From Eubacteriales bacterium (GTDB lineage Bacteria > Bacillota > Clostridia > Oscillospirales > CAG-382): a DNA stretch of 64,000 nt. A program made the position numbers and the translations under genes. Of this stretch, positions 1 through 64,000 are shown in pieces (position 1 is the first letter of the stretch; each line of letters starts with the position of its first letter). The notes beneath the pieces are model-generated. The model worked only from the letters and a program-made list of their open reading frames with translations. It ran no database searches and was not told the DNA's origin. Location of the stretch: NCBI GenBank assembly GCA_045533335.1, contig JAZSHQ010000055.1:1713-65712 (forward strand), given 5' to 3'.

Positions 1-157
1 GGTCGGCAAGTATATCGCTCTCTATCGGCTGTATCGGACAGCCTTCGAGCATATACGGGTGCTCGAAATGCTTGACCGTGCGCATATCGCGCGCGTCGTC
101 GGTGCGTACACGTGCAAGGTCGGCTTTTCTTTTTCTTTTTTCTTCCCTCTTTTCCAT
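1..157 (-). CDS. Partial CDS (first 52 codons; continues past left window edge), Lys/Arg-rich N-terminus, function unknown
   Basis: Hand translation of the minus strand from ATG (157-155) gives MEKREEKRKRKADLARVRTDDARDMRTVKHFEHPYMLEGCPIQPIESDILAD, open to position 1. A GAGGTGA Shine-Dalgarno (rc of 162-168) lies upstream. It is absent from the ORF track because the window truncates it. Confidence 0.4.
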   Translation of the reverse strand, partial: MEKREEKRKRKADLARVRTDDARDMRTVKHFEHPYMLEGCPIQPIESDILAD

Positions 158-294
158 AAAATCACCTCACGGAAAAAGCCTAACACAAAATAGTAAAGAA
201 AACGGTAAAGAAAAGCGTAAAGATTTCGTAAAGATTTTCTCTTGAAATAATATTTTTCGGGTGTTATAATATAAAAAACCCTCGGAGAAAGAAA

Positions 295-972
295 ATGAAA
301 ACGATAATAAATTTTATAAAGGAACGCAAATACTGTCTTATTTTGTTGTATTGGCCGTTTCATTCGCTATGGTACGAAATACTGCGTATCGCCTACCCCT
401 CCGACGAAAGCGTGCTTATTGTCGAAAGCGCGCTCGACCATAAAATCCCGTTTTGCGAATGGTTTTTAATTCCGTACGTTATTTGGTATTTCTGTATTGC
501 ATACGTTATTGTTTATCCGCTTTTTAAGGATAAGCGCGAATTTTGGCGTGCGAATCTTTTGGTCGACGGCTGTATGATACTGCCGATGATATTCTGCACG
601 ATTGTTCCGAACGGTATCGATACGGCACTTCGTCCCGATTTTGCAACGCTTGGTCGCGAAAACATTCTTACTTGGGGCGTTCAGCTCGTCTATGCCGCCG
701 ATTCCCCGCCCAGAAACTGTATGCCTTCGATGCACGTATCTGTCGCTTGGGCAATGTTTTTTGCAATACTGCAAAGCAAAATTATGCTCAAAAAGCCGAT
801 ACACAAGGCGCTTTTCGGTGTTTTTGCGGTCCTTATTTCGCTTGCAACGGTGTTTATAAAGCAGCACAGCATTTTAGACGTTTTCGTCGGCTTCGGCGTC
901 GGCGTTTTGGTGTTTGTAATCGTGTTTGTTGCCGAAAAGGTTTATGATAATAGAAAAAAAGCGACGGTTTAA
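295..972 (+). CDS. PAP2-superfamily integral membrane protein (PAP2_C / phosphatase-like)
   Basis: 225-aa ORF with a GGAGA SD before the ATG and several hydrophobic helices. PAP2-like motifs PSMHVS and KQHSILDV are present. Confidence 0.7.
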   Translation: MKTIINFIKERKYCLILLYWPFHSLWYEILRIAYPSDESVLIVESALDHKIPFCEWFLIPYVIWYFCIAYVIVYPLFKDKREFWRANLLVDGCMILPMIFCTIVPNGIDTALRPDFATLGRENILTWGVQLVYAADSPPRNCMPSMHVSVAWAMFFAILQSKIMLKKPIHKALFGVFAVLISLATVFIKQHSILDVFVGFGVGVLVFVIVFVAEKVYDNRKKATV

Positions 973-1826
973 CCGCCGCTTTTTTCGTGCCTTTCCAAAA
1001 GTACCCTTATATTGTAAAACGCCTCGTCGTTTATTTTCAGCCAATTTTCGAGATATGGGCTGTTATTAAGAATTTCGGTGAATTCGGTCTTTGCCTTAAC
1101 CTTTATAAGCGCATCACGGCAGATATCGGCGTAAACGCCGCCGTTTAGATATTCCTCCGCAAGCGCGGGAACTGCAAGCAGACCGTATATTTCACAGTCC
1201 GAGGCAAGCGAAACGATATCGAGAGAAAGCAGGGTGTTTAGCCTTTTGTGCAACATTTCGCAGTAGCCGGGCGGATTAAGCAATACCGTTTCCCCGTCGG
1301 TTACCGATATTTCCGTTTGATTGCGCAAAACATTGGTGTCACAATGCAAAAGCTGTGCTAACGCAAAAAAGGCATAAGGCTGATAAGGGTCGTTTTCGCG
1401 TTCCAAAAAAGAATACATATTCGGCAGGAGCGAATAATCGCCGTATTTACAACGATACGAGGTATGATAACCTCCGCTCCAAGCGTGCGAGCAAACCGTT
1501 CCGCCGAAGGGGCAAAGATGCGTTTCTTTTTTGAAAGCAACCAAAAGCGCGCAAAGTTTTTCGCCGTTTTGGGCGGCAAGCTCGGTTTCCTCGCCAAGCC
1601 TGATTTGCGTTTCGGCAAGCCATTTTATATATTGGTTGCTGTTTTTGTCGCCTTTAAAATCCTCGGTCGCGGAATAATCGTTTCCGTATCCGCTTATTTC
1701 GCGTTCGAGAAAGCTTTTACATTCCTCTATAGATGTTTCGATATTCACGCATTGATGATCGCCCTTGCAGGCGGCAAGCTGAAAAGCAAAAAGCAGAGCA
1801 AATAAAATCAAAACCGTCTTTTTCAT
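969..1826 (-). CDS. Cys-rich lipoprotein, function unknown (last gene of the sigma/anti-sigma operon)
   Basis: 285-aa ORF with signal peptide plus lipobox MKKTVLILFALLFAFQLAAC. Its start overlaps the upstream gene's stop by 4 nt. Confidence 0.75.
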   Translation of the reverse strand: MKKTVLILFALLFAFQLAACKGDHQCVNIETSIEECKSFLEREISGYGNDYSATEDFKGDKNSNQYIKWLAETQIRLGEETELAAQNGEKLCALLVAFKKETHLCPFGGTVCSHAWSGGYHTSYRCKYGDYSLLPNMYSFLERENDPYQPYAFFALAQLLHCDTNVLRNQTEISVTDGETVLLNPPGYCEMLHKRLNTLLSLDIVSLASDCEIYGLLAVPALAEEYLNGGVYADICRDALIKVKAKTEFTEILNNSPYLENWLKINDEAFYNIRVLLERHEKSGG

Positions 1827-2461
1827 TTACTTTCCTCGCTTTCGGTGTTCACGCTCAGCGCGATCCTTACCAGCTCCTCAAGCCGAACTCCGTCGGAATT
1901 GGTAATAACGTAGGAATAATTCCCATCGGTCCAAGTGATATTGTTGTTTGCAAGCCCGTTAAAATTATTTGCCGCAAAGCCCGCGTTCCCGTTAATATCG
2001 ACACTGCTTATCACCTCTTCGAAAGCCGAAAGGTCTACCTCGTTTGCGGGATAGCTCTGAAAAAATATCTTATTTTCGCCGTTCATATATTCTATCTGCA
2101 GGCTTCCGTCCGCCCAAACGGTACAGCTGTTCATATAATAGCCCTCGGGGATATATTCGGGCTTTACAGGAACGTCAACGCCCGAAATAACGCTTTCGTC
2201 AACACTTTCGGTTTGGCTTGTATTATGCTGTTCGGGTCTTTTAATTAAAAACGGAAGCGAAGCAACGAACACGGCAATAAGCAACACCGCCGCCGCAATA
2301 AGCAAAATACGCCTTTTTGCGGAAATACGCCTTCTGCCCAGCAGTGTGCTCATTTTTCTTTCGAATTCGGGAGTCTGATTCCACTCACGCTCTTCTGCGT
2401 TTTCAAGCAGATCGAGCTCTGCCTTCAACGCGGCTTGCTTTAATTTTTCGTCTACCCTCAT
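1823..2461 (-). CDS. Anti-sigma-factor-like membrane protein (DUF4367-type C-terminal domain)
   Basis: 212 aa with a cytoplasmic N-terminus, a single TM segment (ILLIAAAVLLIAVFVASLPFLI) and an extracytoplasmic domain. It overlaps the sigma gene stop by 4 nt, the typical sigma/anti-sigma arrangement. Confidence 0.7.
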   Translation of the reverse strand: MRVDEKLKQAALKAELDLLENAEEREWNQTPEFERKMSTLLGRRRISAKRRILLIAAAVLLIAVFVASLPFLIKRPEQHNTSQTESVDESVISGVDVPVKPEYIPEGYYMNSCTVWADGSLQIEYMNGENKIFFQSYPANEVDLSAFEEVISSVDINGNAGFAANNFNGLANNNITWTDGNYSYVITNSDGVRLEELVRIALSVNTESEESK

Positions 2462-2991
2462 TCTTCCCCCTCCTTCAACATATTTTTAAGCATCGCCCTT
2501 GCGCGTAACAAACGCTTTTTCACGGTTTCGCCGTTTAAACCCAAAAGGTCCGCGATATGCTTCGGCTTCATATCGTCCAAGTATCGCAAAACGATAACCG
2601 TGCGGTATTTCTCGGGAAGCTTGTTTATACAGTCGGCAATTTTCGAAATATCGCTTTCCGAAATAATTCGTTCAAACTCGCTTTCCTCGAAGGGAATATC
2701 CATATCCTCTTCGATAAATATTTCTTTTCTGTTCTTTTTCAAAATGTTCAACGCCCTCGTTTTCGCCGCGCGCAAAGCATAAGCCGCCGTTTCGGGTGAA
2801 TCTGCATCGCCTAACTTACCGATATTTCTTGCTATGGCAACAAACGCTTCGTGTACCGCATCCTCGGCAAGATAGCTGTCGCCGAGTATCGAAAACGCCG
2901 CGGAATACATTTTATTTTTATACTTTTCGTAAATATACGCCAATTTTTCGCGGTCATCCGCTTTATCGGCAAGCGCCATATAAATAAGCAA
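2458..2991 (-). CDS. RNA polymerase sigma-70 family (ECF-type) sigma factor
   Basis: 177 aa. Region 2-like sequence AEDAVHEAFVAI and region 4 HTH (YRTVIVLRYLDDMKPKHIADLLGLNGETVKKRLLRAR) are present. The track start is TTG 2991, preceded by a G-rich SD; the alternative ATG is at 2979. Confidence 0.85.
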   Translation of the reverse strand: MLIYMALADKADDREKLAYIYEKYKNKMYSAAFSILGDSYLAEDAVHEAFVAIARNIGKLGDADSPETAAYALRAAKTRALNILKKNRKEIFIEEDMDIPFEESEFERIISESDISKIADCINKLPEKYRTVIVLRYLDDMKPKHIADLLGLNGETVKKRLLRARAMLKNMLKEGEE

Positions 2992-3094
2992 CGCCGATCC
3001 CCCCCCTTTCTAAATAATATAACAGATGAATGATTATAAAGTGGACATTTTCTAAGAAAAAACAGGGACGACTCACGCCGTCCCGTTCGTTTTT

Positions 3095-4156
3095 TTATTT
3101 AATAATAACCTCGTGGCCGGTTTTTGCCGATTCGTAAATTGCGTCGAGTATCTGCATAAGAACAACGCCGTCCTCTGCGGGAGCGATGCATTCGCAGTTG
3201 CCGAGGCAGGAATCGACGAAATGATTGATCTCACGCGCGAAAAGTCCGTCGAAGTTGAGCGCGGTATCGCCGAAGGGCTTAATGTCGACAAAGGTGCCGT
3301 TCATATCGCCGAAGTATTCTACCTGCGGGCTTATCTTCGCGCCTGCTTTCGTGCCGAACAGCTCGATTTCGCCGCGGTCGTTTTTAAGGTTGAGCTTAAA
3401 CGATGCTTCGACCGAAAGGGTAAGACCGTTATCGAAGCGGACCATAGCCGCCGCCATATCTTCTACGTTATATTTAAAATCATATCCCGCGGTGGTGGAG
3501 ACCCAGCTTTGACCGCCGCCCGCGCGGTTGGGGTCGAGGTTGTTATAGGTTACGCCGTAAGCCGAAACAGGCTTGGGGTTGCCCGCGAGGAAGCGAACAA
3601 GGTCGATAACGTGAACGCCGAGGTCGATAAGAGGACCGCCGCCCGAATATTCCTTATCGCCGAACCAGCCGCCGGGGCATCCGTTGCGGCGAAGGTAGCT
3701 TGCCTTTGCATAGTAAAGGTCGCCAAGAGTTCCGCCGTCAAGGAATTTACGGATAAGATCCGCATCGTTACCGAAGCGGCGAACGAAGCCTACCATTAAA
3801 AGCTTGCCGTTCTTTTTCGCGCATTCAAGCATTTCTTCCGCTTCTGCGGTGTTCATCGCCATAGGCTTTTCGCAAAGGACGTGACAGCCGGCGTTTAATG
3901 CCGCGATAGTTGCGGGCTTGTGCGAGGAGTTCCAGGTGCAGACCGAAACCGCATCGATCTTTTCCTTTGCAAACATTTCGTTAAAATCGGTATAATATGC
4001 GGGCACGCTGTAGTGTTCCGCATAATTCTTCGCCTTGTTTTCATCAAGGTCGCAGACAGCAACTACTTCGCACTTGTCGGGTATTGCCTTGTAGCCGTTT
4101 GTGTGGTTGTAACTGATACCGCCGGTACCGATAATTGCAATTCTTAACTTTTCCAT
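3095..4156 (-). CDS. Gfo/Idh/MocA family NAD(P)-dependent oxidoreductase
   Basis: 353 aa. N-terminal Rossmann motif LRIAIIGTGGIS, the EKP motif (LCEKPMA) and the family-typical C-terminal alpha/beta domain are present. Confidence 0.9.
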   Translation of the reverse strand: MEKLRIAIIGTGGISYNHTNGYKAIPDKCEVVAVCDLDENKAKNYAEHYSVPAYYTDFNEMFAKEKIDAVSVCTWNSSHKPATIAALNAGCHVLCEKPMAMNTAEAEEMLECAKKNGKLLMVGFVRRFGNDADLIRKFLDGGTLGDLYYAKASYLRRNGCPGGWFGDKEYSGGGPLIDLGVHVIDLVRFLAGNPKPVSAYGVTYNNLDPNRAGGGQSWVSTTAGYDFKYNVEDMAAAMVRFDNGLTLSVEASFKLNLKNDRGEIELFGTKAGAKISPQVEYFGDMNGTFVDIKPFGDTALNFDGLFAREINHFVDSCLGNCECIAPAEDGVVLMQILDAIYESAKTGHEVIIK

Positions 4157-4328
4157 TCTTTTTCAATCCGCACAGAGCCCGACAGGCACCCAAAAAGCCG
4201 CCGAAGGCTCGGTTGCGTTTCCTTTCATTTTAGCCGTATATGGCTTTATTTTGATAATATAATCATTTTCCCCTTTTGTCAAGTACGTGTATAAAAATAA
4301 AAATTTTTAATAAAATAGACCACCCCCC

Positions 4329-4357
4329 TTGACAATCGCTTGATTGTGTAGTATAAT
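4329..4357 (+). promoter_or_regulatory. Sigma-70-type promoter (TTGACA-17 nt-TATAAT) for the DUF805 operon
   Basis: -35 TTGACA lies at 4329-4334 and -10 TATAAT at 4352-4357, with an exact 17-nt spacer, about 35 nt upstream of the start codon. Confidence 0.7.
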
Positions 4358-4390
4358 CAGGTAACATATTCGAGAGGAGATGTGTTTATT

Positions 4391-4888
4391 ATGATCAAAG
4401 CTTATATCGACGGTTTGAAAAAATGGAAGCGATGGGACGGGCGCACAAGAAGAAGAGATTATTGGTTGTATTGGGCTTCTAACTATCTCGTATTGGCAAT
4501 AGCATATTCGCTTTCGATACTTTTAAGCACGCTTGGATTTACCACGCTTGCAATCTTTTCGTGGATCGCTACGGTTGCCTACTCGGTGCTTCAATTTATG
4601 CCTACGCTTGCGATTACGATTAGAAGATTGCACGATACCGACAGGGGCTTTTTTCACCTGTTTATCCAATTTCTCCCCGCGGTTGTTTCCGGCATCCTTT
4701 CGGTTATCGGTATAGGCGGTATTTTGAACTCGATCATTTCAAGTGCTTGTTCGATTATATTTTTCGTTTGGATGGTATTGCCCGGCACCGTCGGCAGAAA
4801 TAAGTTCGGCCCCGACCCCAAGGACGCTCAGTTCTCGCAGGAAGATGCGACCAACTACGGTGAATACCCCGATTTCAGAGGAGAATAA
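4391..4888 (+). CDS. DUF805 family membrane protein
   Basis: The motifs GRTRRRDYW and IRRLHDTDR are characteristic of DUF805, and there are 4 hydrophobic helices. ATG 4391 sits 10 nt after a GGAGA SD; the track start GTG 4382 is the alternative. Confidence 0.8.
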   Translation: MIKAYIDGLKKWKRWDGRTRRRDYWLYWASNYLVLAIAYSLSILLSTLGFTTLAIFSWIATVAYSVLQFMPTLAITIRRLHDTDRGFFHLFIQFLPAVVSGILSVIGIGGILNSIISSACSIIFFVWMVLPGTVGRNKFGPDPKDAQFSQEDATNYGEYPDFRGE

Positions 4889-4890
4889 CA

Positions 4891-5766
4891 ATGAAACTTA
4901 AACCTTTTTTGGGTATCGACATTACCCACAACAAGAAAAACACAAATTACGACGGCGATATTTTTATTGTCGACAGAGCCACGCTTGCAGAAACCGCTTC
5001 GTTGGACGAAGCGCTTGAAAACGCAACAGACGTGGAAAAAAAGGCGCAGTTGCCTTGGGCGCTGACTTTAATTAAGCTAATTTGCGAGCTTATGGGCTTG
5101 CTTTGCGGTTTTGCAGTATTGCGCGGATTTATCGACAGCGAGCTTACCTTTGCGGAGCGATACAACAACGCGCCTTGGATAGTTTGGTGCGCGGTAATAG
5201 GTCTTTTGGGTTGGGTCGTTTTGGGCACGATTTCGAAGAAAAAGCAAAAAACCGTTTACGAAAGTTCCGAAACCGAAAATGCCCAAACCGCGCTTACCGC
5301 CGCCGCAGGCGATATTTACGAAAGATTCAAAGTTCCTGTCGATGCGCCCTACGTTGACATTCTTTCCTTCTGCTACAAAATAAAAGACGGTGAGGCGGTA
5401 CATAAAGAAAGAGCAACCGATTTAACCTCACACATCAACTATGCTACCCGCGTTTTTATCGAAGGCGAAAACCTTATACTCGCCGACCGCGACAGCAAAT
5501 TCGCCTTTCCGTTAGACTCGCTTCGCAAAATACATACTGTAAAGAAACGCATTTCTATTCCCGTATGGACAAAAGATATCCCGTATAACGAAGGCGAATA
5601 CAAACAATATAAAATGACGGTAAACCAGTTCGGAAGCATATTTATGAAAACCTATCATATTCTCGAACTCGACCGCAACGGCGTGGCTTGGGGCATTTAC
5701 TTCCCCTGCTATGAATTACGCGTGATCGAAAATATAACCGGACTTACAGCCGAAGCCGAAGAATAA
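4891..5766 (+). CDS. Hypothetical membrane protein
   Basis: 291-aa ORF starting 2 nt after the DUF805 stop. It has two predicted TM helices (LTLIKLICELMGLLCGFAVL, WIVWCAVIGLLGWVVLG) and is followed by a strong terminator. Confidence 0.7.
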   Translation: MKLKPFLGIDITHNKKNTNYDGDIFIVDRATLAETASLDEALENATDVEKKAQLPWALTLIKLICELMGLLCGFAVLRGFIDSELTFAERYNNAPWIVWCAVIGLLGWVVLGTISKKKQKTVYESSETENAQTALTAAAGDIYERFKVPVDAPYVDILSFCYKIKDGEAVHKERATDLTSHINYATRVFIEGENLILADRDSKFAFPLDSLRKIHTVKKRISIPVWTKDIPYNEGEYKQYKMTVNQFGSIFMKTYHILELDRNGVAWGIYFPCYELRVIENITGLTAEAEE

Positions 5767-5784
5767 ATCATCTCGACAAAAACA

Positions 5785-5822
5785 AGCGTATGAAACCGAA
5801 ATTTCATACGCTTTTCTTTTTT
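5785..5822 (+). terminator. Rho-independent terminator
   Basis: The stem AGCGTATGAAA / TTTCATACGCT is followed by a T-rich tract (CTTTTCTTTTTT). Confidence 0.8.
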
Positions 5823-5854
5823 GTTTACAACTATAAATCTCGCTTACGCTCGAC

Positions 5855-5922
5855 ATTATGAGCTTGCCCGAAGGGCAATCATAACTCATAACTCATAACT
5901 CATAACTCATAACTCATAACTC
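5855..5922 (-). repeat. Extragenic repeat: hairpin plus 6 tandem copies of the heptamer GAGTTAT (minus-strand sense), directly after a stop codon
   Basis: ATAACTC occurs 6 times at 5881-5922 and ends 2 nt from the TGA of the 5925-8069 gene. The adjacent hairpin is TTGCCC-GAA-GGGCAA. The 25-mer GAGTTATGATTGCCCTTCGGGCAAG (rc) is identical to 16838-16862. Confidence 0.85.
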
Positions 5923-5924
5923 GA

Positions 5925-8069
5925 TCAAGGTCTGCCGGGGCGACCGCCGCCGGGGCCCATACCGCCGCTTCCGTAAATAAGCGAGCTCATAGTGACCGTG
6001 GCAAGCGTCGTTCCGCCCGATTTGGTGGTGTTGCGCGCAAAGCCGTTCGAATCGGCGCCGCTCACCGTTGCACCTGCAACAAGCGTATAGCTGTTGCCGC
6101 TTTGTATTTCGGGTGCGGTAACCACCGCGCACTTATAGGATTTTGCGGGGGTGAAGGAAACTATCACCTTTCCGCTCGAATCGCACACGCAGAAGTTCTT
6201 GCCCGCGTTTTGCTGGCTGAAGGTAACGAGCATAGAGCCCTGATTGCTTGCGCTCGAGAAATTTTGCGCCATATCCGAGGTGCCGAGCGCAACAAGCACG
6301 CCGCCCGTAACGGTTGCGGTGCCGTCGTAATCGAAAATACCGTTGCCGCCGCTTGTCGGACCGCTAACGAGCGTTACTCCGCCCGAAACGGATATATTTC
6401 CGTTGGCATCGATACCGTCGCCGTTTGCGTTGACCACGGTATAACCGCCCGAAATATTTATCTGACCGCTTGAAGACGAGAAGTTATCGCCCGGTCTGCC
6501 GCCGCCCATGCCTGAGGAGGAATCGTTGCCGCCCGCGGCATTTATACCGTCGTCCGATGCGACAAGCGAAATTTCACCGCCCGTGATAACCACCTGCGTA
6601 GCCTCGATACCCTCGTAGCTCTTCGAAATATTAATTTTGCCGTTCGCGATTACCAAATCGGTATCTGCGTGAATACCGTCATCGCCCGTGGAAAGTGCAA
6701 GACTGCCGCCCGAAACGGTTATAGTTCCGTTGGAATGAACGCTGTCGTCCTTGGAATTAATATTGAACGTGCCGCCGCTGATAAGAATATCCGAGCCTGC
6801 CTTTAAGCCCTTATAGGATTCGCTGTCCGAAGAGGAGGGCGAGCTCGAGCTTCCGCCGCCCGATTTTACGGTAATACTGCCGCCTTCGATTTTAATAATA
6901 TTGTAAGCCTGAATACCGTCGTTGCCCGAGGTAATATTTATCGTGCCGCCGGTGATATAAACGTAGCCTCTGTCGGCATCCTCGGAATTATCCGAGCGTA
7001 TTCCGTCGCTTCCCGCGGTTAGGGTAATATTGCCGCCGCCTATCTTAACGCAGTCCTTGCCGTCGAGCGAAGTATTGTTGGATTTAATATCAAGCGTTCC
7101 GCCCGTAACGATAAGGTCGTCCTTCGAAACTATGCCGTGCTTGTAATTACCGTTAACGGTAAGCCTGCCGCTTCCGTTTACGGTAAGGTCCGCGCGTGAG
7201 AAGAGCGCGGCATCAAGCGTGCTGTCGCCGTCGGTCAAAACGTAATTGCTTCCGTCGGAAAGGCTGTTCACGCTTCCCTCTGCAAGCGTTATTGTGCATT
7301 TATCCGCCGATTTAACGTATATCGCAGGGCCGTTCGAGTTGTTTATGGTAAGCCCGTTTAAAATAAGCTGTACCTCGTCATCGCCGACATCGACGGTTAT
7401 CATAATATCCTTGCGGTTGCCCGTAAGAGTATAGGTGCCGCCCGAGGTGATATTTATAATATCGGGGTTTGTTGCGGGTGCTTCGGGCTCGCTGCTTTCG
7501 TTTTCGCTAACGCTTTCCGAACTTTCGTCCTTGCTGTTATTGTTGCTGTTGTTATTGTTATTGTTGTTGCCACCGTTATCGGGAACGGGCTTCGAGCTTT
7601 CCTCTGTGCTTACGTTGCTTTCGGGAATGCTTTGCTCGTTATTATCTCCGCCCGAGCCTTGCGAATTTTCGCCCGAGGGAGCAGTGCTTTCCTCTTCTTC
7701 CGAATTTTCGCCGTTTTCGCTGTTTTCTGTGCCGTTTTCGCTGTTTTCTGTGCTGTTTTCGCTTACCGTTTCGGAATTTTCCGAATCTTGTTTGCTGTTT
7801 TCCCCGCCGCCTGCGCTAACGTCGTTACCGTTTTCGGAGGTATCGTCGTCACCGAGGTTGATAAAGCTGTTATCGTCGGAGGAATAGTCGGGGTTAAGGT
7901 CCTCCTCATCGAAGCTGAAATCCATTTTATCGGTGTCTGCGAGGGTTACCGACACGTCGGAGGGTATTCCCTCGAGCGCGGGATTGTCGACACCGCTTTC
8001 GCCGCAGCCTGCAAATATAAAGCTTAGCGCCACAAAGAAGCAAAGCGCAAGCAGGGTTATTTTTTTCAT
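5925..8069 (-). CDS. Secreted lipoprotein with an acidic low-complexity linker and a Cthe_2159-like (PF14262-type) beta-helix carbohydrate-binding domain
   Basis: 714 aa with lipobox MKKITLLALCFFVALSFIFAGC. An E/S/N-rich linker includes a poly-Asn run. Repetitive beta-helix sequence (QLILNGLTINNSNGPAIYVKSADKCTITLAEGSVNSLSDG, LTVNGNYKHGIVSKDDLIVTGG) is typical of this family. Confidence 0.85.
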   Translation of the reverse strand: MKKITLLALCFFVALSFIFAGCGESGVDNPALEGIPSDVSVTLADTDKMDFSFDEEDLNPDYSSDDNSFINLGDDDTSENGNDVSAGGGENSKQDSENSETVSENSTENSENGTENSENGENSEEEESTAPSGENSQGSGGDNNEQSIPESNVSTEESSKPVPDNGGNNNNNNNSNNNSKDESSESVSENESSEPEAPATNPDIINITSGGTYTLTGNRKDIMITVDVGDDEVQLILNGLTINNSNGPAIYVKSADKCTITLAEGSVNSLSDGSNYVLTDGDSTLDAALFSRADLTVNGSGRLTVNGNYKHGIVSKDDLIVTGGTLDIKSNNTSLDGKDCVKIGGGNITLTAGSDGIRSDNSEDADRGYVYITGGTINITSGNDGIQAYNIIKIEGGSITVKSGGGSSSSPSSSDSESYKGLKAGSDILISGGTFNINSKDDSVHSNGTITVSGGSLALSTGDDGIHADTDLVIANGKINISKSYEGIEATQVVITGGEISLVASDDGINAAGGNDSSSGMGGGRPGDNFSSSSGQINISGGYTVVNANGDGIDANGNISVSGGVTLVSGPTSGGNGIFDYDGTATVTGGVLVALGTSDMAQNFSSASNQGSMLVTFSQQNAGKNFCVCDSSGKVIVSFTPAKSYKCAVVTAPEIQSGNSYTLVAGATVSGADSNGFARNTTKSGGTTLATVTMSSLIYGSGGMGPGGGRPGRP

Positions 8070-8194
8070 AGCAAACTCCTTATTTCAAACTAAATTATTT
8101 GCACCGTTTATATCAGACAAATATTAATATTTTATGAATATATTTTATATTTTTTCCTTAAACCAAACTTTAGCGCGAAGGTTGTTAACGTTTC

Positions 8195-8223
8195 TTGACT
8201 TTTGTATATACGGCGTGTATAAT
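8195..8223 (+). promoter_or_regulatory. Sigma-70-type promoter (TTGACT-17 nt-TATAAT) for the ABC exporter
   Basis: -35 lies at 8195-8200 and -10 at 8218-8223 with a 17-nt spacer. This also explains why the TTG at 8195 is not a start codon. Confidence 0.65.
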
Positions 8224-8251
8224 ACCGTTATTAAAACACCGTGAGGGAACA

Positions 8252-9994
8252 ATGATACGCGAATTTATAAAATATTACAAGCCACACAAAAAGCTGTTTA
8301 TGTTCGATATGTTCTGCTCGTTCCTTATCGCATTAACAGACCTTTTTTATCCGATCATTACCAAAAACATAATTAACGATTACGTACCCAACCGCAATTT
8401 GCGCCTTGTACTTACTTGGGCGGGAATAATACTTGTTTTATATCTTGCGAAAATGGGGCTTAATTATTTTGTTTCCTATTGGGGACACGTCGTCGGCGTG
8501 CGTATGCAGGGCGATATGCGTAAGGATATGTTCGCGCACCTGCAAAAGCTTCCCTTTTCCTTCTTCGACGAAAACAAAACCGGCACGGTAATGTCACGCC
8601 TTATTAACGACCTTATGGACGTTTCCGAGCTTGCGCACCACGGGCCCGAGGATTTGTTCCTTTCGATAATAATGTTCATCGGCTCGTTTATCGCGCTTTC
8701 GACGATAAATATCTGGCTCACGCTTATTATTTACGCGCTTATCCCCTTCGTTGTGTTTTTCTCGGTAAAAATGCGAAAAAGAATGAAGGACGCCTTCACC
8801 CGCACGCGCGAAGAGGTTGCAGAGGTAAACGCAAACGTAGAAACCTCTATTTCGGGCATACGCGTTTCGCGCGCTTATACGAGCGAAAGCCACGAAATAA
8901 ACAAGTTCGACAAAGCAAACGAACGCTTTAAGACCGCGCGCGGATTTGCCTATAAGGCTATGGGTCAGTTCCACTCGACAATGACCTTCTTTACCGACTT
9001 TTTATACCTCGCGGCACTCGTTGCGGGCGGTATATTCTTCTATAACGGCTATGCCGACCCGAGCGGCGCGTTTTCTATCGACAGCGGCGAATTTGCGGCG
9101 TTCATACTTTATATGGCAATGCTTTTAAAGCCGATAAACCGCTTTATTTCGCTTTTCGAGCAGCTGCAAAACGGTATGACCGGCTTTTCGCGCTTCCGCG
9201 AGATCATGGAACAACCGATTGAAGCCGAAAGCGAAACCGCCAAAGAGCTTACAAACGCACGCGGCGACATTGCTTTTGAAAACGTTTCCTTTTCCTACCC
9301 CACGGGCGACACGGGCAAGGGCGTTCTTACAAACCTTTCGCTTAAGATCGATTCGGGCAAAACCATTGCCTTGGTAGGCCCTTCGGGCGGCGGCAAAACC
9401 ACGCTTTGCAACCTTATTCCCCGATTTTACGAGCTCGACAGCGGAAAAATAACCATAGACGGCAACGATATTACCGAGCTTACCCGCTATTCGCTCCGCC
9501 GCAATATCGGCATTGTGGCGCAGGACGTTTTCCTTTTCTCGGGCACCGTGCGCGAAAATATTGCCTACGGCAATCTCGATGCGAGCGAGGAAGAGATCAT
9601 CGAAGCGGCAAAGCGCGCAAACATTCACGATTATATTATGACGCTCGAAAAGGGCTACGACACTAAAGTAGGCGAGCGCGGAATAAATCTTTCGGGCGGA
9701 CAGAAACAAAGAATATCCATAGCACGCGTATTTCTTAAAAATCCCCCTATTCTTATTCTCGACGAAGCGACCAGCGCGCTCGACAACGTTACCGAAATGC
9801 AGATTCAGGCATCCTTAGAAGAGCTTGCAAAGGGCAGAACGGTTATCGTCGTGGCGCACCGCTTGTCGACCATTCAAAGCGCCGACGAAATACTCGTTAT
9901 CAACCAAGACGGCATCGCCGAGCGCGGCACGCACGAGCAGCTTTTGCAGGCAAACGGCATTTACGCAGGGCTTTACAACAGAAGAAATATGTAA
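8252..9994 (+). CDS. ABC transporter, fused permease/ATP-binding protein (MsbA/MDR-type exporter)
   Basis: A six-helix TMD is followed by an NBD with Walker A GPSGGGKTT, signature LSGGQKQR and Walker B ILILDEATSALD. The start is set at ATG 8252 (MIREFIKYY), preceded by a GAGGGA SD. Confidence 0.9.
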   Translation: MIREFIKYYKPHKKLFMFDMFCSFLIALTDLFYPIITKNIINDYVPNRNLRLVLTWAGIILVLYLAKMGLNYFVSYWGHVVGVRMQGDMRKDMFAHLQKLPFSFFDENKTGTVMSRLINDLMDVSELAHHGPEDLFLSIIMFIGSFIALSTINIWLTLIIYALIPFVVFFSVKMRKRMKDAFTRTREEVAEVNANVETSISGIRVSRAYTSESHEINKFDKANERFKTARGFAYKAMGQFHSTMTFFTDFLYLAALVAGGIFFYNGYADPSGAFSIDSGEFAAFILYMAMLLKPINRFISLFEQLQNGMTGFSRFREIMEQPIEAESETAKELTNARGDIAFENVSFSYPTGDTGKGVLTNLSLKIDSGKTIALVGPSGGGKTTLCNLIPRFYELDSGKITIDGNDITELTRYSLRRNIGIVAQDVFLFSGTVRENIAYGNLDASEEEIIEAAKRANIHDYIMTLEKGYDTKVGERGINLSGGQKQRISIARVFLKNPPILILDEATSALDNVTEMQIQASLEELAKGRTVIVVAHRLSTIQSADEILVINQDGIAERGTHEQLLQANGIYAGLYNRRNM

Positions 9995-10000
9995 AAAGAA

Positions 10001-10034
10001 AGTACGTTGTTTCCTTAGAAACAGCGTACTTTTG
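10001..10034. terminator. Bidirectional rho-independent terminator between convergent genes
   Basis: The stem AGTACGTTGTTTC / GAAACAGCGTACT has A-rich sequence 5' and T-rich sequence 3'. Confidence 0.7.
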
Positions 10035-10271
10035 TTATTTGAACAGTTCTTCGAGCTCTACGCCGAAAACCTTCGAAATAGCGATAAGCTCTATATCCGT
10101 AACAGTACGGGTTTGGTCCTCGACTCTCGATATCGAGCCGCGACAGATATATACCCCGAGCAGTTCCAATTTAACGGAAAGCTCTTGTTGGCTCATGCCG
10201 TTTTGCTTTCGCAACCGCCTTACGTTTTCGCCGATTAAATTCAACTTTTCTCCGTCTATAATACGAGCCAT
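10035..10271 (-). CDS. XRE-family helix-turn-helix transcriptional regulator
   Basis: 78 aa with the classic HTH_3 sequence IGENVRRLRKQNGMSQQELSVKLELLGVYICRGSISRVE. Confidence 0.85.
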   Translation of the reverse strand: MARIIDGEKLNLIGENVRRLRKQNGMSQQELSVKLELLGVYICRGSISRVEDQTRTVTDIELIAISKVFGVELEELFK

Positions 10272-10290
10272 AGCGACCTCACAACCTTTA

Positions 10291-11166
10291 TTACATATAC
10301 AGCTTTAAGGTCTTTTCTATCCAATAATCGAACTTCGTGTTCGGGCAAAGGTATTCGAGCGATTTAAAGCGCTTATATGCCTCCACACCGTCGGAGGGGT
10401 CGTGCCAGATATCGGCGAAAATATAATCAAAATTGCGTGCAGGCGCTTGCTTTTCGGCAAATTCAAAGGCATCGGCGCAAACAATTTCGATTTTTTCTTT
10501 ATTTTCAAAGCAAGGAAGAAGCATATCCTTAAAAAGCGAAATAACGCTTTCGTCGCGCTCGACAACGGTAACGCTTTCCACCTCGCTCTTTCTTGCGCAC
10601 ATAAAGGCGAAATAACCCAAGCCGAGACCGTACGTGCACACCCTGCCGCGCGCCTTTTTTATCGGTGTGCGCTGGGTAACAAGCTCGTTCGGCATCATCG
10701 TCATCCATTCCCTGCCGTTTTGCAAAACCGAAAGAAACTTAAATTCGCAATCGAAATAGCCGATCTGCGGAATTATTCTGCCGTCGGGTAAGGTAAGCGG
10801 GTCGTCGCAGACAAACGCGGTAAAGGGCGCGAGAATATCGGTGCGGAGCTCCCATTCGTTAAGCCGTTTTCCGCTGTTTATCCTTACCGCCTTGTAATAG
10901 GGGTCTTCGGTGAAAAGCTTTTCGTCTAAATGATGAAGCATAAAGGGGGCGTATGCTTCCCAGATTTCGCGGTCGGCTTCCAGCTCGGTATCAAACCCGA
11001 GCGCGGCGCATATAAGAAGCGAAAACGACTCCTCTACCGAAAGACCGTAGTTTTCGGTAAGCTCCTTTACCATTTCATCGGTAACAAAATCGGGGCGGTT
11101 GTTTAACAGTATCGCCAAGCGTTCGAACATCAACCCGTTCGCACGCTTTATTTCATCGTAGGTCAT
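10291..11166 (-). CDS. Hypothetical protein with a class-I SAM-methyltransferase / spermidine-synthase-like fold
   Basis: 291 aa. It has a glycine-rich motif-I-like VCTYGLGLGYF, an acidic strand end VVERD, and ADAFEF...FDYIFADIWHD. Confidence 0.6.
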   Translation of the reverse strand: MTYDEIKRANGLMFERLAILLNNRPDFVTDEMVKELTENYGLSVEESFSLLICAALGFDTELEADREIWEAYAPFMLHHLDEKLFTEDPYYKAVRINSGKRLNEWELRTDILAPFTAFVCDDPLTLPDGRIIPQIGYFDCEFKFLSVLQNGREWMTMMPNELVTQRTPIKKARGRVCTYGLGLGYFAFMCARKSEVESVTVVERDESVISLFKDMLLPCFENKEKIEIVCADAFEFAEKQAPARNFDYIFADIWHDPSDGVEAYKRFKSLEYLCPNTKFDYWIEKTLKLYM

Positions 11167-11354
11167 ACGCTCACCCTTGCCCTTTCGCGGCTGTTACGCG
11201 TTTTTCTCTATTAAATTATAAGCTTTTGAATAATAAAGTCAAGCAAAAGCGTAATTTTTTGCCTTTTATAACAATTTCATCACAAATGTGATTTATAATT
11301 GCAAGAAAGTATGTTATAATAAGTGCAGTTACTGCAAAGGCGGTGAAAATTTTT

Positions 11355-12002
11355 ATGGCGAAAATCCTTATCGTAGAGGACGAGCGTCCGATACGCAACC
11401 TTATTCAGCGCAATTTGGAGCTTGTCGGTCACACCTGCGTGGGCTTGAGCGACGGAAAAGACGCGCTTGAAATTATGGAAAGCGACAGATTCGACCTTAT
11501 GATATTCGACATTATGCTCCCGCACGCCTCGGGCTACGAGCTTATAACCCACGCGAGCGGAACACCCGTTATTTTCGTAACGGCGAAGGAGGGCATAAAC
11601 GACAGATTAAAGGGGCTTTCCTTGGGCGCGGACGATTACATTGTAAAGCCGTTCGAGATACAGGAGCTTCTTTTGCGCGTGCGCGCGGTTTTGCGCCGCA
11701 CCAAAAAAGAGGACGAAAGGCTTAATTTCGACGACGTGACTATCGACTTTTCGGCGAAGAAGGTGTTCCGTTCCGGCAGCGAGGTAATTCTTACCCCAAA
11801 GGAATATTCCCTGCTCGAAACGCTTATTCTTAACCGAAACATCGCCCTCTCGCGCGAGAAGCTTATTGCGCTCGTATGGGGTTATGATTACGAGGGCGAC
11901 ACCCGCACCGTCGACGTGCATATACGTCAGCTTCGCGCAAAACTCGGTCTTTCGGAACGCTTAAAGACACTTTACAAGACAGGATACAGGTTTGAACTAT
12001 GA
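11355..12002 (+). CDS. OmpR/PhoB-family response regulator
   Basis: Receiver domain (ILIVEDE, FDLMIFDIMLP, VTAK) plus a winged-helix C-terminus (LTPKEYSLLETL, RTVDVHIRQLRAKL). ATG 11355 is preferred over the track start GTG 11343. Confidence 0.9.
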   Translation: MAKILIVEDERPIRNLIQRNLELVGHTCVGLSDGKDALEIMESDRFDLMIFDIMLPHASGYELITHASGTPVIFVTAKEGINDRLKGLSLGADDYIVKPFEIQELLLRVRAVLRRTKKEDERLNFDDVTIDFSAKKVFRSGSEVILTPKEYSLLETLILNRNIALSREKLIALVWGYDYEGDTRTVDVHIRQLRAKLGLSERLKTLYKTGYRFEL

Positions 12003-13366
12003 GATTCAAGGACAAAACCTATCTTATATCGCTCGTGCTCTTTTTGCTGTTTTTCAATATCGGCATCTTTTCGCTCGCCTATTACACACAGCAGAAAAAC
12101 ATAGACGCCGCCGAACAGCTTGCAAAGTCGGAGCAAAGCGTTATTGCCAAATCCTTCGAGGACGATATTACCTATCTCGGCAACATCGGCAGAGCGCAGG
12201 TTATGGATTCCTACGGCAGCTATTACATCGAAAAGGATATCGGGCTTTGCTTCTATTCGTTCATCGACGGCGAAACAAAATACACCAACCTGCCCAAAGG
12301 CTCGGTCATTCCCGCAAGCGGCGGCTCTTCGACACAGCGCATTAACGGAAGGCGCATACTTTTTATAAGCGAAACCGTAGCAAACGGGCAGTATCGGTTA
12401 ACCTACGCGAAGGATATAACCTATCTCGACGAGGATTTTAAAAACCTTTCGATAGTTTATATCTGCACCTCGCTGGGTGCCTCGGCTCTGCTCGCGCTTA
12501 TACTTTTCTTCGTGCTTCACAAGCTTTCCGGCCCGCTCGAGCGTTTGAGCAAGGCAACGCAGGAATTTGCAAACGGCAATTACGCAACACGCGCCGACGA
12601 ATCGGGCAGGGACGAATTTTCGCTCCTTGCCGCCGATTTTAACCGTATGGCGGAGCATATAAGCGTTCAGATGAACGAGCTTGAAGAAAACGCCGAAATA
12701 AAACAGCGTATGCTCGATAACCTCGCGCACGAAATGCGAACACCGCTTACCTCTATTCGCGGCTATGCCGAATATCTGCTTAACGCAAATATAAACGAGG
12801 ACGAAAAAATAGAGGCTACCGAATTTATAATAAGCGAAGCCGAGCGATTAAAGCTTATAAGCGAGCGATTGCTCGACGACGCATTTATACGCGAAAACGG
12901 AATTCAGCCCGAAAACACAAATTTAGGCGAGATTGCGGCAAACGCCGTTAAAAAGCTGTCGTTTACCGCGGCTTCGAACGGCGTCGAGCTTCGCGTTGCG
13001 GCAAAAAGCGTTTACTGTGTGTGCGATTCCTTGCTTGTTGGAATGGCGGTCACAAACCTTATCGGCAACGCGATAAAGGCGTGCAAGGGCGGAGGCAAGG
13101 TCGAAATCGGCTGTTACGCCGAGGAAGAAAGCGCGGTTATTTACGTGCGCGACAACGGAATCGGTATGACCGAAGAACAGCTGGCGCGCATTACCGAGCC
13201 GTTTTACCGCACCGACAAATCGCGCAACCGCGCAGACGGCGGCACCGGATTGGGGCTTGCTTTATGCGACCGTATCGCAAAGGCGCACGGCGCGGAATTG
13301 CGCTTTGAATCGAAGCTCGGCGAGGGCACGGTTGCAACGATTCGCTTTACGGGCGAACAAAAATAA
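11999..13366 (+). CDS. Sensor histidine kinase (two TM helices, HAMP, HisKA, HATPase_c)
   Basis: H-box LAHEMRTPLTSIRGYAEYL, N-box NLIGNAIKA, and G-boxes DNGIGM and GGTGLGLA are present. It overlaps the response-regulator stop by 4 nt. Confidence 0.9.
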   Translation: MRFKDKTYLISLVLFLLFFNIGIFSLAYYTQQKNIDAAEQLAKSEQSVIAKSFEDDITYLGNIGRAQVMDSYGSYYIEKDIGLCFYSFIDGETKYTNLPKGSVIPASGGSSTQRINGRRILFISETVANGQYRLTYAKDITYLDEDFKNLSIVYICTSLGASALLALILFFVLHKLSGPLERLSKATQEFANGNYATRADESGRDEFSLLAADFNRMAEHISVQMNELEENAEIKQRMLDNLAHEMRTPLTSIRGYAEYLLNANINEDEKIEATEFIISEAERLKLISERLLDDAFIRENGIQPENTNLGEIAANAVKKLSFTAASNGVELRVAAKSVYCVCDSLLVGMAVTNLIGNAIKACKGGGKVEIGCYAEEESAVIYVRDNGIGMTEEQLARITEPFYRTDKSRNRADGGTGLGLALCDRIAKAHGAELRFESKLGEGTVATIRFTGEQK

Positions 13367-13408
13367 CTTTTACAAATCTCTAATATTTCCCGAACAAATC
13401 CAGAATAT
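13365..13408 (+). promoter_or_regulatory. Conserved upstream blocks (AACTTTTACAAAT ... CCCGAACAAATCCAGAATAT) shared with 15815-15858; candidate response-regulator site or promoter
   Basis: Both blocks recur with identical spacing (24 nt between block starts, 61 nt from block 2 to the ATG) upstream of the paralogue at 15900. They contain ACAAAT direct repeats 22 nt apart. Confidence 0.3.
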
Positions 13409-13449
13409 CGCGGGTTTAAGCTACCTTCACAGAAAGGAGGAGTGTTTAT

Positions 13450-14304
13450 ATGAAAAGCAAAACACTCGCATTGATAACGGCGGCTCTTATTACCGCGGCG
13501 GCTCTTGTTCTTACCGCAGGGCTTTCGCTGCTCGATACCTCGGCGATCGATGATTCTACGGCAGAATCGGCGGCGGACAGCGGAACTGTCGGCGCAGAGC
13601 TCAACGACGAACTTCCCGCACCCGAAACCGAAGCGGACGACGCACCCACCGCGGACGCTCCCGCAGAATACCCCGACACTACCCTTCCCGCGCTCGATAC
13701 GCTTGCTGTGGTAACAACCTCGGATGAAACCGGCTACGACCACCCCGGCTTTGAATACGTTATCTGGAAGGATATCGTTATCGACGTATTCGAACACAAA
13801 ACAGGCAAGCTTGTCGGTCAGGTATGGCTTACCGAGGACGAGCTTTACGACGAATTCTGCAAGATCTTCGAAGCCGATTTCGATTACACCGCAGAGCTTT
13901 TCGACCCCCACAACCCCGAAGACGTTCCCGTTTATATTCCCGAAGCGGAATACCGTGTTGAATTTTATTGGGTACACCGCCTTACCGAAAGAGCAAGCGG
14001 TTGCTGCGGCAGCCTTGCGTTCTCCTACGGTGTAGAAGACAACGAAATTTACGAATTCACCCAAACCGGCTATCCTCTCGGCAACGGCGAAACGGTTATC
14101 GCGTTTATGGAATCGCTCGTTGCAGAAAAGATAGCACAGCTTGAAAACGGTGTTAACGACGATATTGCGGCAGAGGAATCCTTTGCACACATCATCGGCT
14201 TCGACGGCGAAAACAGCTGCTGGAACGGCACCACCCTTCCCTCGGGAGAATTTCTTCCCGGTGTACCCCGCTACACCGAAAGATTCCCCTATATTGAAGA
14301 TTAA
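13450..14304 (+). CDS. Secreted or membrane-anchored hypothetical protein, paralogue 1 (C-terminus ERFPYIED)
   Basis: 284 aa with GGAGG SD, N-terminal signal/anchor MKSKTLALITAALITAAALVLTAG, an acidic D/E/P/T linker and a conserved C-terminal domain. It is a paralogue of 15900-16835. Confidence 0.8.
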   Translation: MKSKTLALITAALITAAALVLTAGLSLLDTSAIDDSTAESAADSGTVGAELNDELPAPETEADDAPTADAPAEYPDTTLPALDTLAVVTTSDETGYDHPGFEYVIWKDIVIDVFEHKTGKLVGQVWLTEDELYDEFCKIFEADFDYTAELFDPHNPEDVPVYIPEAEYRVEFYWVHRLTERASGCCGSLAFSYGVEDNEIYEFTQTGYPLGNGETVIAFMESLVAEKIAQLENGVNDDIAAEESFAHIIGFDGENSCWNGTTLPSGEFLPGVPRYTERFPYIED

Positions 14305-14345
14305 TTCCCTCCTTACTAATTAGTTTTTATCCCATCCCCTTACGC

Positions 14346-14381
14346 AAAAGGACTCGGTTTTTCACCGAGTCCTTTTGTTTT
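14346..14381 (+). terminator. Rho-independent terminator
   Basis: The stem AGGACTCGG / CCGAGTCCT is followed by TTTTGTTTT. Confidence 0.8.
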
Positions 14382-14394
14382 ATGATAAAATACG

Positions 14395-14431
14395 TTGAGA
14401 GAAAAACTTTTTAAAAAAGTTTTTCTCTCAA
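14395..14431. repeat. Near-perfect 37-nt AT-rich palindrome
   Basis: TTGAGAGAAAAACTTTTT / AAAAAGTTTTTCTCTCAA has 18-bp arms and a 1-nt centre. It lies between convergent genes and is followed by two shorter palindromes (AAAATCGA..TCGATTTT, CTGCCG..CGGCAG). Confidence 0.8.
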
Positions 14432-14556
14432 ACTCTCTTTTCAAAAACCTTTACAGCAAAATCGAATTTATCGATTTTGAAAATATACAAAAACTGCCGT
14501 TACGGCAGACCGCCTTTTGGATATACCTTTTTAAAAGAGCAAATTCCGTTTTTGTT

Positions 14557-15714
14557 TTATTCGGGTTTTTTAATAGTGTCCTTAATGTTATCGTAGATAT
14601 ACTGCGCGAAGGTCTTATAGGTTTCGTCCTTCGGATGCAAGCCGTCGGTGAATACCTCCTTATGCTCCTTCGACCACGGGAACATATCTACCGTTTGAAG
14701 GTTGCGTTCCTTTGCTATCTGCACGAGCAAGGGGTGGGCATACTTAACGATGTTTGCCGTCCACGCTTCTGCGTTCCAGCCGTCTGCGCCGACCTTGAAG
14801 AGCGATGCGGGAAGGATCATAATTATCTGAACGTCGGGGTTTGCCTTTTCGTAAGCGTCGAGCAGGTCGTTGGTGCTCTTTATAAATACGTTCGTTCTGT
14901 CGTACTGCGGGTCTTCCCAATTTTTATAGGGCTGGTCGGGGGTGGGGTTTGCGTCGTTCGTGCCGAGCGCGAAAAGCACAACGTCGGGGCGAAGCTCGCG
15001 CGATTCGGTGAACTGCTTGGACTTGTGGTATGCGTATCCGTCGATATTACATATCGAATAGCCGCTCAAGCCCGCGTTAAGAACGTAATAATCGTAACCG
15101 AGCATTTCCTGAATATACGCGGGGTAGGTCTTGTTCTTCGGGTCGGTGGAGTTAATACCCTGTGTAATACTGTCGCCGACGCAGGCAACCTTTATTATCT
15201 TCTTTTCTCCGCTTACTTCCATATCCGTAAATACTCCGTCTTGGGATTCCTTTATTTTATTAAGCAAAGCTTCGCTTCCCGCGCTGCAACCCTGCGGGTA
15301 GGAGCTTGCAACAAGCACCTTGCTTCCCTTTATAACAAGCTTGTAGCCGCCGTAGCCGTAATCGGCTTTGTTTTCCGCCGTAATATCGCGATTTGCCGCA
15401 AGACCGAAAATGATTTCGTTTTCCTTCGCGGGGAAGGTCTCGTCGCGGCAGGTAAGGGTTACATCGAAGGTTTCCTTTACGTAGCTTACGAAACTCTTTG
15501 CAAGCGTTTTATAGTCACAGCCAACGCCTTCGTTTTTATAAACAACGGTGAATTCCGAAAGTTCGATACCGTTTATCACAGGGGTTTTCGTGGGGAGCGA
15601 TTCCTCGGCAGAGGTTTCGTCGGGTGCCGACGGGCTTTCGCCGCCTTCTCCGCAAGCCGCGAAGGAAACGAGCATAAGCATACAAAGCAGCATACATAGA
15701 ATTTTCTTTTTCAT
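14557..15714 (-). CDS. SGNH/GDSL-family hydrolase lipoprotein (esterase)
   Basis: 385 aa with lipobox LVSFAAC. SGNH blocks VACVGDSITQG (I), LGTNDA (III) and TDGLHP (V) are present. Confidence 0.85.
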   Translation of the reverse strand: MKKKILCMLLCMLMLVSFAACGEGGESPSAPDETSAEESLPTKTPVINGIELSEFTVVYKNEGVGCDYKTLAKSFVSYVKETFDVTLTCRDETFPAKENEIIFGLAANRDITAENKADYGYGGYKLVIKGSKVLVASSYPQGCSAGSEALLNKIKESQDGVFTDMEVSGEKKIIKVACVGDSITQGINSTDPKNKTYPAYIQEMLGYDYYVLNAGLSGYSICNIDGYAYHKSKQFTESRELRPDVVLFALGTNDANPTPDQPYKNWEDPQYDRTNVFIKSTNDLLDAYEKANPDVQIIMILPASLFKVGADGWNAEAWTANIVKYAHPLLVQIAKERNLQTVDMFPWSKEHKEVFTDGLHPKDETYKTFAQYIYDNIKDTIKKPE

Positions 15715-15814
15715 AATATCCTCCGTTCGCCGTGTTTTTTCTCTACGGCGTATATACGCAGTTTATAACATAGCTTGCGATTTGTCAATGCCCGAAGCGA
15801 ATAGAGGCTCTTTT

Positions 15815-15858
15815 AACTTTTACAAATTCATAACAATACCCGAACAAATCCAGAATAT
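15815..15858 (+). promoter_or_regulatory. Second copy of the conserved upstream blocks (see 13365-13408)
   Basis: AACTTTTACAAAT lies at 15815-15827 and CCCGAACAAATCCAGAATAT at 15839-15858. A TACAAT -10-like hexamer lies at 15867-15872. Confidence 0.3.
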
Positions 15859-15899
15859 TAAGGCTTTACAATACCGTTACAGAAAGGAGGAGTGTTTAT

Positions 15900-16835
15900 A
15901 TGAAAAGCAAAACACTCGCATTGATAACCGCGGCGCTTATCACCGCTTCCGCGCTTATCCTTACCGCGGGGCTTTCTCTGCTTAACACCTCTGCTATCGA
16001 CGAATCACTTGCCGAATCGACAGCCGACAACGGCAGCTTCGGCGCGGAGATCAACGAAGGCGCGGCAGACGAAAACTACCCCGTTATCGAGGATGACCCC
16101 ATCGAAGGCGCACCCACCGATGAAATTCCCGCTTACGACCCTCCCGCAAGCGAAGAGGGCGGCTTTGAAGACGAAGAGCCCGAAACCTTCCCCCCGATAA
16201 CCGAAAACTACCCCGTTATCAAGGACGAGCCTATTGAGGACGCGCCCACCGACGAAATTCCCGCTTACCCCGCTTATGAATACACCGTAGGCGACCCGAG
16301 AAACGTTTACGTCGGCGGCGGCGAAGGCGGCGAGGACGTCAGCAAGGGCGTTGTTATCGACGTTTATTCCCACAAAACGGGCAAGCTTGTCGGTCAGTTG
16401 GCGTTCACCTCCGAGGAGATCACAAGCTATATCAGCTCGCTTATGCGTGAAGAATTCAAGCCCGAAAACGAGCTTTGGATCGAAGAAAAGGTAAGCTGTG
16501 TCGCTCTTCCCGAGGGCGATTACAGAATCGAAGTCTACGCAGGCACTTGGTTCTCTTATACCTACGGAACAAGCGGCATTTTCGAGCTTACTCAATGCAC
16601 GCTCACCTTCCGCGGCGGTGAAAAGCTTACCGGCTATATCGATTTCCTTATCGCAGACCTTATTGCGGATATCGAAGCAGGTAGTATCGAAGCTCCCGCC
16701 CCCGAAATGGCTGTTTCCAAGCTCGAATACGGCGGTCTTGAAGGCTATTGGGAAGGCTATTACAACGACGTTTGCAATATGTATATTCCCGGCGCCGGCA
16801 GATGGTGCGAACGCTTCCCCTATATCGAGGAATAG
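15900..16835 (+). CDS. Secreted or membrane-anchored hypothetical protein, paralogue 2 (C-terminus ERFPYIEE)
   Basis: 311 aa. The first ~50 nt of coding sequence and the SD region are near-identical to 13429-13500. An internal tandem repeat ENYPVI(E/K)D(D/E)PIE(G/D)APTDEIPAY occurs twice. Confidence 0.8.
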   Translation: MKSKTLALITAALITASALILTAGLSLLNTSAIDESLAESTADNGSFGAEINEGAADENYPVIEDDPIEGAPTDEIPAYDPPASEEGGFEDEEPETFPPITENYPVIKDEPIEDAPTDEIPAYPAYEYTVGDPRNVYVGGGEGGEDVSKGVVIDVYSHKTGKLVGQLAFTSEEITSYISSLMREEFKPENELWIEEKVSCVALPEGDYRIEVYAGTWFSYTYGTSGIFELTQCTLTFRGGEKLTGYIDFLIADLIADIEAGSIEAPAPEMAVSKLEYGGLEGYWEGYYNDVCNMYIPGAGRWCERFPYIEE

Positions 16836-16837
16836 AG

Positions 16838-16938
16838 GAGTTATGATTGCCCTTCGGGCAAGTTATGAGTTATGAGTTATGAGTTAATAACGCTTGCGAA
16901 AGCAAGCTCATAACTGTTGCGAAGCAACTTCATAACTC
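16838..16938 (+). repeat. Extragenic repeat cluster: GAGTTAT heptamers plus three short tetraloop/triloop hairpins, directly after a stop codon
   Basis: GAGTTATGATTGCCCTTCGGGCAAG (16838-16862) is identical to the rc of the 5861-5887 region. It is followed by TTATGAG x3, GCTTGC-GAAA-GCAAGC, GTTGC-GAA-GCAAC and CTCATAAC spacers. Confidence 0.85.
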
Positions 16939-16945
16939 TAAACTT

Positions 16946-16976
16946 AAAAAGAGCTGTTTTGCACAGCTCTTTTTTT
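16946..16976. terminator. Bidirectional rho-independent terminator
   Basis: The sequence is AAAAAGAGCTGTTTTGCACAGCTCTTTTTTT, with stem GAGCTGT / ACAGCTC flanked by A and T tracts. It lies between convergent genes. Confidence 0.85.
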
Positions 16977-16977
16977 A

Positions 16978-17412
16978 TCACAAATATTGACGCATCTGTA
17001 CGGCAAGGTCGTCCTCGAGCTTGATAAGTCTGTTTGCAAAACCCTTCGAAACGCTGTCCGCCGCCTTGTATTGGTTGATATAACGGTTAAGCGACTTAAC
17101 GCCCATATTGCAACCGTCGGTAATAAGGTCGGCAACCGTCTTGTCGGAATCGTCAAGCGCCATTTTTACGTTGGTCTTTATCCAGCTCATACCCTTTGCG
17201 GCGGGTGCAGGCTCTTTACCCTTGTCGCAGTTTTCCTCGAGCTTCTGCTTTATTTCGGAAAGAAGGGTTTCGTGCTGGTTGCGGCAATCGGCAAGACAGT
17301 TGCGCATATTCTCGGATTTGACCGAGGAGATAACCTCGTTTATCGAGGACACACCCATTTTCACTCCGGCATCGCATTCGCGCAGTAATTTTAAAGTATC
17401 GTTTTCGTGCAT
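16978..17412 (-). CDS. Hypothetical cytoplasmic protein, predicted all-helical
   Basis: 144-aa ORF with host-like composition and no signal peptide. I could not assign a family from the sequence. Confidence 0.65.
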   Translation of the reverse strand: MHENDTLKLLRECDAGVKMGVSSINEVISSVKSENMRNCLADCRNQHETLLSEIKQKLEENCDKGKEPAPAAKGMSWIKTNVKMALDDSDKTVADLITDGCNMGVKSLNRYINQYKAADSVSKGFANRLIKLEDDLAVQMRQYL

Positions 17413-17590
17413 AATTTCACTCCTTATTTTTTCTTATTATGCACCTAAAAGCATTGAAAAATGCATTGAATTTTATTTGAATATTATATTGAAACAAAAA
17501 ACGCTTAAAACAGACGCAGATTGGACAAACACGACCCGACGCTGCATTTGCTGTTTTTCAATAACGGTGCGCTGAATTTTATATTGAAGT

Positions 17591-17708
17591 AAAAAACGCG
17601 TGTGGTGGATGCAGAATGAAAAATCGGCTCCCGCCGCTGTAGACATCTACTGCAAGTGGAGCCGATTTTTTTATAGCAACGCGTTCTGCGCCGCCACACG
17701 CGTTTTTT
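17591..17708. repeat. Nested inverted repeats (outer 18-bp arms, inner 13-bp arms) in the 3' region of the antiporter gene
   Basis: The outer arms AAAAAACGCGTGTGGTGG (17591-17608) and CCGCCACACGCGTTTTTT (17691-17708) have 1 mismatch. The inner arms are AAAAATCGGCTCC / GGAGCCGATTTTT. The inner loop holds an 18-mer, GCTGTAGACATCTACTGC (17636-17653), that recurs at 51673-51690. Confidence 0.8.
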
Positions 17709-19011
17709 AGTCGTCGTCTTCTTCGCCGAGGTTAATAACCTTACGCGGAACGATATCGCCCGCTTTGGTAAGTGCGATCTTGGTAAGCATAGGACCGACA
17801 AGTTCGTAAATAAGTACTGCAAAAAGCGTTATGTTACGAACGATAGCACCGACCGCTTCGAAGCCTGCGGTATTTGCCACGATAAGCGACATACCGAGCG
17901 CAACGCCCGCTTGGGGAAGAAGGGTTATGCCAAGATATTTAACGATTTTGGGCTCGCACTTGGTTGCTCTTGCACTGACTGCCGAGCCGAGCATTTTGCC
18001 CGCCGCACGGACAAGGATATAAACTACGCCGATAATTATAACGGCAAAATCGCTGAACACGCCGAAATCGAGCTCTGCACCCGAAAGCACGAAGAAGAGC
18101 AGGAAGAGGGGCGCTGTCCATTTATCGGTCTTGCCCATAATTTCCTCGGAGAAATCGCACATATTGCAAAATACCGTGCCGAGCATCATACAAACAAGAA
18201 GCGAGGAGAACTTGATATGCAATTCCATACCCGCAATTTCGAAGGTACGGCTATACATAGAAAGCGCAACCGACATAATTACGAAGGTGATGGAAAGGGT
18301 AAGACGTTTACTGTTGGATTTGAAGTATTTTTCGGCGTAGCTGAAGAATACACCCATTACGAAGCCGAGCGCGAGCGAAAGAATTACCTCGAGCAAGGGG
18401 TTGATAAGCACCGACGCGATATCCATACCCGCGCCGCTGTTTAAGGACTGCGCGATACCGAAGGAAACCGCGAAAACCACAAGACCTACCGCGTCGTCAA
18501 TAGCAACAACGGGAAGAAGGATGTCGGTCAATTTACCCTTTGCCTTGTACTGACGCACGACCATAAGGGTTGCGGCGGGAGCGGTTGCGGTTGCCACCGC
18601 ACCGAGAACGATAGCCGCTTCGACCGAAATAACCTCGGGGAATGCAAGGTGTATGCCGATAAGCACCGCATCGACAAGTATAGTTGCAACGATTGCCTGA
18701 ACTATACCGATAACGGTTGCCTGCTTACCGATTTTTTTCAGGGAGGAAAGACGGAATTCATCGCCGATAGCGAACGCGATAAAGCCGAGAGCAACGTCGC
18801 AAAGAATAGAGTTGTTCTTTACCGCGTGCTCGGTTGCGAAGCCAAGCCAAGAAATGCCGAGCGTTTGAGCAAGCGCGCCCAAGCAATAGGGGCCTACGAG
18901 AATACCCGCGATAAGATAACCGGTTACTGCGGGGAGCTTTAATTTTTTAACAAGACGTGAAAGCAAAAGACCTGCCGTCATCGCTATGCCTATCGGCATT
19001 AATGTTTCCAT
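17707..19011 (-). CDS. Cation:proton antiporter (Na+/H+ exchanger family, CPA2-like)
   Basis: 434 aa and polytopic. The N-terminus LPAVTGYLIAGILVGPYCLG is typical of the Na_H_Exchanger family. Confidence 0.9.
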   Translation of the reverse strand: METLMPIGIAMTAGLLLSRLVKKLKLPAVTGYLIAGILVGPYCLGALAQTLGISWLGFATEHAVKNNSILCDVALGFIAFAIGDEFRLSSLKKIGKQATVIGIVQAIVATILVDAVLIGIHLAFPEVISVEAAIVLGAVATATAPAATLMVVRQYKAKGKLTDILLPVVAIDDAVGLVVFAVSFGIAQSLNSGAGMDIASVLINPLLEVILSLALGFVMGVFFSYAEKYFKSNSKRLTLSITFVIMSVALSMYSRTFEIAGMELHIKFSSLLVCMMLGTVFCNMCDFSEEIMGKTDKWTAPLFLLFFVLSGAELDFGVFSDFAVIIIGVVYILVRAAGKMLGSAVSARATKCEPKIVKYLGITLLPQAGVALGMSLIVANTAGFEAVGAIVRNITLFAVLIYELVGPMLTKIALTKAGDIVPRKVINLGEEDDD

Positions 19012-19227
19012 AATTTCACCTTTTTATTTATAAAAAGTTTATTTACCAAGCGAAGATAATAACACAATATGAACAAATTTTCAAGCAATTTTGACTATTT
19101 GTATTTTTTTCTAAATTCGACACATTTCTACCCCACCAAACCGCGAAAAAGGGTACGTTTTTCACAAAAGCTTGACAGATTTATAATATATGATATGATA
19201 GAAGCAAAGCTTTCGGAGGGTTTTGAT

Positions 19228-19962
19228 ATGAAAAAACGGGTTGTTGTTGCGATTACGGCGTGCCTTGCATTAATATGCATACTGTTTGCTTTTTTGATTT
19301 ATAACGGCTATCTGCTTTTGAACAACCCGAGCGAAGACGATTACCCCGTGCGCGGTGCCGACGTTTCGCGGTATCAGGGCAAAATAAATTGGCAGACCTT
19401 TAGTAAAAACGGTATTTCGTTCGTGTTTATCAAGGCGACCGAAGGCTCGAAGCACACCGACGAATACTTTGAATATAATTATGCCGAAGCGTCCAAAACC
19501 CACCTTCGCGTAGGCGCGTATCACTTTTTCAGTTTCGAAAGCGCGGGAAGCGCGCAGGCCGAGCATTTTATAAGCACCGTACCAAAAACCGAAAATATGC
19601 TTCCGCCCGTTATCGACCTTGAATTTTACGGCAGCTTTGCAAGCGAACACCCCGATGCAAAAGACGTAACGACCGAGCTTTCGGCGATGATAAACGCGCT
19701 TTATAAGCATTACGGCGTTATGCCGATAATCTACACCGCAGAGGAAGAATATTCGCTTTATCTTTCGGGCGGGTTTGAAGAAAACCCGATATGGATACGC
19801 TCGGTCTACAAAAAGCCCTCTCCCCTGCCCGACGGAAAAAGCTGGACCTTTTGGCAATACACCAACCGCGCACGCTTAAAGGGGCACAGCGGCGAAGAAA
19901 AATTTACAGATATGAACGTTTTCAACGGCACGCAAGAGGAATTTTCAAGATTGGGAAAATAA
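19228..19962 (+). CDS. GH25-family muramidase (lysozyme) with an N-terminal membrane anchor
   Basis: GADVSRYQGKINWQTFSKNGISFVFIKATEGSKHTDEYF and VGAYHFF are GH25 hallmarks. The start is set at ATG 19228 (MKKRVVVAITACLAL) after a GGAGGG SD, not the track start 19069. Confidence 0.85.
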   Translation: MKKRVVVAITACLALICILFAFLIYNGYLLLNNPSEDDYPVRGADVSRYQGKINWQTFSKNGISFVFIKATEGSKHTDEYFEYNYAEASKTHLRVGAYHFFSFESAGSAQAEHFISTVPKTENMLPPVIDLEFYGSFASEHPDAKDVTTELSAMINALYKHYGVMPIIYTAEEEYSLYLSGGFEENPIWIRSVYKKPSPLPDGKSWTFWQYTNRARLKGHSGEEKFTDMNVFNGTQEEFSRLGK

Positions 19963-20022
19963 ATAAAAAGCAAGCTGTCGCGCTATGGTTGCGACAGCTT
20001 GTTGCTTATTGATCAAGATCGA

Positions 20023-20913
20023 TCAAGGAATATCCTCTATAACCTTTTCGGGCGGAACGTCCAGCATTTCGGGCTTGCGTATCAGGCTGTTGAAATAGCG
20101 CAAAGCGAGCGAATATGCATGACCGTCGGCGATACGCTCGTCGCAGGTAATGCGGTATTCCATATAAGTATGCTTTTCGGATGTGCCTTCTTTTGAAATT
20201 TCGTATTTGTTATAGCGTTTACCGAAGGCGAAGAATATGGGAATGTTACCGAAATCGTAAAGATGGTGATAAATGGGGGGAATACCCAAGGAAGCAAGCG
20301 AGGTTATAACCATACTGCCGTGGAAGGGAGATACGCTTACAAGGTCCTTCGGCATTATGCCGTGGTAATCGAGCTTTTTAAGCACCCACGCGATAAAGCG
20401 CATAATAAAACGCGGAAGCTTGTTAAGCCATTTAACGATCTTATCGAAATCCTCGTCCTCGGCAAGTGCATCGGAAATAACCTTTTGGGTTATTTCATAA
20501 ACCTGCTCTGCCGTAGCGTCGGGCTCATAGCGCAGCTTGATTACCGTATCGTCGGCATTGAGCTTCATTTCCTTTTTTATCGTCATCGCTATTTCGATAT
20601 TGTTGCGCGCATAAATACGGTGACCGCGGATAAAGCGGTTCATTTGGGGATGCTGCGAATACATCCGCACAAAGGCGGCGAGGTAAAGGTGCATTACGCT
20701 GAATTCCTTTAAGCCCTTTTCGCGCATTTTTTTAACGTATTCCTCGGCAACGCCGATATCGAGAGTACCGGTAAAATAGTTCGATGCGCCCGTGCGGTCG
20801 TCCATAAGATATATGCCGACGTAATGCATCGGGTCGAGCGTGCGAACACGCCGGCCTTCTTTTTTGTTCTTGTTTTTTCTTGCTTTTTCAAGCTTTTTTT
20901 CTTCTTTTGTCAC
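20023..20913 (-). CDS. 2-oxoacid dehydrogenase acyltransferase catalytic-domain-like protein (stand-alone, no lipoyl domain)
   Basis: 296 aa with a Lys-rich N-terminus. The C-terminal CAT-like motif is ITCDERIADGHAY (a DHRxxDG variant). Confidence 0.7.
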   Translation of the reverse strand: MTKEEKKLEKARKNKNKKEGRRVRTLDPMHYVGIYLMDDRTGASNYFTGTLDIGVAEEYVKKMREKGLKEFSVMHLYLAAFVRMYSQHPQMNRFIRGHRIYARNNIEIAMTIKKEMKLNADDTVIKLRYEPDATAEQVYEITQKVISDALAEDEDFDKIVKWLNKLPRFIMRFIAWVLKKLDYHGIMPKDLVSVSPFHGSMVITSLASLGIPPIYHHLYDFGNIPIFFAFGKRYNKYEISKEGTSEKHTYMEYRITCDERIADGHAYSLALRYFNSLIRKPEMLDVPPEKVIEDIP

Positions 20914-21013
20914 GGAAGTGCTCCTTTCGGGAAAAAGATTAAGGGTATTTTAACACATTTTTCGCGTTTTTTCAACACTAACATTATTTTATTAAGCAAT
21001 AATTAAGAAATAC

Positions 21014-21042
21014 TTGAAATTGCGCGGATTTCGTGTTAATAT
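21014..21042 (+). promoter_or_regulatory. Sigma-70-type promoter (TTGAAA-17 nt-TAATAT, TGn extended -10)
   Basis: -35 lies at 21014-21019 and -10 at 21037-21042, with TG at 21034-21035. Confidence 0.6.
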
Positions 21043-21072
21043 TAAATGTGATTATTTTATGGAGGAATATTT

Positions 21073-22623
21073 ATGAAACACACAAAGCTTTTTGCGATGC
21101 TTCTTATTATCTGCCTCGTGTGTACTCTCGCGCTTACCGCCTGCGATAAAGACGGCGGCAACGAACAAGAGAGCAGCGTTGCAGAACAAAGCGGTTCCAC
21201 GAACCCTTACCAGAACGCAAGCGGTAAATACGTGGGCAGTTATTCTAAAACCTACGAAGATGAAACCATCACCTTCCTTACCTGCAGCGTTAACCCCACC
21301 TACGAATCCGAAATTCTTTACAATACCTACGAAGACGGCACTCAGCAAACCATTCCCGAGGTACTTAACGACAACCTCAAATACCGTGCGGATTTCGTGG
21401 AAGATACTCTCGGCATTACCGTCGAAGAGCAAAAGGTGCTCGACACCGCACGTCCCGGCGGCGGTATGTGCACCCATATCCGCGAAGGCAACCTTTCGGC
21501 TACCGAAGATTACCAGATAGTTGTTCCCTGCCTTTACGACGGCGCTACTCTTGCGGTTGAAGGCCATCTTTACAACCTTCTCGGCAAGGATTTTAAAAAC
21601 CTTCAGATCGAAGCTCCTTGGTGGAATCAGGATTTCAACGAAAATATGACCTATGGCGGTCAGCTTTATTTCACCATCGGCGACCTCGGTACCGTTAACA
21701 AGGGCGCAACCGCGGCTCTTTACGTAAACCTTGAGCTTTGGGAAAAGAACGGTCTTTCCGAAAAATACGGCGGCACCCCTTATGACCTCGTGCGCGACGG
21801 TAAATGGACTGTCGACACCGTTTTCGAAGCGGTTACCACCTTCGGCAGCGATGATGACAACAGCGGCGTTATCGACTATAAGGATACCTTCGGTTGGGGC
21901 GGTCAGCTCGACGATATGTGGAGCATTTTCTATGCATCCGGCGAAAAGATTGCAAAGCCCGACGCAGACGGCTACCCCGCAATAACCATTTACAACGAAC
22001 GCAGCGCAAAGCTTATGGAAAAGCTTCAGGAGCTCGTTCAGAACAAGGAACACTACATTTCCGCAAACGACTATTTCGGCGTTGTTCAATGGCCCAGCGT
22101 GCTTGTTGAAGAAGGCTTTACCGACGGCAGAGCACTTTTCTATAACGCAAGCGTAGGCACCGTTATCAACCTCGGCGTTATGGAGCAGGCGTTCGGTATG
22201 GTACCCGTTCCCAAGGCAGACGAAACTCAGGAAGATTACTATTCGCTCGTTAACCCTTGGACAAGTACCTGCTTTGCTATTCCCACCTGCGTTGTCGGCG
22301 AAAAGCTTACTATGGCTATCGACGTGCTTAACGTAATGGGCGCAGAAAGCCTTAACACCGTTGCTCCCAACTATCAGGAAATTCTTGAATATATGAAGAT
22401 ACGCGACGACGACTCTGCCGATATGCTTAACAACTACATCCTTCCCAACCGCGGATGCGACGTAGGTATGGTATTTAAGTGGGGCAAGCTCGATACCCTT
22501 CTTCAGGATATGGCAAGCCAGAACATAGGCACCTTCGCTTCCAACTACGAAGCAAAAAAGGATGCGGCTCAGGCTGCACTCGAAGAAACCATCGAATTCT
22601 TCAAGGACAACGAAGGCAAATAA
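21073..22623 (+). CDS. Extracellular solute-binding lipoprotein (large ABC sugar-binding-protein type)
   Basis: 516 aa with lipobox LALTAC and GGAGGA SD. Size and composition fit the ~500-aa SBP family. No permease or ATPase genes are adjacent. Confidence 0.75.
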   Translation: MKHTKLFAMLLIICLVCTLALTACDKDGGNEQESSVAEQSGSTNPYQNASGKYVGSYSKTYEDETITFLTCSVNPTYESEILYNTYEDGTQQTIPEVLNDNLKYRADFVEDTLGITVEEQKVLDTARPGGGMCTHIREGNLSATEDYQIVVPCLYDGATLAVEGHLYNLLGKDFKNLQIEAPWWNQDFNENMTYGGQLYFTIGDLGTVNKGATAALYVNLELWEKNGLSEKYGGTPYDLVRDGKWTVDTVFEAVTTFGSDDDNSGVIDYKDTFGWGGQLDDMWSIFYASGEKIAKPDADGYPAITIYNERSAKLMEKLQELVQNKEHYISANDYFGVVQWPSVLVEEGFTDGRALFYNASVGTVINLGVMEQAFGMVPVPKADETQEDYYSLVNPWTSTCFAIPTCVVGEKLTMAIDVLNVMGAESLNTVAPNYQEILEYMKIRDDDSADMLNNYILPNRGCDVGMVFKWGKLDTLLQDMASQNIGTFASNYEAKKDAAQAALEETIEFFKDNEGK

Positions 22624-22639
22624 AAAGCAATATTCAAGC

Positions 22640-22672
22640 GAAGCCCGAAGCACTTCTTTCGGGCTTCTTTTT
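22640..22672 (+). terminator. Rho-independent terminator
   Basis: The stem GAAGCCCGAA / TTCGGGCTTC is followed by TTTTT. Confidence 0.8.
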
Positions 22673-22684
22673 AAAGGTGCAGAT

Positions 22685-23533
22685 ATGAAAATACTATCGT
22701 TTGGAGAAATTCTTTGGGATATTTTTCCCGAGGAGAAAAAAATAGGCGGCGCGCCCTTTAATTTCGCGGCGCACAGCGCACGCTTGGGCGCGGAAAGCTA
22801 TATGGTTTCCTGCGTGGGCAGCGATGAAAACGGAACCGACGCGCTTTCGGAGGTAGACAGGCTTGGCATAAAGCGCGATTATATTGCGGTGGACCGCAAA
22901 TACAAAACCGGCTACTGCGCGGTTACGCTCAACGACGGCAAGCCGACTTACGATTTGGTGCGCGACGTAGCTTACGACCATATCCCGTTCGTTTGCCCGC
23001 GCGGCAGGTACGATGCGCTTTATATGGGCACGCTCGCTATGCGCTCTGCCGATTCGCGCAGGACCTTCGAAAAGCTTATTAAATACACCGAAACAAAAGA
23101 GGTATTTTTCGACGTAAACTTCCGCGGGAATTTTTACACGCGTGAGCTTGTGAACGCCCTGTTAAAAGAAACCACCATACTTAAAATAAGCGACGAAGAA
23201 ATACCCTTTTTCGGCACGCGCGACCATATAAACGTCTTGCTTGATATTTCGAAAAACAACCCGAAATTAAAGTATATATGTCTTACGCTCGGCAAGGAAG
23301 GCGCACTTGTTTTCGATTGCCGCAACCGCGCCCTTCTTTATTCCGAAAAGCCGCAGGGATCGGTGGTTTCGACCGTCGGCGCGGGCGACAGCTTTGCCGC
23401 CTGCTTCTTAACCAGCCTGCTTTCGGGCTATAAGGTGGAACAATGCCTTGACCGTGCCGTTAAATTAAGCGATTTTGTTGTAACACAGCTCGGCGCGGTG
23501 CCCGATTACGACCCGAAGGAGCTTTTTGCGTAA
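22685..23533 (+). CDS. PfkB-family carbohydrate kinase (fructokinase-like)
   Basis: The start is set at MKILSFGEILWDIF. The motifs GGAPFNFAAH and GAGDSF are present. The track start 22562 would overlap the upstream gene and terminator. Confidence 0.85.
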   Translation: MKILSFGEILWDIFPEEKKIGGAPFNFAAHSARLGAESYMVSCVGSDENGTDALSEVDRLGIKRDYIAVDRKYKTGYCAVTLNDGKPTYDLVRDVAYDHIPFVCPRGRYDALYMGTLAMRSADSRRTFEKLIKYTETKEVFFDVNFRGNFYTRELVNALLKETTILKISDEEIPFFGTRDHINVLLDISKNNPKLKYICLTLGKEGALVFDCRNRALLYSEKPQGSVVSTVGAGDSFAACFLTSLLSGYKVEQCLDRAVKLSDFVVTQLGAVPDYDPKELFA

Positions 23534-23549
23534 AAAATACAAAAAGCTA

Positions 23550-23578
23550 TTGCATACTGCGTAAAAAAGCGTTATAAT
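23550..23578 (+). promoter_or_regulatory. Sigma-70-type promoter (TTGCAT-17 nt-TATAAT)
   Basis: -35 lies at 23550-23555 and -10 at 23573-23578. Confidence 0.6.
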
Positions 23579-23609
23579 AGCTCTATCAAATTTATTTCGG
23601 AGGATAATT

Positions 23610-23849
23610 ATGGATATTCTTAAGAAAATCTGGCCGTTTTCTTTCAGAGAAAAGAAAGACGTTGCGGCACTTGTTATCACGGTAATTCTTCACGTTGTAG
23701 CCGACATTGTTATCGGCGTGCTTCTCGGTCTGCTTGCGGGCGTTCCCGTTGTGGGCTTTATCTTCTCGCTCGTCGGCAGCCTTTTGGGTCTTTACATCAC
23801 CGCAGGTATCGTGTTCACCTTCCTTCATTATTTCAAGGTATTTAAATAA
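23610..23849 (+). CDS. Small membrane protein (two TM helices), unknown function
   Basis: 79 aa with GGAGGA SD, its own promoter and terminator, and two hydrophobic helices. Confidence 0.6.
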   Translation: MDILKKIWPFSFREKKDVAALVITVILHVVADIVIGVLLGLLAGVPVVGFIFSLVGSLLGLYITAGIVFTFLHYFKVFK

Positions 23850-23865
23850 TAACTGCAAAAAAATT

Positions 23866-23900
23866 AACTGTTGCAAATGTGAATTTGCAACAGTTTTTTT
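23866..23900 (+). terminator. Rho-independent terminator
   Basis: The stem AACTGTTGCAAAT / ATTTGCAACAGTT is followed by TTTTT. Confidence 0.85.
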
Positions 23901-23901
23901 G

Positions 23902-23930
23902 TTGACTTTGTGTGTTTTAGGTGATACAAT
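23902..23930 (+). promoter_or_regulatory. Sigma-70-type promoter (TTGACT-17 nt-TACAAT with TGn extended -10) for polA
   Basis: -35 lies at 23902-23907 and -10 at 23925-23930, with TG at 23922-23923. Confidence 0.65.
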
Positions 23931-23960
23931 AATACTGAATAATTATGTGAGGCGAAGCTA

Positions 23961-26444
23961 ATGGGAAAAGCGTTGATATTCGACGGAAACAGCATACTTA
24001 ACAGGGCGTTTTACGGCGTGCGTCCCTTGAGCGCACCCGACGGATTGCCGACCAACGCGCTTTTCGGCTTTGTCGGTATGATAAACAAGGCGTTTTCGCA
24101 AATCGGCGGCAACCCCGATTACTGCGCTATTGCGTTTGATTTAAAGGAAAAAACCTTCCGCCATAAAGCGTGCGAAAGCTACAAGGCGACAAGAAAGCCG
24201 ATGCCCGAGGAATTGGCGCTTCAGCTTCCGCTTGCGCACGAGCTTGCAAGCGCGCTCGGCTTAAGGGTTATAGAAATTGCGGGGTACGAGGCCGACGATA
24301 TTTTGGGCACGCTTTCTTATGAATTTACAAAAAGCGGTGACCACACCTTTATTGTAACCGGCGACCGCGACAGTTTTCAGCTTATAAACGAAAACGTTAC
24401 CGTTTTACTCGCCTCGAACGAGGACACAAAGGTAACGACCCCGAAGGAAATCAATGAAAAATACGGCGTAGAGCCGAAAAAGCTTATCGACATAAAGGCG
24501 ATAATGGGCGACAGCTCGGACAATATAACCGGTGTTCCCGGTATCGGCGAAAAGGGCGCGATAAAGCTTATAACCGAATACGGCTCGCTCGATAACGTTT
24601 ATGCAAATCTCGATAATATTACCGGAAGCACCAACAAAAAGCTTACCGAGGGTAAAGAAAGCGCATATACCTCGCGTTTTCTTGCCGAGATAAAGCTCGA
24701 CGTTCCGCTCGGCTGTGATGTTGGCGAATGCGCTTATAAGGGCGCCGATATTCCCGCGCTCCGCGCGTTATACACGCGCTTGGGCTTTAGGCAGTTTTTG
24801 GAAAAGCTCGAATCTGCCGCACCGCAAACGGCAGAAGAGGAAGAGTTCCTTCCGATCTCGGAGCTCCCCTCGGTCGAGGGCGAAACAGTGTTTCTTCACA
24901 CCGAAAACGGCGAAATTCTTGTCTGCTTCGGCGAAAAGCTTTATAAAGGCGAAGCCGAAAGCGGCTTGGCCGCGATTGCGGGTGCGAAAAAGGCGGTTTG
25001 CTGGTCTGTTAAGGAAATTTTGCATATCGCGAAAAACGCAAAACTTGAATTCACCCCCGAGCTCGACGATATTTCACTTATGGCTTACGTCGTTTCGCCT
25101 GCCGATAACGGCGTGACCTTCGGCAAGCTTGCGCTCGACCTTTTGGGCGTTTCCTCTGCCGAGGTTAAGCTTTCGCTGCTGCCGAAGCTTTATACGGCGT
25201 TAAGCGAAAAGCTTACCCCTTCTCTGCGCTCGCTTTATCAAAATATCGAGCTTCCGCTTGCAAGGGTGCTTTGCGATATGGAGCACCGCGGCTTCAAGGT
25301 CGATAAAAACGCGCTTTATACCTTCGGAAACGCGCTTGAACGCGCAATTTACGAGGAAGAAGAGGCGATATGGGCGCTCGCGGGCGAAAAATTTAATATA
25401 AATTCAACAAAGCAGTTGGGTGTGATTCTTTTCGAAAAGCTTATGCTTCCCCACTACCGCAAAACGAAAAGCGGTTATTCCACCGACGTTTCGGTGCTTG
25501 AAAAGCTTGTCGATTACCACCCGATAATCGAATTGATTCTCGATTACCGCAAAAACACCAAGCTGAAAAACACCTATTGCAACGGCTTGGGCAAGCAGAT
25601 AAGCGAGGACGGACGGATACACACCACCTTTAAGCAATCGCAAACGCTTACCGGCAGGCTTTCTTCGGCAGAGCCGAATCTGCAAAACATTCCGGTTCGT
25701 AGCGAAAAGGGCAAGGAATTGCGCAAATTCTTTGTAGCGGACGAGGAGAACGTGCTTATCGACGCCGACTATTCGCAAATAGAGCTTCGCGTGTTGGCGC
25801 ACGTTGCGAACGACGAAACGCTTATAAACGCTTTTATTAACGGCGAGGATATACACACGGTAACCGCAAGTCAGGTGTTCGGTGTCCCGCTCGATTCGGT
25901 GACGGGCGAAATGAGAAAGCGCGCAAAGGCGGTAAACTTCGGAATAATCTACGGCATAGGCGATTATTCGCTTTCGCAGGACCTTAAAATACCGAAAAAG
26001 ACCGCCGCGGAATATATACGGAACTATCTTGCAAAATATTCGGGCGTGCGCGAATATTTAGATGAAACCAAGCGTCAAGCGCGCGAAAACGGCTACGTTG
26101 AAACGATGTTCGGCAGAATACGCCAAGTACCCGAAATAACGTCGAGTAACAAAAATTTACAAGCCTTCGGCGAACGCGTTGCGATGAATACCCCGATTCA
26201 GGGCGCGGCGGCGGATTTGATAAAGATCGCGATGATACGCACCGACAAAATGCTTGCCGACGCGGGCTTGAAAGCAAAGCTTATATTACAGATACACGAC
26301 GAGCTGATAATAGAAGCGCCTATTGAAGAAGCAGACCGCGCAAAAGAAATACTGCGCGAAGCGATGCAGACCGCGGCTGAATTACGCGTTCCGCTTCAGG
26401 TAGATATAGGCACGGGCAAAAGCTGGTACGACGCAAAAGACTAA
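23961..26444 (+). CDS. polA: DNA polymerase I
   Basis: 827 aa. It has the 5'-3' exonuclease N-terminus (LIFDGNSILNRAFY, VTGDRDSFQL), the H3TH motif (GVPGIGEKGA) and polymerase motifs A (DYSQIELRVLAH), B (RKRAKAVNFGIIYG) and C (QIHDELI). The central domain lacks obvious 3'-5' exonuclease DxE motifs, as in Bst/Taq-type enzymes. Confidence 0.95.
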   Translation: MGKALIFDGNSILNRAFYGVRPLSAPDGLPTNALFGFVGMINKAFSQIGGNPDYCAIAFDLKEKTFRHKACESYKATRKPMPEELALQLPLAHELASALGLRVIEIAGYEADDILGTLSYEFTKSGDHTFIVTGDRDSFQLINENVTVLLASNEDTKVTTPKEINEKYGVEPKKLIDIKAIMGDSSDNITGVPGIGEKGAIKLITEYGSLDNVYANLDNITGSTNKKLTEGKESAYTSRFLAEIKLDVPLGCDVGECAYKGADIPALRALYTRLGFRQFLEKLESAAPQTAEEEEFLPISELPSVEGETVFLHTENGEILVCFGEKLYKGEAESGLAAIAGAKKAVCWSVKEILHIAKNAKLEFTPELDDISLMAYVVSPADNGVTFGKLALDLLGVSSAEVKLSLLPKLYTALSEKLTPSLRSLYQNIELPLARVLCDMEHRGFKVDKNALYTFGNALERAIYEEEEAIWALAGEKFNINSTKQLGVILFEKLMLPHYRKTKSGYSTDVSVLEKLVDYHPIIELILDYRKNTKLKNTYCNGLGKQISEDGRIHTTFKQSQTLTGRLSSAEPNLQNIPVRSEKGKELRKFFVADEENVLIDADYSQIELRVLAHVANDETLINAFINGEDIHTVTASQVFGVPLDSVTGEMRKRAKAVNFGIIYGIGDYSLSQDLKIPKKTAAEYIRNYLAKYSGVREYLDETKRQARENGYVETMFGRIRQVPEITSSNKNLQAFGERVAMNTPIQGAAADLIKIAMIRTDKMLADAGLKAKLILQIHDELIIEAPIEEADRAKEILREAMQTAAELRVPLQVDIGTGKSWYDAKD

Positions 26445-26468
26445 AACATTTTAACGAGGGAATAAAAA

Positions 26469-28022
26469 ATGGGACTTAAAAATTTGAACGGCAGAAAAGT
26501 AAGAGAATTGCTTGTCTACCCCGACTATACAGACAGAGAGCTGACCGGCAAGCTTACCGGCGGTAACTATTCCGAAGGCTTGGCTTCGATTTCGGCGGTA
26601 ATGAAGCAGGGCGGCCACGACGTTAAATTAATGCACCTGCTTTATCTTCACAGCGAGCAGGAATTCAAGGAAAAATTAAAGGCATTGGGCGAATTCGATA
26701 TTATCGGTTTTTCGATACGCACCACCGCTTTCCCCGACAGTCAGCTTTATATAAAATGGGCGAAAGAGGTTATGCCCGAAGCATTTATTACCGCGGGCAG
26801 CTACCACTGCACCCTTGCGCCCGATGAGGTAATGTCGCTTTCGGGCGTTGACGCGCTTACTATCGGCGACGGCGAATACCAGGCGCTCGAGCTTGCCGAT
26901 AAAATGAGCGCGGGCGAGGATTATACCAACATCCTCTCGATGTGGTTCAGAATGGAGGACGGAAGCATTAAGAAAAACCCCGTTGCTCCCCTTTTCGAGG
27001 ACCTCGACCGACTTCCTATTCCCGATTTCGAGCTGTTCGATTACGACAATCTCGACAGCGTAAAGGTCGGCACGGCAATAGTTATGATGAGCCGCGGCTG
27101 CCGTTACAACTGCACCTACTGCGGCAACTCGCAGTTCAGAAACGTTTACCCCAACAAAAAAATATATTCGCGCTTCCGCTCGCCCGAAAACGGTATTCTT
27201 TATCTTAAAACCCTGCTCTCGAAGCACCCGCAGATAAAGGTTATAAACTTCCGCGACGCGATATTCAATATGATGCCCGATTGGACCGACAAATTCTTGG
27301 AGCTTTACACCAAGGAAATTCACCTTCCCTTCACGGGTAACATCCGTTTCGATATTCTTACCGAGGATTCGGTGCGCAAGATGAAGGAAGCGGGCTGTTA
27401 CACTATCGATATGGGCTTGGAAAGCGGCGATCAGGAAATGCGCTTTAAGTATCTTAAACGCTATATGACCGACGAAATGATCATCAACTGCAGTAAGTGG
27501 TTCCATAAATACGGTATCGCACAGCTTACCTACAACATAATCGGTCTTCCTTACGAGGATAAGCACCGCGCACTTAAAACCATTAAGCTTAACGCAAAGG
27601 CGGGCGCGGACAGAGTTATTCCCAACATTTTTTACCCCTACCCCGGAACAAAGCTTTACGATATTGCAAAAGAGGGCGGTTTTATTCCCGAAGGCGGCGT
27701 TTCGCCCGATGCGCGCGTTCCGCTCGTTCAGCCGCAATTCCCCGAGCACGAGGTTTTGTATCTTCAGGCATATTTCGCGCATTTCGTGCGCAGATATAAA
27801 TGGGCGTACGCTATGCCCGAATGGCTCGGCAAGCCTTATGAAAAGTGGCTTGACCACCGCGCAACGGGTAAGCACGTTCCCTATAAATTCCTCGTTTGGA
27901 TCCACGACGGATATTCGAAGGTGCGCAACGGGTTAAAGAATATTCTTATCGACCACCTTCCCAAGGTTTATATGAAGCTTCGCGTTTGGAAGCACAAGAA
28001 AAAGGCGAAAAAAGTAGACTGA
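26469..28022 (+). CDS. B12-binding-domain radical SAM protein
   Basis: 517 aa with an N-terminal cobalamin-binding-like domain and the radical SAM cluster motif SRGCRYNCTYCG (CxxxCxxC). Confidence 0.85.
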   Translation: MGLKNLNGRKVRELLVYPDYTDRELTGKLTGGNYSEGLASISAVMKQGGHDVKLMHLLYLHSEQEFKEKLKALGEFDIIGFSIRTTAFPDSQLYIKWAKEVMPEAFITAGSYHCTLAPDEVMSLSGVDALTIGDGEYQALELADKMSAGEDYTNILSMWFRMEDGSIKKNPVAPLFEDLDRLPIPDFELFDYDNLDSVKVGTAIVMMSRGCRYNCTYCGNSQFRNVYPNKKIYSRFRSPENGILYLKTLLSKHPQIKVINFRDAIFNMMPDWTDKFLELYTKEIHLPFTGNIRFDILTEDSVRKMKEAGCYTIDMGLESGDQEMRFKYLKRYMTDEMIINCSKWFHKYGIAQLTYNIIGLPYEDKHRALKTIKLNAKAGADRVIPNIFYPYPGTKLYDIAKEGGFIPEGGVSPDARVPLVQPQFPEHEVLYLQAYFAHFVRRYKWAYAMPEWLGKPYEKWLDHRATGKHVPYKFLVWIHDGYSKVRNGLKNILIDHLPKVYMKLRVWKHKKKAKKVD

Positions 28023-28023
28023 T

Positions 28024-28854
28024 ATGGCAGGAACACTTTATATCGTACCCACCCCGATAGGAAATATGGGGGATATGACACTCCGCGCGAAGGAAACGCT
28101 TGAAAACGCAGATTTTGTTGCCGCGGAGGATACGCGCGTAGGCGGTAAGCTTTTAATGCTTTTGGGCACTAAAAAGCCCTTGGTCGCTTACCACGAGCAT
28201 ACCTCGCGCAGAGATACCGAAGCGATCATCGAACGCATACAAAGCGGCGAAAGCTGTGCGCTTATAACCGATGCGGGCACTCCTGCCGTTTCCGACCCCG
28301 GCGAAAGATTGGTGCTTGCCTGCTCGCAGGCGGGGATTGACGTTTGCGCGCTTCCCGGTGCCTGCGCGGCGATAGTTGCAATATCGGCTTCGGGTTTACC
28401 CTCTCGCAGGTTCTGCTTCGAAGGCTTTCTTCCCGAAAACAACCGCGAAAGAAGAGAACGCATAAGCGAGCTCACGCGTGAAAAGCGCACCTTTATACTT
28501 TATATTTCCCCGCACGATGCCGAAAGCTATTTAAACGAGCTTGCAAACGCCTTTAACGACCGCAAATGCGTGCTTTGCAAGGAATTAACGAAGCTTCACG
28601 AGCGATATTTCCGCGGAACGGTAAGCGAGCTTGCCGAAGGCTTTAAATCGCTTATGCCCGCCGAAAAAAAGGGCGAATACGTAATGGTTATCGAAGGAAT
28701 GCCCGAGGAAGAGGCTTTCTGGTCGGAAATGAGCATCGAGGAGCACGTAACGCATTATATTTCGCTCGGGCTTTCGAAAATGGACGCCTGCAAAGCCGTC
28801 TCGCGCGACCGCGGTGTAGGCAAGGGTGAAATATATAAAATAATCAACAAATAA
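28024..28854 (+). CDS. rsmI: 16S rRNA (cytidine1402-2'-O)-methyltransferase
   Basis: 276 aa. GTLYIVPTPIGNMGDMTLRA, AEDTR, TDAGTPAVSDPG and FEGFLP are RsmI hallmarks. Confidence 0.9.
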   Translation: MAGTLYIVPTPIGNMGDMTLRAKETLENADFVAAEDTRVGGKLLMLLGTKKPLVAYHEHTSRRDTEAIIERIQSGESCALITDAGTPAVSDPGERLVLACSQAGIDVCALPGACAAIVAISASGLPSRRFCFEGFLPENNRERRERISELTREKRTFILYISPHDAESYLNELANAFNDRKCVLCKELTKLHERYFRGTVSELAEGFKSLMPAEKKGEYVMVIEGMPEEEAFWSEMSIEEHVTHYISLGLSKMDACKAVSRDRGVGKGEIYKIINK

Positions 28855-28880
28855 CGAGAAAGGACTTACAAAGGCTTACT

Positions 28881-30296
28881 ATGAAATCGTTCGGATTAAA
28901 AACGGTAATATTTTTGCTTATACTCTGCCTTGCCGTTCCGACGGTCAAAATAAAAGCCGAAGCAGACGCGGTAAGTCTTTTCCTTTCCTGCGAGGGCGAC
29001 GCCTATTCGGGCGGCGAGGTGAAGATAAAAATAACGCTTTCGAAGCCTGCCGTTGCGCTTGCGGGGCTTGAATTTATACTTAACTACAACAGCGAATACG
29101 TTACCCCGATTATAACAAAAAACACCGAAGACGGCAGAGAAATGGACGCGCTTGTTTCGAAAATGCCCGAAGGGTGGGAGCAGATGAGCTTTCATTCGGC
29201 AAGCGGATATTACCATTTCCGCTTTGCACTTCCCGACAGCGGAAACAGCTATTTGGACGCAGCGGGCGAGCTTACCTTAGAAATTCCCTTTACCGTAAAA
29301 AAGGCGGGAAGCTTTGCCTTTACGGTAAACGATGCCGACGTTATTGCAATCGCCGCAGACGAAGGCTATACCCCGATGTCGGGCAAAGGCGGCAATCTTA
29401 CCGTTTTCGCCGACAGCGAAGCCCAAAAGCTTGCTGTTTCGCTTAACGGAAACGAAAGAGCGAACGAAAACGGAAGCTATAACTTAAAAATAAAGGTAAC
29501 CAACCTTGGTGACACCGCGGGTATAATCGCGCTTCAGTTCGCGCTGAAATACGACAAAACGGTGTTTGCCCCCAATATGACCGAAAACAACAACGCACAA
29601 ATGGATATATTTATGACAGATATGCCGCAGAATAGCTGGGAGCAGATGTGTACGCTTGATGAAGCCGAAGGGGTTTATACCCTGCGCTTTGCGGCGGTAA
29701 CGGCAGAATCGGTAACAAAATCCGAACGGCTGCATTCGGGAAGTTCGTTAACGGTTACAGTTCCCTTTAAAATTATCGCAAGCGAAGGCAATATAGGTAA
29801 TTTTTCGGTAGGCGGCGAAAGCGTGCTTGCGCTTAATAACCTAAACCAAATCGTTTCGGGCAGCGGAAGCAATATTTCGGTTTCGGTAGAAAAGGGCGGA
29901 ATGGGAATTATCCCCGACGGGCTTGGATATATTGTCAAAAACGGCTTTTTGTGCTTCGTTGCCGAAAAGACCTCGGTTTCGGATTTTCTTGCGCCGCTTG
30001 GCGGCTTTACTCTTACCGATAAAGAAGAAAACGAAATAACCGAAGGCGATGTCTGCACGGGCTATATACTTACCGACGGAACAAATTCATATACCGTTGC
30101 GGTGCTCGGCGATATTAACGGCACGGGTACTGTCGATACCTACGATTACATTCTTGCAAAGCGCATTTATTTCGAAACCTATTCGCCCGATGCGCTTCAA
30201 AGCCTCACGAGCGACGTGAACGAGGACAAAACCGTCGACCAATACGATTACATTCTTATAAAACGCCATTATTTCGGCACTTACGTGATTGCTTGA
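28881..30296 (+). CDS. Secreted protein with two cohesin-like modules and a C-terminal dockerin
   Basis: It has a signal peptide. The cohesin-like segments are GGEVKIKITLSKPAVALAGLEFILNYNSEYVTP and YNLKIKVTNLGDTAGIIALQFALKYDKTVFAP. The dockerin duplicated Ca-binding loops are GDINGTGTVDTYDY and SDVNEDKTVDQYDY. Confidence 0.8.
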   Translation: MKSFGLKTVIFLLILCLAVPTVKIKAEADAVSLFLSCEGDAYSGGEVKIKITLSKPAVALAGLEFILNYNSEYVTPIITKNTEDGREMDALVSKMPEGWEQMSFHSASGYYHFRFALPDSGNSYLDAAGELTLEIPFTVKKAGSFAFTVNDADVIAIAADEGYTPMSGKGGNLTVFADSEAQKLAVSLNGNERANENGSYNLKIKVTNLGDTAGIIALQFALKYDKTVFAPNMTENNNAQMDIFMTDMPQNSWEQMCTLDEAEGVYTLRFAAVTAESVTKSERLHSGSSLTVTVPFKIIASEGNIGNFSVGGESVLALNNLNQIVSGSGSNISVSVEKGGMGIIPDGLGYIVKNGFLCFVAEKTSVSDFLAPLGGFTLTDKEENEITEGDVCTGYILTDGTNSYTVAVLGDINGTGTVDTYDYILAKRIYFETYSPDALQSLTSDVNEDKTVDQYDYILIKRHYFGTYVIA

Positions 30297-30298
30297 TA

Positions 30299-30738
30299 TG
30301 AAAAGATTTTTAATTGTTTTAATCGCACTTGCCCTTTTGCTTCCGCTTGCCTCCTGCACCGAAAGCTACGAAGCCGCCGACGAATACGCAAACAAATTTA
30401 TAACCGCTCTGCTTATCCGCGACGAGGCGGAAATGAAAAAATATCTTCACCCCGACCATACCGAAACGGCTATGCCCGACGATGCGTTTTACCAAACGCT
30501 CGAAAATCAATATCTTACCGTAGGGCATCCGCTTACCAATTTAAGCGGCGTAGGAAAAGCAAAGATAAAGGATATGGACGGCGCTCTGCGTTGCAGCTAT
30601 ATCGCACGTGTTAACGAGCTTTTTTACACGGTGGAGCTTATTATTCTGGATAACGAAAACGGCTACGGCATAGTATCTGTCGCTATGGTGCTGAACACCG
30701 AGCTTGATTATTACTATCACGAATCGCAGGTTAATTAA
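30299..30738 (+). CDS. Small lipoprotein, unknown function
   Basis: The start is set at ATG 30299 (MKRFLIVLIALALLLPLASC lipobox), giving 146 aa. Confidence 0.7.
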
Positions 30739-31608
30739 ATGAACAAAAACCTTTCGCGCACTTTAAAAAACTATTCGCTAATAACCTTGGGTTGCATACT
30801 TTACGCCGCGGGCGTTTCGCTGTTCCTCGGCCCGAACGAGCTTGCCTCTGGCGGGGTTTCGGGTATTGCGATAATTATAAACAGCGTTTTCGACGTTCTG
30901 CCCACGGGTACTTGGGTAATAATTTTTAATATTCCCATAATGATTGCAGGGGTGTGGAAGCTGGGTGCAAAAATTTTGCTCCCCACCTTTTACGCGCTCG
31001 CAGTCAGCTCGGGCGTGATGACCCTGCTCGAGCTTTTCCTGCCCCCGCTTACCGAAAGCGTATTGCTCGCCTGTGTCGGCGGCGCGGTACTGGTTGCGGC
31101 GGGTATCGGTCTTGTGTTCCGCGGCGGCGCAACAACGGCGGGCACCGATATTATCGTTAAGCTTCTGCGCCTTAAATTCCCGCATATTTCCACGGGCGCG
31201 ATATTCCTTTTTACCGACGGACTTATCTGTCTTACGTCGGGTATCGTTTTCGGCGAGGTGGACAAGGCGCTCTACGCGGGTATTGCGGTGTTTTTGCAAA
31301 TGAACGTGCTTAATACCGTGCTTTACGGCTCGGACGAGGCGCGAATGGTTTATATTATAAGCGACCGCGATTCCGAAATAGCCGAAAGGCTTTTAAAAGA
31401 GGTAGACGCAGGCGCGACCTTTTTGCACGGCAACGGCGCATACACGGGCAAGGAGCGCAAGGTGCTTATGTGCGCGCTCAGAATGCGCTCTGTTCCCCAA
31501 GCGCGCGAGATTATAAGGCAGGTCGACAGCGACGCATTCGTTATCGTCACCAAGGCGACGAACGTTTTCGGTGAAGGCTTTAAAAGCCACGTCGAGGAAG
31601 ACCTATGA
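30739..31608 (+). CDS. YitT-family membrane protein (with a DUF2179 C-terminal domain)
   Basis: 289 aa. The N-terminus YSLITLGCILYAAGVSLFLGPNELASGGVSGIA is typical of YitT, and there is a soluble C-terminal domain. Confidence 0.85.
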   Translation: MNKNLSRTLKNYSLITLGCILYAAGVSLFLGPNELASGGVSGIAIIINSVFDVLPTGTWVIIFNIPIMIAGVWKLGAKILLPTFYALAVSSGVMTLLELFLPPLTESVLLACVGGAVLVAAGIGLVFRGGATTAGTDIIVKLLRLKFPHISTGAIFLFTDGLICLTSGIVFGEVDKALYAGIAVFLQMNVLNTVLYGSDEARMVYIISDRDSEIAERLLKEVDAGATFLHGNGAYTGKERKVLMCALRMRSVPQAREIIRQVDSDAFVIVTKATNVFGEGFKSHVEEDL

Positions 31609-32672
31609 TTGCCGAGATCCTTTCCCCGCTGCCTTCGGTGTGTGAAACCCTGCTTGCCGAAGCACGCCCGATTTTTCTTTACGGAATGGGCAACGGCGCA
31701 GAAAAAATCCATTCTTATCTTTGCGAAAACGGCGTTGAAATACGCGGCGTTGTCGCATCCGACGGATTTGTGCGCGGGCAGGAATTTTTGGGCTTTGAGG
31801 TTACCGCAATTTCGGAAGCCGAAGCGAAGCACGGCTCGCTTTGCTTGGTGCTATGCTTTGGGTTAGAGGGCGAAAAGGCGCACTTTTTAAGAGAAATTTC
31901 GAAAAAACACCGAATAATATCCCCAAACCTCCCCGTTTTCGGCGAGGGCGTGTGCGACAAGGCGCATATTTTTGCCAACCTCGAACGGTTTGAACGGGTT
32001 TACGAAATACTTGCGGATGAGCAATCGAAGGAAATATTTTTAAGCCTGCTTAAATATAATGTAAGCGGAGATATTTCGTATCTCGAGGGCAACAACGGTC
32101 TTACCCCGCCGAAGGGCTTTTATACACACAAAAAACGCCATATCGATATCGGCGCTTACGACGGCGACACGGTAAACGAATTTATCGGCTACAACCGCGA
32201 ATACAGCGATATTATCGCGTTTGAGCCCGACAAAAACACCCACAAAAAGCTTTTAAAAAACACGTCGTTTATACGCGATTGCAAATGCATTAACGCCGCG
32301 GCGGGGCAAAAAAACGGTCGTTTGGGCTTTTCCTCGGGCGGGGGACGCGCCTCGCATTGCGGCGTGGGCGAGGATATAGATTGCTATTCGGTAGACGAAT
32401 ACTGCGGATACACGCATATCGCGGCAAACGGAACGCCGGTGGGCAGTATTAAGATAGACGCAGAGGGTATGGACGAAGCGGTTATATGCGGCGCGGTAAA
32501 CACGATATACTGCTGTAAGCCGAATATTTGCGTTGCGCTTTACCACCGCGCTTACGATATTACCGAAATCCCCTTGCTTTTGCGTATGCACAACCACAGA
32601 TATAAATTTTACTTGCGAAAAAAGGAATATGTTCCCGCTTGGGACTTCTTTCTATATGTTACGGAGGGTTAA
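31605..32672 (+). CDS. FkbM-family methyltransferase
   Basis: The motifs HIDIGAYDGDTVNEF, IIAFEPDKNTHKKL and IKIDAEGMDEAV are present. It overlaps the yitT-like stop by 4 nt. Confidence 0.85.
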   Translation: MIAEILSPLPSVCETLLAEARPIFLYGMGNGAEKIHSYLCENGVEIRGVVASDGFVRGQEFLGFEVTAISEAEAKHGSLCLVLCFGLEGEKAHFLREISKKHRIISPNLPVFGEGVCDKAHIFANLERFERVYEILADEQSKEIFLSLLKYNVSGDISYLEGNNGLTPPKGFYTHKKRHIDIGAYDGDTVNEFIGYNREYSDIIAFEPDKNTHKKLLKNTSFIRDCKCINAAAGQKNGRLGFSSGGGRASHCGVGEDIDCYSVDEYCGYTHIAANGTPVGSIKIDAEGMDEAVICGAVNTIYCCKPNICVALYHRAYDITEIPLLLRMHNHRYKFYLRKKEYVPAWDFFLYVTEG

Positions 32673-32674
32673 TA

Positions 32675-33178
32675 ATGGCTTTTAAGGAAATAAAAGCAGA
32701 AGAGCTTAACAACTGCGTTTTTACCGACATAGGCAAAAAATGGATGCTTATCAGCGCGCAAAAGAACGACGGAAGCATTAATACGATGACAGCAAGCTGG
32801 GGCGCGATGGGCGTGCTTTGGAACAAAAACGTATTTTTCTGTTTTGTAAGACCGCAGCGCTACACCCACGAATTCACCGAGGAAAGCGATAAAATCTCTA
32901 TCTCCTTCTTCGGCGAGGAATACCGCGAAGCTTTAACGTTTTGCGGCAGAAAAAGCGGCAGAGATTGCGATAAGATCGCGCTTGCAAAGCTTACCCCGTT
33001 TTCGGAAAACGGCAACGTAGGCTTTGAGGAGGCGGAACGCATTATTTACGGCAAAAAGATATACGCAGGCAAATTAGACCCCAAGGCGTTCATATCCGAA
33101 GATATCGAAAAGCATTATAACGGCGATTACCACACCGTTTATATCTGTGAAATAGAAAAGATCGAGGAAAAGGAATAA
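32675..33178 (+). CDS. Flavin reductase family protein (flavoredoxin-like)
   Basis: The start is ATG 32675 after a GGAGGG SD. INTMTASWGAMGVLWNKNVFFCFVRPQRYT is typical of this family. Confidence 0.8.
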   Translation: MAFKEIKAEELNNCVFTDIGKKWMLISAQKNDGSINTMTASWGAMGVLWNKNVFFCFVRPQRYTHEFTEESDKISISFFGEEYREALTFCGRKSGRDCDKIALAKLTPFSENGNVGFEEAERIIYGKKIYAGKLDPKAFISEDIEKHYNGDYHTVYICEIEKIEEKE

Positions 33179-33183
33179 AAGCT

Positions 33184-34467
33184 ATGCAGGCAAGCCAATT
33201 CATAAAAGCCGTAACCGACGGCAGATACGATAACAGCATTAAATCGCTTTATCCCAACAAGGATATTTCCGACAGAAAAGGGCGCATTCTTAAGCTCGCG
33301 AACGATTTTGTCGAGCTTTACGGCGACCTCGATATCGCGCTTTTCTCTGTCCCCGGCAGGACCGAGCTTTCGGGCAACCACACCGACCACAACAACGGCA
33401 GAGTGCTCGCGGCTTCGGTCGATATCGACATAATCGCTATCGCCGCAAAGGTCGAAGGCGATACGGTAAAAATCAAATCGGTCGGCTACCGCGAAGATGC
33501 GGTGGACATCTCCTCGCCCTCGCCCGATAACGTGCGCAGGGGCAGTTCTTCGGCTATAATTGCGGGAATCGCCGATTATTTCAATAAGCATAATTACAAA
33601 AGCGGCGGATTTTACGCCTATACCACAAGCGACGTTATGACAGGCTCGGGACTTTCCTCCTCTGCCGCGTTCGAGGTTATGTGTGCGCGTATATTCTCGG
33701 AATTCTACAACGAGGGCAGAGTTTCGGCTATGGAGCTTGCAAAGGCGGGCAAATATGCCGAAAACGAATATTTCGGCAAACCCTGCGGACTTATGGATCA
33801 GGCGGCGTGCGCTTCGGGCGGGTGCCTTTGGATGGATTTTGAAAACAACCTCGACCCCAAGACCGAAAAGATAGATTTCGACCTTAACAAATACGGATAC
33901 AGCCTTTGCATAGTAAACACGGGCGGCAACCACGCCGACCTTACCGACGATTACGCGTCTGTTCCCGCCGAAATGAAATCGGTTGCCGCGCTTATGGGCA
34001 AAAGCCTGCTTCGCTCCTGCGATGAAGAGGATTTTATGTGCCGCATTTCCTATATGCGCTCGATAGTAGGCGACAGAGCGATAATGCGCGCGATGCATTA
34101 TTTTGCCGAAAACAAGCGCGTCGACGCGCAAAAATCGGCACTTTCGCGCGGGGACTTCGACGAATATCTGAAATACGTAAAGCTTTCGGGCGATTCCTCG
34201 TTTAAATTCCTGCAAAACGTTTATACCAACAAAAACGTGGACGAGCAGGGTATTTCGCTCGCGCTGGCGATAACCGAACGCTTCGGTGCGACCTGCCGTG
34301 TGCACGGCGGAGGCTTTGCGGGTACGGTGCAGGCATACATAAAAACCGAAAAGGTTGCCGCATACAAAAAGGCTGTTGAATCGATCTTCGGCGAAAACAG
34401 CTGTCAGGTTTATACCATTCGCCCCTACGGTGCATCGGTAGTGACCGAAAACGAAATAAAGGGCTGA
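33184..34467 (+). CDS. Galactokinase-family GHMP kinase
   Basis: 427 aa with the galactokinase signature GRTELSGNHTDHNNGRVLAASV and the GHMP motif GSGLSSSAAFEV. Confidence 0.85.
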   Translation: MQASQFIKAVTDGRYDNSIKSLYPNKDISDRKGRILKLANDFVELYGDLDIALFSVPGRTELSGNHTDHNNGRVLAASVDIDIIAIAAKVEGDTVKIKSVGYREDAVDISSPSPDNVRRGSSSAIIAGIADYFNKHNYKSGGFYAYTTSDVMTGSGLSSSAAFEVMCARIFSEFYNEGRVSAMELAKAGKYAENEYFGKPCGLMDQAACASGGCLWMDFENNLDPKTEKIDFDLNKYGYSLCIVNTGGNHADLTDDYASVPAEMKSVAALMGKSLLRSCDEEDFMCRISYMRSIVGDRAIMRAMHYFAENKRVDAQKSALSRGDFDEYLKYVKLSGDSSFKFLQNVYTNKNVDEQGISLALAITERFGATCRVHGGGFAGTVQAYIKTEKVAAYKKAVESIFGENSCQVYTIRPYGASVVTENEIKG

Positions 34468-34476
34468 TATCCCGAT

Positions 34477-35274
34477 ATGGAAAAAGCAAAGGTCTATACC
34501 CTTTTTTCCTCTTCGAAGGGAAACTGCTGTTACATTAAATACGGCAACGACGAAATACTTATAGATTGCGGCGTTTCGGCAAGGTCTATCGAAAATTCGC
34601 TTAGACTTTTGGGCACGAGCCTTAAAAACATATCCGCAATTTTTATTACTCACGAGCACAGCGACCATATCTGCGGGCTTGGAACAATAACGAAATATTA
34701 CAATATTCCCATATATGCGCCCGAGGCGAGCTGCAACTGCATTTACGACCGTATGCCGCCCGAAAAGCCGCTTATCGCGCTGACTTCGGGAAAGGCGATA
34801 GAGCTAAAAAGCCTTGCGCTTTGCCCCGTTGCCACACCTCACGATGCGCGCGGAAGCGTTGGTTTCCGTATCCGCGCGGGCGAGGAAAAAATAGGCTATT
34901 TTACCGATATAGGCCATCTTTCCGAAAACGTGCTTCGCGGGCTTTCGGGTTGCGAGCGCGTGGTTATCGAATCGAATCACGACATAGAAATGCTTAAAAG
35001 CGGCTCCTACCCCTACCAATTAAAGCAACGCATTCTGGGCGAACGCGGTCACCTTTCGAACGAACTTTGCGCAAAGCTTCTGCCGCATCTTGTGCACCAC
35101 GGAACGCGTTCGTTCGCGCTTGCACATTTAAGCGAGGAAAACAATCGCCCCGAAATCGCCTATAACGAAAGCCTTGTTTCGCTTCACGAAAACGGCTTTG
35201 ATGTAAACACCGAATCGGTTAACAGTTTAACGCTTAAAGTCGCACCGGTTTGCGGTATATGCGAACTTGAATAA
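34477..35274 (+). CDS. MBL-fold metallo-hydrolase
   Basis: 265 aa with the HxHxDH motif ITHEHSDHICG. Confidence 0.85.
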   Translation: MEKAKVYTLFSSSKGNCCYIKYGNDEILIDCGVSARSIENSLRLLGTSLKNISAIFITHEHSDHICGLGTITKYYNIPIYAPEASCNCIYDRMPPEKPLIALTSGKAIELKSLALCPVATPHDARGSVGFRIRAGEEKIGYFTDIGHLSENVLRGLSGCERVVIESNHDIEMLKSGSYPYQLKQRILGERGHLSNELCAKLLPHLVHHGTRSFALAHLSEENNRPEIAYNESLVSLHENGFDVNTESVNSLTLKVAPVCGICELE

Positions 35275-35311
35275 AAAATCTCCCGTCGGAAAAATTCCCG
35301 ACGGGATTTTT
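35273..35311. terminator. Bidirectional rho-independent terminator
   Basis: The sequence is AAAAAATC-TCCCGTCGG-aaaaatt-CCGACGGGA-TTTTT, between convergent genes. Confidence 0.85.
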
Positions 35312-35312
35312 A

Positions 35313-35861
35313 TCAGTTGTCGTCTTTCTTTCTGTCCAAGCGATACATCGCGGTGATTATCGAAATAAGCGCGAGAATTTCGCAAACTATGCCGCCTATC
35401 GCAAAGTTGAAAATATTATAAATCAACCAAGAGGGCGAGCTTACCAGCCCCGCTCTGCGTACCGAGCGCGCTTCTTTTAAATAAAAGCCGATGCCCGTTG
35501 CAAACATACCGATTATCGGAAGGAATTCGATAATAAGATTAAGCTTTGTCGGCTCTTTATCGAACACCAAGAAGGTAAGTGCATAAGAAACGAGATAAAG
35601 CACGCCGAAGCCCAAAACCCATATAAACCTATCGGCGCGGAATTTTTGCTTGTTCGAATAAATTACCGCGCGGATTGCTCCGACGGCGTTCAAAAACCCG
35701 CCGACTATCGCGCCGATCATAAACATATTCACGGTAAAAAGCGCCGCACCGAAGAACTGCATTACAATAATGCTTTTTTGCTTTTTCATCTGGTAGGAAA
35801 TTATGTTTAAAGCCATAGCGACTATACCTACCGCCTGCGCGATTAACTGATAAGTGTCCAT
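35313..35861 (-). CDS. YgjV-family inner membrane protein
   Basis: 182 aa and polytopic. The N-terminus IAQAVGIVAMALNIISYQMKKQKSII is typical of YgjV. Confidence 0.75.
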   Translation of the reverse strand: MDTYQLIAQAVGIVAMALNIISYQMKKQKSIIVMQFFGAALFTVNMFMIGAIVGGFLNAVGAIRAVIYSNKQKFRADRFIWVLGFGVLYLVSYALTFLVFDKEPTKLNLIIEFLPIIGMFATGIGFYLKEARSVRRAGLVSSPSWLIYNIFNFAIGGIVCEILALISIITAMYRLDRKKDDN

Positions 35862-35920
35862 AATTATATCCTTGTTGCTTTATTGAATTTTTTGTGTTAA
35901 AATAGAGCGAGGTGGTAAAA

Positions 35921-37114
35921 ATGTTTTACGAAAAGTTACCCGAAGAGGTTGAAAACAAGATAAAATACGACCGCGCGCACGGCACTCTCCCCCGCGTTGC
36001 GTTCAGAAGCATTAATGCTTCGCGCCGCGACCCCGACCACGACCAAGCCACGATTTTGCGTAGCGCGTTCGTGCGCGATGCCGAAAAAATTCTGCATTGT
36101 CCCTATTATAACCGCTATGCCGACAAAACGCAAGTTTTTTCGTTCTATAAAAACGACGATATTACAAGACGCGCGCTGCACGTTCAGCTGGTTTCGCGTA
36201 TTGCACGCACTATCGGGCAGGCGTTGAATCTTAACCCCGACCTTATCGAGGCGATCGCGCTCGGGCACGATATAGGTCATACCCCCTTCGGCCACAAGGG
36301 CGAAACCTATCTCGACGAGCTCTATTCCCTGCACACGGGCAGGCGTTTTTCGCACAATATCCATTCGGTGCGCGTGCTCGATAAAATATTCCCTCTCAAC
36401 CTCACATTGCAAACGTTAAACGGTATTGCCGCGCACGACGGCGAAATGGAGCTTGAGATATACACACCGATGCCGCTCGACAACTTTTTAGAGTTCGACA
36501 ACCAAATCGAAGCCTGCTATGCCGACAAAGCGAACGTAAAACGCCTTGTCCCCGCCACGCTCGAGGGCTGTGTCGTGCGTATTTCGGATATTATCGCATA
36601 CCTCGGAAAGGATAGGCAGGACGCCGAAAAGGCAAAGCTTAACGAAAGCGAAAGTTTCGATGACGGCGCGATAGGTAAGCACAATTCCGAAATTATAAAC
36701 AATATGACGGTAAACATTGTCGCGCACAGCTACGGAAAGCCTTATATTAAAATGGACGAAGCGCATTTCGCCGCGCTGAAAAAGGCAAAGACCGATAATT
36801 ACGAGCAGATCTATACCACCAAAGCCGTCGAGGAGATGCTTAACAACACCGTCCGCCCGATGATGCGCGAGCTTTACGAGCGTTTGCTTTGCGATTTGAT
36901 AAACAAAAATACCCAATCGCCGATTTTTACCCACCATATCGCGGTAGTGGACAAGCCATACTATAAACGTGCAGTTCCCTATTGCGAAACCGAGCCGAAT
37001 TTGATAGTTGTCGATTATATCGCAAGTATGACAGACGATTATTTTGTCGACCTTTATTCGCACCTGTTTAAAGACAGCAATTTAAGCATTAAATATAAAG
37101 GATATTTCGATTAG
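35921..37114 (+). CDS. HD-domain dNTP triphosphohydrolase-like protein (dGTPase family)
   Basis: RRALHVQLVSRIARTIG and ALGHDIGHTPFGHKGE are dGTPase-family motifs. The start is ATG 35921 (MFYEKL), with GTG 35912 as the alternative. Confidence 0.85.
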   Translation: MFYEKLPEEVENKIKYDRAHGTLPRVAFRSINASRRDPDHDQATILRSAFVRDAEKILHCPYYNRYADKTQVFSFYKNDDITRRALHVQLVSRIARTIGQALNLNPDLIEAIALGHDIGHTPFGHKGETYLDELYSLHTGRRFSHNIHSVRVLDKIFPLNLTLQTLNGIAAHDGEMELEIYTPMPLDNFLEFDNQIEACYADKANVKRLVPATLEGCVVRISDIIAYLGKDRQDAEKAKLNESESFDDGAIGKHNSEIINNMTVNIVAHSYGKPYIKMDEAHFAALKKAKTDNYEQIYTTKAVEEMLNNTVRPMMRELYERLLCDLINKNTQSPIFTHHIAVVDKPYYKRAVPYCETEPNLIVVDYIASMTDDYFVDLYSHLFKDSNLSIKYKGYFD

Positions 37115-37119
37115 GATCT

Positions 37120-37746
37120 ATGAAAAAATGCGTTATCGTCGGCGGTGCGCCGATAGCCGATTACGGCTTTATAAACAAGCGTCTTAATAAACAAGACTTT
37201 TATATTTTCTGCGATTCGGGGCTTAAGCATTTAGACGGTTTGGGTGTTGCCCCAAACCTTATCGTCGGCGATTTCGATTCCTATAAAAACCCGAACAGCG
37301 AAGCAGAAACGATAGTTCTCCCACGCGAAAAGGACGATACCGATACCTTTTTTGCAATAAAAGAGGCAATACGGCGCGGGTTTGACGATTTTTTGCTTAT
37401 CGGCGCGCTCGGCAAACGCTTCGACCATACTCTCGGGAATATTTCGGCACTTTTGTATTTGCACGCTTTAGGCAAAAGCGCGAGCATTATCGACGATTAT
37501 TCCGAGCTTGAAATAGTTTCAAACAAAACGGCATTTGTCCAAGACAGCTACCCCTATTTTTCTCTGCTTGCTATCGACGGTACTGCAAAGGGAATAACCG
37601 TAAAAAACGCAAAATTTCCGCTTGAAAACGCCGAAATTTCACCCGAATACCAATACGGCATAAGCAACGAGGTAATAAAGAGCAAAACCGCCGAAATAAG
37701 CGTAAAAGAAGGTAAATTGCTGCTTGTTAAGGTTATAAAGGAATAA
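37120..37746 (+). CDS. thiN: Thiamine diphosphokinase
   Basis: 208 aa with the motifs FCDSGL, VGDFDS and EKDDTD, and a C-terminal thiamine-binding domain. Confidence 0.85.
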   Translation: MKKCVIVGGAPIADYGFINKRLNKQDFYIFCDSGLKHLDGLGVAPNLIVGDFDSYKNPNSEAETIVLPREKDDTDTFFAIKEAIRRGFDDFLLIGALGKRFDHTLGNISALLYLHALGKSASIIDDYSELEIVSNKTAFVQDSYPYFSLLAIDGTAKGITVKNAKFPLENAEISPEYQYGISNEVIKSKTAEISVKEGKLLLVKVIKE

Positions 37747-37750
37747 AGAA

Positions 37751-37786
37751 AACGGTTGCAATAATACGTTGCAACCGTTATTTTTG
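37751..37786. terminator. Rho-independent terminator between convergent units
   Basis: The stem AACGGTTGCA / TGCAACCGTT is followed by ATTTTTGTTTT. Confidence 0.8.
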
Positions 37787-37788
37787 TT

Positions 37789-38322
37789 TTATTGCTCGGT
37801 GTTCAAATCGACCAATTCGTAATATTTCGAATTATACGTAAGCAAGGGGGTCGTGGGGTGTGTTTTTGTTACCACAACATAGAATATATCGCCCACGCTG
37901 TTCGTATTGGTTTCTCCGTAAGTAACGAGCACTCTTCCACACTTTTCGAGATAAATTGCGTGCTGCACGTTGACCGATGCATAATTTCCGTACAGTCTTA
38001 CCTTCATTTTTTCTTCGGGAGCGACCCGTTCGACCTTATCGGTAATAATCATCAATTCGCCGTTTTTCAGCATTTTCATTACACTAGAGTAATTTAAACA
38101 GCCTATCACAAGAAAAAGAACGGCAAAGAAATAAAGCACCACGCTTAATACCGTTTCATCTATAATTAACGCCAAAATTGTAAATAAAACGCTCATTAAA
38201 GGGCACGCCCAAATCGATTGCTTTGCCGGCTTTTCGAAATGATCATATATCATTTTCGGAGTTATTTTTCTCTTGCCGTCGGAATAGTCGCTTTTTGTGC
38301 TGTCGCTTTTGTAGTTTCCCAT
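37789..38322 (-). CDS. Hypothetical two-TM membrane protein, paralogue B (C-terminus YNSKYYELVDLNTEQ)
   Basis: 177 aa with a Lys-rich N-terminus, two TM helices and a ~100-aa C-terminal domain. It is a clear paralogue of 38335-38895. GC is lower than in the neighbours (~37% in a hand-counted line). Confidence 0.7.
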   Translation of the reverse strand: MGNYKSDSTKSDYSDGKRKITPKMIYDHFEKPAKQSIWACPLMSVLFTILALIIDETVLSVVLYFFAVLFLVIGCLNYSSVMKMLKNGELMIITDKVERVAPEEKMKVRLYGNYASVNVQHAIYLEKCGRVLVTYGETNTNSVGDIFYVVVTKTHPTTPLLTYNSKYYELVDLNTEQ

Positions 38323-38334
38323 TTTTGCCCCTCT

Positions 38335-38895
38335 TTACTGCTCGACGGTTAAATCGACCAATTCGTAATATTTTGAATTATATGCAAACAAGGCAGTTCG
38401 CGGGTGCTTTTTGGATACTACGACGTAAAATGTATCGCCTTCGCTGTTTGTGTAGGTTTCCTGAAGCGAGATTACAACTCTGCCGCAATTGTAAAGATAC
38501 ATCGCGTGCTCCATATACGAATGTCTTCCGCGGTGTACGTATCTGTCGTCGGTAACGACGCGCTCTGCAGTATCCGTAATTATTTTATAACCGCCCTCCG
38601 CGAGCATTTTCGTGTTGCGGTAATAAACGTAAACGCTCACCATAGCAATCAAAAACGGAACGCTTAACAGCAAAATTTTAACAAACGTTGCCCATTTTTG
38701 CTCCATACCGCTGATATTTACAACAAACACGAACAACAGCATAACGAGCAAAATTGCAAATGCTACGATCATTATACCCCAAAGTTCGCCCTTGTGGGAA
38801 TTGGAAATTGCATCGTATATTTTTTTAGGCGTTATCTGCTTTTTCTTTTTGTCGTCGGGGGCAATTTCGGTGCTTTTGCTTACGTAATTAGCCAT
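38335..38895 (-). CDS. Hypothetical two-TM membrane protein, paralogue A (C-terminus YNSKYYELVDLTVEQ)
   Basis: 186 aa with the same architecture. Shared motifs are ITD.AERV, HA.YL..CGRV, ETYTNS.GD.FYVVV.K.HP and YNSKYYELVDL. Confidence 0.7.
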   Translation of the reverse strand: MANYVSKSTEIAPDDKKKKQITPKKIYDAISNSHKGELWGIMIVAFAILLVMLLFVFVVNISGMEQKWATFVKILLLSVPFLIAMVSVYVYYRNTKMLAEGGYKIITDTAERVVTDDRYVHRGRHSYMEHAMYLYNCGRVVISLQETYTNSEGDTFYVVVSKKHPRTALFAYNSKYYELVDLTVEQ

Positions 38896-38903
38896 TTGTT
38901 ACC

Positions 38904-39443
38904 TCATAACAAACAATTTATTATTTCGGTAACATTATACATTATATCCTTGCTTCCGTCAAGGGTCAGTATTTTGCACTTCAAGCCTTTTTGCCATTCA
39001 TCGTGCATCGCGCGGGAACGCATATCTGTTCCGCCGCCGTCATACCTGCCTGCCCATTCGATAAACGCGGTGTGGGTTTCATACATATCGCCGCCAATAT
39101 CGATACGGCTTCCGAAACGCTCTCTTTCCCGTAATTTCAAGCGTTTGATTCTCGTTTCGGTATCGGTAACAAGCCTTACGGCAAGCGTAAACAGCGGGAT
39201 CAGTTCATCGCCCCAGCCCGAAAGCGAGCCCGAGATAACTATATTTTCGTGCGCTTCAATATCGCGCCGCATAAGAAAAAGCCGCTCGTCTTTTTCGCGC
39301 TTGATTGTGAATTTCGGGTCGGTGGGAAGCCAGAAATAATCATCGGTATCCATAAAGAAATAGCCCGTTTCTTCGCAAAACGCACGACCGAGCGTGCTTG
39401 TGCCCGACCCCGACGCGCCGTAGATATGTATTACCGATTTCAT
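38904..39443 (-). CDS. P-loop NTPase / nucleotide-kinase-like (AAA family ATPase annotation type)
   Basis: Walker A is IYGASGSGTSTLG. The start ATG 39443 forms an ATGA overlap with the upstream HTH-TPR stop, which suggests translational coupling. Confidence 0.8.
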   Translation of the reverse strand: MKSVIHIYGASGSGTSTLGRAFCEETGYFFMDTDDYFWLPTDPKFTIKREKDERLFLMRRDIEAHENIVISGSLSGWGDELIPLFTLAVRLVTDTETRIKRLKLRERERFGSRIDIGGDMYETHTAFIEWAGRYDGGGTDMRSRAMHDEWQKGLKCKILTLDGSKDIMYNVTEIINCLL

Positions 39444-40261
39444 TCTTCGTTCCCCCGCGCGCAAAGCTCTGTCATTCTTGCTATCTGGTGCTCGAAAAAG
39501 GTTACGTAGTTTTCGTAAAAATAGTTGGCATCGGTTGTGGAATCGCCCACAATGGCTATAAGCGCAAGTGCTTTTTCGGTTTCGGCAACGGCGTTTTTAT
39601 AATCTTTCTTTTCCTCGAAGCATTCGGCAAGGTGCCACATCATTTGTATAAGGTTTTCGAACGACACCCATTTTTGCTTTTCCGCCGCCTCCTGCTTTTC
39701 CTCGCCGTTTAAAACGTAGGCGGTTTCGGTAAGGCGGGTAAAATACATTTCGGGTATCTGCTCTATCGCCATTTTCGCGCTTTGAAGGTCGCCCTTTACC
39801 TTATAGGCATAAGCCATAAAGCGCAGTGCGTCGTATTTTATGCCGTGGTCGGTCGCCTTTTCGATAAGCTTGCTTGCGATCGCTATGGCTGTATCGGGAT
39901 TGTTCGAATAATCGATAACGTAAAGCAGATTATTTAAAAGAATATCGTTTTCGGGATATTTGCGCAAGCCCTCTTCCAAAATGCGGCGACTGCGTTCGGG
40001 GTCGCTCGTGCGGTATTTATAAGCCTCATCGGCAATTTGCTCGACCTCTGCTTCGATTTCCTGCAAATTAAAATCGAAAAGCTCGTCCATCGTAACACCG
40101 AAATAGCTTGCAAGCAACGGTGCAAGCGTTATATCGGGCAGTGCAATGTTGTTTTCCCACTTGCTTACCGCCTGAAAGGATATGCCGATGCTTGTTGCGA
40201 GCTGTTCCTGCGTTATTCCGCGCTGTTTTCTTAATTCCTTTATTTTGTTGCCGATGTTCAT
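39440..40261 (-). CDS. XRE-type HTH plus TPR-repeat transcriptional regulator (RNPP-like architecture)
   Basis: 273 aa. The N-terminal HTH_3 is IKELRKQRGITQEQLATSIGISFQAVSKWEN, and the C-terminal ~200 aa are helical repeats. Confidence 0.85.
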   Translation of the reverse strand: MNIGNKIKELRKQRGITQEQLATSIGISFQAVSKWENNIALPDITLAPLLASYFGVTMDELFDFNLQEIEAEVEQIADEAYKYRTSDPERSRRILEEGLRKYPENDILLNNLLYVIDYSNNPDTAIAIASKLIEKATDHGIKYDALRFMAYAYKVKGDLQSAKMAIEQIPEMYFTRLTETAYVLNGEEKQEAAEKQKWVSFENLIQMMWHLAECFEEKKDYKNAVAETEKALALIAIVGDSTTDANYFYENYVTFFEHQIARMTELCARGNEE

Positions 40262-40292
40262 ATTTCACCCGTTTTAAAATCGTAGTTTTTAC

Positions 40293-40321
40293 AGTATAGC
40301 ATTTAATTTTTCTTTTTGCAA
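40293..40321 (-). promoter_or_regulatory. Sigma-70-type promoter (TTGCAA-17 nt-TATACT) for the HTH-TPR operon
   Basis: On the minus strand, -35 lies at 40321-40316 and -10 at 40298-40293. Confidence 0.55.
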
Positions 40322-40360
40322 TAACCTCGCAAACGACATATTTCAACTATGGGTTGAATG

Positions 40361-40389
40361 TTGACAAACCTAGCCTTCGCAGTTATAAT
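40361..40389 (+). promoter_or_regulatory. Consensus sigma-70 promoter (TTGACA-17 nt-TATAAT) for the serine-hydrolase operon
   Basis: -35 lies at 40361-40366 and -10 at 40384-40389, with an exact 17-nt spacer. Confidence 0.7.
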
Positions 40390-40458
40390 CAAAGGCAAGA
40401 TAACAGAATTTCAGCTTCCCTCGCTAGGTGAAAACATCGATTGATACGGAGTAAAAAT

Positions 40459-41367
40459 ATGCTGAACAGAGTTAACGATTACATCGAAGCATTAAAACGC
40501 GAAAACACGGGCGTAGAATCGGTTGCGCTCTGGCAGGACGGCGAATTAAAGCTTGTTCACCGCTTTGTCCCCGCAGGACCCAGACTTATTTATTCCCACA
40601 CGAAAAGCTTTATTTCCACCGCCGCAGGCATCGCGATCGACGAAGGTCTGCTTAGTCTCGACACCACCGTTTCCGAGCTTTTTCCCGAATATTCCTCGGT
40701 TATTACCGACGAGCGTGTAAAAAACATAACCCTTCGCCATTTTTTAACAATGAGCTCGGGCTTCGGGGGCGCGTTTTTAATGAGCGCAAACCGCAGAAAG
40801 CTGGAAGGCTACCCCGATTATATCGGCTATATGCTTTCGAAGGAGCTTAAATACGAATCGGGCGAAAAGTTCGTTTATTCGAACGGCGACACGCATTTGG
40901 CAGGCTGTATGGTGCAAAGGGCGTGCAAAATGCCGCTTTTGAAATATTGCTGTGACAAGATTTTCACACCGCTCGATATGGGCTTCCCCGCTTGGGAAAC
41001 CGACCCCGACGGTACTGCATTCGGCGGTAGCGGGCTTTATTTGGACATAACCGAAATGATGAAGCTCGGCGTGCTTTATCTTAACAAGGGTGTTTATAAC
41101 GGCAAGCGCGTCGTTTCCGAAAAATGGGTAAGAGAGGCGGGAAGCAAGCAGATAGACACCGGCCACGAAGCTCTTTGGCACAGCGGCTACGGTTATCAAT
41201 TCTGGCTTGTCGGTCAGCGCGAAAACGCCTTCCGTGCCGACGGCGCTTACGGTCAGTATTCGATAGTTCTGCCCGACGAAAACGCCGTCCTTGCGGTGCA
41301 AAGCTGCGAGCAAAACGACGTTGCTAAATTTACGGAAACGCTTATAAAATATACGATAGAAAAATGA
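40459..41367 (+). CDS. Beta-lactamase-fold serine hydrolase
   Basis: The SxxK motif is SHTKSF, on a class-C/PBP4*-like scaffold. The start is ATG 40459 after a GGAG SD. Confidence 0.8.
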   Translation: MLNRVNDYIEALKRENTGVESVALWQDGELKLVHRFVPAGPRLIYSHTKSFISTAAGIAIDEGLLSLDTTVSELFPEYSSVITDERVKNITLRHFLTMSSGFGGAFLMSANRRKLEGYPDYIGYMLSKELKYESGEKFVYSNGDTHLAGCMVQRACKMPLLKYCCDKIFTPLDMGFPAWETDPDGTAFGGSGLYLDITEMMKLGVLYLNKGVYNGKRVVSEKWVREAGSKQIDTGHEALWHSGYGYQFWLVGQRENAFRADGAYGQYSIVLPDENAVLAVQSCEQNDVAKFTETLIKYTIEK

Positions 41368-43208
41368 AAACACTTGTAATAACGCGAAAAAACAGCAATC
41401 TTTCCTCGCTTTTTAAAAAGCTTGGAAACTGCGATATTCTTCCGCCCGAGGAAGTAACCGAGCTTAATATATATTCCTCCGTCGCCGTTTTGGGCGGCAC
41501 GGAGGATACGCCGATTATGCTTTCGCCCTACCTGCGCGAAAGGCTCGAGCTTTTTGCCGAAAGCGGCAAGCCGATATTTTTGGAATACGTCGCATCGTTT
41601 CGCTATGTTTATTCGGCACAGCCCGAACGGCTTACCTGCCACAGGCTTGCAGCCGCGCGCGATATATGCGAAGGCATTAAGCAAAACGAGCTTTTGGACC
41701 CGCATTACAATCTGTATATCCGCCCGCATTTTCTTATGCCCGAAACCGAAATATTGCTTTATTTGCAAAAATATACCCCCGCGCACGATAAGCTCGAATC
41801 GGTCACCCAAACCGATTCCCCCGCGCTTTTTAAATATTCCAATATTCTTCAATGTGCATTCCGTTTCTGTGATTATATCAACGGCGCGTTTGCACCAAAG
41901 GCGCGTTTTGATGCACTTACGGCGTATATTTTTGATTTTCTGGGGTTAAAAGTACCCGAAATACCAAGCAAAAACGCCCTTTCGGTAAAGCGCGTGCTCG
42001 AAAAAAGCTTCGAAAACGAGCTTAACGGCTGTATCGAACGCTCGCTTGCGTTTTTGGAAAAACAGCTCGTTTCCCCCGACGGAAAATACGGCATACGCGA
42101 AGGGTTTAGCCACAACATCCACCCCGACGGAAGGCGCATAGGTGCGAACGTTGTCCGTACCGACTGCACGGGCGAGGCGGCGGGCGCGTTTATGTTTTCG
42201 CAAAACGAAAAGCTTCGAAGCATCGCGGATAATATGCTCGCGCTGTGCTACGGGCCTTTAACCGTTCACAGCGGCGAGTTCGAAAATATGGTGCGCTGGT
42301 CGGAGGAGGCGTGGGGCGTTTGCTATCAGGATGACGTTGCCCGCGCAATAATGCCGACATTGTTGGCATCCTATTTCGGTATGACCGATAAATACAAGCA
42401 AAACGCGCTGAACGCGCTTGATTTTCTTTGCAAAACAACCCCAAAGGACGGCTTGCGCCCGATGCGCACCGATATTCTTGAATTCCTGCGCGAAAACAAA
42501 TCCGTTTTCGATTTAAAGCAGGCGGAGCAGGGCTATGCAAGCGCGCACTACAACGCATATTACAGCGCGGCTTTGCTTTTGGGTTATCTTATAAGCGGCA
42601 ACGAGGAATTTAAAGCGGTTGGTGTTCGCGGTATCGAAACGCTTATGTCGCTATATCCCGAAACCGTGCGCGAGCACAGCGAAACGAGCGAGCTTTGCAG
42701 GCTTATTCTCCCCCTCGCCTTGCTTTACGGCGTTACCAAAACCGAAAAGCACAAGGAAATGCTTTACCGCGTTTTTCGCGATTTGCAAAAATACCGCCAC
42801 GAATCGGGCGGTTATGCCGAATGGGACAGCGGCTACAAGGCGGTCTGCTTTAACAACGCAGGCGGCGAATGCTCGCTCCTTGCGAAAAACGGCGACCCTG
42901 TGGCGGATTTGCTTTATTCGGTAAATTGGCTCCCGCTCGGCTTTGCCTTTGCGTTTTTAATAACGAACGACGGCTGTTTTTATCAAGCTTGGCGCGAAAT
43001 TTGCGAATTTTTTATAAAAACACAGCTTATAACCGAAAGCGCAGAAACCAACGGCGGCTGGTGCAGAGGTATCGACCTGAATCGGCTTGAATATTTCGGA
43101 ATCCCGCACGACGTCGGCTGGGGCCCCTGCTGTATCGAAACCGGCTGGACGGTTGCCGAAATAACGCTCGGTATGCTTATCGGAAAAAGAATTTTCGGTA
43201 TCGAATAA
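41364..43208 (+). CDS. Large hypothetical protein (614 aa), coupled to the serine hydrolase
   Basis: Its start overlaps the upstream stop (ATGA). It has no signal peptide. The C-terminal ~400 aa are helical-repeat-rich, possibly an alpha/alpha-toroid; I could not assign a family. Confidence 0.7.
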   Translation: MKTLVITRKNSNLSSLFKKLGNCDILPPEEVTELNIYSSVAVLGGTEDTPIMLSPYLRERLELFAESGKPIFLEYVASFRYVYSAQPERLTCHRLAAARDICEGIKQNELLDPHYNLYIRPHFLMPETEILLYLQKYTPAHDKLESVTQTDSPALFKYSNILQCAFRFCDYINGAFAPKARFDALTAYIFDFLGLKVPEIPSKNALSVKRVLEKSFENELNGCIERSLAFLEKQLVSPDGKYGIREGFSHNIHPDGRRIGANVVRTDCTGEAAGAFMFSQNEKLRSIADNMLALCYGPLTVHSGEFENMVRWSEEAWGVCYQDDVARAIMPTLLASYFGMTDKYKQNALNALDFLCKTTPKDGLRPMRTDILEFLRENKSVFDLKQAEQGYASAHYNAYYSAALLLGYLISGNEEFKAVGVRGIETLMSLYPETVREHSETSELCRLILPLALLYGVTKTEKHKEMLYRVFRDLQKYRHESGGYAEWDSGYKAVCFNNAGGECSLLAKNGDPVADLLYSVNWLPLGFAFAFLITNDGCFYQAWREICEFFIKTQLITESAETNGGWCRGIDLNRLEYFGIPHDVGWGPCCIETGWTVAEITLGMLIGKRIFGIE

Positions 43209-43230
43209 TAAAATAAACTGCGGAAAGCGT

Positions 43231-43266
43231 TGCGAGACTTCCCAAAACGGAAGTCTCGCAGTTTTA
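43231..43266 (+). terminator. Rho-independent terminator
   Basis: The stem TGCGAGACTTCC / GGAAGTCTCGCA is followed by GTTTTATT. Confidence 0.8.
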
Positions 43267-43321
43267 TTCGCCGTCATGGGGTCCCCGCAAAACACGGTTT
43301 TGTGGGGTTGTTCATTCGGCG

Positions 43322-43471
43322 AGTGATATTGCTTCGCAGTTATATTATGCTTCGCATAGTTATATTGCCTTCGGCAGTTTGAGGCGAATAAAATAACACC
43401 ACGACCGAAGGGAGTAATATAACTTTCACGAAGTGAAAATATCACTCTGTGCGTTAGTACAGAATATCACT
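43322..43471. repeat. Extragenic cluster of short TTCG/GAA-loop hairpins separated by GTTATATT-type spacers, bounded by AGTGATATT / AATATCACT inverted repeats
   Basis: Hairpins TGC-TTCG-GCA, ATGC-TTC-GCAT, TGCC-TTC-GGCA and TCAC-GAA-GTGA are present. There is long-range complementarity (GTTATATTGCCTTCGG vs CCGAAGGGAGTAATATAAC), and AATATCACT occurs twice (43438, 43463). Confidence 0.75.
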
Positions 43472-43481
43472 ATAAATAAGC

Positions 43482-43514
43482 AAAAACCTCGATGCATTTT
43501 TTCATCGAGGTTTT
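43482..43514. terminator. Bidirectional rho-independent terminator
   Basis: The sequence is AAAAACCTCGATG-cattttttc-CATCGAGGTTTT. Confidence 0.8.
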
Positions 43515-43544
43515 ATCATCCTTATGAGAAGTAACCTTTAGTTT

Positions 43545-43973
43545 TTACAGCTTTTTCTTGAAGTTTTTCTGCATTTTGTTGCTGGTATATCCGCATTTTT
43601 CGTAAAAGGCGTGTGCGCCCCTTCGGCTCTCGCCCGAAACAAGGCGTATATAAGCGGCGCCCCGCTCGCTTGCCCATTCCTCGGCTTTGTTCATAAGCGC
43701 GCGCCCGATGCCTTTACCGATATGCTCGGGCGCAACGGCGATGCCGAGAATATTTACGCCCTTTTCGGCAAACAGCAAGCCGTATTCCGCGATATGGATA
43801 TAGCCGACAACCTTCTTGTCTTCCTCTGCGACAAAAATACCTTCGTATTCCTTTTCGAGCGAGATCTTTAAATTTTCGGCGGTTTTTTCGGCAGAAAAAT
43901 CGTAACCCATAGATTTACGGTTTATTTCGCAAAGCGAATTTGCGTCCGCAACGGCGGCTTTTCTTATTACCAT
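43545..43973 (-). CDS. GNAT-family N-acetyltransferase
   Basis: 142 aa. The acetyl-CoA-binding motif is AVAPEHIGKGIGRALM. Confidence 0.85.
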   Translation of the reverse strand: MVIRKAAVADANSLCEINRKSMGYDFSAEKTAENLKISLEKEYEGIFVAEEDKKVVGYIHIAEYGLLFAEKGVNILGIAVAPEHIGKGIGRALMNKAEEWASERGAAYIRLVSGESRRGAHAFYEKCGYTSNKMQKNFKKKL

Positions 43974-44285
43974 TTACTTAAACTTAACCGCCGTGCCGTA
44001 GGCGATAACCTCTGCCGCGCCCTGCATTACGCCCGCAGAAGCAAAGCGGATATTAACTATCGCGTCCGCGCCGAGTGCCTCAGCTTCGGCGATCATACGC
44101 GAGGTTGCGATGTCGCGCGCTTCGTTCATCATCTGCGTGTATGCCTTAAGCTCGCCGCCGACAAGGGTTTTAAAGCTCTGGGTAAAATCCTTGCCGATAT
44201 GCTTGCTCTGTATCGTACTGCCGCGCACAAGACCGAGCATTTCAAGCTCCTTGCCGCTAATGTAATCTGTGTTTACTAAAATCAT
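43974..44285 (-). CDS. YbjQ-family (UPF0145) protein
   Basis: 103 aa. The sequence is typical of YbjQ throughout (GLVRGSTIQSKHIGKD, GADAIVNIRF, AYGTAVKF). Confidence 0.85.
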   Translation of the reverse strand: MILVNTDYISGKELEMLGLVRGSTIQSKHIGKDFTQSFKTLVGGELKAYTQMMNEARDIATSRMIAEAEALGADAIVNIRFASAGVMQGAAEVIAYGTAVKFK

Positions 44286-44310
44286 TGTTCATCCTCCATT
44301 TTGTAGAATT

Positions 44311-45363
44311 TTATTTTTTATAGAATTTATTAATTATATCAAGCGTTTTTATCAACGTTTCGGGCGCGCCTGCGTAATAAGCGGTCGGGCGAACGCCTAC
44401 GAATTCGCCGAAGCCCTTTTCGTAAGCGTAATAGCGTTCGGGGTAGCCCTCTCTGTCGTAAAACTGCTCGTCGATTTCCATTTCGAAGCCGATTTCGGTG
44501 TTTGATATCTTCTTTCCGCCGATAATATTTCCGTTTATATCGACAACCGCCTGCTTGCGAACGCAATCGCTCACAATTCTTATTTCATCAACGCGCGCGG
44601 GGTTGAAGAAGAAGGACGGCTGAATGATAACGGTATCGAAAATATTCGTAAGATTCACAACGTGGCCGAGGTTTTTCGAGCTCGACGCCACTTCGTGATA
44701 ATAGGGGATCCAAAGAAAATTCTTGCCGAACGAGCGAACGCGCTCGGAAACGACACGCATCGCCTTAACGATAGGGTTGTTAAAATCCTCTTCGGGCTTG
44801 TCGTTATCAAATCTCGTGTAGCCTGCAGTCACAATGTCCTCGCCTGCGAAATAAATACCTTGAACGTTGTTATCCCAAATATCTGCGCGCAAAGAATTCT
44901 TTATAAGGTCAACCGTATCTGCCCACGGCTCGGAGAAAAGGTGGGTAAGCGCGTGCCAGCATTCCGAATGGGGCACCGAAAACCAAAGCTTCACGTCGGG
45001 CTTTATCGCAACAAGTCGTTCTGCATAGGAAATTGCATCGGCAACGTAATCCTTGATATGGTAATTGCCCGCAAGAATCTTGTCCGCTGTTGCGTGATAT
45101 TCCTTTTTTATCGTTTCCAATCGGTTAGGGTCGCCCACCATATCGGGGGTCATTCCGTCGATTATTTCGCGCGTAATAACCTCTGTTTCGTTGCCGTTTC
45201 TGTCAGTAAAGCGGTTAAAGGTCGCGATAGGTATAAGCAGTATTTCCTCGGTAACCTCAAGCAAATTTTCAAGCTCACCGTCGGTCGGCACGTAATATTT
45301 GCCGCCGCTGTATCCGCGGTAGCTCGTGTAAAGCAAAACGCCCTTTTTCATTAACTTGTTCAT
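44311..45363 (-). CDS. Hypothetical protein (DUF4855-like, tentative), adjacent to the rhamnose/glycosyltransferase locus
   Basis: 350-aa ORF with host-like composition. The family name is from memory and uncertain. Confidence 0.65.
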   Translation of the reverse strand: MNKLMKKGVLLYTSYRGYSGGKYYVPTDGELENLLEVTEEILLIPIATFNRFTDRNGNETEVITREIIDGMTPDMVGDPNRLETIKKEYHATADKILAGNYHIKDYVADAISYAERLVAIKPDVKLWFSVPHSECWHALTHLFSEPWADTVDLIKNSLRADIWDNNVQGIYFAGEDIVTAGYTRFDNDKPEEDFNNPIVKAMRVVSERVRSFGKNFLWIPYYHEVASSSKNLGHVVNLTNIFDTVIIQPSFFFNPARVDEIRIVSDCVRKQAVVDINGNIIGGKKISNTEIGFEMEIDEQFYDREGYPERYYAYEKGFGEFVGVRPTAYYAGAPETLIKTLDIINKFYKK

Positions 45364-45456
45364 AGCTTTTCCCTTTCGATGAATCGTGTTTATCGTACGC
45401 TTTTATCATACCGCGCATTTAATCAGATGTCAAGTCCCGATGAGGCTTTAAAGGTG

Positions 45457-45485
45457 TTGACGAAACGCAAAACCTGTTGTATAAT
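45457..45485 (+). promoter_or_regulatory. Sigma-70-type promoter (TTGACG-17 nt-TATAAT) for the rfb operon
   Basis: -35 lies at 45457-45462 and -10 at 45480-45485. Confidence 0.65.
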
Positions 45486-45543
45486 GTAATAAATATACAC
45501 ATTTTCAAGATCTTTCGCTTGTGCACGAATCACGAGGTGTTTT

Positions 45544-46452
45544 ATGAAAGGCATTATTCTCGCCGGCGGGTCCGGCTCAAGATTATTTCCGTTAACAAAG
45601 GTAACCTCCAAGCAGTTGTTGCCCGTTTACGACAAGCCTATGATATACTATCCCCTCTCGGTATTGATGACGGCGGGAATTCGCGACATACTTATTATTT
45701 CCACACCTCAGGATACACCGAGATTCGAAGCGCTTTTGGGCAACGGAAACCAATTCGGCATAGACTTGCAATATGCAATACAGCCAAGCCCCGACGGGTT
45801 GGCGCAGGCGTTTATTATCGGCGAAGAATTTATAGCCGACGATTGCGTAGCGATGATACTCGGCGACAATATTTTTTCGGGCCACGGGCTTAAGGAGCGG
45901 CTTATTTCTGCCGTTGAAAACGCCGAAAACCAAAACGGCGCAACGATATTCGGCTATTACGTTGACGACCCCGAGCGTTTCGGCATAGTGGAATTCGACA
46001 AAAACGGAAAGGCAGTAAGCATCGAAGAAAAGCCCCAACAGCCCAAATCGAACTACTGCGTTACGGGCTTGTATTTTTACGATAACCGCGTTGTGGAATA
46101 CGCAAAATCCTTAAAACCGAGCAAGCGCGGCGAGCTTGAAATCACCGACCTTAACAAGATATATCTCGAAAACGGCAGTCTGAACGTCGAGCTGCTGGGT
46201 CAGGGCTTTACCTGGTTGGATACCGGCACGCACGAAAGCCTTGCCGACGCCACGAACTTTATACGAACGGTCGAAACACACCAACACCGAAAAATAGCCT
46301 GCCTTGAAGAGATTGCGTATTTGAACGGCTGGATAACCGCAGAAGATGTGTTGAAAACCTATGAAGAACTGAAAAACAACCAGTACGGACAGTATTTAAA
46401 GGACGTTCTGGACGGCAAATACATAGAAAAAAGTAAAAGGGGACAGCTATGA
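45544..46452 (+). CDS. rfbA: Glucose-1-phosphate thymidylyltransferase
   Basis: [29 protein letters not shown] and the rest of the sequence are canonical RmlA. Confidence 0.95.
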
Positions 46453-47468
46453 CTATAATCGTAACAGGCGGCGCGGGATTTATAGGCAGTAACTTTATTT
46501 TCCATCTATTGCAGAAATATCCCGATTACAGAATAATATGCCTCGACAAGCTAACCTACGCGGGAAATCTTTCTACGCTTGCGTCGGTTATGGAATGCCC
46601 CAATTTCCGATTTGTTAAAGCGGACATTTGCGACCGCGATAGCGTTTATTCGCTTTTCGAGGAAGAAAAGCCGAATATCGTTGTCAACTTTGCCGCCGAA
46701 AGCCACGTTGACAGAAGCATAGAAAACCCCGACGTTTTCCTGCAAACCAACGTTATAGGCACAGCCGTGCTTCTCGACGCCTGCCGCAAATACGGCATCG
46801 ACCGTTATCATCAGGTAAGCACCGACGAGGTGTACGGCGACCTCCCGCTCGACCGCCCCGACCTCTTTTTCACCGAAGCAACGCCGCTTCACACAAGCAG
46901 TCCCTACTCTTCGTCGAAGGCGGCTGCCGATCTTTTAACGCTTTCATATCACCGCACCTACGGCTTGCCGGTTACGATAAGCCGCTGTTCCAACAATTAC
47001 GGGCCTTATCACTTCCCCGAAAAGCTTATTCCGCTTATGATCGCAAACGCGCTTAACGATAAGCCGTTGCCCGTTTACGGCGAGGGCAAAAACGTTCGCG
47101 ATTGGCTTTACGTGGAGGACCACTGTAAGGCTATCGATTTGATTATTCACAAGGGCAAAGTCGGCGAGGTTTATAACGTCGGCGGCCACAACGAAAAGCA
47201 AAATATCGAAATAGTAAAAATAATCTGCAAAGAGCTTAACAAGCCCGAATCGCTTATCACCTACGTCACCGACCGCAAAGGCCACGATATGCGATATGCA
47301 ATAGACCCGACCAAGATACACAACGAGCTTGGCTGGCTTCCCGAAACCAAATTCGATTCCGGCATAAAGAAAACGATAAAATGGTATCTCGACAACCGAA
47401 AGTGGTGGGAAGACATTATTTCGGGCGAATACCAAAGCTATTACGAAAAAATGTACGGCAACAGGTAA
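46449..47468 (+). CDS. rfbB: dTDP-glucose 4,6-dehydratase
   Basis: The motifs [19 protein letters not shown] and YSSSKAAAD (YxxxK) are present. It overlaps the rfbA stop by 4 nt. Confidence 0.95.
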
Positions 47469-47473
47469 AGAAT

Positions 47474-48364
47474 ATGAAATTTTTTGTTACAGGTGTCGGC
47501 GGACAGCTTGGTTATGACGTGGTTAACGAGCTTGAACGACGCAACCACGAATGCATCGGCTCGGATATCTTGCCGAAAGACAACGATGCAGACTACATAC
47601 AACTTGATATAACCGACGAAGCGGCGGTTTTCGATGCTATCGCAAAAATCAAGCCCGACGCGGTAATACATTGTGCCGCGTGGACCGCAGTCGACGCCGC
47701 CGAGGATGAAGCCAACAAGGAAAAGGTAACGGCAATAAACGTTGACGGAACGCGAAATATCGCGCTCGCGTGTAAAACCGCAAATTGTAAAATGCTTTAT
47801 ATTTCGACCGATTACGTTTTCGACGGCAAGGGTGAATTGCCGTGGCCGGCGGATTGCAAAGAATACTGCCCGCAAAATTTTTACGGCAAGACCAAATTAG
47901 AAGGCGAAAACGCAGTAAGCTCGCTTCTCGAAAAATACTTTATCGTTCGAATCGCTTGGGTTTTCGGCAAAAACGGCAACAATTTTATAAAAACGATGCT
48001 GAATTTATCGAAAAAATATTCCTCGTTGCGGGTGGTTTGCGACCAGATAGGCACGCCCACCTATACCAAGCATCTTTCGAGATTGCTTGTGGATATGTGC
48101 GAAACCGAAAAATACGGCTATTACCACGCGACGAACGAGGGCGGATATATAAGCTGGTACGATTTCGCCTCCGAAATATTCAAGCAGGCAAAAATCGATA
48201 TGCAGGTAGCCCCCGTAACCACGGAAGAATACGGGCTATCAAAGGCCGCAAGACCGTTCAACAGCCGTCTTGACAAAAGCAAGCTTACGGAAAACGGCTT
48301 TGCTCCCCTGCCCGATTGGCGCGATGCGCTTGCCGAATTTTTAAAGGAGATAGGCGATGAGTAA
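47474..48364 (+). CDS. rfbD: dTDP-4-dehydrorhamnose reductase
   Basis: The start is set at MKFFVTGVGGQLG. The motifs YISTDYVFDG and YGKTKLEGE are present. The track start 47381 would overlap rfbB. Confidence 0.9.
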   Translation: MKFFVTGVGGQLGYDVVNELERRNHECIGSDILPKDNDADYIQLDITDEAAVFDAIAKIKPDAVIHCAAWTAVDAAEDEANKEKVTAINVDGTRNIALACKTANCKMLYISTDYVFDGKGELPWPADCKEYCPQNFYGKTKLEGENAVSSLLEKYFIVRIAWVFGKNGNNFIKTMLNLSKKYSSLRVVCDQIGTPTYTKHLSRLLVDMCETEKYGYYHATNEGGYISWYDFASEIFKQAKIDMQVAPVTTEEYGLSKAARPFNSRLDKSKLTENGFAPLPDWRDALAEFLKEIGDE

Positions 48365-48902
48365 TTTTAATTTTATTAAAACCGATATCGAAAACGTAAT
48401 AATCGTCGAGCCGCGCGTATTCGGCGACGACCGCGGCTATTTTATGGAAACCTACCAAAAGGAAGCCTTTTTCGAAGGCGGAATAAAATCCGAGTTCGTT
48501 CAGGACAATCAATCGAAATCGAAAAAAGGTGTTCTGCGCGGACTCCATTTCCAAAAAAATCACCCGCAGGCAAAGCTTGTGCGCGTTATAAAGGGCGAGG
48601 TATTTGACGTTGCCGTCGACCTTCGCAAGGATAGCGAAACCTACGGCAAGTGGGTGGGCGTTTTGCTTTCTGCCGAAAACAAAAGGCAGCTGTACGTTCC
48701 CCGCAACTTCGCGCACGGCTTTTTGGTGCTTTCGGAGGATGCCGAATTCGTATATAAGTGCGATGACTATTATCATCCCGAGGACGAGGGCGGTATTATG
48801 TGGAACGACCCGACCATAGCTATCGAATGGCCGATAACCCCCGATATGGAAATTTTGCTTTCCGAAAAAGACACAAAGCACCCGAATTTTAAGGACGAAT
48901 AA
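48357..48902 (+). CDS. rfbC: dTDP-4-dehydrorhamnose 3,5-epimerase
   Basis: FGDDRGYFMETY, GVLRGLHFQ and HGFLVLS are canonical RmlC. Confidence 0.95.
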   Translation: MSNFNFIKTDIENVIIVEPRVFGDDRGYFMETYQKEAFFEGGIKSEFVQDNQSKSKKGVLRGLHFQKNHPQAKLVRVIKGEVFDVAVDLRKDSETYGKWVGVLLSAENKRQLYVPRNFAHGFLVLSEDAEFVYKCDDYYHPEDEGGIMWNDPTIAIEWPITPDMEILLSEKDTKHPNFKDE

Positions 48903-48905
48903 AAA

Positions 48906-50096
48906 ATGAAACAGGGCTTCTACACCTTCTTTTACAAAAGGCTCCCGAACGAAAAAATTTGCGTAATACTTGCAACGCTTGCTTATTTTGCCTACTGTGC
49001 CGCATTTTTTGTGAAAAAGACTTTTACAAAAAAACGCATAGTTACAATGGATCCCTCGGTTGCAAAGGAAATAATAACGGCAAAATATCCGAAAATCGAA
49101 ACAAGGGCGGAGGTTGTTAATCTTCCCTTGGACGAAAATCTCGATCTTTCGATAATTATGCCTATATACAATTACGAAGATCTGATAGAACAAACCATAT
49201 CCGCCGCGTTGAATCAGAAAACCAAATACAATTACGAGCTTATTCTTGTCGACGACGGCTCGCGCCAGCCCGCAAAGGATATTCTCGAAAAGTTCAAATC
49301 ACACCCCAAGGTCAAGGTGATACATCAGGAAAACGGCGGTATCGGCGCGGCAAGAAACACGGGCTTGAACAACGCATCGGGCAGATATTATATGTTTATC
49401 GACTGCGACGATATCGTTCACGACGATATTGTCGAAACGCTTTTGTCGAAGGCGTATAAAAACGACCTCGATATGGCTATCTGCGCCCACAATCTTTCGA
49501 AGGAATCGGGCGGCAAAATAACCTCGGTAACCCCTAATATTTATCCGAAATACAACCTTATGCGCTATAAGGACGGCGATTATCTTTGGAACTATCCGGG
49601 GTTGCCGTGGTGCAAGGTCTATAAGCGCGAAATGTTCGAAAACATTCGCTTTCTCCCCGATTATTGGTACGAGGATACGATAATACACTTCTTGGTGTTC
49701 CGTCTTTGCAAAACCTTCGAATATATTCCCGAGGTGAAATACGAATACCGTTGGTACGAAAAAAACTTTTCGCATATTCAGACAAAAGCCCCCGACCGCG
49801 CGGTGCAACGCTATTGGATGCTTGAAAGATGCATAGAGGATACCGTTCGCTTCGGGCTCGATACCGGCGTGATATTTTATAAACTTCTGCTTCGGCACTT
49901 GGGCTCGTTTTACTATTACAACGTCAGTAATATGGACGAAGAAGCGGTAAACGCGATGTTTGTGCTCGCTTCGGAGCTGCTAAAAAAGTACGTCCCGAAG
50001 GAAAAATATCACCTCCCCTATGCACTTAAGCAGTTGGAAAAAGCCTTGCTGACCAACAATATAGAGCTTTGGAAGCTCGCCTGCACGATACAATAG
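48906..50096 (+). CDS. Family-2 glycosyltransferase
   Basis: The motifs LSIIMPIYNYEDLIEQTISAALNQ, ELILVDDGS and FIDCDD are present. The first ~47 codons (a hydrophobic segment) are uncertain; the alternative start is ATG 49047. Confidence 0.85.
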   Translation: MKQGFYTFFYKRLPNEKICVILATLAYFAYCAAFFVKKTFTKKRIVTMDPSVAKEIITAKYPKIETRAEVVNLPLDENLDLSIIMPIYNYEDLIEQTISAALNQKTKYNYELILVDDGSRQPAKDILEKFKSHPKVKVIHQENGGIGAARNTGLNNASGRYYMFIDCDDIVHDDIVETLLSKAYKNDLDMAICAHNLSKESGGKITSVTPNIYPKYNLMRYKDGDYLWNYPGLPWCKVYKREMFENIRFLPDYWYEDTIIHFLVFRLCKTFEYIPEVKYEYRWYEKNFSHIQTKAPDRAVQRYWMLERCIEDTVRFGLDTGVIFYKLLLRHLGSFYYYNVSNMDEEAVNAMFVLASELLKKYVPKEKYHLPYALKQLEKALLTNNIELWKLACTIQ

Positions 50097-50103
50097 AAAA
50101 GTC

Positions 50104-50137
50104 AACACCGCGGAATGTTTCCGCGGTGTTTTCTTTA
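50104..50137 (+). terminator. Rho-independent terminator
   Basis: The stem AACACCGCGG / CCGCGGTGTT is followed by TTCTTTATT. Confidence 0.75.
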
Positions 50138-50476
50138 TTCTCCGTCTTGGTCATAGGATTTTTGGCAAAGCGTTCTTTTTTTACAGTACGGGCATTTGGT
50201 TACAAATTCAAAGCTGTCCTCGGGCGAATGCGAGGCGGCAAATCTCACAACGCGCTTTTTTACCCAAAAATGCCCATAGCACTTACTGCATCGCGCCCAA
50301 AAGTTCTTTGGCATATTCACGATAAACAATACCGTGCTGAACACAACTATTGGGAACGAAACGATAAAAGTAAACCACCACGGAACGTCGTAGGTCGCGC
50401 CGCCCCAGTGCAGTTCGCACCCCGAAAGCAAAATAACATTACACATAAACGCCAATGCCAAAAGTGATTTTTTCAT
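50135..50476 (-). CDS. Small membrane protein with a C-terminal CxxC...CxxC zinc ribbon
   Basis: 113 aa from ATG 50476 (MKKSLLALAFMC..., GAGGA SD). It has two hydrophobic segments followed by CSKCYGHFW...(28 aa)...KCPYCKK. Confidence 0.6.
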   Translation of the reverse strand: MKKSLLALAFMCNVILLSGCELHWGGATYDVPWWFTFIVSFPIVVFSTVLFIVNMPKNFWARCSKCYGHFWVKKRVVRFAASHSPEDSFEFVTKCPYCKKRTLCQKSYDQDGE

Positions 50477-50708
50477 TCTTCTATCCTCGATTCGTTGCAT
50501 ATACCGTGTTTTTTACAGTGCGGACATTTCAAAAACGCCGAATTGTTCGCCATATTCGAAAATATATGTTTTTCCGCTTTTCCTGCACAAATCTCTGCTT
50601 GCAATGCGGGCAGACAAAAACCTTTCCCTTTATATTTCTTTTACTGCACAGAGCGATTATTATTAAAAACACCGTCACAGCGATAGCGCCGATAATGAAT
50701 TTTCCCAT
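50473..50708 (-). pseudogene. Small TM plus zinc-ribbon gene, paralogue of 50135-50476, apparently interrupted by a 1-nt frameshift
   Basis: ATG 50708 follows a GGAGGG SD that overlaps the merR stop. Frame A gives MGKFIIGAIAVTVFLIIIALCSKRNIKGKVFVCPHCKQRFVQEKRKNIYFRIWRTIRRF* (stop ends at 50529). A second frame continues ...NMANNSAFLKCPHCKKHGICNESRIEE*, and its TGA overlaps the ATG of the next gene. The second CxxC is therefore out of frame. Confidence 0.4.
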
Positions 50709-50717
50709 AGTGCCCTC

Positions 50718-51404
50718 CTAAAGCTCGTAATAGCTCAGCCAAAGACCGTTGATTTTTTCTTCGAAAACCACAAATTTTATACGCAAGCCTAACTTTTCGT
50801 AGCGCAAAAGGCTGTAATAAACGTTTTCCGCACTGCTGTCGCGCGTGATTCCTTCGAGCGATATAAATTTGCCGAGCGGTAAAAGCGCATCTGCAATAAT
50901 ACTTTGCAATGCAGAAAGCGGAGTATATTTCTGCATAGTTTTGCCGAAAGCGTTGAACAGCTTTTCGTATTCGCCGTTTATAAAAGCTTGTGTGTTTTCG
51001 GCAACAAAAGCATTTTGTATCTGCTTTCGTTCGGGTGTGCAGAGTTTCGGCCCGAAAATATCTCCTCCGTTTTGTATTACGTTAAGCGCGTTATCGAGCA
51101 GACGAGCCGTTTTCGACATTTCTGCAAGCTTGGCAATAATTTCGGACTTGCGCCCGATGATCGCTTGCTCGAGCTCGCTGTCGCCCTTTTGTATTTCGGA
51201 TATTTGCAAAACCGAAAGTCCGAGCGACCGCAAAACCAATATCTTCTTTATAAGCTCAAGCTGATTTTCGGAATACTTGCGCCGATTCGAAAAATGTTTT
51301 GTGCTCTTAATTATACCCTTTTCCTCGTAAAAGCGCAGGGTGCGCGAGGTTATGCCGAGCATTTCGCAAACCTCGGTTATATCGAAAAGTCTTTCGTTTT
51401 CCAT
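50718..51404 (-). CDS. MerR-family transcriptional regulator
   Basis: 228 aa. The N-terminal HTH is FDITEVCEMLGITSRTLRFYEEKGII...RRKYSENQLELIKKILVLRSLGLS, followed by a C-terminal effector domain. Confidence 0.9.
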   Translation of the reverse strand: MENERLFDITEVCEMLGITSRTLRFYEEKGIIKSTKHFSNRRKYSENQLELIKKILVLRSLGLSVLQISEIQKGDSELEQAIIGRKSEIIAKLAEMSKTARLLDNALNVIQNGGDIFGPKLCTPERKQIQNAFVAENTQAFINGEYEKLFNAFGKTMQKYTPLSALQSIIADALLPLGKFISLEGITRDSSAENVYYSLLRYEKLGLRIKFVVFEEKINGLWLSYYEL

Positions 51405-51425
51405 ATCCGCGCCTCCCTTGCTGTT

Positions 51426-51457
51426 ATTATATCACTTGACGCAGGGTCAATGTCAAG
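51426..51457 (-). promoter_or_regulatory. MerR-type promoter: TTGACA-19 nt-TATAAT with a dyad operator CTTGAC-N11-GTCAAG spanning the -35 hexamer and spacer
   Basis: On the minus strand, -35 TTGACA lies at 51456-51451 and -10 TATAAT at 51431-51426, with a 19-nt spacer. The inverted repeat CTTGAC (51435-51440) / GTCAAG (51452-57) overlaps the -35 hexamer and most of the spacer. Confidence 0.7.
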
Positions 51458-51467
51458 TAGGAGCGAC

Positions 51468-51497
51468 AAAAAAAGCAGACAATGCGTCTGCTTTTTT
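51468..51497. terminator. Bidirectional rho-independent terminator
   Basis: The sequence is AAAAAAAGCAGAC-aatgc-GTCTGCTTTTTT. Confidence 0.75.
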
Positions 51498-51850
51498 CGG
51501 TTATAAGCTATGGGCTTGCTTAGCAAGCGTTATACAATAATTAATTCTTGTATTTTTCGGGGACATACGCCTCGAAAAATACACCTTGGGGCTTCGCGAA
51601 TTTGGACAAGCCCAAGCGCGTTTTACTGAGGACGCGCTATTTTGAGGCTAAAATCGGGTTTTTTGGCGAGAGGCTGTAGACATCTACTGCCCGAGCCGAA
51701 AAGCACGATAGAAAAAATCTTAATAAAAACCTTATTGTAACGATTATATCGCACGCAACGCCCTCGCGGGGAGAAGCGGTAAAACAATCTTAACCCCTAC
51801 CGCGGGAACATAAAAAAGATTTTTTCGGTTTAGACCAAAATAGAAGTCCT

Positions 51851-53845
51851 TTAATTTAACTTTACTGCGTGGGTAACACTACCGTAAGAGCAAGCCACAA
51901 GCAGATAATCGAGCGTGATCTGCTTTACGCTGTGTGCGGGGATGGTGATTTCATACTGATAGTTACTGAAAACGCCGCCGTTTTCGCCCAAGCCCGCGGT
52001 ATAATCCGCCGACAATACCTCGCCCGTGTTGCTGTCGCGCACAAGTATCGCAAGAGTGCCGTGGTCGCGCAGGTGGAGCGTTACCTTTCTTTCGGTATCG
52101 CCCTGATTAACAAAGGTGAAGTGATCCTGATATTCGATCATCCAGTTCGCGGTGTTTGCGGGTGCGCCCGAGCCGTCGGCGTGGTCGTTATCGATAACGA
52201 TTTCGTTGCCCTTCGTATCGTGCCATATAAACTCGACCATATCCATACCCACCGCTTGATGATTGTTTTGCGGGTTGAGGTGAGTCATCCAGGTGTATGC
52301 CTTGCTTACGGTATGCGCCGTGCTGTTGTAGTCGGCATAGGGGGTGGTTTTCGAAGGAACGCTGTTGTTATAGTAGTTGGTATAGGTAACGGGAAGCGAG
52401 CAAGCGGGTGTGTTATCGTTAAAGGTCCAGCTCATATAGTTATCGATAACGCCGTGATGATATGCAATGCCCGAATATTGCTGTGAATAAGCACCCGCAA
52501 CGTAACCCAAAGCCTCGGGCTCTGCTTGGACCTGCGATGCATTGGTATAGCAATACATAGTTCCGCTGACTTCGCCGCCCGTAACGGTAAATTTAACGTT
52601 GCCGTTTGCACAGCGAATGGGGTTTACGGGGTGGTCTGCCGAGCCGTCGACGTTGATTTTACGGTATGAATCGGCAGATGTGCCGCCGATAACCCAGAAA
52701 TATTCGCCCGCAGGCAGGCGGTAGGTTGTCGGCTGGTAAACGCGCGGTTTGATATTGATGTATGCATAATCGAGCCCCGAATATTTAGAAGAAATGGCGC
52801 CGTTGGAATTGAAATAATCGTCGGGAAGCTTAAAGGACGTGTTATAGAATTTATACCAAGCCTGCTGACCAAACCAAGTGCCTATCCATTGATACCCGAC
52901 GTTCGTAATCGTAATATAAACGTCGTGGTCGGTGTTGTTTTTAAGCTGATATCCGAGATAAGCATTGCCGCCCGAATAGTTCGCGTGCTCGAAGGTAACG
53001 TAGACCTCGCCCGTTAAGCCGTCGTTGCGCATAAACGCCTTGCCGACGTGCTGTGCGCCGAACTGCTCGGGGTTGTTCGAATAAACGTAGGTGCCGCCCT
53101 CGCGCTTGATATAGTCGATTTCGGCGGGGAGAAGCGGGTTTTCGCCGTCGTTATCGAGCACAAAGCCCGAAGTATCGATAGGCTTTGCAACGTCGTAGGG
53201 GAGCGTAACGAGGTGGTTTTCCGCCGTGGTGGTTATTTTAAAATCGGCGTTTGCTTCCTTTGTGGTAACCGTCAAGGTGTATGCCTCGTCGGCTTTTAAA
53301 GAAACCGAAAGCTCTGTTTTGCCGGACTTTACCTTTTCGCCGTTCTTGGTAAGCGTTATTCCCGTAATATTTTCACCCTTTAAGGTGTATTTATCGGTAT
53401 AGGGCGCGTAAACGGTATAGGAACGCGTTTTGTTCTCGTCGGTAAGGTCATCGATGCTCGAAAGGCGGAATGCGCTTGCTCTGTCCTCTTTATCCTCTTC
53501 GGGATCTTCGGGGTCGGAAACATCTTCCGAGGTATCGGACACGTCGGATTCCGAGCTTTCTTCGTCGGGAAGCGAGCTTTCCGCAGAAGTTTCATCGCTT
53601 GTTTCTTCCTGCGAGCTTTCGGCGTCAAGGCTTGCTTCGGTGCTTGCTTCGCTCGATTCCGCATCAAGGCTTGCTTCGGAGGAAGAATCCGAGCTTTCCT
53701 CGGCTTGCGAGGATGCAATACTGCCTTCCGAAACGGCTTCGGAAGAGGTGTTTTCGCCTTCGCTGCAGGCGGCAAAAACCGATAGCAACATTAAAATCGC
53801 CAAAATGATCGCCGTTATTCGCGAACGGTTGGTTTTTCTTTTCAT
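51851..53845 (-). CDS. Large secreted lipoprotein, unknown function, with an acidic Ser/Glu-rich linker
   Basis: 664 aa with lipobox LLSVFAAC. It has ~120 aa of S/E/D repeats (SSEASLDAESSEASTEASLDAESS), then a ~500-aa aromatic-rich globular region. Confidence 0.8.
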   Translation of the reverse strand: MKRKTNRSRITAIILAILMLLSVFAACSEGENTSSEAVSEGSIASSQAEESSDSSSEASLDAESSEASTEASLDAESSQEETSDETSAESSLPDEESSESDVSDTSEDVSDPEDPEEDKEDRASAFRLSSIDDLTDENKTRSYTVYAPYTDKYTLKGENITGITLTKNGEKVKSGKTELSVSLKADEAYTLTVTTKEANADFKITTTAENHLVTLPYDVAKPIDTSGFVLDNDGENPLLPAEIDYIKREGGTYVYSNNPEQFGAQHVGKAFMRNDGLTGEVYVTFEHANYSGGNAYLGYQLKNNTDHDVYITITNVGYQWIGTWFGQQAWYKFYNTSFKLPDDYFNSNGAISSKYSGLDYAYINIKPRVYQPTTYRLPAGEYFWVIGGTSADSYRKINVDGSADHPVNPIRCANGNVKFTVTGGEVSGTMYCYTNASQVQAEPEALGYVAGAYSQQYSGIAYHHGVIDNYMSWTFNDNTPACSLPVTYTNYYNNSVPSKTTPYADYNSTAHTVSKAYTWMTHLNPQNNHQAVGMDMVEFIWHDTKGNEIVIDNDHADGSGAPANTANWMIEYQDHFTFVNQGDTERKVTLHLRDHGTLAILVRDSNTGEVLSADYTAGLGENGGVFSNYQYEITIPAHSVKQITLDYLLVACSYGSVTHAVKLN

Positions 53846-53911
53846 TTTCCTATCTCCTTGTTGTTATACGGAATTATTATACAAACGAAATGTAATGGAT
53901 TTGTAAAATCC

Positions 53912-54805
53912 TTAAACAGAAAATTCAAACATTATCGCTTCGGTGTTATCCTCGGAATATTCAAGCTCCTCGGATATAACGCGGGCGAGCGTTACCGCGT
54001 CTTCCCCGCCGTTTTGCAAAAGCGAGGCAAGCAGCCTTTCGCAAAACAGACAAAAGCCAAGAGCTGCGCGGAATTCATCCTCGCACAGCGCGGCGGTACA
54101 ATGGCGGTAAACGAAATATGCGAGCGCACGTTCAAGCGTGTTTTCCTTCTCTGCGCAATTAAAAAGCTCGGAGGAATAGTGCGAAAACAGCCCGCGATGA
54201 GCGTTATCGAGATATTCGAGCGAGGAAAGCAATTCGCGCCAAGCGTTGTCCGAAATATCGGAAGGCGAAACGGCGAATTCACCGTATATCGCGTTCAGCC
54301 GTTGGTTATACGGTGTTTTTCGGTCGGACAGCAATGAATATACCCGTTTTCGCAATACGCGCGAATCATAATCCGCTTCTTCCCGCCCCTCGGCTTCGCC
54401 TATTTCGAGCATCTCGCCGTAACCGTCGGATGTTAGTATAAGCCGACACGCCTCCTCGCACGCCATCCCCAACCCGACTTCCAAGCCGTCTTTCGTTTGA
54501 TTGTAAAAGCGCGGATGCTCGCGGCAAATATCGCAAAGAAAGCCATCGCCGAGATTAAGAATTATCCTGCAAAGATTGTTTTCGTCAAGATGCGGACAGC
54601 ATTCGCCCTCGCAAAGCCGAAAATGCGGCGTTTCACCGCATTCGATGCTTTTTAATATCTCGCTTGCATAAGGGTGAGTAAGCGCGCGGTATTTGCAAAG
54701 CGCGGTGTCGTCGATATCGATCTCCCAGCCGACACAACAGCTATGCCTGCACTTGTCGGCAATACATTTGAATTTATTGTAATAGCTCGGTGCAAATAGC
54801 TTCAT
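53912..54805 (-). CDS. FliB-family Cys-rich protein (flagellin lysine-N-methylase-like)
   Basis: The start is set at MKLFAPSYYNKFKCIADKCRHSCCVGWEIDID after a GGAGG SD; this N-terminal Cys pattern is the family signature. No flagellar genes are in the window. Confidence 0.7.
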   Translation of the reverse strand: MKLFAPSYYNKFKCIADKCRHSCCVGWEIDIDDTALCKYRALTHPYASEILKSIECGETPHFRLCEGECCPHLDENNLCRIILNLGDGFLCDICREHPRFYNQTKDGLEVGLGMACEEACRLILTSDGYGEMLEIGEAEGREEADYDSRVLRKRVYSLLSDRKTPYNQRLNAIYGEFAVSPSDISDNAWRELLSSLEYLDNAHRGLFSHYSSELFNCAEKENTLERALAYFVYRHCTAALCEDEFRAALGFCLFCERLLASLLQNGGEDAVTLARVISEELEYSEDNTEAIMFEFSV

Positions 54806-54834
54806 TCTGCCGCCTCCGATTATTTGTTTCGAAT

Positions 54835-54863
54835 ATTTTACCACAAACGGCGCGGTTAGTCAA
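54835..54863 (-). promoter_or_regulatory. Sigma-70-type promoter (TTGACT-17 nt-TAAAAT, TGn extended -10)
   Basis: On the minus strand, -35 lies at 54863-54858 and -10 at 54840-54835. Confidence 0.55.
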
Positions 54864-54932
54864 TCAACCCTTACGTTACCGCTTCTCCATCGGGCGTTGT
54901 TTTGTTTTTTTGTTTTTGTTTCTTTTTCCGCA

Positions 54933-54954
54933 GGGAGCTTTTGCAAAAGCTCCC
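54933..54954. repeat. Perfect 22-bp palindrome GGGAGCTTTTGCAAAAGCTCCC
   Basis: Read directly from the sequence. It lies ~70 nt upstream of the -35 at 54863, with no flanking U-tract in either orientation, so it is not a canonical terminator. Confidence 0.85.
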
Positions 54955-55061
54955 CACACCCCGCAAAACCTTTTATATCAAAAAGCCATAATACGGTTAT
55001 AGCTTTACAATATCCGCCCATTACATATAGTCGGCAAACAAGCAAAAAGGTTTGCTGTTAT

Positions 55062-55916
55062 TTACAAATCCTTAAAAGAAACCGCAAGCAAATGCCCCGA
55101 CAAGCCGATTATTTCATCGTGAAAATCGAGCATTCGCACCGTACGCATCAACGCCTCGCGCGTGTCGGCGTTGCGCCACAGCGTTTCTATATCCTGCGCC
55201 AGCCACGCACCGCCCATAACTCCGTGAACGCGTGTATTTCGGAAACCGCAATCGGCAAGTTCCGCTTTCAATTCTTTTGCGGTATGCAGATGCGAGCTTC
55301 CAAGCCCGCCTACAATGCTTTTTTCGGGATTTATATGCCGACCGTCGCAAAGCTCGCGCTCGACCATATTGAAAAATTCGGGGTCGTCTAGCCTTTTGTT
55401 TTTGTTCCCATCTCCCGTTCGGTAAAGCGTTATGCTGTGAAGCAGGACCGAATAGGGCGTTATCGCCGCCGAAAACAGCAAGCCGCCATCTTTTAATAAC
55501 CGCTTGCTCTCGTTAATTGCTCTTATCCGTTCCTCGTATTCAAGCAAATGATAAAGCGGACCCATAAGCAATACCGCGTCTGCACTTTTGTCGGGACGGG
55601 GAACAGAGCGCGCATCACACACCTCACACGCAGCAAGGCTTACTTCGGGATATTCGGCTTTTAACGTCACGCTCATTTCGATATTTCTTTTCGATAAATC
55701 GAATAGATGCACCTCGTACCCCTTATCGGCGAGCCAATACGAATACTCGCCGTATCCCCCGCCGATATCGTAAATGACCGCGGGCGGGTTTGGAAGATAT
55801 TCCGAAAGAAGCTCCTTCGTGCGTTCGAACTCGATCAAGCCGATACCCTCTCTTAGCCTGTTCATTTCCCCGCCGCATTCGTAAAATTCCAGCACCGATT
55901 TGTCGATAGATTTCAT
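55062..55916 (-). CDS. Class I SAM-dependent methyltransferase
   Basis: 284 aa. Motif I is VIYDIGGGYGEYSYWLA, followed by the acidic strand end HLFDLS. Confidence 0.85.
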   Translation of the reverse strand: MKSIDKSVLEFYECGGEMNRLREGIGLIEFERTKELLSEYLPNPPAVIYDIGGGYGEYSYWLADKGYEVHLFDLSKRNIEMSVTLKAEYPEVSLAACEVCDARSVPRPDKSADAVLLMGPLYHLLEYEERIRAINESKRLLKDGGLLFSAAITPYSVLLHSITLYRTGDGNKNKRLDDPEFFNMVERELCDGRHINPEKSIVGGLGSSHLHTAKELKAELADCGFRNTRVHGVMGGAWLAQDIETLWRNADTREALMRTVRMLDFHDEIIGLSGHLLAVSFKDL

Positions 55917-55935
55917 AATTTACTCCTCTCAAAAA

Positions 55936-55982
55936 CAATAAAAATAAAACGGTTAAAGGCTCGGCGTGAGCTTTTAACCGTT
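55936..55982 (-). terminator. Rho-independent terminator of the TIR transcription unit
   Basis: On the minus strand a 15-bp stem (AACGGTTAAAAGCTC / GAGCCTTTAACCGTT, one G-U pair) is followed by TTTTATTTTTATT. Confidence 0.8.
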
Positions 55983-56013
55983 CTTGTGTTGATTTATTGT
56001 TGCGCGAACAACA

Positions 56014-56097
56014 TTACGAACGCAAGAAAACAAGCCCGTTGCCGATTGCGACAATGGGTTGCTGTTGATTCATTTTCGAATTTAACATACGAATCAT
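56014..56097 (-). CDS. Candidate 27-codon micro-ORF between the TIR stop codon and its terminator (speculative)
   Basis: Hand translation gives MIRMLNSKMNQQQPIVAIGNGLVFLRS*. An AAAGGAG SD (rc of 56106-56112) lies 8 nt before the ATG at 56097. There is no other support. Confidence 0.2.
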   Translation of the reverse strand: MIRMLNSKMNQQQPIVAIGNGLVFLRS

Positions 56098-56160
56098 TTT
56101 CCGCGCTCCTTTGAATTTCATTTAATATCATAAACGCTTGCGCGAGATGACGAATACAAA

Positions 56161-57006
56161 TTATCTGATATACATCAGCAACTTTGCTTTATATTCTTCA
56201 ACCAGCATAATTTCACAGCGACGAAAATCGATAGGAAGCACCGCTTTGTTGCTTTCCATTATTTGGTCGTGTACGTTTTTCGTAACAACCATTATAAAGT
56301 TCGAATTCTTTTTTCGTCCCTCGTCTATTTCAGATTGAAAAATCTGCATTTCGAGCTTTACCCAGTAACTCTCCATATACGAAAGATCCGAAAGCACTAC
56401 CACAAAATGCGAAGACTTATCGAGTGCGTGCATAATCGACTTTCTGTATTGCGATTCAGACCTTTCGGGAAGCGACTTTTTGTCATAAAAAACCCTTTTG
56501 CCGTTTTGCTTCATAAAATAATACATTTCTTCGGCAATAGCAATATCGTTGCTTTTATGGCTTATGTAAATGTCGTATTCCGAAGTGGGTTGCGCAGGTA
56601 TAGATTTGGGTTGCGAAGATTCCTGTTTCGGTTGCGAAGATTCCTGTTTCGGTTGCGGGGGCACCGATTTTCCGCTTGTTTTACTTTCGTTTTGCTTGCG
56701 CTTGATAAGCACCACATCGTCCTCGTTCCGAGGGAATTCTTTCTTTTGCGAAAATACAGAATCGGGCACAAATTCCGATTTGTATGTCGTTGAATCGTTT
56801 GTCAGGTCGCCGGCAACAGCAAAAAAATTCTTCGAGGGACCCTTTTTTACAAGCGAGCTATCTTTATTTTTCGGTGTTTTTTCTAATTCGGCAGGCGCGC
56901 TGAAGCAGGATTTCGGGTTTGCGGTTTTGACAACCTGCTTTGCGCCGCACAATGCGCAAAAGGCATCATCTGCGCCAATCGGTCTGCCGCATTTGCAACA
57001 TTTCAT
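56161..57006 (-). CDS. Zinc-ribbon / low-complexity linker / TIR-domain protein
   Basis: 281 aa. The N-terminal zinc ribbon is CCKCGRPIGADDAFCALCG. The linker is P/Q/S/K-rich with PKQESSQ repeats. The C-terminal TIR has YDIYISHKSNDIAIAEE...HFVVVLSDLSYMESYWVKLEMQIF. An AAGGAGGGAG SD precedes the start. Confidence 0.85.
   Translation of the reverse strand: MKCCKCGRPIGADDAFCALCGAKQVVKTANPKSCFSAPAELEKTPKNKDSSLVKKGPSKNFFAVAGDLTNDSTTYKSEFVPDSVFSQKKEFPRNEDDVVLIKRKQNESKTSGKSVPPQPKQESSQPKQESSQPKSIPAQPTSEYDIYISHKSNDIAIAEEMYYFMKQNGKRVFYDKKSLPERSESQYRKSIMHALDKSSHFVVVLSDLSYMESYWVKLEMQIFQSEIDEGRKKNSNFIMVVTKNVHDQIMESNKAVLPIDFRRCEIMLVEEYKAKLLMYIR
56609..56657. repeat. 21-bp tandem repeat (2.3 copies) inside the TIR-gene linker
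   Basis: GGTTGCGAAGATTCCTGTTTC occurs at 56609-56629 and 56630-56650, with a partial third copy. It encodes the SQPKQES repeats. Confidence 0.9.
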
Positions 57007-57074
57007 AAATGCTCCCTCCTTTTATTTTTTAACGACCTGTTTTTTCGCCACACGAAAGCGACAATTTATGACAT

Positions 57075-57103
57075 ATTATAGCATAACAATATACCATTTT
57101 CAA
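57075..57103 (-). promoter_or_regulatory. Sigma-70-type promoter (TTGAAA-17 nt-TATAAT) dedicated to the TIR gene
   Basis: On the minus strand, -35 lies at 57103-57098 and -10 at 57080-57075, ~70 nt upstream of the ATG. Confidence 0.65.
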
Positions 57104-57136
57104 GCCTTTGCAGATAAATTCGCAGGTTATATATCA

Positions 57137-57170
57137 AAACACCGCCGAGGGAAATTCGGCGGTGTTTTTT
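57137..57170 (-). terminator. Rho-independent terminator downstream of pfp (bidirectional form)
   Basis: The sequence is AAAACACCGCCGA-gggaaat-TCGGCGGTGTTTTTT. The stem is nearly identical to that at 58990-59021. Confidence 0.8.
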
Positions 57171-57202
57171 GTTATTCGCTTTATGGTTTGCCGTTTCGCG
57201 GC

Positions 57203-58864
57203 TTATTTACCCTGTTCGAGAGCGAGAGTGATAGTGGTTGCATCGCAAACCTCGCTCGGGCCGAAGTACTGAATAGCACCGGGATAAACGAAGCAGGTAT
57301 TTTCTGCCCATTCCGCTCTGTTTGCGGCGAAATACTTGAAGGGCGCGCCGTCGAGCTCAACAAGAGCCTTGCGGATAACGGGCTTGTCCTTACCGTGTCT
57401 TCTTTCGATGTTCATCATCTTGGTCATAGGCATACCGCCTGCAACCCATTCCTCTGCGGGATTGCTGAGGTTGGAAACCTTGGAAAGGTAGCCGGTGTAG
57501 CCGTACTGGATGAGCATAAACGCGTTGTAGCCGAGAGAGTAGCAGTAGTCTGCATCGAAGTTCGAGGGGAACGCGCAACGGCCCTCGTAGCCGAGGAAGT
57601 GGTGGAGTGCCGAGAACTTGCCGTTGTAGGTGCCTGCTGCCTTGCGAGCCTTGAGGTTATCTGCAACGAGTGCAGAGAAAAGCTTTTCGGATTCGATAAG
57701 CGAAACCTGAACGTTACCGTGGGGGTCGCGTTCCAAGAAGAGCTGCTGCTGAATAGATTCGGGAAGGATAGCGAAAACAGCCATGGATTCCTTGGTAAGA
57801 CCGTTTTCGATAAACGCATATTTATCTGCCCAAGTGGGAAGTGCATTGAACGCATCGGTCTTTTCGCCTGCAAGAAGTTCATTGATTTCTGCGATAAGCA
57901 CAGAGAATTCGGGAACGAATTCAACTATACCTTCGGGAATGATAGCAACGCCGAAGTTCCAGCCCTTTGCCGCACGGGGGGCAACAGAATCTGCGATGTA
58001 ATCTGCGATTTCTGCCATAGACATCTTCTTTGCGGCAACTTCTTCGCCGATAAGGCAGATGTTGGGGCGGGTCTGAAGCGCACATTCAAGCGCAACGTGA
58101 GAAGCCGAACGGCCCATAACCTTAACGAAGTGCCAATACTTCTTTGCAGAGTTTGCGTCGCGTTCGATATTACCGATGATTTCGGAATAGGTCTTTGCCG
58201 CGGTATCGAAGCCGAAGGAGCATTCGATATCCTCATTCTTAAGGTCGCCGTCGATGGTTTTGGGACAGCCGATAACCTGAACGCCTGCGTTGTTTGCCGC
58301 AAAATATTCTGCCAAAACAGCTGCGTTGGTATTCGAGTCATCGCCGCCGATGATAACGATAGCGTTAATGCCGTGCTTTTTGCAAACCTCTGCTACAACA
58401 GCAAACTGTTCTTCGGTTTCGAGCTTAGTTCTGCCCGAGCCGATAATATCGAAGCCACCGGTGTTGCGGTACTGATTGATGTACTCGTCATCAAAAATAA
58501 TATAATCGTCTTCCAAAAGACCGGAGGGACCGCCCTTGAAACCGTAAAGAACGTTATCCTTGTCGGTTGCCTTTAATGCATCGTACAAGCCGCAGATAAC
58601 GTTGTGTCCGCCGGGAGCCTGACCGCCGGAGAGGATAACGCCGACCTTCTGAGTCTTAGCTTCTGCAGTGTTCTGACCTTTTTGAAAGGTGATTTCGTTC
58701 TTGCCGTAGGTGTTAGGGAACAACGCCTGGATCTTTTCCTGATCCGCAACACTTTCGGTTGCGCCGCCGTTCTTAACGCAGATTTCGGAAATACCGTTTC
58801 TGAGCATACCGGGCAACTTGGGGGTGTACTGATATCTTGCTGTCTGAAGAGGTGAAAGTTTCAT
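57203..58864 (-). CDS. pfp: Diphosphate--fructose-6-phosphate 1-phosphotransferase (PPi-dependent phosphofructokinase, long form)
   Basis: 553 aa. The sequence is typical of PPi-PFK, including [36 protein letters not shown] and MGRSASH. Confidence 0.95.
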
Positions 58865-58989
58865 TAAAATGACACTCCTTATATTACTAAAAATTCATAA
58901 CTAATGGCATTATACCCTATTTTGCGACAAATGTAAATAGCATTTTCTATTTTTTCCGATATGCATTTCGGATTCGATACGCCGTAAGC

Positions 58990-59021
58990 AAACACCGCCG
59001 AGATAGCTTTCGGCGGTGTTT
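58990..59021 (-). terminator. Hairpin terminating the MutS-like operon (weak U-tract)
   Basis: The sequence is AAACACCGCCGA-gatagctt-TCGGCGGTGTTT, with the same stem sequence as 57137-57170. Confidence 0.6.
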
Positions 59022-59092
59022 GATCGTTTTTATTAAATGACTTAGGTATTTAAAATTTCAATTATCATCTTCATCAAAATATATACACTGTT

Positions 59093-60673
59093 TTAAGCAT
59101 TCTCCATAGTTTGTGCAGCTTTCGCATTTTTTACTATTTCACTTTTTGTCAAACCGAACGCCTGAGCAATATCAGAAGCATAGCTTTTGCCGCCGTTACC
59201 ACGCACAATCTTGAAAATTCGTTTGTGGGAACCTTCATCGATTTGCGCCGTGAGGTTGTCAATACCTTCGTATTCTTCGCTCAAATCACATAGCTCATGA
59301 AAATGTGTCGCAAATATACCTTTTGAACCTATCTCCAAATACGCCGTGATAATCTCTGTTGAAATGGCTACCGCTTCTGCCGCATTCGTGCTTGAAAGTG
59401 CTTCATCAAATAAAAACAAGCTGTCTTTGGTGATAAATTTATTAATGCTTTGAATTTTGTTACATTCATCCGAAAGCCGTCCGTGAACGTATGAACGCTT
59501 TCTTATATCGACGAAATGAATAAATATATTATCAACAAGACGCAAAACAGCTTTGTTTGCAGGAAGCAACAAGCCCAAATGTAGCATAGCATACATTATT
59601 CCCACTGATTGTGTGTAAATAGATTTGCCACCTTGGTTAGGTCCGGTAAGAATATATATCGAATGTTGTTTATCAAAACAAAGCTCGTTTTTTACTACAT
59701 CATTTTTGCTTAAAGCGGACATTGCTAAAACAGGATGATATAGACCTGTTACTTCATCAGAAGTGCTCAAACCGGGTTTGCAAACTGCAAATCCCGATCC
59801 GATCAATTCATATAACACCTTGGTGCAAACCGAAACGAAAGTCCATTCATAAAGAATATTGGATAAATGACGCAGATTATTTATAATATGTTTTTTAATT
59901 ATACCCGACCAAGATTTCAACGAAGAAGATAATACTTTATTCATTGCAGAATTTATTGATGTACGAATAATATAAAATTCTTCGTTTGTCAATTTATGAT
60001 TTAACGGAAGCAGAGGAGCAGGACAATAAAAGTCGTCATTTCCAAAGTCCAATCTCAAAAGCTTATTCAGATAATCACCTGATACAAAACTCTGTTCATT
60101 GATAGTCAAAACACCTGCTTCGGAAGGTCTGAGTTGACTATCAAGATTTACACCAACAGTAATGCTCTTAATGTTTCTGATTTCATGAGATTGTTTTTCA
60201 ACTGCCTTACAAAGTGTATCAAAGTCATCTCCCTCGCATAACGGCTTTAATAACTCCCACAAAACCTTCAATGCTTTACTATTAACGTTAACGCTATGAA
60301 AAATATCCTTCATTTTTGTGAGGTATTCAACATATGCTTCTATTTCCCTAACGCTATACAATAATTTTTCGTTATTTTCCACCGTATCTTTTTGGTTTTG
60401 TAATGCGTAAATGTTTGCAAGACTTTCAAAACTCGAATCAAGCTTTTCAAATAGAGTTTTGTCGCTTAATAATTCTTCAAATAACTCTTGGCGCAATTCA
60501 AGTGTATCGGGACAAACCGAGAAAAACTCGCATAGCTCGTTTTCTTTCTCTCCGATCTTCTTGCCACGGTTGATATTAATTAAATTTTTAATGTCTAAAG
60601 CTTCAACAAACGAATAATCATCAAAAGCAATTCTGTTATCCTGTTCTGCCCAAATAATACTACTTAACATCAT
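59093..60673 (-). CDS. MutS-related ATPase A (MutS domain III/V core only; no mismatch-binding, Smr or nuclease domain)
   Basis: 526 aa. Walker A is TGPNQGGKSIY, Walker B is LFLFDEALSSTN, and ATHFHEL and the tail RGNGGKSYASDIAQAFGL are present. The gene is low-GC, and its SD GAGG overlaps the end of the upstream membrane ORF. Confidence 0.85.
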   Translation of the reverse strand: MMLSSIIWAEQDNRIAFDDYSFVEALDIKNLININRGKKIGEKENELCEFFSVCPDTLELRQELFEELLSDKTLFEKLDSSFESLANIYALQNQKDTVENNEKLLYSVREIEAYVEYLTKMKDIFHSVNVNSKALKVLWELLKPLCEGDDFDTLCKAVEKQSHEIRNIKSITVGVNLDSQLRPSEAGVLTINEQSFVSGDYLNKLLRLDFGNDDFYCPAPLLPLNHKLTNEEFYIIRTSINSAMNKVLSSSLKSWSGIIKKHIINNLRHLSNILYEWTFVSVCTKVLYELIGSGFAVCKPGLSTSDEVTGLYHPVLAMSALSKNDVVKNELCFDKQHSIYILTGPNQGGKSIYTQSVGIMYAMLHLGLLLPANKAVLRLVDNIFIHFVDIRKRSYVHGRLSDECNKIQSINKFITKDSLFLFDEALSSTNAAEAVAISTEIITAYLEIGSKGIFATHFHELCDLSEEYEGIDNLTAQIDEGSHKRIFKIVRGNGGKSYASDIAQAFGLTKSEIVKNAKAAQTMENA

Positions 60674-60686
60674 GCAACCTCAAAAT

Positions 60687-60989
60687 TCAAAATATCAAAA
60701 TATTTAGTTCCACCCCGCAAGCAAGAGCAAGGATAGGAAGTAAAATCAAATACAAAGTGGAAAATTTGTAGGAACGCCAAATTTTAGAAAAGAGATAATA
60801 AAAATAACAAACAAACAGCAAAATCGGCAATGCAATAATAACAAGCGTTGAAAACGTAAGTGCAATTAGAAAAGCGCTGACAATAAAGAAAATGAAAAAT
60901 ATTTTCAATAGCTTGTAAGTGGGAGAATCTATCAAATAGATTGTGCTTATATTCAGTATTCGTTCTGCAAATCTTGCAAATAATTTCAT
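60687..60989 (-). CDS. Small polytopic membrane protein (2-3 TM helices) embedded between the MutS-like genes
   Basis: 100 aa with an AGAGG SD 8 nt upstream. It lies 27 nt after gene B and 13 nt before gene A. Hydrophobic stretches are IFFIFFIVSAFLIALTFSTLVIIALPILLFVCYFYYLF and LYLILLPILALACGV. Confidence 0.6.
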   Translation of the reverse strand: MKLFARFAERILNISTIYLIDSPTYKLLKIFFIFFIVSAFLIALTFSTLVIIALPILLFVCYFYYLFSKIWRSYKFSTLYLILLPILALACGVELNILIF

Positions 60990-61016
60990 AACACAACCTC
61001 TTTTGACTTTCTACAC

Positions 61017-62582
61017 TTAATGTCCACGCATTTCTATTAACGTTTCATATTTCAAACCGTATTTATCTGCAATGCTTTTGGCATAGCTTTTACCGTCGGG
61101 CAAAGTACGTAATATTTTATAATTTCTATTTCCGTTCTCATCAATATCCGCTGAAAGTGTATCGATTTTTGATTTACAAGTTTTGCAGTTATTTATCTCC
61201 GATAACATAGCAGTTAATTCATGAAGATGAGTGGAAAAGACACCTTTGCATCCGTATGCAGACATACCTTTAAGAACGTCAAGAGCAATATATTTGCCTT
61301 CCAACGCATCAGTGCTCGAAAATGTTTCGTCCATCAAAACAAGGCTATGTTCGGTTAAAGATTCAAAAATGCTTTTTACCTTCGCACACTCTTCTTCCAA
61401 CCTGCCTTTGTCTTTTGAATTTGATTTATTAGTAAAACAAACGAATACTCTATCAACAGGACTGATTTCTGCATATTTCGCGGGAACAAGAAAACCGAGT
61501 TGCGTAAAAACCTGACAAATCCCCACGGCAGAAGTAAACACACTTTTGCCGCCGCTGTTGGGACCGAGAATAAGATAAATCCGCCCATTCTCATCAAATT
61601 CAATGTCATTGAGAACGATTTTATCTTTTGACAATGCGATCAGGGGATTATACAATCCCCTAACCGAAAAAGTTTTATCCGTTTTAGGCTTAATGATTGG
61701 AACTGTTAAGGGCATTTTTGCTTCTTTTAGTTCGTTCAATATTTTTGCACCGAATAACAAATATTTTAATTCTTTAATAAGGGGCAAAAATGCTTTTGTG
61801 TTTTGTCTGAAAAAAGCTTTAACCGCAGGCTCCCATTCTTTTATAGAACCTTTAAACAATCTGTTTAAAACAGAACCGATAGCCATATCCGCAAAACGCT
61901 TTTCTTCATTTGAGAGTGATTTTGACATCACTTTTAACGGACATAGCGCATTCAAATTATCTTTTTCGCTACGATTTATAAGGTTACCAATGAAATCATT
62001 GGATACAACAGATTTATCGTTCAACGATAGTACACCGAATTCGTAAGGCGAAAAGGTTGCATCCAAATTCATCCCTATAGTTACACTTTTGACTTGGCTG
62101 ATTGCTTTTGATAGCTTTTGTGTATTTGCAACTAATTTGATAAACGCTTCATCGGTTGCTATATCGGCGACAAACTGCGCAAAATTCAGCAAAGAACAAG
62201 ATTTTATTCTCCCTTTCAGTTTTTCGGTTTTGCGATAAATCTTGTTTATAAGCTCAATATAAAGCTCGATAAGCTTAATAGAATATATTTGCCCTTCGGT
62301 TTCGTGGCTGTTATCCTTCAAACGATACAGTTCGTTTATATTTTCAAGAATAGGTAAAATTTCTTGCAACAAGTCTAAAACTTCGGGTTCGTTTAATATA
62401 TCTGCAAATATTTCTTGGCGGTATTGAATGATCTCAACATCCTCTGTCAAAAATTCGCTAATGTTAAAATCCCTGCAATAAAGATAATTTCCAAACAAGG
62501 TTTTAAAATCATCGTCATTTATGAGCAGTTGTTGGTTAAATTGATTTTTAGGGTATATAAGACTTAAATAAAGGTCATTCAT
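61017..62582 (-). CDS. MutS-related ATPase B (paralogue of A; MutS domain III/V core only)
   Basis: 521 aa. Walker A is LGPNSGGKSVF, Walker B is LVLMDETFSSTD, and STHLHEL and the tail LPDGKSYAKSIADKYGL are present. The gene is low-GC and preceded by an AAGGTGA SD. Confidence 0.85.
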   Translation of the reverse strand: MNDLYLSLIYPKNQFNQQLLINDDDFKTLFGNYLYCRDFNISEFLTEDVEIIQYRQEIFADILNEPEVLDLLQEILPILENINELYRLKDNSHETEGQIYSIKLIELYIELINKIYRKTEKLKGRIKSCSLLNFAQFVADIATDEAFIKLVANTQKLSKAISQVKSVTIGMNLDATFSPYEFGVLSLNDKSVVSNDFIGNLINRSEKDNLNALCPLKVMSKSLSNEEKRFADMAIGSVLNRLFKGSIKEWEPAVKAFFRQNTKAFLPLIKELKYLLFGAKILNELKEAKMPLTVPIIKPKTDKTFSVRGLYNPLIALSKDKIVLNDIEFDENGRIYLILGPNSGGKSVFTSAVGICQVFTQLGFLVPAKYAEISPVDRVFVCFTNKSNSKDKGRLEEECAKVKSIFESLTEHSLVLMDETFSSTDALEGKYIALDVLKGMSAYGCKGVFSTHLHELTAMLSEINNCKTCKSKIDTLSADIDENGNRNYKILRTLPDGKSYAKSIADKYGLKYETLIEMRGH

Positions 62583-62748
62583 ATCTCACCTTGAATGGAT
62601 TTTATATGGTTTATTAAACGTATATATCGCTCGCTTTCCTTTGCATTAGGCTTGATTATTGTTAATCCCAAGATCAGCGATATATGATATAACATAATTT
62701 GACTACTTATAATCTATTACAGAACTAATCTGTTAAGAAACTATTTTT

Positions 62749-64000
62749 TTAATTATAATACTGTGCCTGCGCATGCCAAAGCTCGTGGTATTTACCGTCG
62801 GTTACGGATACGAGCTCGTCATGACTACCGTACTGGATCATTTCGCCTTCGTGGAAGACAGCGATGTTATCGCAAAAACGGCAGGAAGACAGTCTATGCG
62901 AGATAAAGATTGCCGTCTTATCACCTACTACATCGCCAAAGCGTTTATATACATCTGCTTCTGCGATCGGGTCGAGTGCGGCAGTCGGCTCATCGAGGAT
63001 GAAGAACGGAGCGTCTTTATACAGCGCGCGTGCAAGTGCGACCTTTTGCAACTCGCCGCGAGAGAGGTCGACGCCGTCGTTCACAAACCAACGGTAAATG
63101 TAGGTATCGATGCCTTTGGGAAGTTCTCTTATTTTATCACCCAATCCAACACGCTCTAAGCATTCGACTACTTTTTCTCGGTCAGGGGCTTTTTGTGCAG
63201 AAACGTTATCTGCGATCGTAAATGCAAACGTGGCGAAGTCTTGAAATACAACCGAAAACAGCGAAAGGTATTCTTGATAATCGTATCTTGTAATATCAAT
63301 GCCGTTGAGTAATATTTCTCCCTCGGTGGGATCATACAGACGGCAAAGAAGCTTGATAAATGTGGTCTTACCGCTTCCGTTCATACCGACAAACGCCAAT
63401 CTTTCGCCGATACGGAACTTGAAATTAACGTTTTTAAGCGCATACGTATCTCGCCCCGGATATTTGAACGAAACATTTCTGAATTCTATTTCATACTGAT
63501 TATCGTCGCGTTTTTCTACCGAAAGCGTGCCTTGATACATCTCGTTGGGAAGGTCAATGTAATCGAATATCTTTTGTAAAAAATCATTGTTATTCCGAAG
63601 CTCGCCAAGACGCGCACCGAGGGTTGAAACCGCATTGATAAAGCGCTCTACCGTTCCGCGATAAAGAACGAAGCTGCCGATACCGAACACGCCGATATAT
63701 GCACGAGCACCGACATATATAAATAGCGCGATGTTCATAAGTGTGTTCCATACCGTGCTTATGGTGTTGTATTTCCACTGAATCTTGAAAGAGTTTTCGT
63801 TTACCTTTGGTTTTATAAAGTGCTCGCGGGTACGGCGAATCAGAAAATCCTTCATGCCCATTTGATATACGTCAGACCCGCGTCTGCCGAGCAAACGCCA
63901 TCCGCGCTTGCGCTCTGCAGAGTATTTGGTCCAGTTTTGGTCAAGCAGTACTTTTCTTCTTGCGGAAACGCGTACCTGAATGAAAATGTTAACAACAATA
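62749..64000 (-). CDS. ABC transporter, fused permease/ATP-binding protein (exporter type); 5' end beyond the right window edge
   Basis: Walker A is GMNGSGKTT, the signature is LSRGELQKVALA and Walker B is FFILDEPTAALD. I checked by hand that the frame stays open from 63894 to 64000 (…IVVNIFIQVRVSARRKVLLDQNWTKYSAERKRGWRLLGRR…), so the track start is not the true start. Confidence 0.85.
   Translation of the reverse strand, partial: IVVNIFIQVRVSARRKVLLDQNWTKYSAERKRGWRLLGRRGSDVYQMGMKDFLIRRTREHFIKPKVNENSFKIQWKYNTISTVWNTLMNIALFIYVGARAYIGVFGIGSFVLYRGTVERFINAVSTLGARLGELRNNNDFLQKIFDYIDLPNEMYQGTLSVEKRDDNQYEIEFRNVSFKYPGRDTYALKNVNFKFRIGERLAFVGMNGSGKTTFIKLLCRLYDPTEGEILLNGIDITRYDYQEYLSLFSVVFQDFATFAFTIADNVSAQKAPDREKVVECLERVGLGDKIRELPKGIDTYIYRWFVNDGVDLSRGELQKVALARALYKDAPFFILDEPTAALDPIAEADVYKRFGDVVGDKTAIFISHRLSSCRFCDNIAVFHEGEMIQYGSHDELVSVTDGKYHELWHAQAQYYN

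What the first reader, a model, noticed from the sequence alone, without database searches (positions are those of the whole stretch)
56014..57103. Orphan zinc-ribbon-TIR gene as a self-contained low-GC transcription unit
**Protein.** The 281-aa protein combines three parts:
- an N-terminal CxxC...CxxC zinc ribbon;
- a ~110-aa P/Q/S/K low-complexity linker;
- a C-terminal TIR domain (DIYISHKSND..., VVVLSDLSYMESYWVKLEMQIF).

The Glu four residues after the Trp (W-V-K-L-E) aligns with the SxWCxxEL glutamate. That residue is catalytic in NAD-cleaving TIRs of plants and of bacterial defence systems.

**Context.** The gene has its own near-consensus promoter (57103-57075) and its own strong terminator (55936-55982). 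Hand-counted GC is ~33-42%, against 55-60% in the neighbours. No recognised partner is adjacent: no SIR2/SLOG ThsA, no CBASS, STING or Argonaute module. It therefore does not match canonical Thoeris or other named TIR systems.

**Micro-ORF.** A 27-codon ORF with a strong AAAGGAG SD sits between the stop codon and the terminator (56097-56014). It could be a co-transcribed partner peptide.
Basis: partly seen in the sequence, partly recalled or inferred. Interest (0 to 1): 0.7.

Follow-up and report, generated by a model that had tools for sequence, protein, structure and literature searches.

The report
Solitary zinc-ribbon TIR gene, gut Clostridia
This is a real, intact gene for a small cytoplasmic protein with an NAD-cleaving-type TIR immune domain behind a zinc ribbon and a floppy linker; it is an unusual one-off rearrangement of a common but unstudied family of gut-bacterial TIR proteins, most likely a single-gene phage-defence protein, and only moderately novel.

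Summary
The gene (56161-57006, minus strand, 281 aa) is real. It has three parts:
- a CxxC-x10-CxxC zinc ribbon;
- a roughly 115-aa basic K/S/P/Q linker, predicted disordered;
- a C-terminal TIR domain (Pfam TIR_2 E=8.7e-14; AF2 pLDDT 92.6; Foldseek matches SARM1 and AbTir TIRs).

W215-x3-E219 is invariant in 33 relatives and aligns with the AbTir W-x3-E motif. The near-consensus promoter, the strong terminator and the SD-led 27-codon ORF are all present.

The GC contrast was overstated. The gene is 42% GC (TIR part 38%) against about 50% in the neighbours.

The TIR is 54-70% identical to the C-terminal TIR of an uncharacterised family. Its members are about 580 aa (TIR-helical-TIR), solitary, and found in gut Clostridia MAGs with a different neighbourhood in every genome. 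Here the N-terminal TIR and the helical region are replaced by the zinc ribbon and linker. No other protein found shares this architecture.

No Thoeris, CBASS, SPARTA, Avs or retron partner lies within -5.4/+6.9 kb. In PFK-based relatives the gene is absent, and the slot holds other genes.

Best reading: a self-contained, oligomerisation-gated TIR NADase acting in defence, like SpbK or the E. coli single-protein TIR systems. This is untested.

The micro-ORF is statistically unlikely to be chance, but it is not found at any related locus.

The parts
57075..57103 (-). Sigma-70-type promoter: -35 TTGAAA (57103-57098), 17-nt spacer ending in TGc, -10 TATAAT (57080-57075)
   Evidence: 11 of 12 matches with an extended -10 TG. 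It lies between the PFK terminator and the TIR start codon.
57015..57020 (-). Shine-Dalgarno AGGAGG, 8 nt before the ATG at 57006
   Evidence: Read directly from the sequence.
56161..57006 (-). CDS of the 281-aa zinc-ribbon / disordered-linker / TIR protein (stop codon TAA at 56163-56161)
   Evidence: The only Met upstream of the TIR core is M1, so the N-terminal part must be translated together with the TIR.
56947..57000 (-). C4 zinc ribbon, residues 3-20 (CCKCGRPIGADDAFCALC)
   Evidence: The motif is read directly. Pfam DZR E=0.033 and Zn_Ribbon_1 E=0.051, both below cut-off. AF2 pLDDT 75-79 with beta-bridges. The same 'MKCCKCGR...FCxxCG' prefix heads an unrelated 763-aa protease-type protein in L018.
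56587..56946 (-). Basic K/S/P/Q-rich linker, predicted disordered, residues 21-140
   Evidence: AF2 pLDDT 38-58 with no secondary structure. Composition and pI 9.5, no TM segment. No homologue in the 150 best relatives or in any related locus.
56605..56657 (-). In-frame 21-bp tandem repeat, 2.5 copies, encoding the PKQESSQ repeats inside the linker
   Evidence: TRF: 96% matches, score 99.
56164..56586 (-). TIR domain, residues 141-281
   Evidence: Pfam TIR_2 E=8.7e-14, above the gathering score. AF2 pLDDT 92.6, pTM 0.87. Foldseek PDB: SARM1, AbTir, MAL, MyD88 and SPARTA TIRs at TM 0.64-0.72. 54-70% identity to the C-terminal TIR of ~580-aa proteins.
56350..56364 (-). Codons for W215-V-K-L-E219, the putative catalytic Glu and its partner Trp
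   Evidence: W and E are invariant in 33 family members. They align with the W...E of AbTir-type chains 7uxr and 7uwg.
56014..56097 (-). 27-codon ORF (MIRMLNSKMNQQQPIVAIGNGLVFLRS) with AGGAG at 56110-56106, lying between the TIR stop codon and the terminator
   Evidence: Chance rate 0.06-0.7% in simulated spacers. It is the only hit under 59 codons by the same criterion in the window. No Pfam or PADLOC hit. No counterpart at related loci. Whether it is translated is unproven.
55936..55982 (-). Intrinsic terminator: 16-bp interrupted stem (55982-55948) plus a T-tract
   Evidence: dG -21.9 kcal/mol, z -7.0, 0 of 200 shuffles fold as well. The hairpin was also found by the pattern scan.
57136..57168 (-). 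Terminator of the upstream PPi-phosphofructokinase gene; upstream boundary of the TIR unit
   Evidence: dG -21.5 kcal/mol, z -5.7. DNA similarity to relatives ends exactly at the PFK stop codon, 57203.
55062..55916 (-). Class I SAM-dependent methyltransferase gene. It starts 32 nt after the terminator T-tract, may be reached by read-through, and shares the variable slot with the TIR gene
   Evidence: Pfam Methyltransf_11 and Methyltransf_25. No promoter predicted between the TIR gene and this gene. Absent from all TIR-relative and PFK-relative loci.

Best explanation
The gene encodes a cytoplasmic, stand-alone TIR-domain enzyme.

**Architecture**
- The C-terminal 141 residues are a catalytically competent-looking TIR. 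It has the beta-A motif D-I-Y-I-S-H and W215-x3-E219 on helix alpha-C.
- This TIR is of the type that forms the C-terminal TIR of a widespread, uncharacterised clostridial TIR-helical-TIR family.
- In this genome the family's N-terminal TIR and helical region have been replaced by a C4 zinc ribbon and a ~115-aa basic disordered tether (shown).

**Expression and locus**
- It is expressed from its own strong promoter and is followed by a strong terminator (shown from sequence signals).
- It sits in a variable slot next to a conserved PFK gene. It is absent from that slot in the nearest sampled relatives (shown).

**Inferred mechanism**
- Like SpbK and the single-protein E. coli TIR systems, it idles as an inactive monomer or dimer.
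- An infection-derived cue is bound by, or concentrates, the zinc-ribbon/basic-linker end.
- The TIR domains then cluster into head-to-tail assemblies, and the composite active sites cleave NAD+ using E219.
- NAD+ depletion, or ADPR/cADPR-type products, then arrest the infected cell (abortive infection).
- No separate effector is needed.
For: **TIR identity and fold**
-.

**Catalytic residues**
- The Glu and Trp are invariant and align with AbTir.
- All 14 family-invariant positions are retained.

**Expression signals and localisation**
- Intact ORF with strong SD, promoter and terminator.
- No TM segment, so cytoplasmic.

**No conserved partner**
- None within -5.4/+6.9 kb here.
- Neighbours differ at the relatives' loci whose flanks were scanned or came pre-annotated (five): RuvX/NAGLU-like, GH123/2-hydroxyacid dehydrogenase, two-component system/DUF6273, MFS, and PTS-EI/YgjP.
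- This argues that the family works alone.

**Accessory character**
- PFK is 88% identical in nucleotides in L020-L022, but similarity stops at its stop codon.
- The slot before the FliB-like gene holds other genes there.

**Precedent**
- SpbK is necessary and sufficient for defence and is activated by clustering on a phage portal (PMC12847820).
- Four of nine new E. coli TIR systems are single proteins that need the TIR active site (PMC11350192).
Against: - There is no functional data of any kind.
- The architecture is unique: no orthologue and no second example in 1.8 billion cluster representatives (top 150 inspected) or in the metagenome scan. Selection on the fusion therefore cannot be assessed.
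- It lacks the helical SYERL..YC...ECIDRI segment, which precedes the TIR in at least 61 of 85 close relatives. That segment may be needed for regulation or assembly.
- The neighbourhood is housekeeping (rml genes, PFK), not a defence island.
- Relatives are absent from sequenced phages and plasmids.
- In relatives the gene's GC tracks the host genome, which is more like a long-resident gene than a mobile defence gene.
- Only 64 kb of the genome is visible, so a distant partner cannot be excluded.
- Many gut-bacterial TIR domains showed no NADase activity in vitro (PMC9092222).
Confidence: 0.5

Rival explanations
1. It is a signal-generating TIR (ThsB-like sensor). Its product, a cADPR isomer or His-ADPR, activates an effector encoded elsewhere in the genome, outside this window.
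For: - PADLOC ThsB models are the next-best hits after PDC-S66 (E 2e-8 to 4e-3).
- NCBIfam gives a weak hit to Thoeris type III ThcB4 (7e-6).
- Thoeris loci are known to carry several interchangeable ThsB sensors (general knowledge).
- Only 64 kb of a contig of at least 75 kb is visible.
Against: - Pfam ThsB_TIR is below its cut-off (15.3 against 21.2 bits).
- NCBIfam scores are far below their cut-offs (25-34 bits against 220-600).
- No SIR2/SLOG, Macro, caspase-like or TM effector lies next to this gene, nor next to the relatives at the five loci whose flanks were scanned or came pre-annotated.
Confidence: 0.15
2. It is an evolutionary by-product. A deletion or recombination fused the 5' end of a zinc-ribbon-prefixed gene to the last domain of a TIR-helical-TIR gene. 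The chimera is expressed but unregulated or inert, and is on its way to loss.
For: - The architecture is unique, with no orthologue.
- The helical segment and N-terminal TIR, which nearly all close relatives keep, are missing.
- The same 'MKCCKCGR' zinc-ribbon prefix heads unrelated proteins.
- The N part has host-like GC (47%) and the TIR part is lower (38%).
- The linker carries a slippage-prone 21-bp repeat.
Against: - The 281-codon frame is open.
- Every family-invariant TIR residue is kept at 68-70% identity to the nearest relatives.
- The promoter is near-consensus and the SD is strong.
- No fragments of the lost parts remain in any frame, so the event is not very recent.
Confidence: 0.2
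3. It is a TIR protein with a non-defence role. Examples are NAD(P) turnover or production of ADPR-type metabolites in the gut, or a Tcp-like modulator of host TIR signalling.
For: - The nearest solved sequence relatives include the Brucella BtpA/TcpB and Paracoccus TIR proteins.
- The host is a gut Clostridia lineage.
- Gut-bacterial TIRs make ADPR and variant cADPRs that are detectable in vivo (PMC9092222).
- The chromosomal context is housekeeping, and in relatives the gene's GC is host-like.
Against: - There is no signal peptide or TM segment and no secretion system nearby.
- The gene is strain-variable, which does not suit a core metabolic function.
Confidence: 0.1
4. This concerns the micro-ORF and hairpin only. 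They are a leader peptide and attenuator that control the downstream methyltransferase gene, not a partner of the TIR protein.
For: - The layout matches that of leader-peptide attenuators: SD-led short ORF, then an intrinsic terminator, then (32 nt later) the SD and ATG of the methyltransferase.
- That gene has no promoter of its own.
Against: - No antiterminator is evident. With the 3' arm removed, the 5' arm of the terminator stays largely unpaired, and forcing it to pair gains nothing.
- There is no Rfam match.
- The methyltransferase is a generic class I enzyme, not an Erm- or Cfr-type resistance gene.
Confidence: 0.1

Closest known systems
Uncharacterised clostridial TIR-helical-TIR proteins (~560-600 aa; e.g. 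P0003-P0012; loci L010-L016 in yak, sheep, goat and other animal-gut (source not always given) Clostridia MAGs)
   Same: - The C-terminal TIR is 54-70% identical.
- It shares all family-specific invariants: W-x3-E, E-x2-EGRK, NK, R, Y.
- These genes are solitary, without a conserved neighbour.
- They come from the same bacterial class and habitat.
   Different: - The window protein lacks the N-terminal plant-like TIR, the ~300-aa helical region and the conserved SYERL..YC..ECIDRI segment.
- It carries a zinc ribbon and a disordered linker instead.
- The family itself has no known function, no curated model and no solved structure.
SpbK (YddK) of Bacillus subtilis ICEBs1, a single-protein TIR NADase abortive-infection system
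   Same: - A small Firmicute protein with an N-terminal recognition part and a C-terminal TIR.
- It is sufficient on its own.
- Its activity depends on TIR self-association driven by a clustered phage trigger (PMC12847820).
- This is the mechanistic model adopted here.
   Different: - No chain named SpbK appeared among the PDB matches at E<=1.
- SpbK's N-terminal part is a folded domain that docks on the portal; here it is a zinc ribbon plus a disordered tether.
- SpbK is carried on an ICE; this gene sits in a chromosomal housekeeping context.
E. coli single-protein TIR defence systems (TIR-II, -V, -VI, -IX; Wang et al. 2024)
   Same: - One-gene TIR systems whose defence needs the conserved TIR active-site residues.
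- Some consist of little more than a short TIR domain (PMC11350192).
   Different: - They come from a different phylum.
- None is reported with a zinc ribbon: the word 'zinc' is absent from that paper.
Thoeris ThsB
   Same: - TIR fold with a catalytic Glu.
- Weak profile similarity to several PADLOC ThsB models.
   Different: - No ThsA-type effector is adjacent.
- Pfam ThsB_TIR is below its cut-off.
- The C-terminal beta-sheet extension of ThsB is absent from the model.
PADLOC candidate single-gene system PDC-S66
   Same: - It is the best PADLOC hit (E=8.7e-15).
- It is a single-gene TIR candidate of similar length (282 profile positions).
   Different: - Only the TIR part of the profile is matched (positions 110-234), here and in the double-TIR relatives.
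- The first ~110 profile positions have no counterpart.
- PDC-S66 is itself an untested candidate, mentioned only in strain-annotation papers.
AbTir / BtpA-type bacterial TIR NADases and the SARM1 TIR
   Same: - They are the closest solved structures by sequence profile and by fold.
- The D-x-F-I-S-H beta-A motif and the W-x3-E catalytic motif are shared.
   Different: - Identity is only 17-23%.
- N-terminal regions differ: coiled coil in AbTir, ARM-SAM in SARM1.

Membership tests
TIR domain superfamily (Pfam TIR_2, PF13676) | Profile match above the curated gathering score | tested here: met
   52.5 bits against a cut-off of 28, E=8.7e-14, residues 146-262.
TIR domain superfamily (Pfam TIR_2, PF13676) | Flavodoxin-like five-strand beta/alpha fold that superposes on solved TIR domains | tested here: met
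   AF2 pLDDT 92.6 with alternating strands and helices. Foldseek probability 1.00 and TM 0.64-0.72 to SARM1, AbTir, MAL, MyD88 and SPARTA TIRs.
Enzymatic (NADase-type) TIR domains | Catalytic Glu on helix alpha-C, four residues after a conserved aromatic residue (AbTir W204/E208 and SARM1 W638/E642; residue numbers from memory) | tested here: met
   W215 and E219 are invariant in 33 relatives. They align with the W and E of chains 7uxr and 7uwg. The catalytic role of this Glu is documented for AbTIR, TcpO and ThsB (bioRxiv 10.1101/2022.09.19.508568).
Enzymatic (NADase-type) TIR domains | Measured NAD+ cleavage that depends on the Glu | not testable with these tools
   Needs an enzyme assay.
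Thoeris (ThsB + ThsA) | ThsB-type TIR-like domain (PF08937) above its cut-off | tested here: not met
   15.3 bits against a cut-off of 21.2. PADLOC ThsB hits are only E 2e-8 or weaker and partial.
Thoeris (ThsB + ThsA) | Adjacent ThsA-type effector (SIR2-SLOG, Macro-TM or caspase-like) | tested here: not met
   Every ORF of 100 aa or more from 50718 to 63894 was scanned. Found: MerR, a secreted 664-aa protein, FliB-like, class I MTase, PPi-PFK, two MutS_V ATPases and an ABC transporter. The rest of the genome is not visible.
CBASS / Pycsar / SPARTA / Avs / retron-TIR / Cat1 effectors | TIR fused or adjacent to SAVED, STING, a cyclase, APAZ-pAgo, a STAND NTPase, a reverse transcriptase or CARF | tested here: not met
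   None of these domains is in the protein or its neighbours. The retron-TIR model scores 33.6 bits against a cut-off of 600.
PADLOC PDC-S66 | Match over the whole 282-position profile | tested here: not met
   Only profile positions 110-234 are matched, corresponding to protein residues 100-231. The same TIR-only match occurs in relatives.
Clostridial TIR-helical-TIR family (uncharacterised) | C-terminal TIR with W-x3-E, E-x2-EGRK, NK and R signature | tested here: met
   54-70% identity, with all invariant columns shared.
Clostridial TIR-helical-TIR family (uncharacterised) | N-terminal TIR plus helical region, including the SYERL..YC..ECIDRI segment | tested here: not met
   The N-terminal 138 aa have no similarity to any of the 150 relatives. 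No remnant is found in any frame of the window. The motif is present in at least 61 of 85 close relatives.
Zinc ribbon (Pfam DZR / Zn_Ribbon_1) | Two CxxC knuckles and a profile match above the cut-off | tested here: inconclusive
   CxxC-x10-CxxC is present. Profile scores are 14.8 and 13.8 bits against cut-offs of 27.3 and 25. AF2 pLDDT is 75-79.
SpbK-like stand-alone TIR abortive-infection proteins | A single gene is sufficient for phage resistance, and the NADase is activated by trigger-driven clustering | not testable with these tools
   Analogy only (PMC12847820).

The most novel reading that the evidence does not exclude
The zinc-ribbon/disordered-tether TIR and the SD-led 27-residue peptide encoded in its 3' region could form a new two-part module. 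The peptide would hold a strongly expressed, self-assembling TIR NADase in check, in the manner of an antitoxin or assembly cap, until infection removes it.

More broadly, the solitary TIR-helical-TIR family from which this TIR derives could be an undescribed single-protein immune receptor of gut Clostridia. It would pair a plant-like TIR with an AbTir-like TIR in one chain.
Probability: 0.07. Interest if true: 0.7.

Novelty: new variant of a known kind. Interest (0 to 1): 0.32.

Why it matters
Single-protein TIR defence systems are an established class, so a further one would not change the picture.

Two points have some value:
- **A large untouched family.** This gene points to at least 58 clusters (50% identity) at E<1e-30 of solitary TIR-helical-TIR proteins in gut Clostridia. 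The family has no curated model, no structure and no known function.
- **A natural minimal construct.** The window protein carries that family's C-terminal TIR behind nothing but a zinc knuckle and a disordered tether. It could show whether that TIR is an autonomous NADase, and what the missing sensor half contributes.

The SD-led micro-ORF is a cheap, testable candidate for a small regulator.

Tried and rejected
- **Remnants of the lost domains.** tblastn of seven full-length relatives against the whole window found only the C-terminal TIR. The gene is therefore not a frameshifted double-TIR gene.
- **Conservation of the micro-ORF and the N-terminal 138 aa.** No match below E=0.2 at any of the 17 loci held at that point (L001-L017). 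The metagenome scan with N-terminal peptide patterns found only a generic zinc-ribbon prefix on a protease-type protein.
- **Leader-peptide attenuator model** for the micro-ORF and hairpin. No antiterminator structure was found.
- **Structured RNA in the UTRs.** Nothing reached an Rfam gathering score. The 3' region folds only moderately (z -3.1), mostly because of the terminator.
- **Phage or plasmid carriage.** No tblastn match in 50,697 phage or 72,556 plasmid records. IMG/VR gave only a distant giant-virus TIR.
- **Exact-sequence look-ups** of the TIR, PFK and MTase proteins. None is on record.
- **First genome scan with the 33-sequence alignment.** It failed for lack of a conserved stretch. 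It was repeated with six close sequences.
- **PDC-S66 membership.** Rejected, because only the TIR part of the profile matches.
- **MADS (mad2) link for the methyltransferase.** Rejected, because only the generic SAM-binding fold matches, and the gene never accompanies TIR relatives.
- **Literature on tandem-TIR bacterial proteins.** Nothing relevant was found.
- **The zinc-ribbon-containing TIR protein in the L005 array.** It is not a homologue: only the ribbon and a K-rich stretch align, at pairwise E=0.001.
Full report

The minus strand carries an ATG-initiated ORF at 57006-56161 encoding 281 aa. It has three parts.

- *Zinc ribbon.* Residues 3-20 read CCKCGRPIGADDAFCALC, a CxxC-x10-CxxC zinc-ribbon motif. 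The Pfam zinc-ribbon models only reach E 0.03-0.05, below their cut-offs. A full-length AlphaFold2 model gives this stretch pLDDT 75-79 with beta-bridges.
- *Linker.* Residues ~23-140 are 66% P/Q/S/K/E/T/N with pI 9.5. They have no hydrophobic segment and are modelled without secondary structure at pLDDT 38-58. They contain an in-frame 21-bp tandem repeat at 56605-56657, 2.5 copies, encoding PKQESSQ.
- *TIR domain.* Residues 146-262 match Pfam TIR_2 at E=8.7e-14, 52.5 bits against a gathering score of 28.

The expression signals are also as described.

- The promoter is TTGAAA-17-TATAAT with an extended TG (57103-57075), scoring 11/12.
- An AGGAGG lies 8 nt before the ATG.
- The downstream hairpin 55982-55948 plus T-tract folds at -21.9 kcal/mol (z -7.0).
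- The upstream PFK gene has its own terminator at 57168-57136.

The 27-codon ORF (56097-56014) with AGGAG 8 nt upstream is present.

- In 20,000 first-order Markov simulations of the 178-nt spacer, an ATG ORF of 27 codons or more with such an SD arises in 0.06% (strict SD) or 0.7% (loose SD) of cases.
- Across both strands of the 64-kb window the strict criterion picks 25 ORFs. The micro-ORF is the shortest, the next is 59 codons, and most are long ORFs.
- It is therefore more than chance would give. That does not show it is translated.

One stated observation fails: the GC contrast.

- The gene is 42.3% GC (N part 47.1%, TIR part 37.7%).
- The flanking genes are 50% and the window mean is 46.7%, not 55-60%.
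- In seven related loci the whole TIR gene tracks its host genome (36-56% GC). The C-terminal TIR is 0.1-6 points (median about 4) lower than its locus in every case.
- Much of the dip is therefore the K/N/I/Y/F-rich composition of this domain.

**2. What is the TIR domain?**

An exhaustive HMMER search of 1.84 billion cluster representatives gave 1488 hits at E<1e-3, 399 at E<1e-10 and 58 at E<1e-30. All similarity lies in residues ~139-281.

The best hits (50-62% identity there) are almost all 560-600 aa. They have:
- an N-terminal TIR (Pfam TIR and TIR_2, usually with S-x-W-C-x-x-E-L);
- a ~300-aa helical region without any Pfam domain;
- a C-terminal TIR, which is the part that matches the window protein.

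In an alignment of 33 such C-terminal TIRs the following are invariant (window-protein numbering): D145, F173, L179, Y187, I191, W215, E219, E226, R231, K232, N253, K254, R262 and Y279.

The structural and sequence comparisons agree.
- An AlphaFold2 model of the domain built from that alignment has pLDDT 92.6 and pTM 0.87, with the expected alternating strands and helices.
- Foldseek against PDB returns TIR domains of SARM1, Hydra TRR-2, TIR-1, MAL, AbTir, SPARTA and MyD88 at TM 0.64-0.72, probability 1.00.
- A profile search of PDB sequences puts AbTir-type proteins first (7uxr 2.4e-6, 7uwg 4.5e-6, AbTIR 8g83 1.1e-5). It aligns the family's '...sk-W-vkl-E-me...' with 'kkn-W-tey-E-ln' and 'kkd-W-tny-E-ld'.
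- The Glu four residues after the Trp is therefore in the position of the catalytic Glu. I recall this as AbTir E208 and SARM1 E642.
- The requirement for this Glu in AbTIR, TcpO and ThsB is documented in bioRxiv 10.1101/2022.09.19.508568.

**3. What is unusual?**

The N-terminal half is unusual.

- The first 138 residues have no similarity to any of the 150 best relatives. Only one of those (P0145) has a zinc ribbon at all, and there it follows the TIR.
- Eight loci in GTDB species-representative genomes encode close relatives (54-70% identity over the TIR). All are animal-gut Clostridia MAGs where a source is stated (yak, sheep, goat, rabbit), including one assigned to Candidatus Avispirillum.
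- Seven of the eight could be read end to end. Six are 582-598 aa TIR-helical-TIR genes. The seventh has the same parts inside a longer 752-aa mechanical ORF that also spans a sigma-70-like stretch.
- At least 61 of 85 close representatives keep a recognisable SYERL..YC...ECIDRI helical segment just before the C-terminal TIR. The window protein has none.
- tblastn of seven full-length relatives against the whole window finds only the C-terminal TIR, with no remnants in any frame.
- A metagenome scan using peptide patterns that included the N terminus found a single locus, L018. Its ORF begins MKCCKCGR...FCQYCG and continues as a double zinc ribbon, low-complexity linker, TM segment and trypsin-like protease.

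The ribbon-plus-linker is thus a generic Firmicute N-terminal 'prefix' module.

The simplest history is that such a prefix replaced the N-terminal TIR and helical region of a double-TIR gene. The junction lies immediately before strand beta-A.

The only Met upstream of the TIR core is M1, so the TIR cannot be made without the prefix.

**4. Context**

From 50718 to 63894, every ORF of 100 aa or more was scanned. The genes found are:
- a MerR regulator;
- a 664-aa secreted acidic protein;
- a FliB-like lysine methylase;
- a class I SAM methyltransferase;
- the TIR gene;
- PPi-phosphofructokinase;
- two low-GC MutS-domain-V ATPases;
- an ABC transporter.

Further upstream lie rmlABCD-type genes and a glycosyltransferase. 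There is no SIR2, SLOG, Macro, SAVED, STING, cyclase, Argonaute/APAZ, STAND NTPase, reverse transcriptase or CARF domain. There is also no integrase or transposase.

The relatives have no conserved neighbour either.
- Five single-gene relatives' loci had flanks scanned or pre-annotated, and each differs: RuvX and a NAGLU-like hydrolase; GH123 and a 2-hydroxyacid dehydrogenase; a two-component system and DUF6273; an MFS transporter; PTS enzyme I and YgjP-like.
- One human-gut lineage has an array of five to six consecutive, mutually divergent TIR genes instead.

On this sample, the refutation criterion 'homologues always occur inside a known multi-gene system' is not met.

The gene is accessory.
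- PFK proteins 96-97% identical occur on long contigs of related Clostridia/Ruminococcaceae MAGs.
- In three such contigs the DNA is 87-89% identical across PFK, and the similarity ends exactly at the PFK stop codon.
- Downstream of PFK they carry either a 179-182-aa unknown plus an Opp-type ABC transporter, or an HTH-TPR regulator, a 433-aa protein and a beta-lactamase-family protein before a FliB-like gene.
- Compared with L022, the window has TIR plus methyltransferase in the PFK-to-FliB-like slot.

A caveat on 'self-contained': the methyltransferase ATG (55916) is 32 nt beyond the terminator T-tract, and no promoter is predicted for it. Some read-through is therefore plausible. The methyltransferase never accompanies TIR relatives in the loci held.

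**5. Mechanism**

*Shown:*
- a TIR fold with all hallmarks of enzymatic TIRs;
- no partner nearby;
- cytoplasmic location;
- strong expression signals;
- an accessory locus.

*Inferred:*
- TIR NADases are active only when self-associated (reviewed in PMC12847820).
- A strongly expressed, unregulated NADase would be harmful.
- The protein is therefore most likely kept inactive until its N-terminal end is clustered by an infection-derived ligand. The basic tether and zinc knuckle suggest nucleic acid or a multimeric phage protein.
- E219-dependent NAD+ cleavage would then arrest the cell.

*Precedents:*
- The single-protein TIR systems of E. coli require the TIR active site (PMC11350192).

I put this at about 0.5. 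The rivals are:
- a ThsB-like signal generator with a distant effector (0.15);
- an inert or decaying chimera (0.2);
- a non-defence NAD-metabolic or host-directed role (0.1).

For the micro-ORF, a leader-peptide attenuator for the methyltransferase was considered. No antiterminator can be drawn, and no Rfam family matches. The peptide has no homologue at any related locus.

**6. Comparison with known systems**

- It is a member of the TIR superfamily and has the catalytic signature of enzymatic TIRs.
- It is not Thoeris: ThsB_TIR is below its cut-off and there is no ThsA.
- It is not a CBASS, Pycsar, SPARTA, Avs, retron or Cat1 effector.
- It is not a full-length PDC-S66 match. Only the TIR part of that profile aligns, as it also does for the double-TIR relatives.
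- NCBIfam has no model for it or for its relatives; the best scores are 25-74 bits against cut-offs of 220-600.
- No relative has a solved structure.
- None occurs in the phage or plasmid collections.
- It works most like SpbK or the E. coli single-protein TIR systems, without being a sequence relative of any of them that I could detect.

**7. Verdict**

This is a real gene and a correct TIR call. The 'orphan' status is correct in the sense of lacking a partner. The low-GC island claim is overstated, and the micro-ORF partner idea is unproven.

It is a new variant (zinc ribbon-tether-TIR) of a known kind (stand-alone TIR defence candidates). It derives from a large, unstudied clostridial TIR-helical-TIR family, and that family is probably the more worthwhile target. 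Interest is moderate to low (0.32).

Noticed in passing
window 59093-62582 (-), plus 60687-60989: Two adjacent paralogous ATPase genes (526 and 521 aa) carry only MutS domain V and no mismatch-binding domains. A 100-aa hydrophobic ORF lies between them. All are at ~35% GC against ~50% in the adjacent PFK gene, so this is a much clearer low-GC island than the TIR gene. They have no PADLOC hit, and their MutS2/KamC-like scores are far below the cut-offs.
   Followed up: partly
window 57203-58864 and flanks; L020, L021, L022: The PPi-phosphofructokinase gene is conserved in related MAGs (88% nt, 97% aa), but the DNA on both sides differs. Similarity ends at the stop codon and about 90 nt upstream of the start. 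PFK is therefore an anchor between two variable slots in this lineage.
   Followed up: yes
L004-L009 (e.g. L005 872-8815), human-gut metagenome contigs: An array of five to six consecutive, mutually divergent TIR_2 genes. They comprise a 367-aa gene, a 492-aa gene with an internal zinc ribbon, a 548-aa TIR+FHA gene, an 84-aa fragment, a 425-aa gene and a 164-aa gene. The array is followed by AAA-ATPase_like/PDDEXK_9 and DUF488 genes. It looks like a diversified TIR repertoire or a defence island.
   Followed up: partly
L010-L016 (e.g. L011 8651-10435); proteins P0003-P0012: An uncharacterised ~580-aa TIR-helical-TIR family. The N-terminal TIR is closest to plant NLR TIRs (RPV1, RUN1). The C-terminal TIR is closest to AbTir/BtpA. 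The N-TIR Glu is usually but not always kept (P0005 has Q), whereas the C-TIR W/E pair is invariant. The genes are solitary and their GC matches the host.
   Followed up: partly
window 55062-55916 (-): A class I SAM methyltransferase gene begins 32 nt after the TIR terminator and has no predicted promoter. It shares the variable slot with the TIR gene. Its PADLOC 'mad2' hit covers only the SAM-binding fold.
   Followed up: partly
window 56605-56657: A perfect-frame 21-bp tandem repeat (2.5 copies) lies inside the disordered linker. It is a likely site of length variation by slippage.
   Followed up: no
window 51851-53845 (-): A 664-aa predicted secreted protein has a ~100-aa Ser/Glu/Asp-rich acidic low-complexity region after the signal-like N terminus. 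It has no significant Pfam, NCBIfam or PADLOC match.
   Followed up: no
L014 5225-7483: In one Clostridiaceae MAG the double-TIR reading frame runs on, without a stop codon, from a sigma-70-like region (similar to window 2464-2988). It could be a real fusion or an artefact of mechanical ORF calling.
   Followed up: no
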